From an uncultured virus (IMG/VR IMGVR_UViG_3300047407_000118) (lineage: Duplodnaviria > Heunggongvirae > Uroviricota > Caudoviricetes): a DNA stretch of 64,000 nucleotides. The notes under the pieces were generated by a model. It was not told where the DNA came from and made no database searches. It saw only the letters and a list, made by a program, of their open reading frames with translations. Every line of letters begins with the position of its first letter. The stretch's first letter is position 1. Positions 1 to 64,000 of the stretch are shown here, in pieces. The DNA is taken from IMG/VR virus record IMGVR_UViG_3300047407_000118, positions 1 to 64,000 of that record. The stretch is one strand, 5' to 3'. Position numbers and translations under genes: made by a program.

Positions 1-355
1 ATTTGATGATGCCCAACCGTTCCGACACATCCATGCCAACAAAGTATTCCATGAAGCCCGCCACAGACAGTGGTAATATCAGACCCTGGCTCAGCTGTTT
101 ACGCAGACGCACGGTGCGAAGTCGTTCACCCCGGATGCCTTCAAACTCGCTGGGCTCTCGGCCCTTGCTGAGGAACGGTGCCAAAGCATGCGGAATCCAG
201 CTGTCTACTTCACAGTAGATCACCGGGTCACCCACTTTGAATTCGCCTTTCTTCACCACCACAGTCCAACCATCCACCACCGCACATTCAATCGCATCAG
301 CATCGGGGATGGCACGGATTTCTGCGATACATCTGATCGTTGCTAATTTTCTCAT
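1..355 (-). CDS. RNA ligase, DRB0094/PHA02142-like, N-terminal part (runs off window)
   Basis: Not in ORF track. Manual translation from ATG at 355 gives MRKLATIRCIAEIRAIPDADAIECAVVDGWTVVVKKGEFKVGDPVIYCEVDSWIP...RLRTVRLRKQLSQGLILPL, the typical N-terminus of this family; AGGAG RBS upstream. Confidence 0.85.
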   Translation of the reverse strand, partial: MRKLATIRCIAEIRAIPDADAIECAVVDGWTVVVKKGEFKVGDPVIYCEVDSWIPHALAPFLSKGREPSEFEGIRGERLRTVRLRKQLSQGLILPLSVAGFMEYFVGMDVSERLGIIK

Positions 356-364
356 GTTTTTCTC

Positions 365-460
365 CTAACCTAATAAACAAAATGAACAAAGCGCGTTTTT
401 GCTTCTAACTGGCCAATAGTGGCAGCACGAGCATTTGTATTTTCTCTTGATGCGTTTCAT
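365..460 (-). CDS. 31-aa Cys-rich microprotein
   Basis: MKRIKRKYKCSCCHYWPVRSKNALCSFCLLG fills the gap exactly between two co-oriented genes and has two CxxC pairs. Confidence 0.55.
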   Translation of the reverse strand: MKRIKRKYKCSCCHYWPVRSKNALCSFCLLG

Positions 461-461
461 A

Positions 462-662
462 TTACTCGATCACCCACAAAACTTTCAACCACTTTTTGAA
501 ATCTCGTTGTTTCCACTTGCCGGTCTTGACCCACATGTAGACATTCTCCACTGGTATGGCAGCGATCTCGTCGTCGGTGAGCAGGTCTGCATGTTTGATG
601 TCGTCATGCTGCACACCCTTGGTCTCGATGCGACGCCGGTTCAGTTCTAGGAAGCTGGCCAT
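462..662 (-). CDS. hypothetical phage protein
   Basis: 66 aa, GGAG RBS, start overlaps the upstream stop. Confidence 0.7.
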   Translation of the reverse strand: MASFLELNRRRIETKGVQHDDIKHADLLTDDEIAAIPVENVYMWVKTGKWKQRDFKKWLKVLWVIE

Positions 663-1003
663 TATCTATCTCCTTTGTTTAGTGCAATCGCGGCTGGTAG
701 CAGCAATACAGTTGCAGGTTGACCCAGTAGGGCCAGGAGATGGACATGTTTGGGATCATTATCCAACAAGTGACCGCAATCATCCCACGCGATTAGGGCA
801 AGTATCGAACCCCACGCCGCACCCCCCGCCGCATCCATCGCCGCATGCCTCGCCGCAGACCTCGCCGCATCCCACGCCGCATCACTCGCCGCATGCCACG
901 CCTCATCCCACGCCTCATCCCACGCCGGGCCATTGGTCTTGACATCAGCTATGATGCGATCAATCGCGGTGGCATTGGGCAAATGGCTCCAAGCAGTGTT
1001 CAT
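662..1003 (-). CDS. hypothetical protein with AWDA/AAWDAA repeats
   Basis: AWDEAWDEAWHAASDAAWDAARSAA low-complexity repeat; GAGG RBS; in operon. Confidence 0.75.
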   Translation of the reverse strand: MNTAWSHLPNATAIDRIIADVKTNGPAWDEAWDEAWHAASDAAWDAARSAARHAAMDAAGGAAWGSILALIAWDDCGHLLDNDPKHVHLLALLGQPATVLLLPAAIALNKGDR

Positions 1004-1006
1004 TGA

Positions 1007-1312
1007 TTATTCCTCAACTTTTGTGATGCGGACTTCAACCGTGACTTCAAAATTATCCTTTAGATCGTCCAATTCCAACAGACCACAGCGAGTGCAGCGT
1101 GGACCGTATTCTGCGCTATAGAGCCCGTTGGCAACGTTTTCATCTGAGCAGCTGGTTCTGCTGTGCGGCACCAACTCCAACAGTGCGTCACGATGTTTGA
1201 GCACCAGATCAAGACGCTGTTGCCGTTCTGCCAATCTAGCCTGTCTGGCTTCTTCGGCTCTGCGCTTGAGTTCATCCTGCAATTCTTTGTCGGTTACTTT
1301 TGTGAGATCCAT
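1007..1312 (-). CDS. hypothetical protein (coiled coil plus Cys motif)
   Basis: Likely start MDLTKVTD at 1312 with AAGGA RBS; HSRTSC...CTRC. Confidence 0.7.
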   Translation of the reverse strand: MDLTKVTDKELQDELKRRAEEARQARLAERQQRLDLVLKHRDALLELVPHSRTSCSDENVANGLYSAEYGPRCTRCGLLELDDLKDNFEVTVEVRITKVEE

Positions 1313-1322
1313 GTTGCTATCC

Positions 1323-1646
1323 TTATTGTTCAGTGTTGGCCCAGCGCAATTGAAACAACAATTGATCCTGAGCATTGGCAAAACGATATTCGCGAAACTC
1401 TCGAGCCTTGGTCCATATTTGAACACCAGCAGCATCAACCTCGTACACTTCCACGTTCAGCACATACCAACGGCTACCCTGCTGTGTTTCGTAAAGCCAG
1501 GCCTTGCGCGGATCTGCAGAAAAACTCAACAGCGGTAAACGAACCGCATGTGGATACCGGCGAAATATGTCAGGCGAAGGCCACGCAGTTCGTTTGAACT
1601 TGACATATTCGTAATAGCGTTCACGAGTTTCCATGATATATTCCAT
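1323..1646 (-). CDS. hypothetical phage protein
   Basis: Likely start MEYIMETRE; C-terminal FANAQDQLLFQLRW of a kind common in small phage early proteins. Confidence 0.65.
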   Translation of the reverse strand: MEYIMETRERYYEYVKFKRTAWPSPDIFRRYPHAVRLPLLSFSADPRKAWLYETQQGSRWYVLNVEVYEVDAAGVQIWTKAREFREYRFANAQDQLLFQLRWANTEQ

Positions 1647-1657
1647 GCTCGATCCAA

Positions 1658-1918
1658 TCATTGGTCCAGATAGCTGGCTACATCGCGGATTAGCCACAAC
1701 CGTTCTTCCAAGTCGTCTTTAGAGCCAAAACGATCATAAAGCAAATTGTCAGTCACATTTTCCAAGTAATCCAACAATTCCATGATCTCGTCGGCTTCTT
1801 GCTCCGTCAAGTGAACCGTGCGATCTCGTAAAATAGCCAGGGTCGTCTTGGGTGCATCCAGCTGACGGCGGCGCAGTTCAGACATCAATTCATCGTCGGT
1901 GAATTCGTTGAGTTCCAT
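1658..1918 (-). CDS. hypothetical acidic protein
   Basis: 86 aa, start overlaps the upstream stop, GAGG RBS. Confidence 0.7.
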   Translation of the reverse strand: MELNEFTDDELMSELRRRQLDAPKTTLAILRDRTVHLTEQEADEIMELLDYLENVTDNLLYDRFGSKDDLEERLWLIRDVASYLDQ

Positions 1919-2193
1919 TAGTATTTCCTCATCAACAGCAACATCGTTACTGTGCTTTCTTCACGGAAATACAGCCTGCGACGTTTGACGTCATAGTACC
2001 AATTTTCGTTGTATTCACGTTCAAACAATCCAGACTCTGGTGTGGGATATGTATACCAGGGGCCATACATGCGCTGGAATTCTTGGGCATAACGCAATTG
2101 TTCACGACGACCAGCTTCGTTGCGGGAAAATTGCAGCATGTGATTCCATTTGGGGAATCCATGATATCGGCCATTGAGCTTTATGTATTTCAT
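1918..2193 (-). CDS. hypothetical protein, first gene of early operon
   Basis: Start MKYIKLNG at 2193, 7 nt after a -10 box. Confidence 0.7.
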   Translation of the reverse strand: MKYIKLNGRYHGFPKWNHMLQFSRNEAGRREQLRYAQEFQRMYGPWYTYPTPESGLFEREYNENWYYDVKRRRLYFREESTVTMLLLMRKY

Positions 2194-2200
2194 ACGGCCA

Positions 2201-2249
2201 ATTATAGGCATCACACCTATTTTGGTCAACCACAGCTAAGTTGTTGATT
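2201..2249 (-). promoter_or_regulatory. sigma70-type early promoter with upstream IHF-like site
   Basis: TTGACC(2229-2224)-17 bp-TATAAT(2206-2201); AATCAACAACTTA at 2249-2237 matches the IHF consensus WATCAANNNNTTR. Confidence 0.8.
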
Positions 2250-2257
2250 TTACTGGG

Positions 2258-2977
2258 TCAAATCCACCAGGATTGGATCTGTGCGTCCCGGACTTGGTGT
2301 GGTTTGGGGTTTCCATGGAAAACCAGTATGGACGTGGTGGGTTCGATGTGTGCCCCGGTGCCGGGAGCCCGGCTCTGGCGCCGGGCAAAGTCCATGCCAC
2401 CTTCCCAGACGCTCCAACGCCAACTCTGTACCGCGCTGTCGGGCAAAAATCTACAGTGATCCGGGCCAATCGTGGCCTGGAGGAAATCTTGATCGCCGGG
2501 ATATTGGCGCGCTGCTACCTCGGGGGTAACAGTTTGAAACTGCTGCCATATCCATGCAAAGGTTTGCACATTCCACCACATCACGCTGCTGTTCATGCAG
2601 TTATATCTGGGGCGTTGCAGATAACGAAAATCCCGGATGGTCCAAAACTTCTGGGGGGTGTTTTGCATAATCCAACTGATGTCGCGACAAATCACCACAT
2701 CTAGATCAAAATACAGTAGATCCCCGGCAAAATGTCCCGGGTCAAACATCTGCATCTTGTACCACCAGCTTTTCTTGGGCCCAGCTATGCCCGGCCAATC
2801 AGTCAGGCAGTGTTTGATCATGTGTGGCGGCACTGATCTATCATGCTCGGTCCACACATGGAAATCTACCGGCAGGCCGATGTTGCGACTGACCATGTTG
2901 TAGAGTCGTTCCACATAGATCCAATCGTACTTGTCACCATGCAACACACAACCCACATCTATGCGATGTCGAGTCAT
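2258..2977 (-). CDS. glycosyltransferase, GT-A fold
   Basis: WWYKMQMF, LLYFDLDVVI (DxD), NSSVM, GDQDF, VFHGNPKP motifs; likely start MTRHRI. Confidence 0.8.
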   Translation of the reverse strand: MTRHRIDVGCVLHGDKYDWIYVERLYNMVSRNIGLPVDFHVWTEHDRSVPPHMIKHCLTDWPGIAGPKKSWWYKMQMFDPGHFAGDLLYFDLDVVICRDISWIMQNTPQKFWTIRDFRYLQRPRYNCMNSSVMWWNVQTFAWIWQQFQTVTPEVAARQYPGDQDFLQATIGPDHCRFLPDSAVQSWRWSVWEGGMDFARRQSRAPGTGAHIEPTTSILVFHGNPKPHQVRDAQIQSWWI

Positions 2978-3759
2978 CGCGGCGGGTGATGCCATAGATG
3001 TGGATACCGGGTCAACACTGCCTGTACCTGTGGTGGATACTGTGTATCAACCACGGCACTGCTGCATTTGTGATTGATGGCGCTGGTGGTATCCAATTCC
3101 TTGAACGCTGCCAGGACCTGTTCGGGATCGCGATGTTGGCTTTCAATGCAGGCCCGGACCTTGTGACGCACAGCCGCATCATCGCCCATCCAGGTCCAAT
3201 GCCAACCCACGGGATACGCCAACCCCACACAATGAGCACGATTCTTGCGTTTGATGCTGGCGCCTTTGTATAGCTCATGCGGCGTATCAAACATGCTGCG
3301 CCGGGCCACCACAGACCCTTTCCAGCCACGTTCGGCTCGCTGGTCCAGGCGATAAAAATACATGTCCATGCCGCAGGATACCGGTTGCACGGCAGTGTCC
3401 ATGAGCTCACAGATTTCCAGCCAATGCGTGGGGTCTATGATCTCATCCAAGTCGCCATGTATCACGATGTCCTGGGCATCACAGGTGGCCAGGGCCTCAC
3501 GGAATCCCTGGCGCATGGCAGTTTCGCAGGCCCAATTGACTTGATCCGAGTCCAGGGGCAGACATATGGTTTGTATACGACCACCCCAGCGTTGATTATA
3601 TTCGGCCAGGCGTTGGGTGAGATAGTAGGGTTTGGGCAGGCCCGAGAATGTGCGATCGGCTTCCAATATGATCCAGCGATCCACATAGTGGCTGGAGATG
3701 GCCAGATGTATATCCAGCATGTCAAATTCATTGTTGAACAGTGTGGTGTCTATGATCAT
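2974..3759 (-). CDS. glycosyltransferase family 17-like
   Basis: MIIDTTLFNNEFDML, ILEADRTFSGLPKP, GDLDEI, GWHWTWMG. Confidence 0.8.
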   Translation of the reverse strand: MIIDTTLFNNEFDMLDIHLAISSHYVDRWIILEADRTFSGLPKPYYLTQRLAEYNQRWGGRIQTICLPLDSDQVNWACETAMRQGFREALATCDAQDIVIHGDLDEIIDPTHWLEICELMDTAVQPVSCGMDMYFYRLDQRAERGWKGSVVARRSMFDTPHELYKGASIKRKNRAHCVGLAYPVGWHWTWMGDDAAVRHKVRACIESQHRDPEQVLAAFKELDTTSAINHKCSSAVVDTQYPPQVQAVLTRYPHLWHHPPR

Positions 3760-3760
3760 G

Positions 3761-4390
3761 CTAGAATTGATATATGATTTGATAGGCATCATAGATGGGA
3801 CAGTAGCCTTTCTGGCTCAAATATTCCACTATGGCACGACCTTTGCCAGTACGCCGGCCGTCTAGGAATCTAGCATTGTCATCTATGGCCACTATGGTCC
3901 CGGGTTTTAGATTGTATTCGATAGCACGAAACTCTCGCAAGTGATGTTGGGCGCTATCGCGGTCATCGCTCCATTTCACATCCCAGCTGTCCAGGTAAAA
4001 CAGATCCACATCGTCGAGGTCCTGCTGTGATTCCAGCCATGTGACACTGTCGGCACAATGGACCTGGAATCGTTCATCAGTGATGGTTTGCCGTGCGCGA
4101 TCGCAGGCCTCGGGATCAATATCTACGCTGCGTACTATACCACTGGTGAGATTGACAAATTCCAGGAACAAGCGAGAACTCTGTCCATCTTTCCAGTTGC
4201 CGGGGTTACGAAGTGTACCAGTTTCTATGATATTGTACCAATCAGATCCACGCTCCCATAACAGCCGGAATATAATCTCAAATCCCGGATAACGTACCCC
4301 AATTCCCTCTTGTAATCCGCGCTTGGCACCACTGATAGTGGGTGTGAGCAGATCTTGATAGTTTTTGAACCATTCCACGACAGTTTGCAT
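3761..4390 (-). CDS. class I SAM-dependent methyltransferase
   Basis: IIETGT, SVDID, DLFYLDS, LKPGTIVAIDD motifs. Confidence 0.75.
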   Translation of the reverse strand: MQTVVEWFKNYQDLLTPTISGAKRGLQEGIGVRYPGFEIIFRLLWERGSDWYNIIETGTLRNPGNWKDGQSSRLFLEFVNLTSGIVRSVDIDPEACDRARQTITDERFQVHCADSVTWLESQQDLDDVDLFYLDSWDVKWSDDRDSAQHHLREFRAIEYNLKPGTIVAIDDNARFLDGRRTGKGRAIVEYLSQKGYCPIYDAYQIIYQF

Positions 4391-4396
4391 AAATCC

Positions 4397-4424
4397 TATT
4401 TACCCAACACAAGGACTATAAATA
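4397..4424. promoter_or_regulatory. divergent T4-like late promoters
   Basis: TATAAATA at 4417-4424 (+), 5 nt before ATG 4430; TAAATA at 4402-4397 (-), 6 nt before ATG 4390. Confidence 0.65.
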
Positions 4425-4429
4425 TTTCT

Positions 4430-5209
4430 ATGAAAAACATCGTGCTTGTTACCGGGGGTTTTGACCCTTTGCATAGTGGACATATCGCTTATTTCCAAGC
4501 CGCACGTGAACTGGGCGATCGCTTGATAGTGGGTCTCAACTCAGACGAGTGGTTGACTCGAAAAAAGGGTCGTGCGTTTATGCCAATCAGTGAACGTCTG
4601 GGGGTTGTGAGTAATCTGCGCATGGTAGATGAAGTCATGGTCTACGACGACAGCGACAACCACAGCATGGCGGCCATACGTCAAGTACGCGATCGCTATC
4701 CCGACGCACACATCATTTTTGCCAACGGTGGAGATCGCACTCAGAAAAACATTCCCGAAATGTCATGCGAGGTCAATAATCTAGAATTCCAGTTTGGTGT
4801 GGGTGGCACTCGCAAGTCCAACTCCAGTAGCTGGATCCTAGAGGATTGGAAAGCGCCCAAGACTCCCAGACCCTGGGGTTATTATCGTGTGCTGCACGAA
4901 GTGCCTGGTTGCAAGGTCAAGGAACTCACAGTGAGTCCTGGGGCCAGCCTCAGTATGCAGCGACATCAGGATCGAGCTGAATTCTGGTTGGTAAGCGAGG
5001 GCATGGCCACGGTCTACACCATTGACTCCAGCACCGATGTGGAACTGAACGGCGTGTTCCGGCGTCATCAGTTCCTACACATCGCGCCGCACGAGTGGCA
5101 TCAGCTGGTGAATGAGCAGCCCAATGCTCTCAAGATCGTGGAAATACAGTATGGTGATCGCTGTGAAGAAGAAGATATCGAACGTAATCAACAGGTACGG
5201 TGGGGCTAG
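4430..5209 (+). CDS. cytidylyltransferase-like domain fused to mannose-6-phosphate isomerase-type cupin
   Basis: TGGFDPLHSGH (HxGH), FANGGDR; C-terminal RPWG, LSMQRHQDRAEFW, EIQYG..EEDIER. Confidence 0.85.
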   Translation: MKNIVLVTGGFDPLHSGHIAYFQAARELGDRLIVGLNSDEWLTRKKGRAFMPISERLGVVSNLRMVDEVMVYDDSDNHSMAAIRQVRDRYPDAHIIFANGGDRTQKNIPEMSCEVNNLEFQFGVGGTRKSNSSSWILEDWKAPKTPRPWGYYRVLHEVPGCKVKELTVSPGASLSMQRHQDRAEFWLVSEGMATVYTIDSSTDVELNGVFRRHQFLHIAPHEWHQLVNEQPNALKIVEIQYGDRCEEEDIERNQQVRWG

Positions 5210-6012
5210 TGCCCTCGGACTGGGTTTTTCTCAGCAAAAACGGTCGGGATCAATACATCAACCGGTTGGCGGCCAGTGCCGGTGTGCAGCCCACTGACAC
5301 CGATCATTTTGACTATCAGCAACACTTGGGCACGATCGTGCTACGCGGTATTCTCAAATACAAAATCATGCAGCGGTGCTGGCAAGATCAGAGACCGTTT
5401 TACTACATGGACTCCGGCTACATGGGCAACGCTATCAGTGTCCAGAATCCGCAAGGGCACAAGTTGTGGCATCGCATAGTACCCAATGATCTCCAGCACT
5501 CACAGATATTGCCAAGATCTCCAGATCGACTGGGTCGCTTGGGTATCACTGGTCGTGCGCGTAGACATGGCAGTCGCGTGATAGTGGCCGTACCTGATGA
5601 AAAGCCCTGTAGATTTTATGGTATCGATCGTGATCAGTGGATCCAGGACACCGTGAACACGATCAAACAACACACCGATCGACCCATCGTGATACGTGAA
5701 CGTGCGCCACGACGCCGGGATCGTGTGGCCACCGATCCCCTGGTCCAGGTGTTACGCGATGACACGCATGCCTTGGTCACATTCAACAGCAATGCCGCGG
5801 TAGAGGCCGTGATTGAGGGTGTGCCAGTGTTTGTGACTGCACCTACTCATGCAGCTGAACCGGTGGGCAATCGAGATCTCAGCCAGATTGAAGAACCTTT
5901 CTGGCCCGATCGGGATCTGGTCCGGGCATGGTTATGTCATTTGGCCTATGGTCAGTTTCATGTGCATGAACTTGAAGATGGCACAGCCTTGAGGATTCTC
6001 GATGGCGCTTAG
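5200..6012 (+). CDS. putative GT-B / capsule polysaccharide synthesis-like protein
   Basis: LVTFNSNAAVEAVIEGVPVF motif; paralogous to 6002 and 8548 genes. Confidence 0.6.
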   Translation: MGLVPSDWVFLSKNGRDQYINRLAASAGVQPTDTDHFDYQQHLGTIVLRGILKYKIMQRCWQDQRPFYYMDSGYMGNAISVQNPQGHKLWHRIVPNDLQHSQILPRSPDRLGRLGITGRARRHGSRVIVAVPDEKPCRFYGIDRDQWIQDTVNTIKQHTDRPIVIRERAPRRRDRVATDPLVQVLRDDTHALVTFNSNAAVEAVIEGVPVFVTAPTHAAEPVGNRDLSQIEEPFWPDRDLVRAWLCHLAYGQFHVHELEDGTALRILDGA

Positions 6013-6967
6013 AGTGATCAGTTACCTGGCCACTCTGCCCCGGGGACGGACCGCCGAGACTTTGGCCAAAAATCGACTCAAGGCCGACACGCTGCGCTAC
6101 TTTGCCGAAGGTGTAAATCGCCTGGGTGACACGGGCGTGATTTCTGAAAGCACCGAGTGGCAGCCCGCAGATGTGGCCGTGATCCTGGGTTGGGTGCATG
6201 AACGTAGCAAAACATCCGCGCATCTGGAACTGCGACGCTCAATCCTGGAGCAACAGGCCCAACATGGTGGTCGCACCATAATTGCAGACAGCAATCTTTT
6301 TCTCTATCGAGACACCACCAATCCCGGCTATTGGCTGCGCTACAGTTATGATAACGTGTTTCCAGGGCTGGGCGAATATTGTGACCAGGATCCTGACCCC
6401 CAACGTTGGGCCCAGGTGCAACAACACTTGGGCGTACAGTTACGCGATTGGCGGCGCCAAGGCAATCATGTGCTGATTTGTCTACAGCGCGACGGTGGCT
6501 GGAGCATGGGTGGACGCGATGTGGCACATTGGGCTCTCAAGATGGTGGCCGAAATCCGGGGCTATAGCGATCGTCCCATACGCATACGAGCACATCCGGG
6601 CGACAAAGGTGCTGTGAAATATTGCGAGCGCATGCGGAAACTGTTGACGGCACGCCGTGTACGCGATGTGAGTTTCAGCATGGCCAGTCATAGCCTCATG
6701 CAAGATCTAGATCAGTGCTGGGCTGTGGTCAACCACAATTCGAGCCCGGCCGTGGCTGCTGCGATCGAAGGCGTGCCCATATTCCTGACCGATGCTGATC
6801 ACAGTCAGGCCAACGAAGTGGCCAATAGAGATTTCTCGCTCATAGAAAATCCCCAACTGTTTGATCGTGACGCATGGGTCCGGCGCCTGGCTCAGTTTCA
6901 CTGGAGCCATCAAGAACTACAACAGGGTCTCTGTTGGAATCATATGCGTAAATGGGCACAACCATGA
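6002..6967 (+). CDS. putative GT-B / capsule polysaccharide synthesis-like protein
   Basis: ICLQR, IRIRAHP, VVNHNSSPAVAAAIEGVPIF. Confidence 0.6.
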   Translation: MALRVISYLATLPRGRTAETLAKNRLKADTLRYFAEGVNRLGDTGVISESTEWQPADVAVILGWVHERSKTSAHLELRRSILEQQAQHGGRTIIADSNLFLYRDTTNPGYWLRYSYDNVFPGLGEYCDQDPDPQRWAQVQQHLGVQLRDWRRQGNHVLICLQRDGGWSMGGRDVAHWALKMVAEIRGYSDRPIRIRAHPGDKGAVKYCERMRKLLTARRVRDVSFSMASHSLMQDLDQCWAVVNHNSSPAVAAAIEGVPIFLTDADHSQANEVANRDFSLIENPQLFDRDAWVRRLAQFHWSHQELQQGLCWNHMRKWAQP

Positions 6968-7761
6968 TCGAAGTAATCACCAGCGTAAACGAGTACTACT
7001 GGAATCTCATAGGTCGAGACTGCGTGGAATCTTGGTTGGCACACTGGAGCGACCAGTTCCGGCTCACAGTGTATGTGGAAGATTTCCGTCTGCCCATACA
7101 GAATGATCGCATCAGCGAGATTGGGTTTGATCAGCTGGATCCGGATTATGCCCAGTTTCAACGCGAAAATTTCAATGCCAGCACCAAGCGGTTTGCCAAA
7201 AAAGCCTACTGTGTGATGCATGCCATGCGGCACAGCACCAGTGCCTGGGTGATATGGCTAGATGCAGATGTGATCACGCAACAGGACCTGGGCTGGCCGC
7301 AATGGCACACGCTGCTGAATCCGCAGTGGTTAGCCACTTATATGGGCGTGATCTATCAACTGGATAAACAAGGGAAACCTGGTATATGGCTAGTACCCGA
7401 AACCGGAATATTTGCTGTGAATCGACAACACAGCGATTTTAACTGCTTCCGTGGCGAATATGAGCGACGATATCATCAGAGAGATAGTCAAGGTCTCAGG
7501 AGATTCTATGACAACGACGTGTTTGGTGCGGCAATACGATCAGTACCCACGGCTCCGGTCCTGGATCTCTGCGGAGGATTTGCCAAGGCCTATAAAACTC
7601 CGCTGCGACATACAGTGTTAGGTCCCTATCTCACACACTACAAGGCCAAACACAGCAAGGCCGAATACCTATTACCTAGCGTTGATTCCAATAGGATTCA
7701 GAGCGTGGACGCAGGAGATCCTTTGTCTGGCTGCGACCCTGATCCTTTCTCCGACCCTTGA
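6964..7761 (+). CDS. glycosyltransferase (DxD)
   Basis: RFAKKAY, VIWLDADV, ETGIF, HYK; paralog of 7676-8494. Confidence 0.7.
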   Translation: MIEVITSVNEYYWNLIGRDCVESWLAHWSDQFRLTVYVEDFRLPIQNDRISEIGFDQLDPDYAQFQRENFNASTKRFAKKAYCVMHAMRHSTSAWVIWLDADVITQQDLGWPQWHTLLNPQWLATYMGVIYQLDKQGKPGIWLVPETGIFAVNRQHSDFNCFRGEYERRYHQRDSQGLRRFYDNDVFGAAIRSVPTAPVLDLCGGFAKAYKTPLRHTVLGPYLTHYKAKHSKAEYLLPSVDSNRIQSVDAGDPLSGCDPDPFSDP

Positions 7762-8494
7762 GATGATCCAGATAGGCTCCCCAGGCCGTATTGATCAGGG
7801 GGTGACCTTCACCGCGTATGAGACCCTGGCTCCAGTTCCATAATCGCCAATTGGGATGATCGGCCTTGACTTCGTCGCGAGTTTGATCAAACACCCAGCA
7901 GTCATTCCATTCGGTCATGGTCATGAGTCGTCCAGAATCATAGGCCCGCTGGAATTCTGTCAACCACAAGCGTGTGGTGGTGTCCCGGAGATTGATACCG
8001 TAAAGTCCGCACTCAGTAAACTTGCGTTCACGACCCAGATAAGCCAAACCTACCTCGGGTGGCATCTGACTGGCTATGAAATCCAGTGTGATGGGGCTGT
8101 GGCAAACCATGTCAGCATCCATCCAGAACAGCACATCAGCATCAGTGTTCTGCGCAGCATGACATACCGCATAAACCTTGTGGCTGAATCTTATGGCATC
8201 CCAACGAAAGCCCAGGCCCGGCGCCTTGCCTTTGCGATCGGGCTCACCCAGGGCCACTTCGCCACGTGCTCTGGGATCTGATTGCCACCTCTGTTTGAAT
8301 CGTACTAGATTGGGTACAGAGTCATGCAGATCGCGTACCACGAGATTGGCAGCCAATTGTGAGACCGCGCAGTCCTGTGGATATACATAGAGGGTAACAG
8401 CGCGGGGCCAATTCATCAAGAAAGTATCAATCATGCGACTGGCATAGACTTGATAGCCCTGGGCATGAAAAGTAGTAACAACAGCAAAGGTCAT
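7676..8494 (-). CDS. glycosyltransferase (DxD)
   Basis: RFSHKVY, LFWMDADM, ECGLY, EWNDCWVFD, LDHLKG; likely start MTFAVVTTF. Confidence 0.75.
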   Translation of the reverse strand: MTFAVVTTFHAQGYQVYASRMIDTFLMNWPRAVTLYVYPQDCAVSQLAANLVVRDLHDSVPNLVRFKQRWQSDPRARGEVALGEPDRKGKAPGLGFRWDAIRFSHKVYAVCHAAQNTDADVLFWMDADMVCHSPITLDFIASQMPPEVGLAYLGRERKFTECGLYGINLRDTTTRLWLTEFQRAYDSGRLMTMTEWNDCWVFDQTRDEVKADHPNWRLWNWSQGLIRGEGHPLINTAWGAYLDHLKGRRKDQGRSQTKDLLRPRSESYWNQR

Positions 8495-8547
8495 GCTATG
8501 ATCCAAACATTTAGTAGGTGCAGCATTTTGATAACTATTTACTCATT

Positions 8548-9375
8548 ATGCGTATCGGTGTTTTCGATCAGTGGGGTGCCCAAAACAGCCAGTCAGTATG
8601 GCCTGCACTCTATCAGGGCATCGCAAGATTGGGTCACAGCGCAGTCAGCCATGACTGGGATGCAGACATGGCTGTGATATGGAGTCTGGTCTGGTCAGGA
8701 CGCATGCGCTCAAATCAACAGGTGTGGCAGCATTATAGACAGCGCAGCCGGCCAGTCTTGGTCATAGAAGTAGGCACCTTGTGCCGTGGACATACTTGGA
8801 AACTGGGCATAAATGGCCTGGGTAGCGGGGCATTTTGGGGTCGTGAACAAGATCCACTGCGACCCCAGCGCATGGCGGTGCAACTCCGGCCCTGGCGCGA
8901 ACCCGGCAGTGACGTCGTGATTGTGCTACAGCGCGATGACAGTGAGCAGTGGCAGGGACTGCCACCCACAGCTGAGTGGCTTATGCAAGTGATTGCCAAT
9001 TTGCGTCAATATACCGATAGACCCATACACATCAGGCCACATCCACGTCGAGCCACGCCCGATATTCCAGGCGTTATAGTAGACCGACCACAACGATCCG
9101 CGGGCACCTATGACGATTATGATCTGGATACCAGCCTGAGTCGGGCCTGGGCTGTGATCAATGTCAACAGTGGTGCTGGAGTCAATGCGGTCATACGCGG
9201 CACGCCACTGTTCGCCCATGCGTCTAGCCTGGCAGCGCCCGTGGCCGGACTAGATTGGAGTCAAATTGAGCAACCGCGCAGGCCCGATCGCGACCAGTGG
9301 TTCCAGTACCTGTGTCATACCGAGTGGACTCTACCGGAAATCGCATCAGGTCAGGCCCTGACCCGATTGCTCTAG
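8548..9375 (+). CDS. putative GT-B / capsule polysaccharide synthesis-like protein
   Basis: IVLQR, IHIRPHP, VINVNSGAGVNAVIRGTP; start MRIGVF. Confidence 0.6.
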   Translation: MRIGVFDQWGAQNSQSVWPALYQGIARLGHSAVSHDWDADMAVIWSLVWSGRMRSNQQVWQHYRQRSRPVLVIEVGTLCRGHTWKLGINGLGSGAFWGREQDPLRPQRMAVQLRPWREPGSDVVIVLQRDDSEQWQGLPPTAEWLMQVIANLRQYTDRPIHIRPHPRRATPDIPGVIVDRPQRSAGTYDDYDLDTSLSRAWAVINVNSGAGVNAVIRGTPLFAHASSLAAPVAGLDWSQIEQPRRPDRDQWFQYLCHTEWTLPEIASGQALTRLL

Positions 9376-10344
9376 CTATTTCAATCGATTGATATCGGCA
9401 TCCACCATGTCGCGTACTAGGCTACGGAAGTCGCTGCGTGGCTGCCAACCCAAGAGTTCTCTGGCACGACTGCTATTGCCGCAGAGACTGTGTAATTCCG
9501 CAGGACGCTTGAATCGAGGATCAGACGATACGTATTGACTCCAGTGAGGTAATCCCACGTAGCTGAACGCTTCTTGCAAGAACTCGCGTATGGTATGCTG
9601 TTCGCCTGTGGCCACCACATAGTCTCGAGCTTCCGGCTGCTGTAGCATCAACCACATGGCCTCCACATAGTCCTGCGCATGCCCCCAGTCGCGTTGCGAA
9701 TCAAGATTGCCCAGCGTGAGCCGATCGGACAAGCCTAAACGAATACGCGCCACACCGTCGGTGATTTTGCGTGTGACAAAATCTCGTCCGCGCAAGGGAC
9801 TTTCGTGATTGAACAGTATACCCGAACAGGCATAGAGTCCATAGCTTTCGCGGAAGTTCACTGTGATCCAATGCGAATACAGTTTGCTCACACCATAGGG
9901 ACTGCGCGGGTGGAATGGCGTTGATTCGTCCTGCTGCCCCCCGGTGCTGTTGCCATACATTTCCGATGTAGATGCCTGATAAAAGCGAGTGTCGGCACTG
10001 TGCTGCCGTATGGCATTGAGTATGTTGAGCGGACCCATGCAGTTCACTTCCGTCGTGAGCTTGTTTAGGTCCCAACTCACACCCACAAAACTCTGGGCTG
10101 CTAGATTGTAGAACTCTCGTGGACGTATCTGACGCACAAGATGATTCATGCAGCCATCATCTGTGATGTCACCCGTGATCAATTCCACATCGTTTTCGAT
10201 GCCTAGCCAGGCGAGATTTTCTAGATTGGGGTTACTGTAGCGTTTGATCAGACCATATACCCGATAACCACGCTCCAGCAACAGACGAGCTAGATAGGGA
10301 CCATCCTGTCCGGTCATGCCGGTCACAAATGCAGTGGGTTTCAT
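9376..10344 (-). CDS. gmd: GDP-mannose 4,6-dehydratase
   Basis: TGMTGQDGPYL, YNLAAQSFV, QASTSEMYG, PRSPYGVSK, GILFNHESP, FVTRKI, RDWGHA. Confidence 0.95.
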   Translation of the reverse strand: MKPTAFVTGMTGQDGPYLARLLLERGYRVYGLIKRYSNPNLENLAWLGIENDVELITGDITDDGCMNHLVRQIRPREFYNLAAQSFVGVSWDLNKLTTEVNCMGPLNILNAIRQHSADTRFYQASTSEMYGNSTGGQQDESTPFHPRSPYGVSKLYSHWITVNFRESYGLYACSGILFNHESPLRGRDFVTRKITDGVARIRLGLSDRLTLGNLDSQRDWGHAQDYVEAMWLMLQQPEARDYVVATGEQHTIREFLQEAFSYVGLPHWSQYVSSDPRFKRPAELHSLCGNSSRARELLGWQPRSDFRSLVRDMVDADINRLK

Positions 10345-10392
10345 ACCATCTCCTTTGGAGTATGTATGAAAGAATCAGTTGCGTGACTAGAT

Positions 10393-10845
10393 TTAGACCC
10401 GAATATCTTCCATGCCGGCCGTGCGCAACCTAACGATATGACCCAGTTGCCACTGTTTGGTATCCAGACCTTTCATGATACCCAGCCAGCGATTGCGCAA
10501 CAGAGCTACTTCGTTGATGATAGTTTCGTGATCCACCACTTCGTCCTCACCGTCCACGTACTTTTCAGCGTCACGGCTGGTTAGCGCTCGAGCATAGCCT
10601 TCCAGATACTTCTTGAAGTGCTGACGGCGTATCCGCCTCAGCTGGATGTTCAGGTAGTTGAGCACCGCTTCAATCTCTTGCAGCTGATTGAAACGATGCT
10701 CGGTCACACCCGGAAGCTCTTTGATGTTGGTTTCCACGTGACCTGAGATACGGCATTCCTGTCTTGCACCTTCTAGCTCATTTTCGTAATGGGCTATAAA
10801 GTCAGGGATGGCACCCAGGCTCGCGACAATACGGCTATACCACAT
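10393..10845 (-). CDS. uvsY: UvsY-like recombination mediator
   Basis: YLEGYARALTSRDAEKYVDGE...KGLDTKQWQL; adjacent to uvsX. Confidence 0.8.
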   Translation of the reverse strand: MWYSRIVASLGAIPDFIAHYENELEGARQECRISGHVETNIKELPGVTEHRFNQLQEIEAVLNYLNIQLRRIRRQHFKKYLEGYARALTSRDAEKYVDGEDEVVDHETIINEVALLRNRWLGIMKGLDTKQWQLGHIVRLRTAGMEDIRV

Positions 10846-11093
10846 CAGTGATCCTGATCCTCGTCATCAAAATCCTCATCTTCGACGTAGTCATCATCCT
10901 CGGCGTCGTCAAGGTGTGCTGCTAGAGCCTCTTTCATGTCGGGATCACTACCAAATGCCGCACGTATGTCAGCGGCATCAAGATCATGATCGATCATGAC
11001 ACTGAGCACCGTGTCAGCTGCTTCGGCACGATCGTGCGGATTCACATAGCGTTTGATCTCGCTCCAGATGTCGGCTACCAATTGTTCACTCAT
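10845..11093 (-). CDS. small acidic hypothetical protein
   Basis: 82 aa, D/E-rich tail, translationally coupled to uvsX and uvsY. Confidence 0.75.
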   Translation of the reverse strand: MSEQLVADIWSEIKRYVNPHDRAEAADTVLSVMIDHDLDAADIRAAFGSDPDMKEALAAHLDDAEDDDYVEDEDFDDEDQDH

Positions 11094-12151
11094 TCTGCTT
11101 CCTCCTCTGTGACATCGGTACTTACCTCAGTACGGAGATTTGCAAAATCTGCCATGAGTCGATCCAGACAACCTTCTTCGTTGCTTTCCCAGGCCTTGCG
11201 GAACAGTTTGGTAACTTCCCCGGTGCTACTCACAAACATCAGCCTATTGCCGTCTTTCTTGAGGATGTTTTTCTTCTCGGCCAGATCCACCAGTCCCGAG
11301 TAAGGGTTCATCCCAGTTTCGTACGGTATCTTGACCTGCACACCTTCAAAGGGTTTGGCATAGCGTGTTTTCATGACCTTGCAGGCAGCGCGGATACCCA
11401 TGACATCCGAGATCTTGTTGCCATCCTCATCTTCCTTGAGCTTGAGCTTCTTCATGGCCACCACGATCGAGCTGGCATAGATAAAGCCTTGTCCGCCCGA
11501 GATCTTGTCATCGGGATCAAACATGTCTTGGCTGGCATAGGTATGGTTGGTACACACCAGGCCCACATTGTAGTTGCCAAACATGTTGACACAGTTACGA
11601 ACCAGGGCCGTGAGCGCCTTGGGTTTGCGCCCAAGATCACCTTTCATGTCACCGGCTTCAAACTGGTTGATGTCCGTGGGTGTGAGCAGCATGCCCAGGC
11701 TGTCAATCACGAACAACACCTTGGGACGCTCGCCATCGGGCAGGGCCTTGTAGTCGGTCATGAATGTGCTGATGGTCTTGGCCACGTCGTCAATCATGCT
11801 CATACTAAGTTTGAGCAGTTTGCTTTCGCTGGTATCTACACCCAAGGCCGTGAGCCAGGCTTCGTCTAGTGCGTTCTCGCTGTCCACCAGCACAACAAAG
11901 ATTCCCTGCTCTTGGGCGTTCTTGATAATGTTACCGGAACAGATGTAGCTCTTGCCCGCGCCTGATTCACCCGCAAACACCGCGACCTTGCCCAGCGGAA
12001 TACCGCGAGTAAAGTCACCGGATATCAAGTAGTTGAGGGCGTAGTTGCCGGTCGAGATCCAGTCTGTGGGATCATTGAAACCGATGGTGAGTCCATCGAT
12101 TGATTTGGTTATTTCCTTGCGGAAACGTGAAACGTCAAAGGGTTTTCCCAT
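11090..12151 (-). CDS. uvsX: RecA-like recombinase UvsX
   Basis: Walker A GESGAGKS, DSENALD, VIDSLG, NHTY, SGGQG. Confidence 0.93.
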   Translation of the reverse strand: MGKPFDVSRFRKEITKSIDGLTIGFNDPTDWISTGNYALNYLISGDFTRGIPLGKVAVFAGESGAGKSYICSGNIIKNAQEQGIFVVLVDSENALDEAWLTALGVDTSESKLLKLSMSMIDDVAKTISTFMTDYKALPDGERPKVLFVIDSLGMLLTPTDINQFEAGDMKGDLGRKPKALTALVRNCVNMFGNYNVGLVCTNHTYASQDMFDPDDKISGGQGFIYASSIVVAMKKLKLKEDEDGNKISDVMGIRAACKVMKTRYAKPFEGVQVKIPYETGMNPYSGLVDLAEKKNILKKDGNRLMFVSSTGEVTKLFRKAWESNEEGCLDRLMADFANLRTEVSTDVTEEEAE

Positions 12152-12159
12152 AATTCACC

Positions 12160-12197
12160 TGAAAAAGAAAGAACTGCGGGGTGGTTAGCCCCGCAGT
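12160..12197 (-). terminator. intrinsic terminator after gp32
   Basis: ACTGCGGGG-loop-CCCCGCAGT followed by TCTTTCTTTTT on the minus strand. Confidence 0.75.
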
Positions 12198-12208
12198 ATG
12201 CGTCAATG

Positions 12209-13225
12209 TTACTGCGTCTTTTGACGAGCCCGGATCATGGCCAGGATGTCCTGGGCGCTCTGACCACCGCCACCTGCTGCGGCTGCTGCGGGTTTCTTCA
12301 CAGGCTCGGCTGCGGCCGGAGCCTCATCGGCATCAAAGGGCGGGTCATCTGCTGCGGGTGCTGCCGATGATGCCGGTGCTGCCTGAGCTGCCCGAGCTGC
12401 AGGTGCGCTCTCGCTGGCTGCAGGTGCCGAACTGCCCGGTGCTGCCACTCCCGCGGGGCGGAAATACTGACCCCAGCGTTCGGCATCATAGGGCTGTCCA
12501 TCGACCGAAGCCTCGAACATCTCTTTGATGACCCGGAGTTCGACTTCACCGGGGCGCTTGGGCAGGAACGTGCTGAGATCATAGAGACCATATTTTTCAA
12601 TGGCCGCTTGTTCCTCGGCTGTGAGAGCCGATTCCTTGCGACTCCATTTGCTGGTGTTGTAGTCAGCAAAGCCGCCTTTCATGGTCTTGGTGATAGTGAA
12701 ATCCAAGCCACGCATGACGTCGGTGGGCAGTTCTTCCAGCTCGGGATCCATCAGGGCCGATTTGATGATTTGGAAGATCTGGGGGCCGATGATAAAGCGT
12801 CGGATGGGATTTTCCGGGCACTTGTCATCGCTCAAGGGGTTTTTGCGGACGAAGCCTTGGAAAAGATAGCTGCGCTTTTTCCAATACTTACGACCCATGT
12901 CTTCAAGGCTCTTGTCCTTGAACCAGTTGCGTACTTCTGCCAAGATCGGGCAAGCATCGCCCCACATTTCCACACAGGGCACTTGGACCATGACCTGTTT
13001 GGTTTCTGCTTCGCCTTTGACGCCGGCAAAGGGCAAGCGGATCATGGCCCGTTCGACCCAGAAAAATGTGTTTTTGCTGTTGCCGTCAGCTAGGAAACGG
13101 AATGATGCGGATTGACCTTCTTCCATGTTCCAGTGGGGATAAATGGAATTGTCGCCGCCTTGTGAATTACCACCTTTTGTTTCTGCTGCCTGTAGACGCT
13201 GCCTAATTTCTGCTAAAGATGCCAT
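12209..13225 (-). CDS. single-stranded DNA-binding protein, T4 gp32-like
   Basis: FRFL, CVEMWGDACPI, YWKKRSY, GLDFTITKT..ADYNTSKW, Ala-rich tail; next to uvsX. Confidence 0.85.
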   Translation of the reverse strand: MASLAEIRQRLQAAETKGGNSQGGDNSIYPHWNMEEGQSASFRFLADGNSKNTFFWVERAMIRLPFAGVKGEAETKQVMVQVPCVEMWGDACPILAEVRNWFKDKSLEDMGRKYWKKRSYLFQGFVRKNPLSDDKCPENPIRRFIIGPQIFQIIKSALMDPELEELPTDVMRGLDFTITKTMKGGFADYNTSKWSRKESALTAEEQAAIEKYGLYDLSTFLPKRPGEVELRVIKEMFEASVDGQPYDAERWGQYFRPAGVAAPGSSAPAASESAPAARAAQAAPASSAAPAADDPPFDADEAPAAAEPVKKPAAAAAGGGGQSAQDILAMIRARQKTQ

Positions 13226-13245
13226 AGTAGTTTTCTCCTAAAAAA

Positions 13246-13357
13246 GTTGCCTATGTTTGTTGCCTATCTAAATTTAGATCGTTGCCTGTGACACAAACAA
13301 AAAGGCGCATCACTGAAACAGTATATGCGCCTTGAATGTCAGTGTCAATGTTATTTA
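13246..13357 (-). promoter_or_regulatory. gp32 leader: late promoter, sigma70 promoter, terminator-like hairpin and three AGGCAAC repeats
   Basis: TAAATA 13357-13352; TTGACA(13348-43)-17-TATACT(13325-20); AAGGCGCAT/ATGCGCCTT stem plus T tract; AGGCAAC at 13287, 13265, 13252. Confidence 0.7.
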
Positions 13358-13359
13358 GT

Positions 13360-15525
13360 CTACTTTGACAAAGCTAGTGCTTTTATTCTCGCCAGATCTT
13401 CATAAAAACTATCGGTTACTGCTCCGCGGTGGTCCATGGAATCAGTTGAGTCTTCGTTTGGACCCGAAAACGTGGCCAGATTATCGCCTTCGGCCATATC
13501 TTCATCGTCATCCCAACCTTTGGCTTTGCTAGGAAAATAACGATGTACCGCTCTATCATGACTTGGTACCAGCTTCAAGCGACTGGGAGAAATATACCAA
13601 CCACGTCCATCTTTGTCTTCGATTCGAACACGACGATCATATGGATCACCAATCATTCTGAATACTTCACCGCCGTCACCATCCATTTCGTCACGTACAA
13701 AACAACCATCGTAAAGTTCAGTATCGTCGTATTCGCCTTCCGCCACACCTTGCTTCGTACGTTTCTTAGCTTGCTGAGACCGATTATAATCATCCAGCGA
13801 AACAATTTTAAAGTTAAAAGCGTCGAGCGAATGTCTACCACCACTCATGCGAGTTAGGTACGATTTTGCGGCTGCTATTGAAGGGAACGCGCCGCCGTGC
13901 ATTGGATAGTTCTGGGAACGTAATCCAGTTTTAGGGTTTACCAAAACATATCCACTGGTATCTAAATATCTTCTACTGTTTTCCTCCATATCTTTTTCTT
14001 TGGGTTTAGGTACAGGATTACCAGCTAAATCTTTGTCACCGATGTAAACTCCCCGTTCATCATGGCTTAGCGGATTCTTTTCAAACGGTTTGCCTTTACG
14101 TGCTGCTTGGGCTGCTTCCACATCCTGCATGGCATCTTGCCAATAGCCTTCCGCCATGGGCTGCTGTGGTTGCGCAGCCGGCTGTGCCACCGGTGCAGCA
14201 GCCGGTTCAGGCGAGGGTTCTGCGGCAGGCGCGGGTTCAGGCGCGGGTTCTTGGGCTTGGGCATCAAGATCGACATCAACTCCGTTTTCTTCCAACCAGG
14301 CCTCGATCACGGGCGCGGCATCAGCATCGGCACCGTTGGAACGGCTGAGATTCTGTAGCCGGTCACGCAGATCATCCAGCATCTGATGATCCTCAGGATC
14401 ATCGCGATCATAACCTATGATATCTTCCAGCTGAGGTATCACGTTCATGCCATCTTCACCCACTGCTAGAGGTTTTTTGGCCAGCAGTTCCTGGATTTGA
14501 TCCACTGCTTCATGATCATGGGCTAGGTCACTGAGACCTTCTGCCACTGTGTTGACCCAGTTTTCAAATATATCAGCTTCTTTCATGGCAGTTCCTTGAA
14601 TACGTGCCAGCAAAGGCAATGCTGCCTCTACTCGCGTATCGATATGCTGCTCCACAAACATGTCTCTGAGATTTTCTACCAGAGTATCAGCCGCAGTGAT
14701 CTCAGCTGGCTGCCAGGATTCGAAATATCGACCATAACCACGACTGTGACCTAACTGCTGGAGATTGGAACGTAGCTGTTGATAGTACTCGCGGGCCTGT
14801 TCTACCAACTGTTGCCGCTGCCCTTCCAGTACCTGACCCTGGTGTGCACGATGGAATCGAGCCAGCACCTTCATTTCCTGGATTATTTCGGCTATGTGCT
14901 GACCGCGTATGTCATAGGGACGACCACCCTGGCGCACATGTTCCAGCATGGCGCGACCGCCTGCGAGATTGGTAAAAGGCAAAAGGAAGCGCTCACCATC
15001 CTGGGTTTCCACAAACAGTTTTTCCACATAGCGATAGCGAGCATCAGTTTCGCCTAGAGTGCGATTGTGTCGTATCATGAGTCGGGCCTGGGTGGGCTGT
15101 CCCATGTAGCTGACCTGGCGCGTACCATAATAACTTTCAAATAGGCTTTCCGAAATAGCCGACATGCTGGCCATGTAGTGCTTGAGATTACTGATATTTT
15201 GTGGGCTGAATGTGTTGAAGCCGTTGTGCGTGGCAAATTGTCCCAGTTGATGCAGGAAATCATACCATTCGTCTTTGTCCCGGGGGGATTCCATGCTGCG
15301 TCCCATGCTGTCCCCAAAAAACAACAGTAATTCTTTGTCATCACTCAGGATCAACACAGCATTGCCATAATCGCGGCCACCGCTGCTGCGATAATCAAAC
15401 CGTATGATATGCGCTTTTGATGGTGTGACATCTTGCCCGGTCCGGGGGTCTTTGGTAACGGGATCAAATCCCCGAGTGACCAAAAGGTCATAAAGTCTTT
15501 GGGCTACTGTTTGTGTTTGTGCCAT
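13360..15525 (-). CDS. large modular virion (probable head-associated) protein with xAEG-delimited C-terminal modules
   Basis: 721 aa; late promoter upstream; PMAEG, DMEEN, QGVAEG, DMAEG junctions. Confidence 0.7.
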   Translation of the reverse strand: MAQTQTVAQRLYDLLVTRGFDPVTKDPRTGQDVTPSKAHIIRFDYRSSGGRDYGNAVLILSDDKELLLFFGDSMGRSMESPRDKDEWYDFLHQLGQFATHNGFNTFSPQNISNLKHYMASMSAISESLFESYYGTRQVSYMGQPTQARLMIRHNRTLGETDARYRYVEKLFVETQDGERFLLPFTNLAGGRAMLEHVRQGGRPYDIRGQHIAEIIQEMKVLARFHRAHQGQVLEGQRQQLVEQAREYYQQLRSNLQQLGHSRGYGRYFESWQPAEITAADTLVENLRDMFVEQHIDTRVEAALPLLARIQGTAMKEADIFENWVNTVAEGLSDLAHDHEAVDQIQELLAKKPLAVGEDGMNVIPQLEDIIGYDRDDPEDHQMLDDLRDRLQNLSRSNGADADAAPVIEAWLEENGVDVDLDAQAQEPAPEPAPAAEPSPEPAAAPVAQPAAQPQQPMAEGYWQDAMQDVEAAQAARKGKPFEKNPLSHDERGVYIGDKDLAGNPVPKPKEKDMEENSRRYLDTSGYVLVNPKTGLRSQNYPMHGGAFPSIAAAKSYLTRMSGGRHSLDAFNFKIVSLDDYNRSQQAKKRTKQGVAEGEYDDTELYDGCFVRDEMDGDGGEVFRMIGDPYDRRVRIEDKDGRGWYISPSRLKLVPSHDRAVHRYFPSKAKGWDDDEDMAEGDNLATFSGPNEDSTDSMDHRGAVTDSFYEDLARIKALALSK

Positions 15526-15535
15526 AGTAAGCTAT

Positions 15536-17107
15536 TTAGCGTAAAACTGCAAAGAAGGGCATGGGTTCAATTATGGAATCAGTATGATCCTTGATCTGTT
15601 GATCCAACTCAGCATGGTAGGTCTGTAACAGCATCAACATTCGTACGATCAGGATGGTAGACATGACCAAATCATCGGTTTCACCCGGCTTGGCTGCATA
15701 GCTCACACCGTGCGCCACAAAGGTCTTGAGCTCGCTTATGAGTGGTTTGCTGTGTATGATCATGCGACGACTTTCCAGCAGCACCTTGAACTTGTTACAG
15801 GCCGTGATCTTGCTCTTGGGCGTGGTGTTGAATCCTTTGCGCCATCGACGTTGTCCTATCACGGAATTGTCCGATAAGAAATAGCCCTGGATGTTTTCCT
15901 CACCGTATTCCGATATCGAGATCAGGGCCGCTTCGCCTATGGTGTTGTTTTCCACGGAGTAATAGATGCTCTGCGGATCCTTGACCACGCTGTTGATTTC
16001 ACGCACGATGTCGGCCAAGATACGTACTTGTTCGGGGATGGTAGTACGATTATGTTGCCACTCGGCCACTTGTTCGGTGGTGCCGGCTTCAAATACCTGG
16101 ATGGCCGCGGGATCTCCACCGGTGCCCAGGCTGGGATCCAAGGACACCACATAGATGCTGTTGGGGCGTATGTCACGATACCAACGAACCTGCCCGGTTT
16201 TGCGCAGGGGTTCGCGACCTTCTAGATCGATCAAGGTGGTGGGTGCTATCAAGGTCTCATCGTTGATGATGAATTCGCATTCAACTTCTCTACGAAAACG
16301 ATCCTCGCCTAGCTGGGCACGTTGACCATCGGCCCAGGCCTGATCACGATCGGGATGCTCATGCCAATAACTCCGGAAAGCCCGGAAACCATTGATACCC
16401 AGTTCCGTGGTATTGCCAAACTCATCTAGGCATTTGTTGGCACCTTTCCACAGGAACGCAAACTGATCTTCATCCGAATTGGGTGTGCTGGTAATGATAC
16501 ATTTACCGCCTGTGGATAGCGTGGGCGCTATGGAAGTCCAGAATTCTCGACCTATGGTGGGACGCACGAATGCGAACTCGTCAGCATACAGTAAAGAAAT
16601 ACTCATACCCCGACCTGTGGTCTCTGTGGTTGTTTGGCTTACTATGCGGCTACCGTTTTCAAATTCCAGGCTGCCCTTGTTGTAGCTGGTACAACCGGCT
16701 CGTATATGGTTTGGGCACAGCTCATAGGCATAGCGTATGCGCTGCATGATTTCCTGAGCACCGGTATACTTGTGAGCCGCTATCAAGATCGTGCTGTCCG
16801 GAACGAACATGGCGTACCAGAGCAGATATCCCGCGGCCGAAGTTGACTTGCCGGTCTGGCGCGGCATGAGGCTGATGCTGTTGCGATAGTTGTGATATGT
16901 GTCGATCAGACGCTTCTGATAATCAAACGGATGATATACCATCTTGCCCCGGGTAGGATGCTGGATGTAGAAGAAGTTGTCCAGGAAATACTGTGGACCG
17001 GTCACCGGATCGGCGCAGAGAGCAAATTCTTGAATCTCTTGTTCGGTATATCTTTCGCGGCGATGCGGACTTTTTACCAGTACTGTTTCAAGTTGGTTGC
17101 GTTGCAT
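15536..17107 (-). CDS. terminase large subunit, T4 gp17-like
   Basis: PRQTGKST Walker A, LLYADEFAF Walker B, ITSTPN, FRREVEC, nuclease DPSLG..D and DDLVM. Confidence 0.95.
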   Translation of the reverse strand: MQRNQLETVLVKSPHRRERYTEQEIQEFALCADPVTGPQYFLDNFFYIQHPTRGKMVYHPFDYQKRLIDTYHNYRNSISLMPRQTGKSTSAAGYLLWYAMFVPDSTILIAAHKYTGAQEIMQRIRYAYELCPNHIRAGCTSYNKGSLEFENGSRIVSQTTTETTGRGMSISLLYADEFAFVRPTIGREFWTSIAPTLSTGGKCIITSTPNSDEDQFAFLWKGANKCLDEFGNTTELGINGFRAFRSYWHEHPDRDQAWADGQRAQLGEDRFRREVECEFIINDETLIAPTTLIDLEGREPLRKTGQVRWYRDIRPNSIYVVSLDPSLGTGGDPAAIQVFEAGTTEQVAEWQHNRTTIPEQVRILADIVREINSVVKDPQSIYYSVENNTIGEAALISISEYGEENIQGYFLSDNSVIGQRRWRKGFNTTPKSKITACNKFKVLLESRRMIIHSKPLISELKTFVAHGVSYAAKPGETDDLVMSTILIVRMLMLLQTYHAELDQQIKDHTDSIIEPMPFFAVLR

Positions 17108-17124
17108 CTAGTATTTACTAGCAG

Positions 17125-17829
17125 CTATCTAAACGCGAAACGAAATCCCGTGGCCTGTTCCACCGCTTCCACCGTGACCTGATAGCGTGGCAGATCGGCC
17201 ACGGGCAATGCGGTGTTGGGCAGCAGATAGGCCACGGTCTGGCCATTGGCTCGGTTGTGCAGGATCTTGTACAAGCGTGTGGGTATGCCCAGACCGTTGC
17301 CAGTTACCGGATGTCCAGCATCAAAGATGCCGCCCGAAATTACATACCAATCCCCGCCCTTCTCGGCCCAATCCCGCTCCCAGGTCTCCAGCTGTTTCCA
17401 GATTCCGCGGTTGTTGTTGGCCACCTGTGCCACCATGTTTGACAGGAAGAAACTCTCACTCATGATCTGGTCGTTCTGGGTATTGTTGCCCGCGGGAGCC
17501 ATGTGACCTCGGTCGTGTGTTTTGCCCACTGTGGCATAGTCGGCCAAGGTGGCCTGGCAGTTGGCTGTAACGGCCGGATCGGCACGGAAGTTGTCTTTAC
17601 GCTTGGCCGGACCGGTCATTGCGGCCACTGTTAGATGTTCAAACACTGCCACAGGTGCTTTCACACTGCAACGATGGATCACGGCATAATTGGTTTTACA
17701 CAGTTCTTGATCTCCCGGCTGTGCTTGATAAGCCGGTGTGCCATGGCTGGTAAATTGCGGGCATTGGCTGTTGATCTGTGCCCATGAGCTAAGAGGCACA
17801 CACAATAAAAAGAATAGTATTTTTTTCAT
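17125..17829 (-). CDS. DNA/RNA non-specific endonuclease with signal peptide
   Basis: DRGHMAP, ESFFLSNMVAQ..NNRGIWKQLE; N-terminal MKKILFFLLCVPLSSWA. Confidence 0.9.
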   Translation of the reverse strand: MKKILFFLLCVPLSSWAQINSQCPQFTSHGTPAYQAQPGDQELCKTNYAVIHRCSVKAPVAVFEHLTVAAMTGPAKRKDNFRADPAVTANCQATLADYATVGKTHDRGHMAPAGNNTQNDQIMSESFFLSNMVAQVANNNRGIWKQLETWERDWAEKGGDWYVISGGIFDAGHPVTGNGLGIPTRLYKILHNRANGQTVAYLLPNTALPVADLPRYQVTVEAVEQATGFRFAFR

Positions 17830-17847
17830 AGTTCGATCTTTCATAGT

Positions 17848-19755
17848 TTAGTCCACCAGCCAGGACAATCCAACTGTGGTTGAGTTGAATGATTGTGAGC
17901 AACTTATAAAAATACTAATAGTTTCTCCGGGTGCCAACACAAAGTTATAGGGCAGCAAGTTGAATTGAGCACCACCGTTGACCCCCACAGTCTGTACCAG
18001 TACAATCTGATCCGATGCCAAGGTTTCTGTAACTGCACTGGTGCTTATCTGCGCAAAGTTGAACGCAGTGGCACTGGGCTGCGGACTGAACACCAACAAG
18101 TCGCTGGTGCCTACTGCATTTTTGATCATATAAATCACAGCAGGATCGGTGCTTTTGAGACCCACTGACATGTCTTGTAATACCAAACTGCTCTTGTTGA
18201 CCATACCGTTTCGCACAAAAGGATTTTGCACACTGAGAAAATGCCATACTGTGTCTTTGGCTTTGGTCGCGCCATCAAGAGCATAAAAACTTTGACTTGA
18301 ATTTGTTTGTCTAATCTGACCCTGTATGCCGGTCATGATACTGGCGCCTGTGACGACTACATTTTGACTGGGTGTGGCACCCGAGGTGGTTCCTGACCTA
18401 TAAACAATACGCAAACTGGGTTTTCTAATGTGTGGTGCTGGATTGTTACCATCAGCATCGGTCCATCGCTGGGTGTGCATCAAGGTCATCTGACCTGTGG
18501 CAGGATCTTCCATGAACAATCGCACGATACCTGCGCCCAACCAACGGAAATCCACTGCCCACACATTGAGTTTGGTTGGATCAAAGCTCACATTCTGATT
18601 GTCCCATTGATCCACATAGGTCCATGTGTCAGTGGGTGTGGCACCTGCTTGTGTTTGTGAAAATGTACCAGCTGCTGCGGTGCCAGTGCCTGTGCTGGAA
18701 AAACTGTATGTTCCAGATTTGGCACCTGGTGAGTAGTATGTGAATGTCACTGTGCTGCCACAGGCATCGATATCCCAAAGATTGTTGGGGACTGTCTGTG
18801 CTTTTAGTAATTTGGCAATTTGTGCGGCACAATAAGCTGTGCTGGAGCTGGTGGCCAGGCTTACTGTGTAAGCAGAACCATCGAGAGTGATGGTAGCAGT
18901 TTGAGCACCAGTGTTTTGTTGTGTTATGGTCAGTGTTTGTATTTCGGTCTTGCCACCTAATCTGTGCAAGAAGCCAATCTTCTGCGCACGGTTAGAATTT
19001 GCAGTGCTGGTGCTGCCGCTGTAACCTATGGCATAGCCATCTTCGCGGTCGATGGGTCCAGTGGTTTGCACTATGTTTGCTACTCCTAGACCATTTTTGT
19101 TTGTGGCATTGGCTGTAAAGGCCGCGGTCCAGCGGAACATGGATCCTTGGCCAGGTTGATACGTCATGTATCTAGAAGTTGCCAACCTAGCATAACCACC
19201 AGGTGACGTTCCTGAATTTACCTGCCATGTGCTCACACTGCTGAGCACAACATTACCATTGCTGAGTTGAGTGGTGCTCCAAATATCTGGATCCAATCCA
19301 TAAACTCCATCAGCTTGTATCACTGGAGTTATGGTGATGGCCAAAGGTTCTTGGAATGCAGTTTTTTCTGCTGGATCAACTGTGGTGGTAATGTTACCAC
19401 TGCTGACCGTGACATTTCCACTGACTGACCATGGAGTGGTTCCTTGTGTGACGTTTACGTTGCCCAAGATTCCCACATTGCCACTGACGTTGGCATTTCC
19501 AAGAATGCCCACATTGCCTTGCACAGTGACATTGCTGGTGATGCCTGCGATGTTGCCGGTGACACTCACAGGCATGTAAGTATGGCTGAGATCTATGTTG
19601 CCCAGTGAACCAATGGCCACATTGCCCACTGACACATTGCCTGCGAGTACACTGTTGGTGCGCAGGAACACATTGCCCGTGGCCGAATCCAGCTCTAGAG
19701 CCTGCGTGATGTTGCGCAAATACCAGGGTGCCACTTGAGATGGGTTTGGTTCCAT
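17848..19755 (-). CDS. putative virion structural protein
   Basis: 635 aa, T/S/G/N-rich, GNV repeats, YQPG and DFRWLGAG motifs seen in phage structural proteins. Confidence 0.6.
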   Translation of the reverse strand: MEPNPSQVAPWYLRNITQALELDSATGNVFLRTNSVLAGNVSVGNVAIGSLGNIDLSHTYMPVSVTGNIAGITSNVTVQGNVGILGNANVSGNVGILGNVNVTQGTTPWSVSGNVTVSSGNITTTVDPAEKTAFQEPLAITITPVIQADGVYGLDPDIWSTTQLSNGNVVLSSVSTWQVNSGTSPGGYARLATSRYMTYQPGQGSMFRWTAAFTANATNKNGLGVANIVQTTGPIDREDGYAIGYSGSTSTANSNRAQKIGFLHRLGGKTEIQTLTITQQNTGAQTATITLDGSAYTVSLATSSSTAYCAAQIAKLLKAQTVPNNLWDIDACGSTVTFTYYSPGAKSGTYSFSSTGTGTAAAGTFSQTQAGATPTDTWTYVDQWDNQNVSFDPTKLNVWAVDFRWLGAGIVRLFMEDPATGQMTLMHTQRWTDADGNNPAPHIRKPSLRIVYRSGTTSGATPSQNVVVTGASIMTGIQGQIRQTNSSQSFYALDGATKAKDTVWHFLSVQNPFVRNGMVNKSSLVLQDMSVGLKSTDPAVIYMIKNAVGTSDLLVFSPQPSATAFNFAQISTSAVTETLASDQIVLVQTVGVNGGAQFNLLPYNFVLAPGETISIFISCSQSFNSTTVGLSWLVD

Positions 19756-20135
19756 TATCTAGGATATCCAGAAAATGCCCGTAGCGGGCTTTGACTATTT
19801 ACCAAATTGGGTTCTTGGCTGGTACGGGTAGAGATCAACTGTTTGCCGCCCGGTGTGTCGGTCATGGCCAAGGCACGATCTATGATCTTTTCTACGTTGT
19901 CGTTGAAACCCACGACCATGGCGTTTTGTCCCACAGTGATCGTGGGAAATTCTTCCGAATCCTGCACATATCCCCCGGCTTCGGCTCGAGCTCGCGCCAT
20001 GGCCACGCCCAGGCGCATGGTATGATAGGCATCGTTGTTGCGTATGCCAGGCAATCGATAGGCATGCTGCATGGGTTCGGCCACTTCGGCTGGCAAACGT
20101 TCCAGCTGTTCCATGACAAATTCTCGTGCTCTCAT
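19755..20135 (-). CDS. MRAREF-family paralog 1 (putative head-internal protein)
   Basis: MRAREFVME...SPLRAFSGYPR. Confidence 0.75.
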   Translation of the reverse strand: MRAREFVMEQLERLPAEVAEPMQHAYRLPGIRNNDAYHTMRLGVAMARARAEAGGYVQDSEEFPTITVGQNAMVVGFNDNVEKIIDRALAMTDTPGGKQLISTRTSQEPNLVNSQSPLRAFSGYPR

Positions 20136-20530
20136 CGTGAGTATCCCGCAAACGGTCGCAAGGGACTGGTCTTGTCCACATCATCAGCTTCTTCACTGGT
20201 TGCTGTGCTGATCAGACGCTTGTCACTGGGACTCTGTCCTATGGCCTTGAGAGCTTCGTCGATCCAGTCTTCGATGTCGGGGTCAAAACTCACAACCACT
20301 TGGTTTTCACCCCAGGCGCTGCGCGGTGCGAAATCATGCACAGTACCTTCGCCGGCCTGTTCACGACCACGGCGTCCCTTGGCCTGGGCTATGGCCACCC
20401 CAAATCTGTATTGCTCATAGGGGTCTTGATTTTGCAGTTTGGTCAACACATACGTGGCCGGCAGGGCCCGAGCCACATCATCCTGGAGGCTACCCACGCG
20501 AGATTCGGCTACAAATTCACGCGCTCTCAT
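20132..20530 (-). CDS. MRAREF-family paralog 2
   Basis: MRAREFVAE...SPLRPFAGYSR. Confidence 0.75.
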   Translation of the reverse strand: MRAREFVAESRVGSLQDDVARALPATYVLTKLQNQDPYEQYRFGVAIAQAKGRRGREQAGEGTVHDFAPRSAWGENQVVVSFDPDIEDWIDEALKAIGQSPSDKRLISTATSEEADDVDKTSPLRPFAGYSR

Positions 20531-20925
20531 CGTGCGTATCCTGCAAAAGGTCGTACAGGACTGTTTCGGTGCACATAATCAGGTTCACGGCTGCGATTGT
20601 CCGTGAGTTTGTTCACGCGACCTGCCTGCACCATCTGGGCGGCAGCATTGATGATTTCCATGTCAACATCACTATAACAGGCCAACAGGGGATCGCCCGC
20701 AAAGGCGCCCGCAGGTGGCGTAGGGTAATCGGGTGCACCGGCCATGGCGATACTGAATCGCCACTGGGTATAGGGACTGCCGCCCTGCTTGTTGCTGCTG
20801 ATATCGGGCATGCTGATCGCGCCCTTGATAGTTGTACGGTGCGAATGCGGCAGTTTGCGAGAGCTGGCCGGCACATCTGCGGCTCTACCGTAGCGTGTTT
20901 CTGTTACAAATTCTCGTGCTCTCAT
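20527..20925 (-). CDS. MRAREF-family paralog 3
   Basis: MRAREFVTE...SPVRPFAGYAR. Confidence 0.75.
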   Translation of the reverse strand: MRAREFVTETRYGRAADVPASSRKLPHSHRTTIKGAISMPDISSNKQGGSPYTQWRFSIAMAGAPDYPTPPAGAFAGDPLLACYSDVDMEIINAAAQMVQAGRVNKLTDNRSREPDYVHRNSPVRPFAGYAR

Positions 20926-21803
20926 TTGCCATCATCTCCTAGATGCATGTGACTGAAGGGTTTGGTACCGCGATTCTTCTGCCATAGCAGTCTATTACTT
21001 AGTATTTCGACCCAGACATTGGTATCAGGACGATTCAAGCGCCAGAAATCAAACTCGATATGGCTGCTGACCGGACGACAGTAGAGAGTACGCTCCCGGG
21101 GCACACATAGCTGCTGGCTGGTGGTGCGAAATTTCTTGGGTTCGGTACTGTATCGCATGATGTTCAGCTGCGGGTTTGGGATGTTGATCTGGCACATGCC
21201 ATCCACGAGATCCTGGGGAGTACGGGCGTCACGTACCACCTGTTGAGCCTGTAGCAGTCGAGCTCGACTGCTTATGCGATCCTGGGTCTCTTGCGTGTTT
21301 TTGGCGTTGTTTTGGAATCCGGCCCAGGGCAGCCAGATGCCGTGATTGGTACGAGCCACCAGTTGCGTGTGCGGAATCAATTTTACTTTAGATCTATAGG
21401 GTCTACGTCCATCTTGATCGCCGGCTTCTATGAGATACAGTGTTTCTTGATCAAACACCATGGTGCAGCCACCCAGCTTTCCCTGGATCAGGACGTCAAC
21501 TGCGGGTTTGACTTCGCGCTCGAGCAAGGCCCGAGCAATCAAGCGACCATCCGGGCTGGTATCGGCTTCACCTTGTTCAATGGCTCGTTCGTCTGTGTAC
21601 ACATCCAGGCTGGTATTGAGTATGCTGATGCCCTGACTGTTGATACCTTCTTTGTAGCCGGTCACACGATCATGCATCATCATGCGTGACACGCCCCGCT
21701 CGGTACTTTCGATAAAGTCCAGGCGCGGTACGTAGTTACGATCTCGATTCTTGGCCCCGGCCCACCCAATCCCGGGAAAGTATCGGGCCACGATTATGCA
21801 CAT
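20922..21803 (-). CDS. Ntn-hydrolase-like protein (N-terminal Cys nucleophile)
   Basis: MCIIVA...KNRDR, EGINSQG, RTNHG, SRAR motifs resembling C45/NRDE-type Ntn hydrolases. Confidence 0.65.
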   Translation of the reverse strand: MCIIVARYFPGIGWAGAKNRDRNYVPRLDFIESTERGVSRMMMHDRVTGYKEGINSQGISILNTSLDVYTDERAIEQGEADTSPDGRLIARALLEREVKPAVDVLIQGKLGGCTMVFDQETLYLIEAGDQDGRRPYRSKVKLIPHTQLVARTNHGIWLPWAGFQNNAKNTQETQDRISSRARLLQAQQVVRDARTPQDLVDGMCQINIPNPQLNIMRYSTEPKKFRTTSQQLCVPRERTLYCRPVSSHIEFDFWRLNRPDTNVWVEILSNRLLWQKNRGTKPFSHMHLGDDGK

Positions 21804-21805
21804 GG

Positions 21806-22186
21806 CTAGCGCCCATATCCGGCAAAAGGTTTTACCGGACTCTGTACCTGCACATCCGACGTTTCACGACTGCCTTTGCTCACGTAATCATGCGGCTTCA
21901 TTTTCAAATGCTTCATGATGGCCATGAGCTTTTCACGGTCATAGTCGGTATAGGCGCTGAACAGTGGTAGATTGCCGCAGAAACTCAGCTGATCAAGTTC
22001 TTTGAGCTTTTTGGGATCCATGCCGGCCAAGGAACTCACACGATAAAAATCATAATAGCGACCCCAGTATACGTCGCCCGATCCCGAAGGTGCTACCAGA
22101 CCGGGATGCGCGGTTTCAAATTCCGGTGCGGCCGCTGTTCTGCTACCGCCCCGAGGCGATTCAGTAATGAACTCGCGGGCGCGCAC
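21806..22186 (-). CDS. MRAREF-family paralog 4 (GTG start)
   Basis: GTG at 22186 gives (M)RAREFITE...SPVKPFAGYGR; the longer track ORF overlaps another gene. Confidence 0.75.
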   Translation of the reverse strand: MRAREFITESPRGGSRTAAAPEFETAHPGLVAPSGSGDVYWGRYYDFYRVSSLAGMDPKKLKELDQLSFCGNLPLFSAYTDYDREKLMAIMKHLKMKPHDYVSKGSRETSDVQVQSPVKPFAGYGR

Positions 22187-22188
22187 AA

Positions 22189-22482
22189 TCAGTAGCTTCC
22201 CAGGCCGATCACACCTGCTGTGGCCGAACTGGCTGTGCCCAGTTCCAGGGCCGTCCAGTTGCTGCCGGTTATGGTCACATGATTGCCTGCGCCTGAATAG
22301 AGATCTCGCGTGGCATTTGCCGGCACCTGTATGGCCGCGCTGTAGATGTTGCCCACAGGTGAGGCCGATCCCAGGGCCACGGCATAGACCTGATAGGTCA
22401 CTGCGGTGTTTCCGGTACTCACACGCAGCTTGTCGGTGTACACTGCGGCGTTGCCCAGACTGGTATAGACATTGGCGCTCAT
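22189..22482 (-). CDS. small putative structural protein
   Basis: 97 aa, T/A/G/V-rich, AAGGA RBS. Confidence 0.7.
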   Translation of the reverse strand: MSANVYTSLGNAAVYTDKLRVSTGNTAVTYQVYAVALGSASPVGNIYSAAIQVPANATRDLYSGAGNHVTITGSNWTALELGTASSATAGVIGLGSY

Positions 22483-22637
22483 TTGTGATTATCCTTGTTA
22501 GTGGTTCCGGTATAGGGTTGATACAGTTTACGGGTCTGGTCCAGCACACCTGGGATGTCTACCGGTTGTGGTTGTGCAACCGGGGCTACCGGTACTGTGC
22601 GGAAAAGATCCCGGGGCTGATTGTTTTCAAAATTCAT
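22479..22637 (-). CDS. small hypothetical protein
   Basis: MNFENNQPRD... fills the gap and ends in an ATGA overlap; start uncertain. Confidence 0.45.
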   Translation of the reverse strand: MNFENNQPRDLFRTVPVAPVAQPQPVDIPGVLDQTRKLYQPYTGTTNKDNHK

Positions 22638-22662
22638 ACGGATTCGATCTATAGTCATGATA

Positions 22663-24615
22663 TCACCAGGCTCGGCAGCTCCAATATCTGGCTTTCCAAC
22701 GCGGACCAGGATTGGCACAGTTGTGGCGGGCCCGGAAGCTCTTGCGGCGTTTTGGGTTGGATTTTTTGATGCGCATCTTCTTGTCACCAAAGTTGACCTT
22801 GACCACATTGCCTTTGGGACCTTTCACATACACTTTGCTTTTCTTTACATCTCCGGCCATGGGCTTGCCCAGGGGTACTTCACGTCCTTGGTATTTGGCT
22901 TCCATGGGTGCAGGATCATCTACGTCGTATGGATCTTCCGCATTGTGCTGTTTAGCGTCACGTGAGTCCCACTGTGCTTGTGCATCCTGTTCAGCAGCCT
23001 GCTGATATTCTGGGCTGTAGTCTGGATCAGTGATTAGATACTGAATCATGTGATCGTCAACTTTAGCAGCAATATTGTTACCAGTTACGTCACCACCAGT
23101 TAGTTTAACATGTAAATGTCCGGTTTGTGGATCAGGTGTAGCGATATAATTTACATATCCTTCTACTTCTTCACCATCGTCACCAATCCAGGTAACATCT
23201 GTGCTGCCTTCAAAACTTTCAGGATCGAATCCTTCGTTTTGCAGATGTTCCTCCACGGTTTCGGACAAGGGTGTGGTCTGAGGTTCTAGACCAGCCAATT
23301 CTTGTATGCGGCGCAGGGTTTGATCCGCTTCCGCCACACCTTGCTCTTGGCTCTCACCAAAACGAAACTTAGGGGCGGCACGTAACAACATTGCCACACC
23401 TTTATCAAATTTTGCGCGGTCGTAAAATTTCCCGTTGTTGATACTGGCTAAAATCGTTTTGACGCCAGGTATTCCCAGTAGTTGATTGGACATAAAATAT
23501 GTTCTGCCACCTGCGGCCGCATCAACTAAATCCAACAAATCTTCGGGGTAAAGACGATCTTCATTTTTTGGTGATCCATATTTGGCCCAGATTTTTTCTG
23601 CGATACGTTTTGCTTGCGAAGAGCCTTCCGCCACACCTTGTTCTCTATATTTCTTGGCGACATCTATTTCAATATCACCGTTGCCATTGCGCTCACTCCA
23701 GGCTGCAAATCGTTTTCCGTTGATAGTAACCAATTCACCACTTGCATTGGAAATATATTCTGCATTGTCATCTAGCAACTCACGGTTAACACGATTTACA
23801 TCACGCAACCACTTTTCATGGTTTCCGTAGGTCTCAAATCTTTTCTGCAATAAATCTCTAGTATCAACTGATGGCAAATTTACTCCAGAACGTGGCCCAA
23901 GCATATAATCGCTGGAACTTAAACTACCTGGCAAGCCTGCCTCCGCTACACCTTGCTCATTGACATTATCTCTGACATATAATGTATCTTTGGGGAATTT
24001 TGCGATCCACTTAGCACCGGCTGGAGTTATCTTGTAAATCCCATCCAACGATGAGATTATACCCTTTTTTACTAATTTTGGTAGGAATCTTTCCAGGAAA
24101 TCTCTTTTGATAAACACATTGCCATGAAGCGCACTGGCTAATTTACGTCCAGACAATCCAGAATCTTCGACCTGCTGTAACTGTAGTAACGTTCTTGCGA
24201 CATCTTTTCGATTGAACGTATGTTGAAACTTGCCTTCCGCCACACCTTTGACATGCCAAGTTTTATGGCATTGATGGCATTCTTTCTCACCATCACTGTA
24301 GGTTTTGATGTCGGTACTGTAACAGCCTGGGCAATGTGTACTGGTGGTGGGTTTGGCACCGGTACCTGACTTTGTCTTGGGTTCTGGTTCGTTCTTTTGA
24401 TCTTGGGCCATGCCTTGCTCTTCCAGCAGTCCATAGCTTTCCAAGATCCGCATCATGTCTTCGTCTGCGGCCAAGACCACACCATCTTCCACAACGTCAA
24501 CTATGTGTGACTCTACCAGGCATTCTTCACGGATGTTTATGGCAAAGTCATCACCCACGGCCGGTGCTGCGACCCAGGATTCTGCTTCGTTGATATGGTC
24601 TCGCAGTGTTTTCAT
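22663..24615 (-). CDS. cassette-structured polyprotein with GVAE junctions
   Basis: 650 aa; four GVAE junctions; zinc ribbon and winged-helix-like modules; basic C-terminal domain RRKSFRARHNC..ARYWSC. Confidence 0.75.
   Translation of the reverse strand: MKTLRDHINEAESWVAAPAVGDDFAINIREECLVESHIVDVVEDGVVLAADEDMMRILESYGLLEEQGMAQDQKNEPEPKTKSGTGAKPTTSTHCPGCYSTDIKTYSDGEKECHQCHKTWHVKGVAEGKFQHTFNRKDVARTLLQLQQVEDSGLSGRKLASALHGNVFIKRDFLERFLPKLVKKGIISSLDGIYKITPAGAKWIAKFPKDTLYVRDNVNEQGVAEAGLPGSLSSSDYMLGPRSGVNLPSVDTRDLLQKRFETYGNHEKWLRDVNRVNRELLDDNAEYISNASGELVTINGKRFAAWSERNGNGDIEIDVAKKYREQGVAEGSSQAKRIAEKIWAKYGSPKNEDRLYPEDLLDLVDAAAGGRTYFMSNQLLGIPGVKTILASINNGKFYDRAKFDKGVAMLLRAAPKFRFGESQEQGVAEADQTLRRIQELAGLEPQTTPLSETVEEHLQNEGFDPESFEGSTDVTWIGDDGEEVEGYVNYIATPDPQTGHLHVKLTGGDVTGNNIAAKVDDHMIQYLITDPDYSPEYQQAAEQDAQAQWDSRDAKQHNAEDPYDVDDPAPMEAKYQGREVPLGKPMAGDVKKSKVYVKGPKGNVVKVNFGDKKMRIKKSNPKRRKSFRARHNCANPGPRWKARYWSCRAW
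23326..24249 (-). repeat. four dispersed 18-bp direct repeats CAAGGTGTGGCGGAAGGC
   Basis: Copies at 24232-24249, 23938-23955, 23623-23640, 23326-23343 (spacings 294, 315, 297 bp); further copies at 13735-13752 and 26427-26444. Confidence 0.9.
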
Positions 24616-24617
24616 GG

Positions 24618-26633
24618 TTAGGCCTTATATGCTTTCCACAAGCGAGTCATGTCCTGGAGACTGGACTCAAACGCTTGATTTTCTTTATTGCTGCTGAGTT
24701 TATCCTGTAGGGCCTTTCCCGCCATCTGACCTGCCAGGCTTGCAGCACCTCGTGTCAGTGCACTGGCACCGGATCCCACGGCAGTGCGAGCTAGAGCAGC
24801 ACCAATAGCCGGTAACACTTCGTCTAGTTTTTGGTCTTTTTCTGCTGCGGCTTGTGTCATGGGCTCTTCCCGATCACCATCTTGGTCGATGTCCAAGAAA
24901 TCGGGTTTAGCAGCTTCCTGCACCCCGGCCAGTTCCCGGATACGCTCCAGGCTTTCGTCCATGGGCCGATCACATTCGCATTTGCTTTCGTACATGCCAC
25001 ATTCCATGCATTTGTTTTCGTCGAGATCTTCGGTTTCCTGCACACGCACCGCAGTGGTAGGCATCACGGTCTGACCATCGCCAGCAACATCAGTCTTGGG
25101 TTTGTTGACACCACCTGAGTATTGCAGGGCATCGGAGTTTGTTTCGGTGTTGGTGGGCCATTCCGGTTGATTTTCATCTACCTGCGTGGCACAGGCACAG
25201 GGCTCTTGACCACAGCTGGGGCAGGCATGTGAATCCGGGGTGTGCGGCATGACCCCCACACCAGCACGTTTTAGGAGCTCAATCAAATCACCTGCATCTT
25301 CTTCGGTGGCTGTGACTGTGACTGAATCATTGCCTTCGCTACTGCGGCTGATGTTTACGCTCATGCTTTCAGAGATCATGGCTTCCAGTTCACGGTTCAT
25401 GCTGTCATAGATGCCTTTACCATACTGCATTTTACCACCCGGAGATTTCTTGGGGACATCCGCGGATTCTGACTTGGCTCGCGGTGCCGGGGCTGTCGCG
25501 ACCGATCCCGCTACTGTGGAAGTTTCTTCCACTTCTTTTTTCTTGGTGGGCAGACCTTTTTCTTTGGTAGCAGCAAACTTATGCAGTTCCTTCTTGCTCA
25601 TCTTGGCCATCTCTCGGCTGGCACCGCGTAGTTCGGATTTGGGGATTTCACCCTTCTGTGCCGCATGTGCGATGCCGGCAGCGCGACGCTGGGCCACGCT
25701 CACGGCTTTTTCACCCAGTGGTTGTTCCTGGCCCTCTTCACCAGTGGCCATTTCCCCATCACGTTCGTGTTGGGTCTGCATGTAATCATCCACAGTGGAC
25801 ATCATGCCTTCGATCTTGGTCAACTTCATTTGTACCCATTCAGGCAAATCCTCGCGATCGGCCAGGATCTTTTCCAGGGCCTGGGCATGACGCACGATAG
25901 TATGGATCTGATCCTTGGCTTGATCGCCTTCGTTGCCGTATTCGCCCGCATCATCAGGCTGGGCTCCGGGTGGTAGCTCCTCAGCTATGGCGCCTTTGCG
26001 ATGCAGCTTGGATGTGCCCTTGACCTTGGCTCCGATTTTTTTGCCCCGGCCGGCACCCACGGCCTTGCGGCCCATATGACGTGGCTCACCGTCGTCTTGG
26101 TCATCGGCATCGGGTTCATCTGTCTGGCTCGCGCCACCATAGCGTTTGCCCTGCACTGATTTTACCGGCAGATCGGCCAGTTTGAGTTCTTCGACTTTAT
26201 GGGTGGCAGGCTTTTTCTTGGTTGTCTTTTTGACTACCTGCAGCACACCCTTGGCATCACGCCGGAGAGTTTCTTGGCCACCAGATGCTTTTTCCACTGC
26301 ACGGGTCAGATCGGGTGCTAGATCTCGACCACTGACCTTGGTCTTGGCCTTGGGCGGTTGGTTGAACGAAGAAGATTTACGCACACCAAACTTGTCATAG
26401 TCATCGCTGCTGAAGGGTTTTGGTTTGCCTTCCTCCACACCTTGCTTGGCCTGGCGAGCCGCTTGCTTCATGGGTTCGTGGCGATTGCCATCTTGGTCCA
26501 GATCCAAAAAATCAGGCTTGGCCGCTTCGCCTACTTTGTGGCGCAGTTTGTCCAACACAGCACCTTCTGTGAGCTGTTCCTTGCCTTGGGCCAGTTTGGC
26601 CAACTTTTTGTTCATGTCGTAAAAAAATGTCAT
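24618..26633 (-). CDS. modular acidic/basic polyprotein, probable head-internal
   Basis: 671 aa; two EAAKPDFLDxDQDG modules, QGVEEG junction, DUF3008-like segment, CxxC modules. Confidence 0.7.
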   Translation of the reverse strand: MTFFYDMNKKLAKLAQGKEQLTEGAVLDKLRHKVGEAAKPDFLDLDQDGNRHEPMKQAARQAKQGVEEGKPKPFSSDDYDKFGVRKSSSFNQPPKAKTKVSGRDLAPDLTRAVEKASGGQETLRRDAKGVLQVVKKTTKKKPATHKVEELKLADLPVKSVQGKRYGGASQTDEPDADDQDDGEPRHMGRKAVGAGRGKKIGAKVKGTSKLHRKGAIAEELPPGAQPDDAGEYGNEGDQAKDQIHTIVRHAQALEKILADREDLPEWVQMKLTKIEGMMSTVDDYMQTQHERDGEMATGEEGQEQPLGEKAVSVAQRRAAGIAHAAQKGEIPKSELRGASREMAKMSKKELHKFAATKEKGLPTKKKEVEETSTVAGSVATAPAPRAKSESADVPKKSPGGKMQYGKGIYDSMNRELEAMISESMSVNISRSSEGNDSVTVTATEEDAGDLIELLKRAGVGVMPHTPDSHACPSCGQEPCACATQVDENQPEWPTNTETNSDALQYSGGVNKPKTDVAGDGQTVMPTTAVRVQETEDLDENKCMECGMYESKCECDRPMDESLERIRELAGVQEAAKPDFLDIDQDGDREEPMTQAAAEKDQKLDEVLPAIGAALARTAVGSGASALTRGAASLAGQMAGKALQDKLSSNKENQAFESSLQDMTRLWKAYKA

Positions 26634-26638
26634 TGCAG

Positions 26639-27247
26639 TTATCCTCGAGGTTGGGCGCCGGTGGCCGGCTTGGGTGGACGTTTGATATTGGCGAAGGGAC
26701 TCTTATTTCCCTGTGGCAGTTCATTGGTGGTCTTGGCAGGCGGTGTCTTCTTACCGGCCACGGTGAAATCTGAACGGTATTGATTCTTCAACACCACATG
26801 GTCATGCGGCTCCGCACTGTAGTCTTTTTTGAGACCTTTTTGTACACGATCCGGTTCCGGTAGATCAGTATTCTTGAGCAAATCTCGATTTTCATCTTTG
26901 ATTTTCTCATACTCATCCACCATGCTGTCGTTGTAGTCCCGGGTGGTCATGACCACACGATTGGGATCAAACTTCAACAGTTGCATCAGCTGTTTGATCT
27001 GGGGCTCGATCGCGGGGTAGCGGAAGCTCACATCAAACATGGTCACGCTATCGTTTTGAAAATTTGGGAAGTCTGTGGGTATGGCCTGGATCGGCGTGGT
27101 ACGTGTGTCACTCATGCGTACCGGATCAAATTGATCCAATTTTTGCTTGAGCTGTCGGATCAGCTCTTCGGGTACTCGACCGCACAATTTGATGCGATAA
27201 TCGTAGGTTCTTTCGCTTTCAGCTAGGTATTTTGCAAATGGTTTCAT
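26639..27247 (-). CDS. hypothetical late protein
   Basis: 202 aa, TAAATA upstream, N-terminus MKPFAKYLAE. Confidence 0.7.
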   Translation of the reverse strand: MKPFAKYLAESERTYDYRIKLCGRVPEELIRQLKQKLDQFDPVRMSDTRTTPIQAIPTDFPNFQNDSVTMFDVSFRYPAIEPQIKQLMQLLKFDPNRVVMTTRDYNDSMVDEYEKIKDENRDLLKNTDLPEPDRVQKGLKKDYSAEPHDHVVLKNQYRSDFTVAGKKTPPAKTTNELPQGNKSPFANIKRPPKPATGAQPRG

Positions 27248-27268
27248 AGACGGTATCCTTGCCTATAT

Positions 27269-27754
27269 TTATGATTTGACGTCTTTTTGAGCCGCGCCGC
27301 CCAGGATTCTATCCAGCAGTTCGTTGCGGCTCAACACCACACCATGCCCGGTCTGGGGCGGGGGCGCGTTGTCCTGAGTCTGATCCAATCGAGCCTTTTT
27401 CAGCTGTAGATCTATCATCTTGAGCTTTTTGTCCAGTTTGGCTGTCTTGGCTGTTATGGCATGCCCCAGCATGTTGCTGGCCACGGCAAATATTTCGCTG
27501 GCAAATCTGGGTTCCACATTCATGCCCAGGGTCATGAGTTCCTCATAACTGGTCTTGGCCATGCCCGCCAGATCGTCCATCTCGCTGTCGGTGGCTTCCA
27601 GACCGCGCACACCGGGCAGGGCAGCGTCAATCTTGTCTATGGTGGCATCCAGCACCGTGATAATTTCGGGATTGGGCTGCATGACCGGTTCTATTGGCAA
27701 TTCTGTTTGATCCTGAGGAGGCAAATCAAATAACTCTTGGAGTTTGGTGTTCAT
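27269..27754 (-). CDS. probable terminase small subunit (gp16-like)
   Basis: Helical EPRFASEIFAVASNML core and SRNELL tail resembling T4-like gp16; start MNTKL after TAAATA. Confidence 0.55.
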   Translation of the reverse strand: MNTKLQELFDLPPQDQTELPIEPVMQPNPEIITVLDATIDKIDAALPGVRGLEATDSEMDDLAGMAKTSYEELMTLGMNVEPRFASEIFAVASNMLGHAITAKTAKLDKKLKMIDLQLKKARLDQTQDNAPPPQTGHGVVLSRNELLDRILGGAAQKDVKS

Positions 27755-27803
27755 ACCATATTTATTGTTTTGGTCAACTAGCACTAGGTTCGTGACCGTG
27801 AGA

Positions 27804-28235
27804 TCAGCTCTTGCCCTGATGGAACAATTGATCTTCATTGAGTACCCGAAAAACTATGCCCTGTTTACGGCACCAGACCTGGGCCGCGGCCCACTTGTGA
27901 TGATTCAGCGCCACGATCATGCGATCTTTCTGGGTCATGCGACCTTCTATCAGGCTCTGCTTCCGGGGTTTGATTTCGATCAGCTCGGTGCACACCTTGT
28001 TGTGCCGAGTGCGATAACGTATCAGGATGTCGGGCACATAGCTGGTCATCTTGCCCGTGAACGGATTGCGGTAGGGAATGAATACTGGTTCCGAAGCCCA
28101 CTCTAACACATTTTCATTGCGATCACAAAAGGTAAAGAATGAAAATTCCCAGCTGGATCTATAGGTGGGTAAACCTTTGCCCAGGTATTTGCCGGGGTTG
28201 GTGGGTTGGAATTTGCCCCGAGCCCAATGTGTCAT
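27804..28235 (-). CDS. head completion nuclease, T4 gp4-like
   Basis: YRSSWE, WASE..IPY, YVPD, IEIKP, NHHKWAAA. Confidence 0.9.
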   Translation of the reverse strand: MTHWARGKFQPTNPGKYLGKGLPTYRSSWEFSFFTFCDRNENVLEWASEPVFIPYRNPFTGKMTSYVPDILIRYRTRHNKVCTELIEIKPRKQSLIEGRMTQKDRMIVALNHHKWAAAQVWCRKQGIVFRVLNEDQLFHQGKS

Positions 28236-28591
28236 TGCAGTATATTACGAGCTGCGTAGAAATTGGCCTGTACCGGAACACCCACACCGATCAGGGCCGC
28301 ACGATCACGTACCAGGTTGAGGTAGTAGGCAAGATTGGCCGTGAGGTTGAGACCGCCCTGTCCTTGAAATCCCTGCAACAGAGTCATGACCGGGATCTTG
28401 GTTTCATGTGCCACCCTGAACAGACTCACTGTGAGGTTGCCAGCCGACACTCGACTCTGTGTGTTGGCCAGGAAAAACGAATGTACCAAATCATATTCGT
28501 CTGCGGGTACCGAGGTGTCATAATTGTAAAATTGATCAAACACTCGTACTGTGAGATCTTTGTTGTAATTGGTATCGTTTATGGAGCTCAT
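28232..28591 (-). CDS. hypothetical protein
   Basis: 119 aa, translationally coupled in the tail operon. Confidence 0.7.
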   Translation of the reverse strand: MSSINDTNYNKDLTVRVFDQFYNYDTSVPADEYDLVHSFFLANTQSRVSAGNLTVSLFRVAHETKIPVMTLLQGFQGQGGLNLTANLAYYLNLVRDRAALIGVGVPVQANFYAARNILQ

Positions 28592-29739
28592 GGATTGTTA
28601 GGAGTCTGTGCAGTTGGAAAGAACACACCGGTCTTGGTATTCATGATGTTGCGTACGCCTTGGCTGTTGGCACCTTGAGCCAATACCGCGGTGCCCAGAG
28701 CAGTGGCTTCGCTCACTGCTGTGGCAGCCACATTGCCGCCCTGGTAGGTATTGTAAGTACGCATGGCTTTTTGCGCGGCACCCACCAGACCACCCACGCT
28801 GCCGCTCTGTAGATCACCCAGGATACCAGCACCCGCATCCAACAATCCACCTTGGCCAAATATGGTACGATTGGCGCCGGGTCTTGCGATGGGACTGAGT
28901 CGGGTATCGTAGTGGGCCGGATCCGCAAAACCCTGTACATTCACATCAGGACGATTTTTACCAACAGCGCCCGAATAGTATTTCACAGTCTCGTACAGTA
29001 TGGTCATGTTGTGTTGCATGATACCATTGCCTTGGCTATAATCATATTGATCGTGATTCCAGGATTTGATCACGGGGTTGATCAAGATGTATTCGGCAAA
29101 CTTGCGCTGATCCAGACCATAGATCCTGATGTCGCGAAAGAAAGCGGGTTTACCGTCGGGGCCACAATAGCCATTCTGCCAAGTTTCACCGATATAACCC
29201 CAGTCCTTGACCGGCAAACTGTCATTGTAAATATCTCGAGCATTGTACCCAAATCCCGCGGTGCGGTTGGCACTGGCACCCACGCTGCCATTGGTATTGT
29301 TGGGATCAAGATATCTCTGAGTGGGATCTTGGTAGTAGTAACTGAAATAGTAGTACCAGAGCCTGCGAGCATTGTCACCACCATCGTCATGGAACGTGAT
29401 GTTGACCGGCTGATAATCAATACGAGTCTGTACCACACGTTTGCGATTGTATTGATTGAGTGGTTCGGCCTGGATCTCAAACTTGGGCAGTTCCACCGTC
29501 TTGACCAAGAGACTCAATTTGGCCACATCATCATTGCTGAACACACCGCGGAGATAGGGTATCTCTTGAGTGTTGATGGTAAAGCTCACATGATAGAGAA
29601 ACTTGTAGCGTGGCTTGAGTTCATAGCTGTTGGTGGTAAAGGTACGGCTTGCGTGAGTGTAATCACGCAAGGTTTCCGTACCGATAAAACCTTTCAGTAT
29701 CTGATCGCCGATACCAAACGGACCGCCACCATTGGCCAA
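28588..29739 (-). CDS. tail tube-related protein (gp54/gp48-like initiator)
   Basis: VKTVELPKF, NQYNRKR, YQPVNITFHDD, LINP, YE tube-fold motifs; follows the tube gene; TTG start. Confidence 0.6.
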   Translation of the reverse strand: MANGGGPFGIGDQILKGFIGTETLRDYTHASRTFTTNSYELKPRYKFLYHVSFTINTQEIPYLRGVFSNDDVAKLSLLVKTVELPKFEIQAEPLNQYNRKRVVQTRIDYQPVNITFHDDGGDNARRLWYYYFSYYYQDPTQRYLDPNNTNGSVGASANRTAGFGYNARDIYNDSLPVKDWGYIGETWQNGYCGPDGKPAFFRDIRIYGLDQRKFAEYILINPVIKSWNHDQYDYSQGNGIMQHNMTILYETVKYYSGAVGKNRPDVNVQGFADPAHYDTRLSPIARPGANRTIFGQGGLLDAGAGILGDLQSGSVGGLVGAAQKAMRTYNTYQGGNVAATAVSEATALGTAVLAQGANSQGVRNIMNTKTGVFFPTAQTPNNP

Positions 29740-29755
29740 AGCCTATCTCCAGGAC

Positions 29756-30397
29756 TTAGACCGCGGTCTGCGTGGTGCCAGCGCCAGTTACCACATCGCC
29801 TAGCGTACGACCAATCGCAGTACCAACACCAGTACCATTGGGTGTCTGGTTAGCGTTGTCATATGTGATGGCCAGAGTGATAGTGACTGGTGCGTTTTCC
29901 GCATAGCTCAACTGATTGTAATTGGCGTTCTTGATATAACAACCATACAGTTCCCAGGTTTCAAGAACCACGGGAGTAGCTGCGCCGTTGCCACCGTCCA
30001 GGATTTCTACCTTGGTCAAGAACTTGTAGTCGATACCCGAAGCAGCCGATGCCATTTCCAGGAAGTCCATCTGCTTCTGTAACTGTTCGCCTACCAGTTT
30101 GCTGACCGATCCCGAAGCGTCATCACGCAGCTCACAGTTGACATCGGGCCAGCTGGCTTTACCAGCTAGCTTCAAGGTGCTGTTGTAGATGGGCAACGTG
30201 ATTTCTTCAAACGTGGGGTTGGGTCGATCAAACGTCATGACCTGTTTGGTCAGTTCGGTTGTGGGTTTTGAAATACCAAAGTTTTCAAATGATACCCGGA
30301 AACGATACTTGAGTTTGGGCATCAACAGGCCCTGGGTGCTCGAGCTCTGATCGCTCGCCAGGGGCACTGTCATTCGTTGTAGTGAGCTAACTGCCAT
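29756..30397 (-). CDS. tail tube protein, gp19-like
   Basis: PKLKYRFRV, LAGKASW, LRDD, ETWELYGC, ITYDNA; directly after the sheath gene. Confidence 0.85.
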   Translation of the reverse strand: MAVSSLQRMTVPLASDQSSSTQGLLMPKLKYRFRVSFENFGISKPTTELTKQVMTFDRPNPTFEEITLPIYNSTLKLAGKASWPDVNCELRDDASGSVSKLVGEQLQKQMDFLEMASAASGIDYKFLTKVEILDGGNGAATPVVLETWELYGCYIKNANYNQLSYAENAPVTITLAITYDNANQTPNGTGVGTAIGRTLGDVVTGAGTTQTAV

Positions 30398-30415
30398 TTG
30401 TGATCTCCTATAAGT

Positions 30416-30459
30416 TTATTTACCAGAAAGTGTGACCAGACAAGATCTGGTCACCTTTC
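30416..30459 (-). promoter_or_regulatory. hairpin after sheath gene followed by late promoter for tube gene
   Basis: GAAAGGTGACCAGA-loop-TCTGGTCACACTTTC then TAAATA and AGGAG. Confidence 0.6.
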
Positions 30460-30460
30460 G

Positions 30461-33400
30461 TTAGCGTCCTGCTGCTCCAGAGATTTCACCGGTGTTCTTG
30501 ATGCGCAAGGGGATATAGATAAACTCCACTGCCTTGACCGGTTCTATGGCAATATCAACCCAGAGTTCGCTACGATCTATGCGGGCCGGTGTGTTGTTGC
30601 TGAGATCGCAAACCACCAGATAGTCATAGATTGCGCGTTTGGCTATCAAATCAATCATCAAACTGTTCACAGTATTGGTGATTTCGTTACGAGTGATCTG
30701 ATCATTGGGCTCAAACAGATACAGCTTGCCAATTTCTTCCAGGCGACCGCGTAGGTAGCAGATCAAACGTGCCACATTGATACGATCCAGCGCAGTGGTA
30801 ACTGACAGCGAAGTCTTGTTACCAAAGTTCACGATACCCACACCCGGAATGAACGTGATGGGATTTACATTGTGTTCGTACAGGATATCACGCACTGCCT
30901 GACTGCAAGAGATTTGTACGAATTCGCCTGTGGCTGCATCAATGTAACCAATCGCTGTGGCATTGTCCACCACGCCGCGACGTGTACCTGCGGGAGCCAA
31001 CCAAGGATAGCTCACAGCATCGCTGCGCAGTATGGTACGAACCATCATGTGGCTGGGCGGTGCTACCACGCTGTTGCCCGATAGATCGTTGGTCTGGCAG
31101 CTGGGATAGAATGTGGCCATATAGTTGCTGGTAGCCACCAGGCCATCTTCGGCCGGGAGACCCAGACCATTGCGGTTTGTGGCCCATTCAACCAGACTGT
31201 TACCATCTGGTCCCAGACGCATGGGTGTATCACCCACCACGAACAGGGTGTTGTTGCGTTCATTGCTGAGCGCAATCATGTTGGGCTCTAGTTCAGGATA
31301 GGCCGGGCAAGCGATAATGTTGAACTGGTTCTGTTCTTCACGTGCAGCTTCGCTGGTGTCAATGGCCGACTTCATGGCCTTGACTATCACCTGGCGCTGG
31401 GCCAAGCGTCCACCCCACATAGCACCATTGTCACGATTGCCCGAAGCCGACAACCAGGTGTTGGTCACTGTGACTATTTGCCAATAGTTCACGTTGGTGC
31501 CGGGCGTGTGATTCACATTGGCATTGGACATGGAGATGTAGTTGAAGTCGTTATAGCTTACATAGCTACCAATGGTATAGGACGTGGTAGGCGACCATGG
31601 ATCAGCTGGATAGGATGTGCTGTTGAAGTAATCCCGCTGGAAGGTCTTGACGTTGTAACCCGAACGTCGTGTGTTGAACATCAACATGCCTTGTGGATAT
31701 AGCGCAGGATCAGGTGCGTCAAGATCCAGATAATCACTGGTCAACAGACTCACGATACTGGGTATGGCATCGCTGATGGGATCTGTGGTACCATTGGGTG
31801 CCCAACGTGCGTCAGCAAACAAGATACCGTTCTGTGTGACTTGATCTGTGGTATCGATAGAGACCCATTGCGCTTGGCCACTTACCAACTGCCAGCGATA
31901 GAGCTTGGGATAGTTTTCCAAATCGCTGGTGTCCAACCAGAGATCACCATACACCAAGGGACTTTCTGCATCATCATTCTGTGTCATGGGTGCGGTGGCC
32001 GAGCATATGGGTCCGCTGGCATTGGTCAGTGTAAGGTCGTAGCCACGAACATCATTGCTAACGTTCTGATAACCTTGCCATTGACCGTTGTCCTGGATCA
32101 TGATGTCCACTTGAGTAGCTGTGCTATAATACCACATGGTTCCGTCTGCTGGATCTTGATCGGGCGCGGTGTCCATGGCAGTATAGGTGAACAAGGGCGC
32201 GGTGACCAAATTAGACAGTATCAATCGACCTGGGGTCGTGAATGATTGGCGAACCTTGGGCGTTGACAAGGTAAAACCAGCAGTGGTTATTGGATTGCCT
32301 GTGCCCGGAGTCAGACTGATCCAACCACCGGCACTGTGAGTGAACACAATATTACCAGCACTGTTCACCGATGCACTGACATAGGGCACCGCGGCTGCGG
32401 ATACTGCTGCAATAAAATCAGCCACCGAACCAGTTCCACCTATGGTCACTGTACTGGTGATGCTGCTAGTGGTTCCGGGTTGGCTACCAGCCATGGCAAA
32501 AGTATTACCGGGTGTGAACGCATTGCCGGTGGGTGTACTGGTACCAGTAACGATAGTTTGTCCAAACGCATACTGTTCCAGGATTTCAAAACACATGGTG
32601 TCTAGTGGCACTGTTTCATAGTAGTTGGCCATGGGGTTGATGTAGGTGGTACCCACGGGAATAGTACGACCACCATTCACAGGATCCAACCCATATATGG
32701 CCTGAGATATGCCGTCATATGCGGGTGTTTTCTGAGCTATCCATTCGCCCAGCGTGGCGCTCCATTTCTTGATACGGATATCCAAGCCATAGTTCACTGT
32801 GCTGAGATTGTTCCAGACCGACCCTGTGGGATGTGGTGCTGTGTCAGTGGTTCTCCAGCGCGGAGCTTGGTAGCTGTAGCTGGCAAGATATGTGGGTGCC
32901 AGATAGGTATTGACCGTGATGCCCAGGGCCGCCAGCAGTGCAGCACCTAGATTTGGTCCTTGTTCGATAGTGATCAATCCACCATCACCAGACGAACCGT
33001 CATTTGTGGCTGTGCTATCACAGAACAATTGCAGACGTCCACTTTTGACCATGGCCGATACGCCGGTAATGGCCGCATTGTTGATGGCAGTGGCAAATCC
33101 TGCCACAGTCAATGCCGTTGATCCTGCGCCCACAGTGACCAGGGTACCATTGATATACATGTTGGCACCATTGGTCAAGCTGTTGGGGGTAGCTGTACCT
33201 GCCACTGTGGGCCAGCTCATTTTCCAGTCATCGCTGCCTACCAGTACCCAGACGTTGTCAGAGTTTTTGTAGTAACCATACATAGGCACACTGAGAGCTG
33301 TGATAGCATAATCACCGATGCTGCCATAGCTGGTCACGGGAGTATAATCACCACCAGCAGCATCCACCACATATTCGACTTCGGTAATGACCAAGGGGGT

Positions 33401-33877
33401 TTTCACCGTGAATTGAGCTGTGGATTGATTCCATTCCTGGATACCCCACTGCGTGGTCGAAGTATCCAACCAATAGGTGCCATTGTTGGCGTTGCCCGTG
33501 GGGCGAACCAGACTGGCTGTGAGTTCGGTCAGATTGATGTTTGCACGTTGCACATAGCAACGATTGGTCACGCCCAGGGCGCTATAGGCAGCCAGCAAAC
33601 CGTATTCGTTGAGTTCATATCCATTGATGGGAGTACCGGTCGTGGTATTGTAGAAAAACGGTACACCAAAAGTGGCTACTAAATCACGTTGGCTTGTGAT
33701 TAAATAGGTTTTATCGGCATTGGCTGCGGTCGTACCAGCAGCAACGGTTACGCCGTCACCAGAAACTTTGTTTTGTGCAGTAGCTATCAAGAAGTAAGGT
33801 ACAGTGTTGACTGCCGAGGGAATGTATTGGCTTTCGTCAATAACTGTTACTTCTACGCCAGGTGATGTCAGGGCCAT
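30461..33877 (-). CDS. tail sheath protein, gp18-like
   Basis: MALTSPGVEVTVIDES start; PWLAPAGTRRG, VNPI, GNKT, ALDRINVARL, LFEPND, PVKAVEFIYI. Confidence 0.95.
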   Translation of the reverse strand: MALTSPGVEVTVIDESQYIPSAVNTVPYFLIATAQNKVSGDGVTVAAGTTAANADKTYLITSQRDLVATFGVPFFYNTTTGTPINGYELNEYGLLAAYSALGVTNRCYVQRANINLTELTASLVRPTGNANNGTYWLDTSTTQWGIQEWNQSTAQFTVKTPLVITEVEYVVDAAGGDYTPVTSYGSIGDYAITALSVPMYGYYKNSDNVWVLVGSDDWKMSWPTVAGTATPNSLTNGANMYINGTLVTVGAGSTALTVAGFATAINNAAITGVSAMVKSGRLQLFCDSTATNDGSSGDGGLITIEQGPNLGAALLAALGITVNTYLAPTYLASYSYQAPRWRTTDTAPHPTGSVWNNLSTVNYGLDIRIKKWSATLGEWIAQKTPAYDGISQAIYGLDPVNGGRTIPVGTTYINPMANYYETVPLDTMCFEILEQYAFGQTIVTGTSTPTGNAFTPGNTFAMAGSQPGTTSSITSTVTIGGTGSVADFIAAVSAAAVPYVSASVNSAGNIVFTHSAGGWISLTPGTGNPITTAGFTLSTPKVRQSFTTPGRLILSNLVTAPLFTYTAMDTAPDQDPADGTMWYYSTATQVDIMIQDNGQWQGYQNVSNDVRGYDLTLTNASGPICSATAPMTQNDDAESPLVYGDLWLDTSDLENYPKLYRWQLVSGQAQWVSIDTTDQVTQNGILFADARWAPNGTTDPISDAIPSIVSLLTSDYLDLDAPDPALYPQGMLMFNTRRSGYNVKTFQRDYFNSTSYPADPWSPTTSYTIGSYVSYNDFNYISMSNANVNHTPGTNVNYWQIVTVTNTWLSASGNRDNGAMWGGRLAQRQVIVKAMKSAIDTSEAAREEQNQFNIIACPAYPELEPNMIALSNERNNTLFVVGDTPMRLGPDGNSLVEWATNRNGLGLPAEDGLVATSNYMATFYPSCQTNDLSGNSVVAPPSHMMVRTILRSDAVSYPWLAPAGTRRGVVDNATAIGYIDAATGEFVQISCSQAVRDILYEHNVNPITFIPGVGIVNFGNKTSLSVTTALDRINVARLICYLRGRLEEIGKLYLFEPNDQITRNEITNTVNSLMIDLIAKRAIYDYLVVCDLSNNTPARIDRSELWVDIAIEPVKAVEFIYIPLRIKNTGEISGAAGR

Positions 33878-33979
33878 TTTGAGGTTTCCTTGTAAAAAGT
33901 TATAGTGATATTTACCGGAAGCCACAAAAAAACCACCGCTAGAACGCCCTTTGGCCAAGGTTCGTGAGTTAAATAGAGG

Positions 33980-34327
33980 ATGACTCGTCCCATTTGCGCT
34001 GCCTGCGGTCAACGTCCCTGTGCCGTAAACTATCACGGCCTGGATCGCATACACTATCGACGTCGCTGCGAAAATTGTCAACGCCGGAATCGAGGTATAC
34101 GCCCGCATCGGCCGCGATGGGAGATAGCGGGCTATCGCAAAAAAATAGTGTGTGATCTATGCGGATTCCGGGCTAGATACAGTGCCCAGATCCTGGTGTA
34201 TCACATGGATGGCAGATTGACCAACGTGGAACCCAAAAATCTACGCAGCGTATGCCGTAACTGCGAAATCGCTGTGTCTAGGGGCGATTCGCCAGCGCGG
34301 CCGGGAGATCTGGAACCAGATCTCTGA
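33980..34327 (+). CDS. zinc-binding HNH-like protein
   Basis: CAAC, CENC, CDLC, VYHMDG..N...NL..VCRNC; TAAATA 4 nt upstream. Confidence 0.7.
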   Translation: MTRPICAACGQRPCAVNYHGLDRIHYRRRCENCQRRNRGIRPHRPRWEIAGYRKKIVCDLCGFRARYSAQILVYHMDGRLTNVEPKNLRSVCRNCEIAVSRGDSPARPGDLEPDL

Positions 34328-34952
34328 CTTGATCGTAGAGATTTTCCAAGCTACCATTGTTGTCAATGTGATGATCAAATCTATTGCCTACCCAGGCCCA
34401 CTCGCTTTCATGGATCCGGTACCGAAACATGCTTTCTTCTAGATCGGCCACGATGCGCATGATGGTACGTTGTTCATCGTTGGCCCGGTTGTAACATACC
34501 GCCCAGTCATACCAAACTGGTCTCGCACCACGCTCAACCCAGACGAGTTTAGCGCCAGCATTGCGTAAAGCTTCGATCTCATTGGGAAATCTACAGTCAG
34601 AAATAACTATATCATCGGTGGTTTTGCGCAGTTTGTTTTCCAGGCTTGCTACCCAGATATTGTCATGGAATCCGCGACGGCACACTTCGGTTCCCCACTG
34701 CTGCAATACCCATCTCGGGGTGAGATTGGGTATCTGTAATTTTTCAGCCCACCACTGATCCACCTGTTCGCGCCAGGCCCGGCTGGTTTGGGTGCGCCCT
34801 TCCAGCATTTCGCGATCCCAACCAAATACCATACCAACAGCATCTTTGAGTGTGCTGGCAAAACTGTCGCGTCGAAATCCATGGGAATTTACCAAATAGT
34901 CAGCCATGGTGTCTTTGCCCGACCCTTGCCAACCGCAAATCGCGATGATCAT
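34278..34952 (-). CDS. deoxynucleoside monophosphate kinase, T4 gp1-like
   Basis: GWQGSGKDT, SFASTLKD, TPRWVLQQWGTE, ISDCRFPNE, HESE. Confidence 0.9.
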   Translation of the reverse strand: MIIAICGWQGSGKDTMADYLVNSHGFRRDSFASTLKDAVGMVFGWDREMLEGRTQTSRAWREQVDQWWAEKLQIPNLTPRWVLQQWGTEVCRRGFHDNIWVASLENKLRKTTDDIVISDCRFPNEIEALRNAGAKLVWVERGARPVWYDWAVCYNRANDEQRTIMRIVADLEESMFRYRIHESEWAWVGNRFDHHIDNNGSLENLYDQVRDLVPDLPAALANRP

Positions 34953-35473
34953 TTCAGTTCCTTTATCTTGAGATACTCCAGTACATCCCACAACAGCAAT
35001 ATCTGGCAACAGCAATCTTCCAGGGCGTTGTGGCTGGCTGGATAGCGTTCCAGGCCGGGAGCGAGGCTAAACAAGGTGCGGCTGTCGCGCACTGCGAAAT
35101 ACTTCCAGGGCAGCGCCATGTTGAGACTCTTGTAGGCATGTTCCAGGATGGTCATGTCATAGCAGGGTCCTTGCGCCCAGACGTGCCGGGCATGCCAGAC
35201 CATACGGGTCAACCCCTCCAAGGCCTCGCGCAGACACACACGGTCTTGTTCCTGGAACGCATCATCACGTATATCGTGGGGTTGGGTGGCCCACCATTCT
35301 AGAGTACCTTGCTCGATGCGGCGATCAGCCTGGCTCTCCATGTCCACACGCACATAGAATTGGCGCCCCAATTTATCACGAGTCAAAGGGTCAAACTCAA
35401 CCGCGGCAATGGTTAGTATGGTAGCATCGGGCCCGGTGCCTAGCCCTTCAATATCGATCATGACATCAGTCAT
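34949..35473 (-). CDS. DEDDh 3'-5' exonuclease (Rv2179c-like)
   Basis: MIDIE, TLEWW, WAQG..YD, RDSRT, HNALED. Confidence 0.8.
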   Translation of the reverse strand: MTDVMIDIEGLGTGPDATILTIAAVEFDPLTRDKLGRQFYVRVDMESQADRRIEQGTLEWWATQPHDIRDDAFQEQDRVCLREALEGLTRMVWHARHVWAQGPCYDMTILEHAYKSLNMALPWKYFAVRDSRTLFSLAPGLERYPASHNALEDCCCQILLLWDVLEYLKIKELK

Positions 35474-35479
35474 GATGCG

Positions 35480-35508
35480 ATTATAGTTGAAAACTACAGC
35501 ACTGTCAA
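35480..35508 (-). promoter_or_regulatory. consensus sigma70 promoter
   Basis: TTGACA(35508-03)-17 bp-TATAAT(35485-80), ATG 6 nt downstream. Confidence 0.85.
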
Positions 35509-35515
35509 AATTGCT

Positions 35516-36286
35516 CTAGCCAATCACCCAGGTAATGGGCTGAGAACCATCCACATAGGCCTTGAGTTGCTCGAGCAAGGCATCCATTTGGGCCTGGGCT
35601 TCGGTTTTCATGGCAGTACCATTGAGGGTGCTGCCGCCCTGGGGACCGGCTATGGTACCAAATTTTTCGCGAGCTTCGCCTATGATCATCTTGCAGTTGG
35701 CCACCATGTAGTCCCGCATCCATTGAGAAATTTGGAAATCGCTCAAGAGGTTGATCTCGGGCTTGAGGTTATAGGTCCATAGCAGTATGGCTTCGTTGCT
35801 GCCCTTGGGATCACGGATCAGTTGCAGCTTCTTGGTCACGGGGTTGTAGGTGTAATTGATGTATCCACCAAACATGCGAGCTGCTAGTTCCACGTACTGG
35901 CTGTAGAAATCATAGGTGGCTAGACCACCGGCCACGTTGAAGTTCATGAGATATACATTCAGGCTGGCCTGTGCAAAGGGATCAAAATTGGATGCAAATG
36001 GGCCTGTGGCATCACCAAATGTACGCCGGAAAATCTGGCGCACCGATATCACTTCCTGGGGCAATTGATAGATGTTTTCATCCTTGACCAGGTACATGAA
36101 ACTGTAGCTTTCTTCATAGGCATTCTGGGCTCGCTGACGATAGGTGCCCAGGGTCTTTTGATAGGCAGCTTCGTAGTCCTCGGGATCGAGTTCCACATCA
36201 ATAATGTTAGCACCCAATTGGGCGCTCACATATTTTATTAGAGCTTGTTTGAGTTCAGCGAGAGTATCTTGTTGTTGCTCGGCCAT
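35516..36286 (-). CDS. neck protein, gp13-like
   Basis: LGANIIDVELD N-terminus; KFGTIAGPQGGSTLNG C-terminus. Confidence 0.8.
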   Translation of the reverse strand: MAEQQQDTLAELKQALIKYVSAQLGANIIDVELDPEDYEAAYQKTLGTYRQRAQNAYEESYSFMYLVKDENIYQLPQEVISVRQIFRRTFGDATGPFASNFDPFAQASLNVYLMNFNVAGGLATYDFYSQYVELAARMFGGYINYTYNPVTKKLQLIRDPKGSNEAILLWTYNLKPEINLLSDFQISQWMRDYMVANCKMIIGEAREKFGTIAGPQGGSTLNGTAMKTEAQAQMDALLEQLKAYVDGSQPITWVIG

Positions 36287-36290
36287 GGTT

Positions 36291-36322
36291 GGGTTCCTTG
36301 TGCATATTTAGCCCAGGAACCC
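36291..36322 (-). promoter_or_regulatory. RBS-sequestering hairpin with late promoter in loop
   Basis: GGGTTCCT...TAAATA...AGGAACCC, 4 nt before ATG. Confidence 0.7.
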
Positions 36323-36327
36323 TCTCG

Positions 36328-37476
36328 CTAGCGCACACGCAGTATGATCATATCCGCATTGCCCCGACCATTGAATTTGGTCTCGGTGCTACGGATCTCT
36401 CGGAACACTTTACGCGCAGCAGGAGCGCCCCCACTCATGAGGCTCTTGAGCTGCTCCTTGGGTTTACGCAGGGTCTTGCGCACACTTTTGGTGGTATCAT
36501 AGCCGATCAGGCCCGTGCCCTTGACCGAAAACGAACCCAGCAAATCTTCATGCACCACGTAGATCAGCTTACGGCGTCGGGTATCATAGAGCCAGGCTTC
36601 TTGGGCATCCACCAAATCGGTCACTGGCACTGATTTCAATCCCAGTTCAGCAAACTCTCGCAGATACTTGAAACGTGCCGTGAGCTTTTCGGGACTCACG
36701 GGCTTTTTCTTGCGCGGTTTGCGCTCGACCTTTTTGACCTGCACATAGCTGGCGCAATCGGCCACGACCTGTTCGGCAAATCGCACCATGTTGCGGACCT
36801 GGATCTTACTGAATCGGCCATAGCCCTCCACGAGATCGGCATCGCGCCCCTGGGCAGCTTCTTGCAGTTCAGCCGCTACCTGTCGCCAGTGCTGTGCGAT
36901 CTCGCCCACCATTTGGGGCACGACATTGCGCTCACGCAGTATGGTCATGGGCTGGATATCTGCGGTCATCTTGGCACCGGCCAAGATCATGGAGTCAAAC
37001 AAGCCTTCGATATCACCGCCGGTTTCCAGCATTTTTTCGCGCAGGCGATCTTGGATATTGGGTCGCGGTGCTGCGGGTTTTTCTTGTACCTGGACGTCGT
37101 CCTCGCCCTGCTGCAAGGCCGCTTGGATATGATCCGCGATCACCCGACGTTCACGCTCATCCAGCGGCCAACCCATGACGTTCATGCGGCATAGCCAGCC
37201 CGGGGTGGTGCTGAAGTTTCGTTCATTGCTGCGGGCCACGCGCTGGCAAGCCGCGGCCGGGAATTCGTTACGACCCATCCAGTCGATCACGAACTTCTTG
37301 GCATCTTTGCTGTCGCAGTAATAGTTATACCAGGCAAACGCATGCAGCTGAGCCAGCCTACGGGCCGCGTCATCTTGGGGTAGCTTGGTCCACTGGGGTT
37401 CATTGCCCATGTATTTGGTGTCGGCGTCCCGGGGCATGATGGGCTTTGCGGGTTTGGCGTCAATCTTGCTCTTCAT
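36328..37476 (-). CDS. hypothetical phage protein
   Basis: 382 aa; WYNY, IQDRLREK, KTLRKP, NGRGN motifs; function unknown. Confidence 0.75.
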   Translation of the reverse strand: MKSKIDAKPAKPIMPRDADTKYMGNEPQWTKLPQDDAARRLAQLHAFAWYNYYCDSKDAKKFVIDWMGRNEFPAAACQRVARSNERNFSTTPGWLCRMNVMGWPLDERERRVIADHIQAALQQGEDDVQVQEKPAAPRPNIQDRLREKMLETGGDIEGLFDSMILAGAKMTADIQPMTILRERNVVPQMVGEIAQHWRQVAAELQEAAQGRDADLVEGYGRFSKIQVRNMVRFAEQVVADCASYVQVKKVERKPRKKKPVSPEKLTARFKYLREFAELGLKSVPVTDLVDAQEAWLYDTRRRKLIYVVHEDLLGSFSVKGTGLIGYDTTKSVRKTLRKPKEQLKSLMSGGAPAARKVFREIRSTETKFNGRGNADMIILRVR

Positions 37477-37744
37477 TGGGATTCCTCATCAAAGAAGCGA
37501 ATATAACATGTCCTTCAAAATTGGTCAAGGCCTCTTGGGCCTGCTGCATCAGGTTCTCAAACTGGGGTGTGGGATTGCGACGCCTACGCGAGATCACGCG
37601 CTCTTGATCGGCCCGGCGCAAGAGATCTATTGCGGGGCGACTCATGCGCCTGAGATCGCGGCGCGCAAAACGCGGCAAGCGTTCAATGCGCTCCAGACTC
37701 TGTTGCAGCCTGGAGTTTAGCTCGTCCCAATCTTCCAGTTTCAT
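37460..37744 (-). CDS. hypothetical early protein
   Basis: 94 aa, 6 nt downstream of a -10 box. Confidence 0.7.
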   Translation of the reverse strand: MKLEDWDELNSRLQQSLERIERLPRFARRDLRRMSRPAIDLLRRADQERVISRRRRNPTPQFENLMQQAQEALTNFEGHVIFASLMRNPNEEQD

Positions 37745-37750
37745 ACAGTT

Positions 37751-37793
37751 ATTTTAGCTGATCGATCAATTCTGGTCAACCACCCCATAAATA
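37751..37793. promoter_or_regulatory. back-to-back early (-) and late (+) promoters
   Basis: Minus: TTGACC(37779-74)-17-TAAAAT(37756-51). Plus: TAAATA 37788-37793, 7 nt before ATG 37801. Confidence 0.7.
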
Positions 37794-37800
37794 CAGCACT

Positions 37801-39342
37801 ATGCCCAAACTCAGTTTATGGCGTCCCAATAGGACCCGTGATTATCAGTATCTAGATCGTATCATTAGCGAGCGCTATACCGTGGGTGGTATGGACATCT
37901 TTGTGCACAAATACATGGGCCCGCAGACCGGGGGCGAAGATTCGACCTTTAGCGGTAACGCAGATGCCACCCAACCCGTGTACGAAACACAGAGTCCGCT
38001 CAACATACAGGACCTGCTGTTGTTGGAAAACCGCGATAGGATCTATGATCAAGACATCTACGTCATGCGCGGTGTATATACCCATCAAGACATCGACTTT
38101 GATCTCACCCAGTTTGGTCTATTTCTCAACAGTGATACCCTGTTCATGACATTTCACTTCAATGACATGATTGACACATTTGGGCGAAAACTCATGAACG
38201 GAGATGTGTTGGAACTGCCCAATCTCAAAGACTACTATCCGCTCAATGCAGCCACGCCCGAACCACTGCCGCGATACTATGTGATACAAGATGCCAACTA
38301 CGCCAGTGAAGGACTCAGCCAGACCTGGTTACCACACATCTGGCGTGTCAAGGCCACACCCTTGACCAACGCCCAGGAATTCAAAGACATCTTGAAAAAG
38401 CCCATGGTCAATAGTACCATCTGGGATAGCGACAATTTCTATCCGCAGAACAGCGTGGTCAATTACAACAATACCTACTATCGTGCTGGTGCGAATGTTC
38501 CAGCCGGTACCGACATCACCAACACCACCTACTGGACACCGTACACTCCGGGCACACAAGACGAGCTCATGACCACCCGGTTGAAGGATCAAGCAATCGA
38601 CGATGCCATACTCACACAAGCCGATGTGGAAGTACCTGCATCCGGTTATGATGTCAAGAGCTATTACATCGTGCCCACGGTACAAGGTGTGCCTGTAACC
38701 CCAGCTATATGGAATCTCTGGGATCGAGACTCAGCCTACAATGCGGGTACCGTGGTCAATATTGATCGACAGTACTGGACTGCTCGGGCTGACGTGCCGC
38801 CGGGTGTGCAAATATCCAATCAGGAATACTGGACCCCTTATCAGGCCAGTGCAGGTGGGCAACCGGCCAGCCCTGATACCCTATATACCAACAGCGCCAC
38901 CACAGTGGACGGTACCCAAGGCGGTATGAATGTTACGCCCCAGGGCGATGGCTACACCGTAGGATACCTTACCGGTGATGGTGTACCGCCCAATGGTCTG
39001 CCTTGCGGTGTAGGTACCACGTTCCCATCTGGTGCTGTACCCGGCGATTACTTTTTGCGCTTGGATTATTTTCCTAACCGCCTGTTTAGATACAATGGTT
39101 CACGCTGGTTACACATCGAAGACAAAGTTCGTACCAATCTCAACAATGGCAGTGTGAACGACACCCTGCGCAGCAGCTTTGTCAACAACACCTACACCAC
39201 GGCCACCACGGATCAGGGCAACATACCCAGCCGTCAGAGTCTCAGCGAAGTGCTACGACCTCGTGCGGACAATGGCAGCCAGGGCGGTCACTTTCCCGCC
39301 AAGCCCTATCCCAACACACAACCTGGACAGAAATCTAGCTGA
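37801..39342 (+). CDS. neck/head-closure protein, gp14-like
   Basis: DLTQFGLFL, GRKLMNGDVLELP; located before the gp15-like gene. Confidence 0.6.
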   Translation: MPKLSLWRPNRTRDYQYLDRIISERYTVGGMDIFVHKYMGPQTGGEDSTFSGNADATQPVYETQSPLNIQDLLLLENRDRIYDQDIYVMRGVYTHQDIDFDLTQFGLFLNSDTLFMTFHFNDMIDTFGRKLMNGDVLELPNLKDYYPLNAATPEPLPRYYVIQDANYASEGLSQTWLPHIWRVKATPLTNAQEFKDILKKPMVNSTIWDSDNFYPQNSVVNYNNTYYRAGANVPAGTDITNTTYWTPYTPGTQDELMTTRLKDQAIDDAILTQADVEVPASGYDVKSYYIVPTVQGVPVTPAIWNLWDRDSAYNAGTVVNIDRQYWTARADVPPGVQISNQEYWTPYQASAGGQPASPDTLYTNSATTVDGTQGGMNVTPQGDGYTVGYLTGDGVPPNGLPCGVGTTFPSGAVPGDYFLRLDYFPNRLFRYNGSRWLHIEDKVRTNLNNGSVNDTLRSSFVNNTYTTATTDQGNIPSRQSLSEVLRPRADNGSQGGHFPAKPYPNTQPGQKSS

Positions 39343-39344
39343 TC

Positions 39345-40763
39345 ATGACAATCACTCAAGAATTTTTTTATGACGAGCAAATAAGACGCTTCCTCCTGCA
39401 GTTTACCCGAGCGGTATCGGGTTTTCAGGTGGAATATGGTCGTGACAAAGACGACCCCAACAAGATGGCTCTGCTACGAGTGCCAGTGCGCTACGGTGAT
39501 GCCACTCGTAATGCCCAAACCATCATACAGGAAAATTCCGCTAACAATTTGCCTAGCACTCCGCTCATGACCTTTTATATCACCAGTCTCACCTATGATC
39601 GTCAGCGACTGCAAGAACCCTATCATGTGAACAAGGTATCTGTGCGCCAACGCACCTATGATCCAGCTACCGAAACTTATGAAACCACGCAGGGCAATGC
39701 GTTTACTGTGGAACGCCTGATGCCGGTACCCTACAAAATGAGTATCAATCTAGACATCTGGACATCAAATACCAATCAAAAATGGCAGCTATGGGAACAG
39801 TTGTCGGCCCTGTTCAATCCCAGTCTGGAAGTAACGAGCACCGATAACTTCCTGGACTGGACCAGCCTGTCTGTGATCGAACTGGATGACACTGTGTATA
39901 CCAGTCGTAGCATACCCATGGGCACCGATAACCCCATAGACATCGCCACATGGAAATTCAACATACCCATTTGGCTGAGCAGTCCAGTCAAGGTCAAGAA
40001 GCTGGGAGTGGTAGAACGTGTGGTCATGAGCATGTATGATGCCCAAGGCGATTTCAACGACGCTATCACCAACAACGATCTCTTGTTGGGTACTCGTGTG
40101 ATGGTCACACCCTGGAACTACAAGTTGGTTGTCATAGACAATGCCATACAGATTCTCTACAACCCTACCATCGTGCCCAATGGCAGTCTGGCTGATCTTG
40201 GACCCACAGCCATCGTGGCCGACAGCCCCCTGCTATGGCCTGCCGTGATAGGCGCCTATGGTGTGTTGAGACCTGGAATCAGTCAGATCCGACTGAATCT
40301 ACCACCTGAAAATCCCGACACACAGATCGTGGGTACCATTGTTGTTGATCCCAACGATGATCGCCTGGTGATTTTCACGCCAGATGCGGATACGGTACCA
40401 CAAAATACTCTCGAACCCATCAATGCCATCATAGATCCACTAATTAGTGCGCCAGGCGATGGCCTACCCACGCCCGCCACAGGCACTAGATATCTCTTGA
40501 CCCAGGCCACTGGTAGCTGGTCCAACAGTGATAACCCTTTGGCCTGGCTGGGCGAACAGGATCAACCCTTGGTGGCTCAGGCCAACGACATCATAGAGTG
40601 GATGGGCACACGCTGGCGCGTGGTTTTTGTGGCCGCGGATGAATCTACCCAACAGTTCGTGACCAACATAACTACAGGTACACAGTACGAGTGGACCGGC
40701 GAATTCTGGAAGAAAAGTTATCAAGGTGTATACATGGGTGGTGAATGGAATCTAGTGTTGTAA
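39345..40763 (+). CDS. tail sheath stabiliser/terminator, gp15-like
   Basis: FFYDEQIRRF, VPVRYG, MPVPY, EQLSALFNP. Confidence 0.75.
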   Translation: MTITQEFFYDEQIRRFLLQFTRAVSGFQVEYGRDKDDPNKMALLRVPVRYGDATRNAQTIIQENSANNLPSTPLMTFYITSLTYDRQRLQEPYHVNKVSVRQRTYDPATETYETTQGNAFTVERLMPVPYKMSINLDIWTSNTNQKWQLWEQLSALFNPSLEVTSTDNFLDWTSLSVIELDDTVYTSRSIPMGTDNPIDIATWKFNIPIWLSSPVKVKKLGVVERVVMSMYDAQGDFNDAITNNDLLLGTRVMVTPWNYKLVVIDNAIQILYNPTIVPNGSLADLGPTAIVADSPLLWPAVIGAYGVLRPGISQIRLNLPPENPDTQIVGTIVVDPNDDRLVIFTPDADTVPQNTLEPINAIIDPLISAPGDGLPTPATGTRYLLTQATGSWSNSDNPLAWLGEQDQPLVAQANDIIEWMGTRWRVVFVAADESTQQFVTNITTGTQYEWTGEFWKKSYQGVYMGGEWNLVL

Positions 40764-41173
40764 AAGCAGTAGGTGTGTGGTTCCGAGCTGTCACTACCGG
40801 TCGTTATCTCTATCTCATGCGCAATGATCCCCGGCATCCCCAGGTCTGGGGCCTGCCCGGCGGCAAAATTGAATCAGGCGAAACGCTCTTGGGTGGTATG
40901 GAACGCGAATGCTGCGAAGAACTGGGCCGCATGCCCTCGTATCTACGCCTGATGCCTCTGGAGAAATTTACCAGCGCCGACGGACATTTTGAATACAACA
41001 CCTGGGTGTGTGTGGTGGCCGAGGAATTCCAACCCCGACTCAACTCGGAACACTTGGGCTATGCCTGGATCGATGCGGGACAATGGCCTCGGCCCATGCA
41101 TCCCGGTCTCTGGAACGTGATCAACATTGAAGATGTACAGGGCAAACTGCGCTTGATCGAAGCTAGCTCTTGA
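40745..41173 (+). CDS. NUDIX hydrolase
   Basis: WGLPGGKIESGETLLGGMERECCEELG Nudix box. Confidence 0.9.
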   Translation: MESSVVKAVGVWFRAVTTGRYLYLMRNDPRHPQVWGLPGGKIESGETLLGGMERECCEELGRMPSYLRLMPLEKFTSADGHFEYNTWVCVVAEEFQPRLNSEHLGYAWIDAGQWPRPMHPGLWNVINIEDVQGKLRLIEASS

Positions 41174-42392
41174 CAGTGCCAAACAGGTAGTGGTCCGCTG
41201 GTTTGACCGCGGTACCAAGATCGCGCAGTTGATCACGAACTGGGGCATTGATCAGATCCGGATGCACCCACCAGTCTTCGTAGCTGTGCGTGAGATCAAA
41301 GGCTACATCTCCGGCCATGAGTTCGTAGCCCTGTTTCCTTAGATAATCGCGACTGCGATCTCGCACACCGGGATCGGCATAGTAGTCATGCTCAAAGGTC
41401 ACCACAGCAAATCGATAGCGGTCCCAAGGCATGCTCATCAAGATGCGGAGGCTGTTTTCGGGCGGCTCGCAGTCTATCTGTAGATAGCCTAGATCTCGGG
41501 GCGCGCCATACTGCGCTAGTAGGGCTGCATAGTCGGTACGGGTAGCATCCTGGCACAATACTGTGTTACGCCGCTGACGACCAAAGTCTTCTACCTTGGC
41601 CTGGTTTATGTCCAGGCTGATACCACGCCAGCCAAAGCGCGTTTCTAGCAGAGCCGTGTTGTTGTGGTAAAAGGGTTCGGCGCTGCCCACTTCGAGATAC
41701 CATTTTTCTCGTTGGCCTTGATTGGCTGCCAAAACAAATATGTCCTGCAGACTCTGACTGTGGTTTTGTGAGAGGTCGTGTAGTCCCGAGAAAGCACAGC
41801 GTATGTGGTTGGCCTGACTGGGATCAAAGGGCAGATTCAGTCGCGGCCAACCGCACACCTGGAGATTGCGATCGCAGGCGTTGCGATGTATGTCATCAAG
41901 TGGATGGCTATAGCGCAGCTCAAACATCATGCGTCGGCTCTGTTCACATTCACCCACCCACCAGGCACACACTGCCTGTTCAAACAACAAGCCCCAGCGT
42001 CCGGGATATTCCACATTGGTCAAAAGTGGTGCGTGATCCCAGCTGCAAATCTTGAGAGCCATGTTGCTCATGGTCCAACCCTCGTGCCATTGCTCCTGGC
42101 GTTCGTGTGCTCGAGCTAGTAGGAAGTAGGCCTCGGGTCGATCCATCATGAGATTGATGGCCTTTTGCAACAGTACCTTTTGGGTGTCGTCGCGTGTTTT
42201 TTGCTTGCCAAAGCAGAGAGACATACGCAGCAAACTCTCGTATTGCAGCAAGATGTCCTGAGCTCGTTCGGCGGTGCGCAGATAAAAGCTGATGGCAGCA
42301 CCAGTCTGGCCCAGGAGTTCATACTCCAGACCCAGATGAAAGTTGCAGCCAGCATCTTCGGGGTTATTGACGTAGTCTAAGAGATGTTTCAT
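41163..42392 (-). CDS. TPR domain plus FkbM-like methyltransferase
   Basis: N-terminal TPR-like helices (RPEAYF); SQSLQD, YLEVGS, NNTALLE, YLQIDCE, TFEHD. Confidence 0.75.
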   Translation of the reverse strand: MKHLLDYVNNPEDAGCNFHLGLEYELLGQTGAAISFYLRTAERAQDILLQYESLLRMSLCFGKQKTRDDTQKVLLQKAINLMMDRPEAYFLLARAHERQEQWHEGWTMSNMALKICSWDHAPLLTNVEYPGRWGLLFEQAVCAWWVGECEQSRRMMFELRYSHPLDDIHRNACDRNLQVCGWPRLNLPFDPSQANHIRCAFSGLHDLSQNHSQSLQDIFVLAANQGQREKWYLEVGSAEPFYHNNTALLETRFGWRGISLDINQAKVEDFGRQRRNTVLCQDATRTDYAALLAQYGAPRDLGYLQIDCEPPENSLRILMSMPWDRYRFAVVTFEHDYYADPGVRDRSRDYLRKQGYELMAGDVAFDLTHSYEDWWVHPDLINAPVRDQLRDLGTAVKPADHYLFGTVKS

Positions 42393-44974
42393 CGTGGATA
42401 AAATCGCATGGGTTGTGGTGCGGGATGCGCACCATTTTCGCAGCTGGTACAGATATCATAGCAGGTATTGGCCTGAGGTATGACTTGTTCGTAGCTGTGA
42501 CTGTCTAGGTTGCCGATGATATTGTCCAGGCCATAATCCATGCAGCATAGACTAACATCACCATTGGGCATCAGTACGTTGTGATAGAGATTTTCTACAC
42601 ACCCGCAGGTACGCGGACCATCGGTGTGCTTGATGCGGTTCCAACGATGCTTGATATCCATGAGCTCGGGCTTTAGTATGGCCTCACGGCTGAGATTGCC
42701 GGCTCTGTCCCACATCTGTCCCACCACAAAGGTCTGATCAAAACAATGGGCCACTGCAGGATGAACCTCACGGCCCATGCTCATGACCTTGAAGTTGGTG
42801 ATGCGCTGATGATTGTCTCGGATCCATTCGCATAGTTTGATATATCGGGGTGTGATGGGATGTTTGGCCAAGAGTTCGCTGTCGGGCAAATGAAAGGTAA
42901 AACCACCATTGGGTTCGCCCACAAATGGTATATGGGCTATGCGTTCCATATCCTCGATGCTCATGCCTATACCCGTGGTAAACACGCTGATGGGATGACC
43001 TTGCTCATGGGCATACAACACCATGTCTGAGCAGTGTCGGTTCAACCAAGGTTCTACAAAACCCGAAAATGTGATACGCACGTCTTGGGGTATTTTGTCG
43101 ACCCATCGCTGGAAATCTTCCAGCTGCATGATCCGGTTGCCCTTGTAACTTTCTACCAACAGCCGCTGGGGACAGAACACACAATCTACCGTGCATCCGC
43201 CCTGGGGCACCGAAGTGGTCACCTCCATGGTGGGAGCCGGGTGATGTTGCCAGGGTTTCTTTTGTTCCAGGGGCACACGGTTGTCGATCCACACATTGAT
43301 AGCGGAATAGAATTCAATAAACCAGTCCGACCATAGATTGGGTTTGATATCCACGTAGTCCAGGCTTTCTATGCGATGCGAAGTCATTTGCCTGAGATAG
43401 GTATCACGGAAACGTCGGAATTTTTGTTTCAGTTCAGGAGTGTTGAGATGGAATTCACCGGCGATCTTGCGCACATTGCGATTTATCCACTCAAAATTGG
43501 CATCATTGAAGATCTCGTACTCACCACCTTCGCAGTCGGTCTTGACGAAGTCTATGTGATCCAGATCATACTGGGCCAAAATGGCCGGGAAGGCTATGGT
43601 ATCCACGGGTTTGGCATCAGATCCATCGCTGATATCTACTCGAGCCGGGTCAAATAGTCCTGCTATCATGTTGGTGCCGGTGGTAGCGGCCATGGCACGA
43701 TTGATCAGCGTGGCTGAAATATCCAGACGCTTGGCATTCTTCTCCAGGGTACGGAACAGATTGGACTCGGGTTCAAGACACAGGATACGTTTTATATTTT
43801 TGTTGGCCAGGCTCCATAGGAAAGGACCCGAACTGGCTCCCACATCCAGCACAGTATCACCGGGTTCAACCGGGAAAAATTTCTGATATACGTCATGGTT
43901 GAAGATTTCATCATAGACTTGTTCCATGAACCAAGGATTGGCCTGGATGGCTCCCCAGTTGAATCCGCGAGTGTTGAGATTTTTGCCCCAGATCAAATCG
44001 TCCAACAATGTTCGTGGCATGCGTAGCACAAAAGCCGCATTGTCTTGATAACCAAAGCTGAGAGCCAGATCATCGCCCAACCAGGCAGCGCCGCAACAGA
44101 ATTCGATGTCGGCGTTCATGAACGAAAAACTCGGCGTCACGCGGATCATTTCCCAGTCACGGTTCCAGACTATGAACCTATGTCGATACACCGCATCTTT
44201 TTGACCGTGCTCGCTCTTGAATAGATCTACTTCATGGGTCAGGGCCAGATAAAATTCTCCGTAGGGTATGACTTGGCTACTGCCCCTGGGATCTGGCAAA
44301 TTTGGGATGCGCGATCGCTCATCTATGAATATGGTCTTGGTCTCTTTGGTCAGGGGATCATATCTGACCACTTCAGTGGGATTGGTCCATTTGACATAGG
44401 TGTAGGGTTGATCCAGCACCGGCATCCAGTTCTTTTCGCAATAGCTGGTGTCAGTGCCCGGGGCCGGCATGCGTTGGCGACTGATTTCCCGTAGATCTTG
44501 GATTTCGCTGAGCTCCATGCGTCCTTGTCCGTTGACCGTGGTGTCCCGGCGCACACCAGTATAGTACAGGCGTCCACACCAGCGTACCACACGCGCATCT
44601 TCTAGTCCAACAAATTCCCAGATAGGCTCCACATCCAGGGCCGAAGTGTCTATCTGATCCACGGTCTCGATGTTGAGATTTGGGTCTAGCACGGCCAGAT
44701 AATTCCAGGTGCGCAGATGGCGATCATTTTCGGGATGCAGATACTGCAAGGGCCCGTAGCGATGCTGGAATTTTTTGTTTTCGCTGTGGTACAGCGTATA
44801 GTTCACATGCCGAATATTGCATAATATGCGATCCCCGTCCACATAGATCGATGGGTTCATGAGACCGGTACCATTGGTTTTTTCTGCTGGTATGATCAGG
44901 GGATGCAGGGAACCGCCCCGGGACAATGCTACTGATACTAGACCATTTTTCTCTACTGCTTGGGCATCATTCAT
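42389..44974 (-). CDS. GH130-like beta-propeller, FkbM methyltransferase and radical SAM/SPASM fusion
   Basis: NPSI, GLEDAR, EKNWMP, IEFCCG; LDVGASSG, KTDCEGGE; CTVDCVFC, PNGDVSLCCMD. Confidence 0.8.
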   Translation of the reverse strand: MNDAQAVEKNGLVSVALSRGGSLHPLIIPAEKTNGTGLMNPSIYVDGDRILCNIRHVNYTLYHSENKKFQHRYGPLQYLHPENDRHLRTWNYLAVLDPNLNIETVDQIDTSALDVEPIWEFVGLEDARVVRWCGRLYYTGVRRDTTVNGQGRMELSEIQDLREISRQRMPAPGTDTSYCEKNWMPVLDQPYTYVKWTNPTEVVRYDPLTKETKTIFIDERSRIPNLPDPRGSSQVIPYGEFYLALTHEVDLFKSEHGQKDAVYRHRFIVWNRDWEMIRVTPSFSFMNADIEFCCGAAWLGDDLALSFGYQDNAAFVLRMPRTLLDDLIWGKNLNTRGFNWGAIQANPWFMEQVYDEIFNHDVYQKFFPVEPGDTVLDVGASSGPFLWSLANKNIKRILCLEPESNLFRTLEKNAKRLDISATLINRAMAATTGTNMIAGLFDPARVDISDGSDAKPVDTIAFPAILAQYDLDHIDFVKTDCEGGEYEIFNDANFEWINRNVRKIAGEFHLNTPELKQKFRRFRDTYLRQMTSHRIESLDYVDIKPNLWSDWFIEFYSAINVWIDNRVPLEQKKPWQHHPAPTMEVTTSVPQGGCTVDCVFCPQRLLVESYKGNRIMQLEDFQRWVDKIPQDVRITFSGFVEPWLNRHCSDMVLYAHEQGHPISVFTTGIGMSIEDMERIAHIPFVGEPNGGFTFHLPDSELLAKHPITPRYIKLCEWIRDNHQRITNFKVMSMGREVHPAVAHCFDQTFVVGQMWDRAGNLSREAILKPELMDIKHRWNRIKHTDGPRTCGCVENLYHNVLMPNGDVSLCCMDYGLDNIIGNLDSHSYEQVIPQANTCYDICTSCENGAHPAPQPMRFYPR

Positions 44975-45037
44975 ATGTTTAGTTATAATGCCAAGCGTGG
45001 ATGCCTATAATTTCCGTCTAGATTAGATATTTTGAGT

Positions 45038-48000
45038 TTATAATCTTCCTACAACAATCTCGATCATTCCGCTAGTGCCGGCAAAATCTTCGAGCGCTTT
45101 GCCAATCACAGTGCCCATGGCCGGTTGACTACAGGCTGTGGCTGTGCCATCACCATGACTGATCATCATATCACCTTTTCTTACTTGACCTGTGACCGAT
45201 GTTGGTACTCGACCAGTCAATGCAACCGCAGTGGCATAGGGGTCTGACATCACGGAATTCATGACATAGCTGGGATTGGTTGAAACTACCCCAGCCACGC
45301 GATTATCACTGTATACGTCACTCATGGTAACTTCTTTGTTGCCACCAAAACTCAAAACCGTTCCAGGCAAATACTCTTGATCGGCCGCATAAATCTCGGC
45401 CAAGTCAGCGTATTGAGCCGAAGTGGCTTTGGCAAATACAGTATTGAAATACCCGGTGGCATTACCGATGTTGCCCACACCATTGGCTTGACCGTTGGTT
45501 ATGTCCGTGTTGACCTGGATCGTACCCGTGCCCGTGGGTGTAAGGAATACCCAGGCATTGGCCGCAGTACTGGTTATGGTGACATTACCGGTGCCATTGA
45601 GAGCAGCCGATATAACATTACCACCCGTGATGTTACCGGTCACTGATACTGTGGTACCTGTATGTGTGGTCGCATTGACGTTGGCACCACCCAAGACGTT
45701 ACCACCCGTGATATTACCAGCCACGCTCAATGCTGATCCACCGGTATTGGCTATGGCCACTGTGGTGGCTGTGTTGAATGTCACTGTGCCAGCTGCTGTT
45801 GTAGCTGTGACTGGTCCTATGGCTATAGTGGTAGTTGATCCTGCCAGTCCACCCACACCAACGTTGATGGTTTTGGTATTACCAGTTCCCGTTGCACCAG
45901 TAGATATATTGGCTGTCTGGCTGGCCGTGCTCTGACCAATAGTGATAAAACCGGTCTGACTAGTACCTCCCAATGTAATACTACCTGTGGTTTGGCTGGT
46001 ACCTATGTTGATAGACAAGTTAGTAGCTGAGAAGGTAACTGCACCAGCAGCGGTTACGGCACCACTGACGCTGATGCTGGCACCACTGATGGCCGCCACA
46101 GATATGACGTTACCACCTGTGACGTTACCAGTAATGTTGAGTGCAGATACCACGTTACCGGTCAAACTCAAACCAGCAGCATTGAGGTTACCACCCGTGA
46201 TGTTACCGGTACCCGAAACGATACCTGAGCCAAACAGAACGTTGCCACCTGTGATGTTGGCTGTTACTGATACTGTGGTACCTGTGTGTGTGGTCGCATT
46301 GACGTTGGCACCACCCAAGACGTTGCCACCCGTGATGTTACCAGTACCCGAAACGATACCTGAGCCAAATAGAACGTTACCGCCGGTGATGTTACCAGTG
46401 CCCGAAACTATACCTGAGCCAAATAGAACGTTACCACCTGTGATGTTACCAGTGGCCGATATGAGACCCGCAGTGGTCACATTACCGCCTATGACGTTGG
46501 CCACTGCACTGACTGTGCCCGCGGTTATGACACCGTACGAGGCCGCAGCCGTTGTAGTAAACGGCGTCATGGGGTTCCAATAAAGGTTAGTAGTCGGCGT
46601 TGTTACGAAGTTATTGGTACTGGAATCTTTGATATAGTTTACTGACGTGGCCGCGGACAGCAACAATTGAGTGTTGGCTATAGCCGTCAATGGTGCGGTG
46701 GACGGGGTAAACGCAGCGGTATAGACCGCGGTGCCTTTGACCGCTCTAAGATTTGTTACATATCCTACTAATTTTCCACCAAACGTATCACCATAGGCTC
46801 CCAATGCGGGTCGTCCACTGGGGCATGTGTAACTGTTAGAATCTGTATAAGTCGAACCCGACTGCGCACCATTGATCCAAAGTTTGGTGCTGCCCGATTG
46901 TCGACTAACAGCCACATGTGTCCAAGCATTGGTAGTCACAGCGCCACCAGTTATAGCAGTGGTCGCTCCAAATTGGAAAGTCCATGATCCCGTCTGACCA
47001 TTGACCACGGGTGAGACGTCAGCTGTGGAGGTCCTTTGGTCATAGACCACACCGGCTGTGAGCACGTAGACCCAAAATTCTATAGTAAAATCACCGGTAC
47101 CAAAGGCCAATGCTGTGGTTCCGGCAGCCACGGTGGCATAGTCCCCGCCACTGAAATACAGACTACCGCCAATGCCGGAACCTACCAATATGTTACCAGC
47201 CAGCACATTGCCGGCTATGCTGAGTGCGGCTTGCCCAGTGTTGGCCAAAATCGTAGTGGTACCATCATTGATAGCGAAAGTGGCGTTACCAGTTACTGGA
47301 CCCAATGACATGGTAGTGAGCGAATTTGCTGCTCCGGCTGTGCCAATATTGATATTTTTGAATCGGGCGGAAGCTGTGACTCCAGAAAACAAGTTACCGG
47401 TCTGATTGGCCGTGCTCTGACCAATTAGAATCAAACCAGTTCCCGATGTGCCACCCACAGTGAACGTACCTGTGGTTTGGCTGGTACCTATGTTGATGGT
47501 ACCGGTAGTGGTTGTAAATCCTACGTTACCACCAGCACTGATATCTGTGGTCGCTATGATATTACCACCCGTGATGTTGCCGGCCGCGCTCAGTGCTGAT
47601 CCACCGGTATTGGCTATGGCCACTGTGGTGGCTGTGTTGAATGTCACCGTAGCCGCAGCAGTGGTGGCTGTGACTGGTCCAATAGCGATGGTAGTAGTAG
47701 ATCCTGCCAGTCCACCCACACCAATATTGATGGCCTTGGTGGTGGCTGTAGCTGTGGCACCAGTGGCTATATTACAGGTCTGGGCACCTGTGCTTTGACC
47801 GATCAAGAGTAGTCCTGTTTGCGCCGTGCCGCCCAGTGTCAAAGTACCTGTGGTTTGACTGGTACCTATGTTGATGGCACCGGTGGTAGTTGAGTAGGTC
47901 ACTGCACCTGCACCGGTTGTGGCACCACTGACGCTGATGCTGGCACCGCTGATGGCCGCCACAGATATGACATTGCCACCAGTGACGTTGCTGGTAACGT

Positions 48001-48457
48001 TGAGAGCAGATAATACGTTACCGGTCAAACTCAAACCAGCAGCATTGACGTTGCCAGCCGTGACGTTGCCTGTGGCTGACATAAGACCCACAGTTGTAAC
48101 GTTACCTGCGATTACGTTGCCCGACGAAGAAACTGTGACACCTTGCACCAGGGTAGTAGCGATTATGTTGCCACCCGTGACATTACCAGTGGCCGATATG
48201 AGACCCGCGGTGGTCACATTACCACCTATGACGTTGCTGGTAGCTGATACAACGCCTGCTGTGTTGATGTTGCTGCCTGTGACGTTGCCTACCGCGCTTA
48301 TGGTATTAGCAAAGTTGGCATTTTGGGTATTGGTCAGCGTGAGGGCCGTGGTACCACCAGTGCCAGTATCATTGGTTTTGATTACCAAATTGCCCGTGGT
48401 ATCGCCCAATTGTATAAATGAAGTAGTTGACAGTGTGCCTACGCTGATATTGCTCAT
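45038..48457 (-). CDS. tail fibre-like protein with ConA/LamG domain and C-terminal autocleavage chaperone-like domain
   Basis: GNITGGN repeats; GDFTIEFW, WTHVAV, GYVTNLR; TSAQYADLAE..GVVST..GKALE. Confidence 0.75.
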   Translation of the reverse strand: MSNISVGTLSTTSFIQLGDTTGNLVIKTNDTGTGGTTALTLTNTQNANFANTISAVGNVTGSNINTAGVVSATSNVIGGNVTTAGLISATGNVTGGNIIATTLVQGVTVSSSGNVIAGNVTTVGLMSATGNVTAGNVNAAGLSLTGNVLSALNVTSNVTGGNVISVAAISGASISVSGATTGAGAVTYSTTTGAINIGTSQTTGTLTLGGTAQTGLLLIGQSTGAQTCNIATGATATATTKAINIGVGGLAGSTTTIAIGPVTATTAAATVTFNTATTVAIANTGGSALSAAGNITGGNIIATTDISAGGNVGFTTTTGTINIGTSQTTGTFTVGGTSGTGLILIGQSTANQTGNLFSGVTASARFKNINIGTAGAANSLTTMSLGPVTGNATFAINDGTTTILANTGQAALSIAGNVLAGNILVGSGIGGSLYFSGGDYATVAAGTTALAFGTGDFTIEFWVYVLTAGVVYDQRTSTADVSPVVNGQTGSWTFQFGATTAITGGAVTTNAWTHVAVSRQSGSTKLWINGAQSGSTYTDSNSYTCPSGRPALGAYGDTFGGKLVGYVTNLRAVKGTAVYTAAFTPSTAPLTAIANTQLLLSAATSVNYIKDSSTNNFVTTPTTNLYWNPMTPFTTTAAASYGVITAGTVSAVANVIGGNVTTAGLISATGNITGGNVLFGSGIVSGTGNITGGNVLFGSGIVSGTGNITGGNVLGGANVNATTHTGTTVSVTANITGGNVLFGSGIVSGTGNITGGNLNAAGLSLTGNVVSALNITGNVTGGNVISVAAISGASISVSGAVTAAGAVTFSATNLSINIGTSQTTGSITLGGTSQTGFITIGQSTASQTANISTGATGTGNTKTINVGVGGLAGSTTTIAIGPVTATTAAGTVTFNTATTVAIANTGGSALSVAGNITGGNVLGGANVNATTHTGTTVSVTGNITGGNVISAALNGTGNVTITSTAANAWVFLTPTGTGTIQVNTDITNGQANGVGNIGNATGYFNTVFAKATSAQYADLAEIYAADQEYLPGTVLSFGGNKEVTMSDVYSDNRVAGVVSTNPSYVMNSVMSDPYATAVALTGRVPTSVTGQVRKGDMMISHGDGTATACSQPAMGTVIGKALEDFAGTSGMIEIVVGRL

Positions 48458-48499
48458 CTGTGTGCCTTTATATTACTTATCTGGGTCGCGATCATATGG

Positions 48500-49264
48500 T
48501 TAGGCCCAAGTTCCCACGCTGATATTTGCCCCAGCAGCCCCCAGCGGCGTGAGACAAAACCACGATCCTTTTAGCACCGAGGATGTTACCCCAGGGGCCA
48601 CAGAGTACTGCATCTGGGGTATGAAAGTGCCGCCGGCGTTGATACTCACTGTACCATGTATGGTCATCGAACTAGCTTCACTGGATCCCGATCCCGCTGC
48701 TGCGGTCATACTGGCAGTGTTTATTATGGTTTGTACCGGACTAATATCTACTAGATTGATTGTGCTAGCCGACGTGTTGATCAAATAGGGAAAATCATAT
48801 AAAATGTAGTTTATCGTGGCAGTACCACCAAAACCCAAATTGATAGCCATGGAGGCTATGCCGGCTGTTGCCAAAATGACCAGCTGCGCCTGTATCTCAT
48901 ATACGGTATTTGCGCTCAACGTAATTCCAGCATTGAAGATGCTTTGTATAGACGTATCATTGGACAGAGCTCGATTGGAGTTCAAATAATACACCAAATT
49001 ACTGGGCATGATGCCCCGTTGTGTACCTTGTGGTGTCACATAAGGTATCCGGCCGTCATATTCCCAACTGCCCGCAGCGGCAGTGGTAAGATTGCTGCCG
49101 GAACTGAAAGTCAACGGAGCTTGGCTATTGGTACCGGCTGCCAACACAGTATTGGCAATCAATGTGCCGCTGACCGATGGCAATGTGATGTTACCGCTGC
49201 CTGAAGCTGCTGGCGTTATGGTAATAGATCCACTGGTGTCACCGGAAAGAATTATATTGCTCAT
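48500..49264 (-). CDS. fibre-associated paralog C
   Basis: APLTFSSGSNLTTAAAGSWEYDG, GGTFIPQ, ISVGTWA. Confidence 0.7.
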   Translation of the reverse strand: MSNIILSGDTSGSITITPAASGSGNITLPSVSGTLIANTVLAAGTNSQAPLTFSSGSNLTTAAAGSWEYDGRIPYVTPQGTQRGIMPSNLVYYLNSNRALSNDTSIQSIFNAGITLSANTVYEIQAQLVILATAGIASMAINLGFGGTATINYILYDFPYLINTSASTINLVDISPVQTIINTASMTAAAGSGSSEASSMTIHGTVSINAGGTFIPQMQYSVAPGVTSSVLKGSWFCLTPLGAAGANISVGTWA

Positions 49265-50019
49265 ACCCAAGGTCCCACACTGACATTGCCTGTGGTTCCC
49301 ACTGGTGTGAATTTGATAAAAGAACCGATATTCACAGTATAGGTGCCGCCTGGCGCGCGATTGGCATTGTAATTGGGGATAAAAGTACCACCGGCATTGG
49401 TAGTCACTGATCCGCGTAGCATTACAGGAGCATTGACCGAGGTGGTTATGGCTGTGGTCACATTGGCAGTCGTGGATACATTAGCACTGGCCTGTGTCAG
49501 GTTACCATTATCAAATGCCGCACCAGAGGCGCTGTACATGACACCGGCCTGATAAATGATATTATTCAATGTGGCTGTACCAGTAAAAGAAAACTGTATG
49601 ACATGTGATGTAGTACCACCCGCTCTGCTCAAATAAATCAATGCATCCATCATGTAACTGGTATTGGCACTCAGCGTGACTCCCACACCAAATATAGATC
49701 TTACCGTGGCGTCATTGCCTCCAGCGATGCCACTATTGAGCCAATATAGTTGGGCAGTGGGCAATACTCCGCGTTCACTGGCCTGCCCGGTATTATAAAA
49801 CACTGTACCGTCATACTCCAGGCTGCCGGCTGTGGCAGTGGTTAGATTGGATCCGCTGGTAAATTTTAGAGGTGCTGTGGTGGTGTTGCCTGCTGTGAGC
49901 GAGGTAGTCAAGATATTGGCAGTACCTGTGGGCAACGTGAGTATCGCTGTGCCAGCTATGGCTTGTGGACTCAGCACAACATTACCGCCAACACTGTCTG
50001 ATATGGTCAGTTTACTCAT
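49261..50019 (-). CDS. fibre-associated paralog B
   Basis: [37 protein letters not shown]. Confidence 0.7.
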   Translation of the reverse strand: MSKLTISDSVGGNVVLSPQAIAGTAILTLPTGTANILTTSLTAGNTTTAPLKFTSGSNLTTATAGSLEYDGTVFYNTGQASERGVLPTAQLYWLNSGIAGGNDATVRSIFGVGVTLSANTSYMMDALIYLSRAGGTTSHVIQFSFTGTATLNNIIYQAGVMYSASGAAFDNGNLTQASANVSTTANVTTAITTSVNAPVMLRGSVTTNAGGTFIPNYNANRAPGGTYTVNIGSFIKFTPVGTTGNVSVGPWV

Positions 50020-50768
50020 GCCCAAGACCCAATTGAGATGTTGGAACCACTGGCCCCTATGGGATATATGCTGAAGAAACTACCCGCTTGCAAAGTATAA
50101 AATGCTGTGGGCGTATTTTGTGATTGTTGTGGTATAAACGTACCCCCGGCGTTGACACTCACTGTCCCACGCAACCACAACGTCACAGTTTGGAAATTAG
50201 CTGATGCCATCAGAGCAGTCATGGCCGTGGTCGTTGAAAAAGCTGCGCTGGATGAACTATCAACCAAAGGTATAGTTGAGGATGAATGTATACATTCAGC
50301 ACAGTATAAAATATTATTCACCGTGGCTGTACCACCAAACCCAAAACTCACAATGTTGGCTGCACTGGCAGATCGAGAAAATACCATCTCGGCTTCCATG
50401 ACATACACCGTGCCCGACGACAGTGTCACACCTACACCAAACACGCTATTGGTACCGGACCCTACAGGATATGACCGGTTTGAATTGATACAAAAATACT
50501 GCATGCCCGGGATGATCCCCCTAAGAGCTCCGCTGGGAGTACCATAAAAACCTTGACCATCGTATTCAATAGATCCAGCAGTGGCCGTGGTCAAGAGGTT
50601 ACCTGAAGCAAAACTAAGTGGGGCGGCAGAGACATTGCCGGGATTGAGTACATTGCTGAGCAATGTGACATTGCCACTGGGCAATGTCAGTGTACCGGCT
50701 CCGGCCGCAGCTGGTGCTTGCAATGTGACCGATCCACTGGTATCTCCGGCTATGGTTACTGCGCTCAC
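50016..50768 (-). CDS. fibre-associated paralog A
   Basis: [40 protein letters not shown] start overlapping the upstream TGA. Confidence 0.7.
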
Positions 50769-53700
50769 AGAATCACCCATCTCTGTCCAGATGCCACAGT
50801 GACACTGACGTTGTTGGCTGTGGTAATAGGTCCGATACTAAGAGCGTTATAACCCGATCCCACAGTATAGTTGGCTGTGATAGTGTTCGCTGTGAGTAGT
50901 AGTCCATTGGTTGCCAAGAACACCGAACTAGAAAATGTTCCCAATGAAGTCAAGTTGCCGCCGGTAATATTGCCTGTCACGCTGAGCGCATTACTGGTGG
51001 CGTTATAAACAAATCCTGCTGTTGAAACGTTGGCCAACTGGTCAACTCCAGCTGCTCCTACCATAACCGGATAAAGATTAGCGGTAGTGGTATTATTGGT
51101 AGCGTTGATTGTATTGGCCGATCCACCGCCCCCACCGCTAGGACCTTGGGCTCCTTGCGTACCCAAAGTACCTTGTGTGCCTGTGGCACCTTGCGTACCC
51201 GCCCCTGTAGCACCTTGCGTACCTGTACCTGTGGCACCTTGCGTACCTGTACCTGTGGCACCTTGTGCACCAGTGGCGCCCTGTGTACCTGCCCCTGTAG
51301 CACCTTGTGCTCCGGTCACGCCCTGAGCGCCTGTAGCGCCTTGCGCGCCAGTTGATCCTTGTGCGCCAGTTGTGCCTTGAGTTCCCGTGGTTCCTTGCGC
51401 ACCTGTTACACCTTGAGCCCCGGTAGCGCCCTGCGCACCATCTGTGCCCTGTGCACCTATTGTGCCCTGTGCACCTGTTGTGCCCTGTGCACCTGTGGTT
51501 CCTTGAGCTCCGGTTGTGCCTTGTGTGCCATTTGTTCCACTAGTACCCTGTGCACCTGTGGTGCCTTGAGCACCTGTTGTACCTTGTGTGCCATCCGTGC
51601 CTTGTGTACCTGTTGTGCCTTGCGCACCTGTTGTGCCCTGTGCACCTGTGGTGCCTTGAGCACCCGTGATGCCTTGTGTACCTGTGGTACCTGTTGTGCC
51701 TTGTGCGCCCGTAGCACCCTGTGCACCTGTGGTGCCTTGAGCACCTGTGGTGCCTTGTGTACCTGTGGTACCCGTGGTGCCTTGTGCGCCCGTAGCACCC
51801 TGTGCACCTGTTGTGCCTTGAGCACCAGTTGTGCCTTGAGCACCTGTTGTGCCTTGTGTACCTGTGGTGCCCGTTGTGCCTTGTGCACCCGTAGCGCCCT
51901 GTGCACCTGTGGTGCCTTGAGCACCTGTGGTGCCTTGAGCACCCGTGATGCCTTGTGTACCTGTGGTACCTCTTGTGCCTTGCGCTCCAATCGTGCCTTG
52001 TACTCCCTGTGCACCTGTAGTGCCTTGTGCACCCGTGATGCCTTGCGCTCCAATCGTGCCTTGTACTCCCTGTGCACCTGTAGTGCCTTGTGCACCCGTG
52101 GTGCCTTGTGCACCTGTGGTGCCCTGTGTACCTGTTGTGCCTTGAGTGCCCGTGATGCCTTGCACGCCTTGTGCGCCTGTGGCACCTTGCGTACCGGCTG
52201 TGCCTTGAGCCCCGCTGACCAAGGCCACAAACAGAGTACTGTTATCAGCAAAATTGCTTGATCCGGTACCGCCTGATCCCAACAACATAACCGGATAGGT
52301 CCAGTAGTTGTTGGTAACAGTACTGGGTGTGCCATTTATCTGCCAGCGTTGATAATTGGCACTGTTGGCTCGATCCTGTATGGTTATTACTTCGGTATTC
52401 TGGATCAGAGCCAAGAATATGTCAATGTCCTGACCATCATCTGTGAGGTGATCAATATTGATAGATGTGGCACTGGTCTGGGCCAAGTTATTCCAGATTA
52501 CCTTGCCATCACCTGGATCACCACTGGTACTACCAGTATTGGCTCGATAATTGAATAGGTTGCTACTGCTACCTTGATTACCTTGCGTACCCTGTGTGCC
52601 TGTAGCACCCTGTGTGCCTTGAATGCCTTGAGTACCCGTGATGCCTTGCACGCCTTGTGCACCTGTGGTGCCTTGGGCACCTGTGATGCCTTGAGTGCCT
52701 TGTATACCCGTGGTTCCTTGTACACCTTGTGTGCCTGTAGTGCCTTGTGCACCCGTGGTGCCTTGTGCACCTGTTGTGCCCTGAGCACCTGTTGTGCCTT
52801 GTGTACCTAGAGTGCCTTGAGCACCTTGGGTGCCTTGTGCGCCTGTGGCGCCTTGTGCGCCTGTGGTACCTGTTGTGCCCTGAGTACCTGTGGTGCCTTG
52901 TGTGCCATTTGTTCCTGCAGTACCCTGTGTACCATCTGTGCCCTGTGCACCTGTTGTGCCCTGAGCACCTGTTGTGCCTTGTGTACCTGTTGTGCCTTGT
53001 GTACCTGTGGTGCCTTGTGTACCTGTGGTACCTGTTGTGCCTTGGGCTCCGGTTGTGCCTTGTGTGCCTGTGGTACCTTGTGTACCTGCGGTACCTTGTG
53101 AGCCAGTGGTACCTTGATTGCCCGCAGTGCCTTGCGTACCAGTTTGTCCTTGGATGCCCGTGGTGCCTTGAGCACCTGTGGTACCCTGTGCACCTGTTAC
53201 CCCTTGAACGCCTTGTGTACCTGTAGTGCCTTGTGCACCCGTGGCGCCTTGAGCTCCGGTTATACCTTGTGTGCCATCCGTGCCTTGTGTACCTGTGGCA
53301 CCTTGAGTACCTGTGATGCCTTGAGTACCTACAGTGCCTTGCACGCCTTGCAAGCCCACAGTGCCTTGTGCACCCTGTACACCCTGTGTGCCGAGAATGC
53401 CTTGGAGACCCTGTGTACCTAGAGTACCTTGTACACCCTGAGTACCTACAGTTCCTTGCACACCTTGTGTGCCTTGAACACCCTGTGTGCCCGTAGTACC
53501 TTGTGAGCCAGTTGCGCCTTGAGCACCCACGGTGCCTTGGCTACCAATCACGCCCTGCGCACCTGTGACGCCTTGAGCACCTGTGGTACCTTGTGCGCCT
53601 GTGGTACCTTGAGTGCCTTGACTACCTGTGGTGCCTTGTGTGCCGTCTGTGCCCTGACTACCGGTAGTGCCCTGTGTACCCGTTGTGCCTTGAGCACCTG

Positions 53701-56700
53701 TGACGCCTTGAGCACCTGTGACGCCTTGATTACCAATTATGCCCTGGAGACCTTGTGTGCCTGTAGTGCCCTGACTACCAGTAGTGCCCTGGATTCCCGT
53801 AGTACCTTGCGCACCTGTGACGCCTTGAGTGCCCGTGACACCTTGAGATCCCAAGATACCCTGGATGCCTTGCGCACCTGTTGCACCTTGCGCACCCGTG
53901 ACACCATTGACCAAGGCCACAAATAGATTAGTTTCGTCTGCAAAATTGCTTGATCCGGTACCGCCTGATCCCAACAACATAACCGGATAGGTCCAGTAGT
54001 TGTTGGGTACCGAAGTGGGTGTACCATTTACCTGCCAGCGTTGATAATTGGCACTGTTGGCTCGATCCTGTATGGTTATTACTTCGGTATTCTGGATCAA
54101 TGCCAAGAATATGTCAATGTCCTGACCACCGTCGGTTAGATGACTGATATTGATTGATGTGGCGTTGACTTGGGTGGCGTTGTTCCACAACAGATGACCG
54201 CTACCAGGATCACCACTGATTATGTTGGTATCTGACTTGTAATTGAATAGATTACTGCTAGAGCCAGTATTACCTTGGCTGCCTGTAGTGCCTTGTGTGC
54301 CAGTTGTGCCTTGTGTGCCCGTGGTACCTGTGACGCCTTGAGCGCCTGTTGAGCCTTGGGCACCTGCAATACCCTGTGCGCCCGTGGTACCTTGGCTTCC
54401 AGCTACCCCTTGTGTTCCTGTGGTGCCTTGAGCACCTGTGACGCCTTGCCCGCCCGTGACACCTTGTGTGCCCTGTGTGCCTGTGACGCCTTGAGCGCCT
54501 GTGGTGCCTTGTGTGCCCGTAGCGCCTTGTGAGCCTGTTGTGCCCTGTGTGCCTGTGACGCCTTGCGCTCCTGTGGTGCCTTGACCGCCAGTTGATCCTT
54601 GTGTGCCCGTAGTGCCCTGACTACCCGTAGTACCCTGAGCACCCGTAGTGCCTTGTGTACCCGTAGTGCCCTGTACGCCCGTAGTGCCTTGTGCACCTGT
54701 TGAGCCTTGGGTACCCTCAACTCCTTGGATACCTTGAATACCTTCTACACCTTGAGCACCTGTGACACCTTGGGTTCCAGTAACCCCTTGAACCCCCGTG
54801 GTGCCTTGTGCACCTTGTGCACCTGTAATGCCCTGAGTACCTACAGTACCTTGGGCACCTGTTGAACCTTGGGTACCCGTGGCTCCTTGCACTCCCTGTG
54901 TGCCCGTAGTACCTTGTGCACCCGTGGTGCCTTGGCCTCCTGTCGCCCCTTGTGTGCCTTGTGTGCCTGTGGTACCTTGTACACCCTGTGTACCAGTTTG
55001 CCCTTGGACTCCTTGTGCTCCAGTAGTACCTTGCGAGCCTGTCACTCCTTGCGTACCCTGTGTACCTGTGACGCCTTGTGCGCCATCTGTGCCCTGTGCA
55101 CCTGTGGTGCCTTGACCTCCGGTAGCACCTTGTGTACCCTGTGTACCTGTGGTGCCTTGTGTGCCCGTGATGCCTTGGCCGCCTGTGGCACCTTGACTAC
55201 CTGTGGTGCCTTGTGTGCCTTGACTACCAGTAGATCCCTGCGCACCTGTGGTGCCCTGTGCGCCATCCACACCTTGTACACCTTGTGTACCAGTGGTACC
55301 TTGTACACCTTGGCCGCCTGTAACACCTTGTGTGCCTTGTGTACCTGTTGTGCCTTGAGCACCCGTAACGCCTTGGGTGCCTTGCGTACCGGTTTGTCCT
55401 TGAGTTCCTGTGGTGCCTTGTGCACCAGTGACGCCTTGAGTTCCTCCTACTCCCTGTACACCTTGGCTGCCTACAATACCTTGGGTGCCTGTGGTTCCTT
55501 GTGCACCTGTAGTGCCCTGCGTACCTGTGGCGCCTTGTGTGCCTGTGGTACCTTGTGTACCCGTAACGCCCTGTGCGCCATCTGTACCCTGAGCGCCTGT
55601 GATGCCTTGTGTGCCAGTTGTGCCCTGAGTGCCTGTGGTGCCCTGTGAGCCAGTTGTACCTTGTGTGCCAGTTGTACCTTGTGTGCCAGTTGTACCTTGG
55701 GAGCCAGTTGTACCTTGGGAGCCGGTTGTACCTTGTGCGCCTGCGGGTCCGGGCGTACCACCAAGATTTACCTCCCAAGATGTGTAACTACCGGTTCCCG
55801 TTGCTGTGGTAATATTGGCCACCATGGCGCCGGTACCACTGTCATAACTGGTAACAGTACCATCCATGTAGTTGTTGGCATCGTAACTGATGATAATGTT
55901 CTGAGATGGGATATAGGCCAGGCTGGTTCCCACCGTGAGAGATTTAGATCCTGTGCCAATGGATAGATTGGTTGAGCTAGTGGTTTGATAGGCATCGCCT
56001 GTGATGCCTTGTGATCCAATCGTGCCTTGTACACCCTGCGTACCTTGCGAGCCATTTGTTCCCTGTGTACCTGTAGTGCCTTGACTACCTACAGTACCTT
56101 GCGAACCAGTAGTGCCTTGGATACCTGTGATACCTTGGCCGCCTGTAACTCCCTGTGTACCCTGTGTGCCTTGCGTACCTGTGACACCTTGACCGCCCAC
56201 AGCACCTTGACTGCCTACCGCGCCCTGTACGCCCTGACCTCCCACTGCACCCTGTACACCTTGAGTGCCCGTGATACCTTGAGTGCCCGTAGTGCCTTGT
56301 GCACCAGTAGATCCTTGAGCGCCAAGAACTCCCTGTGTGCCTTGTGTGCCAGTATTGCCTTGTGTGCCCGTAGTTCCTTGAGCACCTGTGGTGCCCTGTG
56401 TACCCGTAGAGCCTTGAGCTCCTTGACTACCTGTGGTTCCTTGCGAGCCCGCAGTACCCTGTGTGCCTGTTATGCCTTGTGAGCCAGTAGTGCCTTGTAC
56501 ACCTGTCGCGCCTTGCGAGCCCGTAGTGCCTTGTGTGCCAGTTGTACCCTGTGATCCAATCGTGCCTTGTGTGCCTTGACTACCTGTGGTGCCTTGCGAG
56601 CCCGCAGTACCCTGTGTGCCTGTGGTGCCTTGAGCACCTGTGGTGCCTTGGCCGCCCGTGACACCTTGTGTGCCTTGAGTGCCCGTAACGCCCTGTGTGC

Positions 56701-58141
56701 CAGTTGTACCTTGTGCTCCAGTTTGTCCTTGACTACCGGTCACTCCCTGCGTACCCTGTGTGCCTGTGACGCCTTGCACTCCTGTAGTGCCTTGTGTGCC
56801 TGCGGTGCCCTGCGTACCTGTGGTGCCTTGTGATCCAACCGTACCTTGTGATCCGGTAGTGCCTTGTGTGCCCGTAGTGCCTTGTGCACCAACGGTGCCT
56901 TGCGATCCTAGGGTGCCTTGAACACCTTGACTGCCTACGATACCTTGTGCACCAGTCTGACCTTGCGTACCTGTGGTGCCTTGAGTACCCGTGATGCCTT
57001 GTGTACCCGTGGTGCCTTGTGTTCCCTGTGTGCCTGTAGTGCCTTGCGCACCCGTGATGCCTTGAGCGCCTGTGGCTCCTTGCACACCTTGAATTCCAGT
57101 AGTACCTTGGCTGCCCACGCTACCTTGTACGCCTACCAGGCCTTGTGTGCCTACCACGCCTTGGAGACCTGTGGTTCCTTGCAAACCCTCAGTACCCTGT
57201 GTGCCCGTAGTGCCCTGAGTGCCCGTGGTACCCTGTGTGCCTGTGGTACCTTGCGCACCTGTGGTGCCTTGAGTGCCCGTGGTACCCTGTGTGCCTGTGG
57301 TACCTTGTGCGCCATCTGTTCCCTGTGTGCCTACCACGCCCTGGATGCCTTGTGCACCCACGGTGCCTTGACTTCCGGCTACGCCCTGACTGCCTGTGGT
57401 ACCTTGGGTGCCACTCACTATGGACTGGCCGTTGGCTAGATAGAATGCATCGCCTACGATATTGCCGGCGGTTGTCAGTCCCTCGGCAGAAAACGTGGTC
57501 TGGCTACCAGTAGGATCACTGAGGATAAGGCTGTCGGCATTGGCCGAGATCTCAGCTGAACCCAGATATATGGTGCTGTTGGATAGATAGAGGTCGCGCC
57601 AACGAGCTGTGTCACTGCCTAGATCATAGGTGATGTTGGCTGCGGGTTCTAGATTGGCTGCGAATGTCACCTGGTTGCTGGCAAAAACAACCACATTACC
57701 GGTGCCGTTGATGCCCACTGTGATATTGCTGTCAGCTGCTAACACGCTCACGTTGGAAGTACCATTGGCGATGGCAGTACCATTGCCTGCACCGCCGCCG
57801 GAGATACCGGTTAGAAATCTACCATTGCCATAATAGTAGCGGCTGTAGGTGCTGTCAAAGTAGCGATTGGCCGATCCTAGGTCATAAACGGAATCTATAT
57901 TGGGCACCACGGTACTGGCCATGGTCACATTGCCTATCCCGTTGCCGGCTAAGACCAGATCTAGATTGGTTTCATTGGTACTGACACGATTGTTGGAGAT
58001 CTGGACTTGGCTGTTGACCGGTCCCGCTGTCCATATATTGGCAAAATTGTTATTGACCGCTTGAAAAGCGTCGCGCAGACTTTCACCCGTGCCGTCATTT
58101 ACCGCACCGATGTCTATTAGCTGTTGTGGTGTATCGCTCAT
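50765..58141 (-). CDS. giant collagen-like fibre protein
   Basis: 2458 aa; [12 protein letters not shown] anchor-like N-terminus; long G-X-Y (GxQGTT) tracts interrupted by three globular domains. Confidence 0.85.
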
Positions 58142-58146
58142 TTAGT

Positions 58147-58180
58147 GGGATCCTATAGGATATTTACCAATTTAGATCCC
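58147..58180 (-). promoter_or_regulatory. RBS-sequestering hairpin with late promoter in loop
   Basis: GGGATCT...TAAATA...AGGATCCC, 5 nt before ATG. Confidence 0.55.
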
Positions 58181-58193
58181 AAACTATTTTGCG

Positions 58194-61100
58194 CTAGACT
58201 CTGCCCACCACGATTTCAATCAGGCCCTGATCGCCCTCAAAGTTTTCCAGACTCTTGCCTATAATAGCACCAGTTGGGGGGTCTGCATCCGATCTGGCCG
58301 CGCCGTTGCCCGCGCTCACCATCATGTCGCCCTTGCGTATCACGCCCGTGACACGGGTTTTTACCCGCCCCTGCAGAGCCAGCAGTACCGGATGTTCAGC
58401 TGATATGCCCGCGTTCATGACGTGTCCCGGACCGGTACTGACCACACCGGCCACGGCTCGATCACCATCAACTGAACTGATAGTTACTTCGTGTGTGCCA
58501 CCAAAGCAGAGCACAGTACCCGGTTCATAGTCTTGATCGGCGCTGTATTTTTCGGCCAAGTCGGCATATTGAGCTTGTGTTGATGTGACCTGTAGCGTGT
58601 TATTTGCTGCATCAAAACTGAATGCCGTGGCTGCTGTTCGAACTGAGGCTGTTTGGTTGCTACCGGCTGCGGCCACAAAAACCGGATAGAATGTACCAGT
58701 TGTGACCGCTGTGGCATTGATAGCCGTACTGGGTCCAGTGGAGCCCTGAGTGCCCGTGGAGCCCTGAGTGCCCGTGGAACCCTGAGCGCCTGTAGCACCT
58801 TGAGTACCAGTACCTGTGGTACCCTGTGCACCTGTTGTGCCTTGTGCACCTGTGGTGCCTTGTGTGCCATTTGTTCCTGCAGTACCCTGTGCACCTGTGG
58901 TGCCTTGAGCACCTGTGGTACCTTGTGTGCCATTTGTTCCTGCAGTACCCTGTGCACCTGTGGTGCCTTGAGCACCTGTAGTACCTTGTGTGCCATTTGT
59001 TCCTGCAGTACCCTGTGCACCTGTGGTGCCTTGTGCGCCATTTGTTCCACTAGTACCCTGTGCACCTGTGGTGCCTTGTGTGCCATTTGTTCCACTAGTA
59101 CCCTGTGCACCTGTGGTGCCTTGGGCACCTGTAGTACCTTGTGTGCCATTTGTTCCTGCAGTACCCTGTGCACCTGTGGTGCCTTGTGCGCCATTTGTTC
59201 CACTAGTACCCTGTGCACCTGTGGTGCCTTGAGCACCTGTGGTGCCTTGTGCACCTGTGGTGCCTTGTGTGCCATTTGTTCCACTAGTACCCTGTGCACC
59301 TGTGGTGCCTTGGCCGCCGGTGGCACCTTGTGTGCCATTTGTTCCACTAGTACCCTGTGCACCTGTAGCACCTTGGCCGCCAGTGGCACCTTGTGTGCCA
59401 TTTGTTCCACTAGTACCCTGTGCACCTGTGGTGCCTTGAGTGCCAGTACCTGTGGTGCCTTGTGCACCTGTGGTACCTTGTGTGCCATTTGTTCCACTAG
59501 TACCCTGTGCACCTGTGGTACCCTGTGCACCTGTGGTGCCTTGTGCGCCATTTGTTCCACTAGTACCCTGTGCACCTGTAGTGCCTTGTGTGCCATTTGT
59601 TCCACTAGTACCCTGTGCACCTGTGGTGCCTTGTGCACCTGTTGTACCTTGAGCACCTGTGGTACCTTGTGTGCCATTTGTTCCACTAGTACCCTGTGCA
59701 CCTGTGGTGCCTTGAGCACCTGTAGCACCTTGTGTGCCATTTGTTCCATTAGTACCCTGTGCACCTGTGGTGCCTTGGCTACCAGTAGCACCTTGACTAC
59801 CTGTGATACCTTGAGCACCTGTTGTTCCTTGAACACCTGAACCTGTAGTGCCTTGAGTACCTTGGGTACCCGTAGCTCCTTGGGTACCAGTAATTCCCTG
59901 TCGACCTTGAATACCTTGAGTGCCCTGTGCACCTGTGGTGCCTTGGCTACCAGTAGCACCTTGACTACCTGTGGTGCCTTGAGCACCTGTGGTGCCTTGA
60001 GAACCTGCACCTGTGGTGCCTTGTGGTCCCGGAGTTCCACCAAGATTTACTGACCAAGAACTATAAGTACCAGATCCAGTAGTACTAGTAATATTGGTTA
60101 CTAGCTGTCCAGTACCGCTGTTATAACTGGTAACAGTTCCTGACATATAATTGCTACCGTCATATGAGATAACAATATTTTGAGATGAGATATATGCTAA
60201 ATTGGTACCAACAGTTATCGTTTGACTGCCAGTTGCAATAGTCAGACTAGTTGAGCTAGTGGTTACATAAGCGTCGCCAGTTATACCTTGTGAACCTAGA
60301 ATACCTTGCGATCCAGTGCTGCCTTGACTACCTGTAGCACCTTGGGTACCTGTGGCTCCTTGGGTACCAGTAATTCCCTGTCGACCTTGAATACCTTGAG
60401 TGCCCTGTGCACCTGTAGTGCCTTGGCCACCAGTAGCGCCTTGACTACCTGTAGCACCTTGACTACCTGTGATGCCTTGCGCACCTGTGATGCCTTGGCC
60501 GCCGGTGGCACCTTGTGTGCCATTTGTTCCACTGGTACCCTGTGCACCTGTGGTGCCTTGTGTGCCATTTGTTCCACTGGTACCCTGTGCACCTGTGGTG
60601 CCTTGGCCACCAGTAGCGCCTTGACTACCTGTGATGCCTTGAGTACCTGCACCTGTGGTGCCTTGGCCACCAGTAGCGCCTTGGCCACCAGTAGCGCCTT
60701 GACTACCTGTGGTGCCTTGAGTACCTGCACCTGTGGTGCCTTGGCCACCAGTAGCGCCTTGTGTTCCCAATAAACCTTGAACGCCTTGAGTGCCCATGGT
60801 TCCTTGGCTGCCTGTGACACCTTGAGCACCTGTGCTACCTTGTGTTCCTTGTATTCCGGTAGCTCCTTGAGGACCGGTTGTGCCTTGCGCACCAGATCCA
60901 GTACTGCCCTGTATGCCCGTGGCACCTTGAGCACCAGAAGCTTGCACAGCCACACCATTGGCATATTGGAATCCTGCAGCAATGACGTTGCCAACTGCTG
61001 TGACTTTACCGCTAGAAAACACATTTCCGCTGGCAGAAATTGCACCAGTGGCATTGACATTTGCACCCTGGACATTGCCCGATGCTGATACTGTAACACC

Positions 61101-61490
61101 TTGCACCAGCGCGGCAGATATTAGATTACCACTGGTGACATTTCCCGAAACTGAAACTGTGGTCCCAGTATGGATCACTGCGTTGACATTGGCCCCACCA
61201 AGTATATTGGCACCAGTAATATTGCCCGTGACTGATAGTCCAGTACCGTTGAATATTGCTGCTTGAGATCCACCAATACCCACTGTGACCGCACCGCCGG
61301 CGCTGACCACCTTGACATTGCTGGTACCATTGGTTATTTGATTAACCGATACGTTGCCACCAATACTGGTATTTCCGTTGATGGTTAGATCCCCGGTGAT
61401 GGTAGTTGCCCCAGCCGAAAGCTTGATCGAATCTGTAGGATCTATGGTTTCGATGGTGTAATTGCCGCTAACGCGCTTGATTGTGCTCAT
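58194..61490 (-). CDS. collagen-like fibre protein with C-terminal chaperone-like domain
   Basis: 1098 aa; [12 protein letters not shown] repeats; AQYADLAE..GVVST..IIGKSLE C-terminus. Confidence 0.85.
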   Translation of the reverse strand: MSTIKRVSGNYTIETIDPTDSIKLSAGATTITGDLTINGNTSIGGNVSVNQITNGTSNVKVVSAGGAVTVGIGGSQAAIFNGTGLSVTGNITGANILGGANVNAVIHTGTTVSVSGNVTSGNLISAALVQGVTVSASGNVQGANVNATGAISASGNVFSSGKVTAVGNVIAAGFQYANGVAVQASGAQGATGIQGSTGSGAQGTTGPQGATGIQGTQGSTGAQGVTGSQGTMGTQGVQGLLGTQGATGGQGTTGAGTQGTTGSQGATGGQGATGGQGTTGAGTQGITGSQGATGGQGTTGAQGTSGTNGTQGTTGAQGTSGTNGTQGATGGQGITGAQGITGSQGATGSQGATGGQGTTGAQGTQGIQGRQGITGTQGATGTQGATGSQGSTGSQGILGSQGITGDAYVTTSSTSLTIATGSQTITVGTNLAYISSQNIVISYDGSNYMSGTVTSYNSGTGQLVTNITSTTGSGTYSSWSVNLGGTPGPQGTTGAGSQGTTGAQGTTGSQGATGSQGTTGAQGTQGIQGRQGITGTQGATGTQGTQGTTGSGVQGTTGAQGITGSQGATGSQGTTGAQGTNGTNGTQGATGAQGTTGAQGTSGTNGTQGTTGAQGTTGAQGTTGAQGTSGTNGTQGTTGAQGTSGTNGAQGTTGAQGTTGAQGTSGTNGTQGTTGAQGTTGTGTQGTTGAQGTSGTNGTQGATGGQGATGAQGTSGTNGTQGATGGQGTTGAQGTSGTNGTQGTTGAQGTTGAQGTTGAQGTSGTNGAQGTTGAQGTAGTNGTQGTTGAQGTTGAQGTSGTNGTQGTTGAQGTSGTNGAQGTTGAQGTAGTNGTQGTTGAQGTTGAQGTAGTNGTQGTTGAQGTTGAQGTAGTNGTQGTTGAQGTTGAQGTTGTGTQGATGAQGSTGTQGSTGTQGSTGPSTAINATAVTTGTFYPVFVAAAGSNQTASVRTAATAFSFDAANNTLQVTSTQAQYADLAEKYSADQDYEPGTVLCFGGTHEVTISSVDGDRAVAGVVSTGPGHVMNAGISAEHPVLLALQGRVKTRVTGVIRKGDMMVSAGNGAARSDADPPTGAIIGKSLENFEGDQGLIEIVVGRV

Positions 61491-62078
61491 CTAAAGGTCC
61501 TTTGGATTATTTAGTCGTCGTTGTAGGTCTTCTAGATCCAGATGAAACAGGTTAGCCAATCCATCAAATTGAGCAATATGCGCCGTGGTTGATCCACGCA
61601 CTCGGACAAAACGTATCCGCGGGAAATCGCCGGCGATACGCAGAATCTGCCGTGTCCAATTACCGGTATAAGTGGGTTGACTGCTGCTTTTTTTGTAGAA
61701 TTCGGTATCCGCATACACATTGTTGAACAGATCGCCCGGCATTGGCCCCATATCAAATCCCACGAGATATATGGGATCATGATGGGCCAGTGCAGCCAAA
61801 CTCACGGCCAATGGACCTGAACTAAATCCAAAATACTGCTGGGGTACAGACTTGGCACCTAGACCCGGAATAGGTTTACGAGTATAGAACTCGTATTGAG
61901 CCGAATAGCCACTCTCTTGTATGGCCGTGCTTATGGGTCTATCTGTAGACACCAATACTGTGGGTATAAATTCACGATAGAGAGCATTACAACCATAGAC
62001 GGGACCATGTCTTTTTACCTGATCCAGATCCAGCCCCATGCGACTGCGCCCGTTACCCAACACAAAAGCCACACTCAT
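61491..62078 (-). CDS. hypothetical protein, Rossmann-like (possible glycosyltransferase-related)
   Basis: AFVLGNGRSR, YGCNALYR, SSGP, IYLVGFD. Confidence 0.6.
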   Translation of the reverse strand: MSVAFVLGNGRSRMGLDLDQVKRHGPVYGCNALYREFIPTVLVSTDRPISTAIQESGYSAQYEFYTRKPIPGLGAKSVPQQYFGFSSGPLAVSLAALAHHDPIYLVGFDMGPMPGDLFNNVYADTEFYKKSSSQPTYTGNWTRQILRIAGDFPRIRFVRVRGSTTAHIAQFDGLANLFHLDLEDLQRRLNNPKDL

Positions 62079-62110
62079 AAAAAATCCTCCCAGTAGTTAT
62101 CTGGGAGGAT
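62079..62110 (-). promoter_or_regulatory. terminator-like hairpin burying GGAGG RBS, TAACTA in loop
   Basis: ATCCTCCCAG-ATAACTA-CTGGGAGGAT-TTTTT-ATG. Confidence 0.7.
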
Positions 62111-62129
62111 CCTTTTGGTTTGACAAATG

Positions 62130-62957
62130 TTACGAAGTAAGGTTGTTGATCTGGGCCAATTGCAGACTACCATTCTGTGCGGAAGCACCATTGATAACTT
62201 CTGCACCAGACCATGTGACCGTACCTTCATCAGTGAAGAAGTTGGTGGGATAAAAGTTTTCGCTACTTTGTACATTGGTACCATAGTTGCTGTCAGCGTA
62301 GTTGCCATAGGTCATGCCATTCCAGTCACGTACCCATTTATTGGTGATATAAGAAGCGTAAACAGCCGAACTATCACCCACAGAGTATGCCACGCTCATA
62401 TATCCTGCGCTGGGAGAACCAGTGTTGGCCAGAACACAGATACCCACATTCCACACGGTACCGTTGTCAACAACAGCCGAACTACCACTGATAGTGGCTG
62501 TGAAAATATCACCCTGTGCTGCATTGGGGCTAGCACCAAACTGAGACCAATCTGTACCGCTGGCACTGTTGATCATATAGGTATTACCGGCCACGATGTC
62601 CTCATCTTGTATGTCCGAGGCTTTGGCCACCAAGAATTTGTGTGCACCCTTTTGGCGCAAGATGCGGCCCGATCCCGAACCAGTGCTAGAACCGCTGTTT
62701 AGTACGATATTGACCGTGCAGTTGATGTAGGGATTGGCAGCTGATCCCTGACCTTCTTGGAATCCACCCACCACGCCCAGATAATCCGAGGCGCTGAGTG
62801 TGCCAGCTGAGTTGTAAACCGGATCTGTCAGTGACCCAAAGTTGGGATAACCCACATCCACATTGACCGCGGCTGCGGGTTGATTTATGGTACCATCGGC
62901 GTTGATCGTGATGCCCTGTGCAGGACCACGTTTGGAGATTTTGAGAGCTCGACCCAT
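62130..62957 (-). CDS. putative virion structural protein
   Basis: 275 aa, MGRALKI start, ILRQKGAHKFLV; late promoter and AAGGA RBS. Confidence 0.65.
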   Translation of the reverse strand: MGRALKISKRGPAQGITINADGTINQPAAAVNVDVGYPNFGSLTDPVYNSAGTLSASDYLGVVGGFQEGQGSAANPYINCTVNIVLNSGSSTGSGSGRILRQKGAHKFLVAKASDIQDEDIVAGNTYMINSASGTDWSQFGASPNAAQGDIFTATISGSSAVVDNGTVWNVGICVLANTGSPSAGYMSVAYSVGDSSAVYASYITNKWVRDWNGMTYGNYADSNYGTNVQSSENFYPTNFFTDEGTVTWSGAEVINGASAQNGSLQLAQINNLTS

Positions 62958-62981
62958 TTTGTTTGTTCCTTGTGTAAAGTT

Positions 62982-63049
62982 GCGGGTTCTATCCCGCTAC
63001 GCTGTTTGGGGAAACAGCATAAGCCGCATGATTACGGACCAAGTATTTA
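62982..63049 (-). ncRNA. candidate structured 5' leader RNA (three hairpins)
   Basis: After TAAATA (63049-44): CCGUA/UGCGG, UAUGCUGUUU/AAACAGCGUA, GCGGG/CCCGC; the G-U pairs form only on the minus strand. Confidence 0.5.
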
Positions 63050-63091
63050 TGCAAAAACCAAATTATACCAGAGTACCGTAGTAAATACCCC

Positions 63092-64000
63092 GTGAATACT
63101 GCACAGCTAATTGAAACCGGCAATCAACATCGTGCTGATCGCCAATATGATGCGGCTCTGGCCTGCTATGCCCAGGCCTTTGCCCAGGATCGCGGCTCAT
63201 CTGCGGCCTTCAACAATTATGGCAATGTACTGCGTGAGATCGGGGAACCTGCTGGGGCATTGCCGTTCTTGGAACGTGCCATCCAGCTCAATCCCCAGGA
63301 TCCCATGGCACAGTTCAATCGATCCGTGTGCTTGCTGCTCTTGGGCGACTATGAGCGCGGCTGGCCCGCATACGAGACCCGTTGGAACTACGAACATCTC
63401 GCGGGCACCTTGCCCCAGCTTGATCGACCGCGCTGGACCGGACAAGATCTCCGGGATCGCTCTATACTGGTCATAGGCGAACAGGGACATGGTGACTGCA
63501 TACAATTCAGTCGCTTCCTATGGAACCTACATGTGTTGGGAGCCCGCGTACATTTGCAGACCACCGATGGTTTGATACCGTTGTTCCAGAACAGCACCGT
63601 CATAGCATCGGTCTCGGCATACAGTAGTGCCATGCCCGAGGTTGATTACTGGATACCCATCATGAGCATCCCGGCCGTGCTGGGCCTGACCCTGCAGAAT
63701 CTACCGCGATCCATCAACTATATCACAGCACCCGACAATTTGTGCCAGCAATGGCGCCAACTGTTGGGCAACAAAACGCGATTGAGAGTAGGCTTGTCCT
63801 GGAGTGGCCGCCGGGACGCCTGGCTCAACACCCACAAAGGTATGCCATTTGCTCAGGCTCTCACGCTGATACGATCAAACCCGCAATGCGAATGGATCAA
63901 TCTCCAGATTGATGCCACCCCAGAAGAAACAGCGGCCTTGGCCGAGCTGGGTGTGCGCATGTTTCCCGGTACCATCACTGGATTCCATGATACTGCGGCC
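63092..64000 (+). CDS. TPR-containing glycosyltransferase (GT9-like), truncated
   Basis: Not in track. GTG 63092 gives MNTAQLIETGNQHR..AFNNYGNVLRE..GWPAYETRW..EQGHGDCIQFSRF..RVGLSWSG; TAAATA 4 nt upstream. Confidence 0.8.
   Translation, partial: MNTAQLIETGNQHRADRQYDAALACYAQAFAQDRGSSAAFNNYGNVLREIGEPAGALPFLERAIQLNPQDPMAQFNRSVCLLLLGDYERGWPAYETRWNYEHLAGTLPQLDRPRWTGQDLRDRSILVIGEQGHGDCIQFSRFLWNLHVLGARVHLQTTDGLIPLFQNSTVIASVSAYSSAMPEVDYWIPIMSIPAVLGLTLQNLPRSINYITAPDNLCQQWRQLLGNKTRLRVGLSWSGRRDAWLNTHKGMPFAQALTLIRSNPQCEWINLQIDATPEETAALAELGVRMFPGTITGFHDTAA

What the first reader, a model, noticed from the sequence alone, without database searches (positions are those of the whole stretch)
23326..24417. 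In-frame cassette array delimited by a conserved 18-bp repeat (QGVAEG): candidate shuffled cargo polyprotein system
Seen: inside the 650-aa gene, CAAGGTGTGGCGGAAGGC-like copies lie at 24232, 23938, 23623 and 23326, spaced 294, 315 and 297 bp, with a degenerate QGMAQ copy near 24400-24417. The segments between them are unrelated to each other and visibly more AT-rich than flanking genes. The repeat is largely conserved at synonymous positions (one copy, 23938, has two synonymous changes), which pure peptide selection would not require. Known: T4-type prohead proteases cleave after Glu, and processed internal proteins are injected with the DNA. Inference: the repeat is both a recombination handle for gaining or losing roughly 100-aa modules and a protease site that frees each module in the capsid, an integron-like array operating inside an ORF. 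I know of no description of this as a system, but cannot check the literature.
Basis: partly seen in the sequence, partly recalled or inferred. Interest (0 to 1): 0.92.

Follow-up and report, generated by a model that had tools for sequence, protein, structure and literature searches.

The report
Swappable cargo modules in phage polyprotein
A giant lake phage strings unrelated small proteins into one head-protein gene, joined by an 18-letter DNA repeat at which wild relatives add, drop and reorder the pieces and at which the capsid protease probably cuts them apart.

Summary
The 650-aa gene (22663-24615, minus strand) carries four (K/Q)GVAE(G/A) copies with the stated spacing, plus a decayed QGMAQ copy. 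The modules between them are unrelated and AT-rich.

New here:
- The same 18-mer also lies in two other late genes (13735, 26427).
- It keeps its synonymous letters across uncultured jumbo phages whose TerL is only 66-79% identical. The motif Ala is GCG in 24/28 and 97/127 sites, against 8-12% in the same ORFs. Invariant peptides of the same family drift freely.
- Homology tracts, contigs from other lakes, one insertion/deletion pair and one order-swapped pair all break at the repeat.

The same phage encodes a T4-type S77 prohead protease. V-A-E|G fits its rule, and [LIVM]-x-E|A precedes the conserved C-terminal domain in 61/67 relatives.

Cleavage and packaging are unmeasured, and no dedicated recombinase was seen. 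I read it as an in-frame variant of motif-mediated shuffling combined with T4-style processed head cargo.

The scan noted a QGVAEG-type joint before on other DNA (e1-6066560). Six literature searches found no description.

The parts
22663..24615 (-). 650-aa carrier gene. Layout: N-terminal domain, five inserted or variable modules, C-terminal basic domain.
   Evidence: ORF. Mosaic homology. It lies in a late/structural block between the tail tube and sheath genes and TerL.
24403..24615 (-). Conserved N-terminal domain (aa 1-71). Candidate targeting or propeptide part.
   Evidence: 43-81% identical over residues 1-67 in 38 of 60 homologs. It also heads the short basal forms of 144-434 aa. It matches no family.
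24400..24417 (-). Decayed joint copy (QGMAQD, CAAGGCATGGCCCAAGAT).
   Evidence: A contig of run X2 runs into unlike sequence at 24418. It has no Glu at P1.
24232..24249 (-). Joint copy KGVAEG (1 mismatch to the canonical 18-mer).
   Evidence: Contigs run into unlike sequence at 24229/24232 in X2, X5 and X9. It is one partner of the X5 joint.
23938..23955 (-). Joint copy QGVAEA (4 mismatches, two of them synonymous).
   Evidence: A contig of X11 runs into unlike sequence at 23942.
23623..23640 (-). Joint copy QGVAEG, the exact canonical 18-mer.
   Evidence: A contig of X2 runs into unlike sequence at 23621.
23326..23343 (-). Joint copy QGVAEA (2 mismatches).
   Evidence: Contigs run into unlike sequence at 23345/23346 in X2, X5 and X11. 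It is one partner of the X5 joint 23327 to 24234.
24235..24402 (-). Module 2 (aa 72-127), a CxxC...CxxC zinc-ribbon-like module.
   Evidence: It occurs at other positions in P0002, P0027, P0040, P0046, P0048, P0063, P0064 and P0067. It is 91% nt-identical to L004 up to the end of the 18-mer. Pfam hits are only below threshold.
23941..24234 (-). Module 3 (aa 128-225), possibly a winged helix.
   Evidence: HTH_45 at E = 0.0016 and 18.9 bits, below the 25.5-bit cut-off. Shared with P0002 at 95% identity.
23626..23940 (-). Module 4 (aa 226-330), unknown.
   Evidence: Relatives occur in P0013, P0014, P0015, P0018, P0068, P0070 and P0071 in other contexts.
23329..23625 (-). Module 5 (aa 331-429), unknown.
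   Evidence: Relatives are embedded in P0008-P0012 at 71-80% identity. It also exists as free-standing 90-91-aa proteins, P0062 and P0066.
22906..23328 (-). Segment 6 (aa 430-570). It opens with the L.RIQELAGL motif and holds a 295-nt patch (22945-23239) recently exchanged with a distant phage.
   Evidence: The patch is 97.3% nt-identical to L004, with 6 synonymous and 2 nonsynonymous codon differences of 98. Its breakpoints are not at a GVAE copy.
22666..22905 (-). Conserved basic C-terminal domain (aa 571-650, ...RYWSCRAW).
   Evidence: phrog_7595. It stands alone in Pelagibacter and Roseobacter phages and in Nitrosopumilaceae viruses. It is preceded by [LIVM]-x-E|A in 61 of 67 distinct relatives; here the sequence is PME|A.
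24618..26633 (-). Adjacent 671-aa gene with a one-mismatch joint copy (QGVEEG, 26427-26444) that ends a 68-aa N-terminal leader.
   Evidence: DUF3008. Orthologs carry EVDE|G, DMDE|S, EVDE|S, EVDE|A or SMKE|T at the same position. It forms a conserved gene pair with the carrier gene.
13360..15525 (-). 721-aa virion-structural-like gene with an exact joint copy (13735-13752) and decayed copies (14146-14163 QPMAEG, 13486-13503 EDMAEG) in its C-terminal third.
   Evidence: (phrog_13484). The module at 13980-14156 is 90-93% nt-identical to L003 and L004, where it follows a canonical EQGVAEG.
10393..13225 (-). Context: the T4-type recombination genes UvsY, UvsX and gp32-like SSB, which could act on the short in-frame homologies.

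Best explanation
The window belongs to an uncultured freshwater T4-type jumbo myophage. Its 650-aa late gene is an expanded member of a widespread two-domain phage protein. That protein has a 67-aa N-terminal domain, a spacer, an aliphatic-x-Glu|Ala site and an 80-aa basic C-terminal domain.

In this phage, five unrelated segments of about 55-140 aa lie between the two domains. Four of them end in (K/Q)GVAE|(G/A).

Inferred mechanism, in three steps:
1. The protein is built into the prohead core.
2. The phage's own gp21-like S77 protease cuts after each Glu. This frees the modules and the basic C-domain as separate small internal head proteins, which probably leave with the DNA, as T4 IPI-III and Alt do.
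3. At the DNA level each cut site is written as one near-invariant 18-21-mer, RAG CAA GGT GTG GCG GAA GGC. This gives a short homology that is always in frame. The phage's UvsX/UvsY/gp32 recombination, or template switching, can therefore insert, delete, swap and reorder whole modules within and between co-infecting phages without breaking the reading frame.

Shown: the array, the nucleotide-level conservation, breakpoints at the repeat, and the protease gene in the same phage.

Inferred: cleavage, packaging, injection, the recombination enzymes involved, and what the modules do.
For: Array and chance.

The family's basal form lacks the array. Of 31 genes of 144-434 aa, 26 have no match even to the loose site pattern used.

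Nucleotide-level conservation:
- In ORFs found by protein similarity, the motif uses GGT in 28/28, GTG in 22/28 and GCG in 24/28 sites. The same ORFs use 42%, 23% and 8% elsewhere.
- In loci found with a pattern that left these third positions free, the counts are 111/127, 95/127 and 97/127, against 39%, 19% and 12%.
- 47 of 140 matches to CAAGGNGTNGCNGAAGGN in 122 IMG/VR loci are the single canonical variant, out of 256 possible.
- Control peptides of the same family vary freely. In ARYWSC the Ala codons are GCA 20, GCT 11, GCC 10 and GCG 2 of 43.
- Over 95 distinct sites the conserved block has sharp edges and random flanks.
- The carriers are deeply diverged. TerL is 66-79% identical. Tube and neighbouring proteins are 28-63% identical, while cargo patches are 90-97% nt-identical.

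Breakpoints at the repeat:
- Segment ends against homologs.
- 39 of 157 internal ends of inter-locus nucleotide matches lie in or within 6 nt of the 18-mer, against 3.5 expected.
- Contigs from other runs run into unlike sequence at all five copies, and one contig joins copy 23326 to copy 24232 with 15 shared letters.
- A one-module insertion/deletion pair and an order swap.
- Module 5 also exists as free 90-91-aa proteins.

Protease reading:
- S77 is found in 5 of 7 related records. The two without it are 35-36% complete.
- One of the five is the same phage as the window: 99.98% identical over 13.9 kb, and its contig runs on from the end of the window's record.
- The T4 gp21 rule is L/I-x-E (passages of PMC9026906).
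- The MCP-like N-terminus has ALLE|G and the protease tail has AIYE|G.
- [LIVM]-x-E|A with a free P2 precedes the C-domain in 61 of 67 relatives.
- Orthologs of the 671-aa leader end in [VM]-x-E|small exactly where this phage has QGVEE|G.
Against: - No proteomic or biochemical datum exists. No cultured phage in the 50,697-record collection holds the 18-mer; the best exact run is 16 nt, at chance level. Tblastn with the 650-aa protein matched those records only in the C-terminal domain, and with P0009 nothing at all.
- The MCP, scaffold, portal and protease genes of the same phage contain no GVAE. The canonical hexapeptide is therefore not the protease's general site.
- The QGMAQ copy has Gln at P1. 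The window's own C-domain junction is PME|A, one of the 6 exceptions among 67.
- Eighteen bases is short for homologous recombination.
- 118 of 157 match ends are not at the repeat. The 97%-identical patch at 22945-23239 has breakpoints elsewhere.
- Several pieces of evidence rest on short metagenome contigs. P0070 and P0071 come from contigs of 1.3-1.8 kb, where misjoining at a 21-nt repeat cannot be excluded.
- No circle junction was seen.
- No module has a named function: 0 families for 28 of 30 homologs and sub-threshold hits for the other two, and only sub-threshold hits here.
- The binomial P values treat sites as independent, which they are not.
Confidence: 0.55

Rival explanations
1. 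The joint is a swap point only. The 18-mer is a recombination joint and QGVAEG is just a flexible linker. The protein stays whole as a multi-domain 'polyvalent' head or injected protein and is not cut at these sites.
For: All the recombination evidence applies equally. No cleavage has been measured. The core head genes lack GVAE. Some polyvalent proteins are packaged unprocessed, such as the N4 virion RNA polymerase (passages of PMC5512222).
Against: The peptide keeps an aliphatic-x-Glu|small pattern even in decayed copies (PMAE|G, DMAE|G, GMAE|E, GVEE|G). Orthologous positions carry generic [VM]-x-E|small sites. The C-domain junction is [LIVM]-x-E|A in 61/67 relatives. An S77 protease is encoded in the same phage.
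Confidence: 0.2
2. The joint is a cut site only. QGVAE|G is an optimal protease site, and the nucleotide identity has another cause: an RNA-level signal such as an SD-like pause (AAGGUG, GGAAGG), rare-codon slowing between domains, or a binding site for an unknown factor. Module boundaries coincide with it only because it is the linker.
For: GTG and GCG are rare codons in these AT-rich genes. AGGUG resembles a Shine-Dalgarno core (my reading of the sequence).
Against: - Generic sites at orthologous positions work without the canonical letters, so cleavage does not need them.
- The conserved block also includes common codons (CAA, GGT, GAA) and a G-ending preceding codon, which rare-codon slowing would not require.
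- Flanks are random, so no conserved RNA fold is possible.
- No antisense copy exists in the window.
- 3 of 5 related large records encode bS21. Freshwater bS21 jumbo phages are predicted to infect Bacteroidetes, whose anti-SD is sequestered (passages of PMC9723584). I have not shown that this phage belongs to that group.
- Sub-8-mers of the element are not enriched elsewhere in the record, apart from CAAGGTGT (23 times) and AAGGTGTG (6 times); I attribute the former to the collagen-like fibre genes, unchecked. This argues against a Chi-like signal.
- The insertion/deletion pair, the order swap and the X5 joint are recombination products at the repeat, whatever else it does.
Confidence: 0.12
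3. A dedicated site-specific machine (a nuclease, recombinase or homing-type enzyme) recognises the 18-21-mer and moves the cassettes. This would be a true integron-like system inside ORFs.
For: The conservation is extreme, sharply bounded and spans lineages, which is typical of a protein recognition site. The window holds a TnsA-like endonuclease domain ORF (27804-28235) and an Endonuclease_NS ORF (17125-17844) in the same late block.
Against: No integrase or transposase family was named among the ORFs scanned (23 with Pfam, 50 with PHROGs). The element is not palindromic and has no inverted-repeat arms (sequence). No circle junction was seen. The two nucleases have ordinary phage readings (head-closure phrog_218, nuclease phrog_14168). 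Exchange also occurs away from the element.
Confidence: 0.08
4. Artefact or ordinary repeat: assembly chimeras, or a peptide repeat kept by protein selection alone.
For: Data are metagenome assemblies only. Some comparison contigs are short.
Against: The same array appears in the window's record, in two further IMG/VR contigs, and in Logan contigs of two other runs with 0 differences across the copies. The 18-mer is shorter than the 31-letter words of those contigs. Peptide selection alone is excluded by the same-family control and the same-ORF codon background.
Confidence: 0.03

Closest known systems
T4 internal proteins IPI, IPII, IPIII and Alt: a capsid-targeting propeptide removed by the gp21 prohead protease (passages of PMC9026906)
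   Same: Small, often basic proteins are built into the prohead core. They are cut after Glu at an aliphatic-x-Glu site by an S77 protease and ejected with the DNA. The review itself suggests the targeting sequence is an evolutionary way to load varied proteins. The genome here has the same protease family and the same site pattern.
   Different: T4 encodes each cargo as its own gene with a 10-residue leader. Here several unrelated cargos sit in one reading frame behind a 67-aa domain that shows no likeness to the T4 leader. The joint is conserved at the nucleotide level across distant phages. Cleavage and packaging are not shown here.
Ejection and inner-body proteins of phiKZ, 201phi2-1 and SPN3US, processed by gp175/gp245 (passages of PMC10052503)
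   Same: Jumbo phages with many packaged proteins cut after Glu at a short motif (AXE in SPN3US). Several cuts fall within one precursor, for example gp53.
   Different: There the extra cuts degrade long propeptides of paralogous proteins. No beads-on-a-string arrangement of unrelated modules is described, and no DNA-level repeat. The motif differs in P3: Ala there, Val here.
Polyvalent proteins of phages and conjugative elements (Iyer et al. 2017, PMC5512222; passages)
   Same: One polypeptide of 2-15 unrelated domains shows extensive mosaicism. It is predicted to be packaged in the capsid and delivered with the DNA, possibly released by proteolysis.
   Different: Those proteins are defined by known effector domains and by their own MPTase-type peptidase domains. 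The word 'linker' does not occur in that text, and no conserved joint or recombination role is described in the passages I saw. Here no module matches a named family. The paper's supplementary lists were not open to me.
Motif-mediated modular shuffling in T4-type phages: PeSL regulatory cassettes (Arbiol 2010, PMC2839356, abstract; Comeau 2014, PMC4122927, listing only) and the glycine-rich motifs of gp38 adhesins (Trojet 2011, PMC3157838, passages)
   Same: Short conserved sequences flank hypervariable segments, and exchanges occur within or near them. In gp38 the motifs lie in frame, inside a gene.
   Different: PeSLs are intergenic promoter-terminator units that form mini-circles. The gp38 motifs are structural core elements of one folded domain and keep their order. 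Here the motif is a probable protease site between autonomous modules, module number and order vary, and no circles were seen.
Polymorphic toxin systems (Rhs DPxGL, CdiA VENN, MuF-toxin fusions).
   Same: A short conserved peptide marks both a processing point and the border at which variable C-terminal modules are replaced by recombination.
   Different: Those systems have one variable toxin tip per protein, with an immunity gene. Here there are tandem multi-module arrays with no toxin or immunity signature.

Membership tests
Substrate of a T4-type (S77, gp21-like) prohead protease / processed internal head protein | The same phage encodes an S77 prohead protease | tested here: met
   PF03420 at E = 2e-24 in G001. 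G001 is the same phage: L001 is 99.98% identical to the window over 13,950 nt, and L009 overlaps the end of the window's record at 100%.
Substrate of a T4-type (S77, gp21-like) prohead protease / processed internal head protein | Site of the form aliphatic-x-Glu followed by a small residue | tested here: met
   V-A-E|G or V-A-E|A at four copies. The rule is L/I-x-E in T4. Val at P3 is an extension of that rule. The QGMAQ copy does not meet it.
Substrate of a T4-type (S77, gp21-like) prohead protease / processed internal head protein | The site is conserved in position across orthologs while P2 varies | tested here: met
   61 of 67 C-domain junctions are [LIVM]-x-E|A. At least 5 of 8 orthologous leaders of the neighbouring gene end in [VM]-x-E|small.
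Substrate of a T4-type (S77, gp21-like) prohead protease / processed internal head protein | Cleavage observed; protein present in virions and ejected | not testable with these tools
   No cultured relative carries the motif, and no proteome is available.
Substrate of a T4-type (S77, gp21-like) prohead protease / processed internal head protein | N-terminal capsid-targeting sequence | tested here: inconclusive
   A conserved 67-aa N-domain exists, but it matches no family and its targeting role is untested.
Polyvalent proteins (Iyer et al. 2017) | Two to fifteen unrelated domains in one polypeptide of a phage, with mosaic relatives | tested here: met
   Seven segments, unrelated to each other. 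Homologs are mosaic.
Polyvalent proteins (Iyer et al. 2017) | Domains belong to known conflict or effector families, often with an own peptidase domain | tested here: not met
   0 Pfam families for the 650-aa protein. Of 30 homologs, 28 have none and 2 have only sub-threshold hits. The single modules give only sub-threshold hits.
Integron | Adjacent IntI-type tyrosine recombinase | tested here: not met
   No integrase family was named among the window ORFs scanned: 23 with Pfam and 50 with PHROGs. The scan is not exhaustive for small ORFs.
Integron | attC-type imperfect inverted repeats that fold as single strands | tested here: not met
   The 18-mer has no inverted-repeat symmetry (sequence), and its flanks are random.
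Integron | Excised circular cassettes | tested here: inconclusive
   No circle junction appeared in four runs laid as contigs. Contigs drop rare forms.
Motif-mediated modular shuffling of T4-type phages (PeSL / gp38 GRM type) | A short conserved sequence flanks variable segments, and exchange breakpoints lie at it | tested here: met
Motif-mediated modular shuffling of T4-type phages (PeSL / gp38 GRM type) | The motif is a promoter plus terminator stem-loop (PeSL) | tested here: not met
   The element lies in frame inside ORFs and encodes QGVAEG.

The most novel reading that the evidence does not exclude
The 18-21-mer is a community-wide standard connector. It is a dual-coded element kept at the nucleotide level because it lets a whole clade of lake jumbo phages plug, unplug and reorder injected effector modules in frame across genera. 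Each module is then set free by the head protease. In effect this is a cassette exchange system that works inside open reading frames, possibly helped by an as yet unrecognised enzyme that acts on the element.
Probability: 0.3. Interest if true: 0.9.

Novelty: new variant of a known kind. Interest (0 to 1): 0.74.

Why it matters
If the reading holds, it shows how large phages diversify the proteins they inject ahead of their genome. One short sequence serves both as a proteolytic release site and as an in-frame recombination joint, so that unrelated small proteins can be traded between distant phages without ever breaking a gene.

It would explain a striking case of synonymous-site conservation in viral dark matter. 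It points to dozens of unnamed modules of about 50-280 aa as candidate early-acting or anti-defence cargo. It also offers a natural design rule for loading custom proteins into T4-type capsids.

It makes a long-standing idea directly testable: that capsid-targeting and processing signals are an evolutionary device for acquiring new cargo.

Tried and rejected
There is therefore no fold, no linker-disorder check and no fold search. I did not try another route.
- Pfam, PHROGs, the PDB sequence search and the protein atlas gave no named family for the N-domain or the modules. The C-domain has only phrog_7595 and a 25%-share DUF5754 lead.
- Tblastn of P0009 against cultured phages found no match. 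The whole 650-aa protein matched cultured phages only in its C-domain.
- A Chi-like hotspot is rejected. Sub-8-mers are not enriched outside the copies, apart from CAAGGTGT (23 times) and AAGGTGTG (6 times); I attribute the former to the collagen-like fibre genes, unchecked.
- Bacterial and archaeal genomes hold 56 loci with the exact 18-mer. Nearly all are single hits in high-GC genomes, near the rough chance level I estimated. The exception is one 8.9-kb contig of a Bacteroidetes MAG with 3 copies (L223), not followed up.
- Module clustering by single linkage merged the terminal segments into one large cluster. I use it only for rough counts: 79 inner modules, median 79 aa, 46 of 60 clusters singletons.
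- Circle or 'goes back' joints: the one found (24374 to 22903 in X11) has 1028 other letters between, so it is a replacement, not a circle.
- Parts of the stretch without contig cover in X9 and X11 are not used as evidence.
- Context of the stand-alone C-domain genes in Phage C48C1 and HTVC008M: all neighbours are hypothetical.
- Earlier notes of this scan for this genome: none.
- One paper search failed on a too-short term and was not repeated.
Full report
**1. What is there**

The 650-aa ORF at 22663-24615 (minus strand) contains four copies of a hexapeptide joint:
- KGVAEG at 24232.
- QGVAEA at 23938.
- QGVAEG at 23623.
- QGVAEA at 23326.

It also has a decayed QGMAQD at 24400.

Five matches to the 18-mer at 3 or fewer mismatches occur in the window, against 0.06 expected. 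None of 100 shuffles reached five.

The segments between the copies are unrelated to each other; the best pair has E = 0.063. They are AT-rich: GC 0.405-0.476 and GC3 0.33-0.45, against 0.52 for the two terminal domains and 0.485-0.56 for neighbouring genes.

Two of the five window matches lie outside the gene:
- An exact copy at 13735 in a 721-aa gene whose N-terminal part resembles virion structural proteins of PA5oct-like jumbo phages.
- A one-mismatch copy (QGVEEG) at 26427, near the start of the adjacent 671-aa gene.

Decayed copies (QPMAEG, EDMAEG) also sit in the 721-aa gene.

**2. The phage**

The window encodes:
- A T4-type large terminase.
- A 1215-aa sheath and tube proteins.
- UvsX, UvsY and a gp32-like protein.
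- Huge collagen-like fibres.

An IMG/VR contig of 115 kb is the same phage. It is 99.98% identical over 13,950 nt and runs on from the end of the window's 72-kb record at 100% identity. CheckV rates it 33% complete, so the genome is probably around 300 kb or more.

That contig encodes a Peptidase_S77 (gp21-like) prohead protease. Beside it lie scaffold-like, MCP-like and portal-like genes.

Related large records of 181-339 kb share TerL at 66-79% identity. Of seven related records searched, S77 was found in 5; the two without it are 35-36% complete. Of five searched, 3 encode ribosomal protein bS21.

All 19 sequencing runs that hold the gene or part of it are labelled metagenome, 16 of them freshwater. 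A published group of freshwater bS21 jumbo myophages is predicted to infect Bacteroidetes (passages of PMC9723584). I have not shown that this phage belongs to that group.

**3. The protein family**

Sixty homologs match the 650-aa protein at up to 97% identity, but over only 6-38% of its length. Their BLASTP segments begin and end at residues 64-80, 127-129, 217-225, 318-336 and 418-432. These lie next to the motif ends at 71, 127, 225, 330 and 429.

The shared parts are the 67-aa N-terminal domain and the last 80-220 residues.

In 31 loci found through the N-domain, the gene is short (144-434 aa). It consists of the N-domain, a spacer and the basic C-domain ending RYWSCRAW. Of these 31, 26 have no match even to a loose site pattern. 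The array is therefore an expansion inside a widespread two-domain gene.

Modules also ride on other carriers:
- Proteins ending in DUF6321.
- The 721-aa structural protein.
- Long ORFs of 911-1124 aa in related contigs.

Module 5 also exists as free 90-91-aa proteins.

No module matches a Pfam family above threshold. The only hints are a zinc ribbon (module 2) and a winged helix (module 3, 18.9 bits against a 25.5-bit cut-off).

**4. Nucleotide-level conservation**

This is the strongest result. The window uses GCG, its rarest Ala codon (13% in 45 genes), in 5 of 5 GVAE copies.

Contigs of GC 0.41-0.45 write the joint with the same letters.

In ORFs found by protein similarity alone, the motif codons compare with the rest of the same ORFs as follows:

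| Codon | At the motif | Elsewhere in the same ORFs |
|---|---|---|
| GGT (Gly) | 28/28 | 42% |
| GTG (Val) | 22/28 | 23% |
| GCG (Ala) | 24/28 | 8% |

It returned 122 loci and 140 matches. Of these, 47 are the one canonical variant out of 256 possible, and 12 more differ only in the last letter. These sit in frame in long ORFs of contigs with GC 0.33-0.55. The other variants are mostly out of frame or in short ORFs of GC-rich contigs.

In those loci the motif uses GGT in 111/127, GTG in 95/127 and GCG in 97/127 sites, against 39%, 19% and 12% elsewhere in the same ORFs.

As a control, invariant peptides in the C-domain of the same family drift freely. In ARYWSC the Ala codons are GCA 20, GCT 11, GCC 10 and GCG 2 of 43, and the other residues are similar.

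Over 95 distinct sites the conserved block is RAG CAA GGT GTG GCG GAA GGC, with random flanks on both sides. Positions -3 to -1, 12 and 13 are partly fixed by how the loci were found.

The binomial P values assume independent sites and overstate the case. The direction is not in doubt.

The element is confined to a few genes per genome. It occurs 3-7 times per record at 1 or fewer mismatches, clustered, and on one strand in four of the five records. The backwards-read control gave 0-1. In the window, all five matches lie on the coding strand of their ORFs.

**5. Exchange at the joint**

- The phage of L003/L004 is syntenic with the window's but distant. Tube and neighbouring proteins are 28-63% identical, and the tube gene about 70% at the nucleotide level. 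Even so, three patches inside the cargo genes are 90-97% nt-identical. One of them ends exactly at the end of the 18-mer at 24232. Another begins at a canonical EQGVAEG in L003, where the window has QPMAEG.
- Among 60 loci with 114 canonical sites, 39 of 157 internal ends of inter-locus nucleotide matches fall in or within 6 nt of an 18-mer, against 3.5 expected.
- Contigs of four other freshwater runs were laid on the region. They run into unlike sequence at 23345/6, 23621, 23942, 24229/32 and 24418, which are the edges of all five copies. One X5 contig (depth 40) joins 23327 to 24234 with 15 letters common to both sides. That links the last copy to the first and skips modules 3-5. The 18-mer is shorter than the 31-letter words of those contigs, so it should not by itself cause misjoins.
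- P0064 equals P0063 plus one 75-aa module lying between two GMAE copies.
- P0070 and P0071 share a head and carry two modules in opposite order. These come from contigs of 1.3-1.8 kb, so misassembly cannot be excluded for this pair.

Not all exchange uses the joint. The 295-nt patch at 22945-23239 is 97.3% identical to L004, with 6 synonymous and 2 nonsynonymous codon differences, and its breakpoints lie elsewhere. In addition, 118 of the 157 match ends are not at a joint.

**6. Is it a protease site?**

T4 gp21 cuts after Glu at L/I-x-E. Core proteins are cut many times, and internal proteins lose a targeting propeptide (passages of PMC9026906). The giant phage SPN3US uses AXE and cuts some precursors several times (passages of PMC10052503).

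Here V-A-E|G fits, with Val at P3.

In the same phage:
- The MCP-like protein starts MSEQLLESRWEETKEALLE|G.
- The protease has AIYE|G near its C-terminus.
- The scaffold-like protein has 12 [LIVM]-x-E-[GAS] sites.

None of these has GVAE, so the full hexapeptide is not required by the enzyme.

Two comparative tests support a cut site:
- The conserved start of the C-domain, (E/K)Y(Q/H/R)GR, is directly preceded by [LIVM]-x-E|A in 61 of 67 distinct relatives. P2 is free (D, Y, E, A, S, G, T and others). The window itself has PME|A.
- The 68-aa leader of the 671-aa neighbour ends in QGVEE|G here. In orthologs it ends in EVDE|G, DMDE|S, EVDE|S, EVDE|A or SMKE|T (at least 5 of 8 loci).

The position and the aliphatic-x-Glu|small pattern are therefore kept while the letters change. 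This also shows that the canonical 18-mer is not needed for cutting, so its nucleotide conservation needs another cause.

Cleavage, packaging and ejection remain unmeasured. No cultured phage carries the element.

**7. Mechanism I think most likely (about 0.55 for the whole)**

The carrier is loaded into the prohead core. The S77 protease cuts at each joint and before the C-domain. The modules and the basic C-domain remain as small internal proteins that leave with the DNA.

The canonical 18-21-mer is an in-frame microhomology. At it, the phage's own recombination system (UvsX, UvsY and gp32 at 10393-13225), or template switching, creates insertions, deletions, swaps and permutations.

Fresh joints are letter-perfect. 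Older ones decay within what the protease tolerates: PMAE|G, GMAE|E, GVEE|G, QGMAQ. High turnover, or selection on lineages that keep exchangeable joints, would then explain the conservation.

**8. Rivals**

- A swap joint without cleavage (0.2).
- A cut site whose letters are kept for an RNA-level reason (0.12).
- A dedicated enzyme acting on the element (0.08).
- Artefact or peptide selection alone (0.03, contradicted).

**9. Known and new**

The closest known things are:
- T4 internal proteins.
- The processed ejection proteins of phiKZ-like phages.
- Polyvalent proteins (PMC5512222, passages).
- Motif-mediated shuffling in T4-type phages: PeSLs (PMC2839356, abstract) and the gp38 glycine-rich motifs (PMC3157838, passages).

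None of the texts I saw describes a protease-site-encoding repeat, conserved at synonymous sites, that delimits swappable modules inside head-protein genes.

The string GVAEG occurs in 4 papers, none about phages. Five concept searches found no such description. The library lacks most subscription journals, and supplements were closed.

Earlier notes of this scan report a QGVAEG-type joint in another lake jumbo phage, and similar cut-site-like joints with other peptides in other viruses. They agree with this reading but are unchecked AI notes, not independent evidence.

I class this as a new variant of a known kind.

Noticed in passing
window 24618-26633 (-): The 671-aa gene carries the motif AAKPDFLD(L/I)DQDG(N/D)R.EPM.QAA twice, near residue 38 and near residue 595, with DUF3008 in the middle. 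Its homolog sits directly upstream of the N/C-domain gene in many loci, so the two form a conserved gene pair.
   Followed up: partly
window 23280-23310 (-), 24920-24945 (-); L009 7701-8792: A second short motif, L.RI(Q/R)ELAG(M/L/V), follows the last GVAE in 29 of 61 homologs. It recurs in the 671-aa protein (ERIRELAGV). It also resembles the very C-terminus of the scaffold-like protein next to the protease (IELKRLAGL*). It may be a core-binding tag.
   Followed up: partly
window 22945-23239: A 295-nt patch is 96-97% identical to phages of GC 0.41-0.42 whose core genes are only about 70% identical. There it forms the C-terminus of a different protein. Its breakpoints are not at a GVAE copy.
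   Followed up: yes
window 22666-22905 (-): The 80-aa basic C-domain (phrog_7595) stands alone as a small gene in Pelagibacter and Roseobacter podophages, in Methylophilales and Flavobacterium myophages, and in Nitrosopumilaceae spindle-shaped viruses. This is a very wide range for one small domain.
   Followed up: partly
window 20922-21803 (-): A 293-aa ORF begins MCIIVARYF and has no Pfam or PHROG match. From memory, a Cys at position 2 recalls Ntn-type hydrolases.
   Followed up: no
window 27804-28235 (-) and 17125-17844 (-): A TnsA-like endonuclease N-terminal domain ORF (also phrog_218, 'head closure') and an Endonuclease_NS ORF next to the terminase both lie in the late block.
   Followed up: no
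window 50765-58141 (-), 58194-61490 (-): Two very large collagen-like tail fibre genes of 2458 and 1098 aa. They probably account for the 23 extra CAAGGTGT 8-mers (inference).
   Followed up: no
window 2258-10344: A block of sugar and envelope genes: GDP-mannose 4,6-dehydratase, glycosyltransferases, and a heptose kinase/adenylyltransferase-like ORF.
   Followed up: no
G002:150147-150302, G003:48204-48359, G004:151592-151747: Related jumbo records encode ribosomal protein bS21, in 3 of 5 searched. This links the group to published freshwater bS21 phages predicted to infect Bacteroidetes.
   Followed up: partly
L223 (contig of a Bacteroidetes MAG, 8.9 kb), 108-977: Three exact 18-mers are spaced 357 and 495 nt apart in a contig binned with an uncultured Bacteroidetes genome. 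It is either a mis-binned phage contig or a hint at the host.
   Followed up: no
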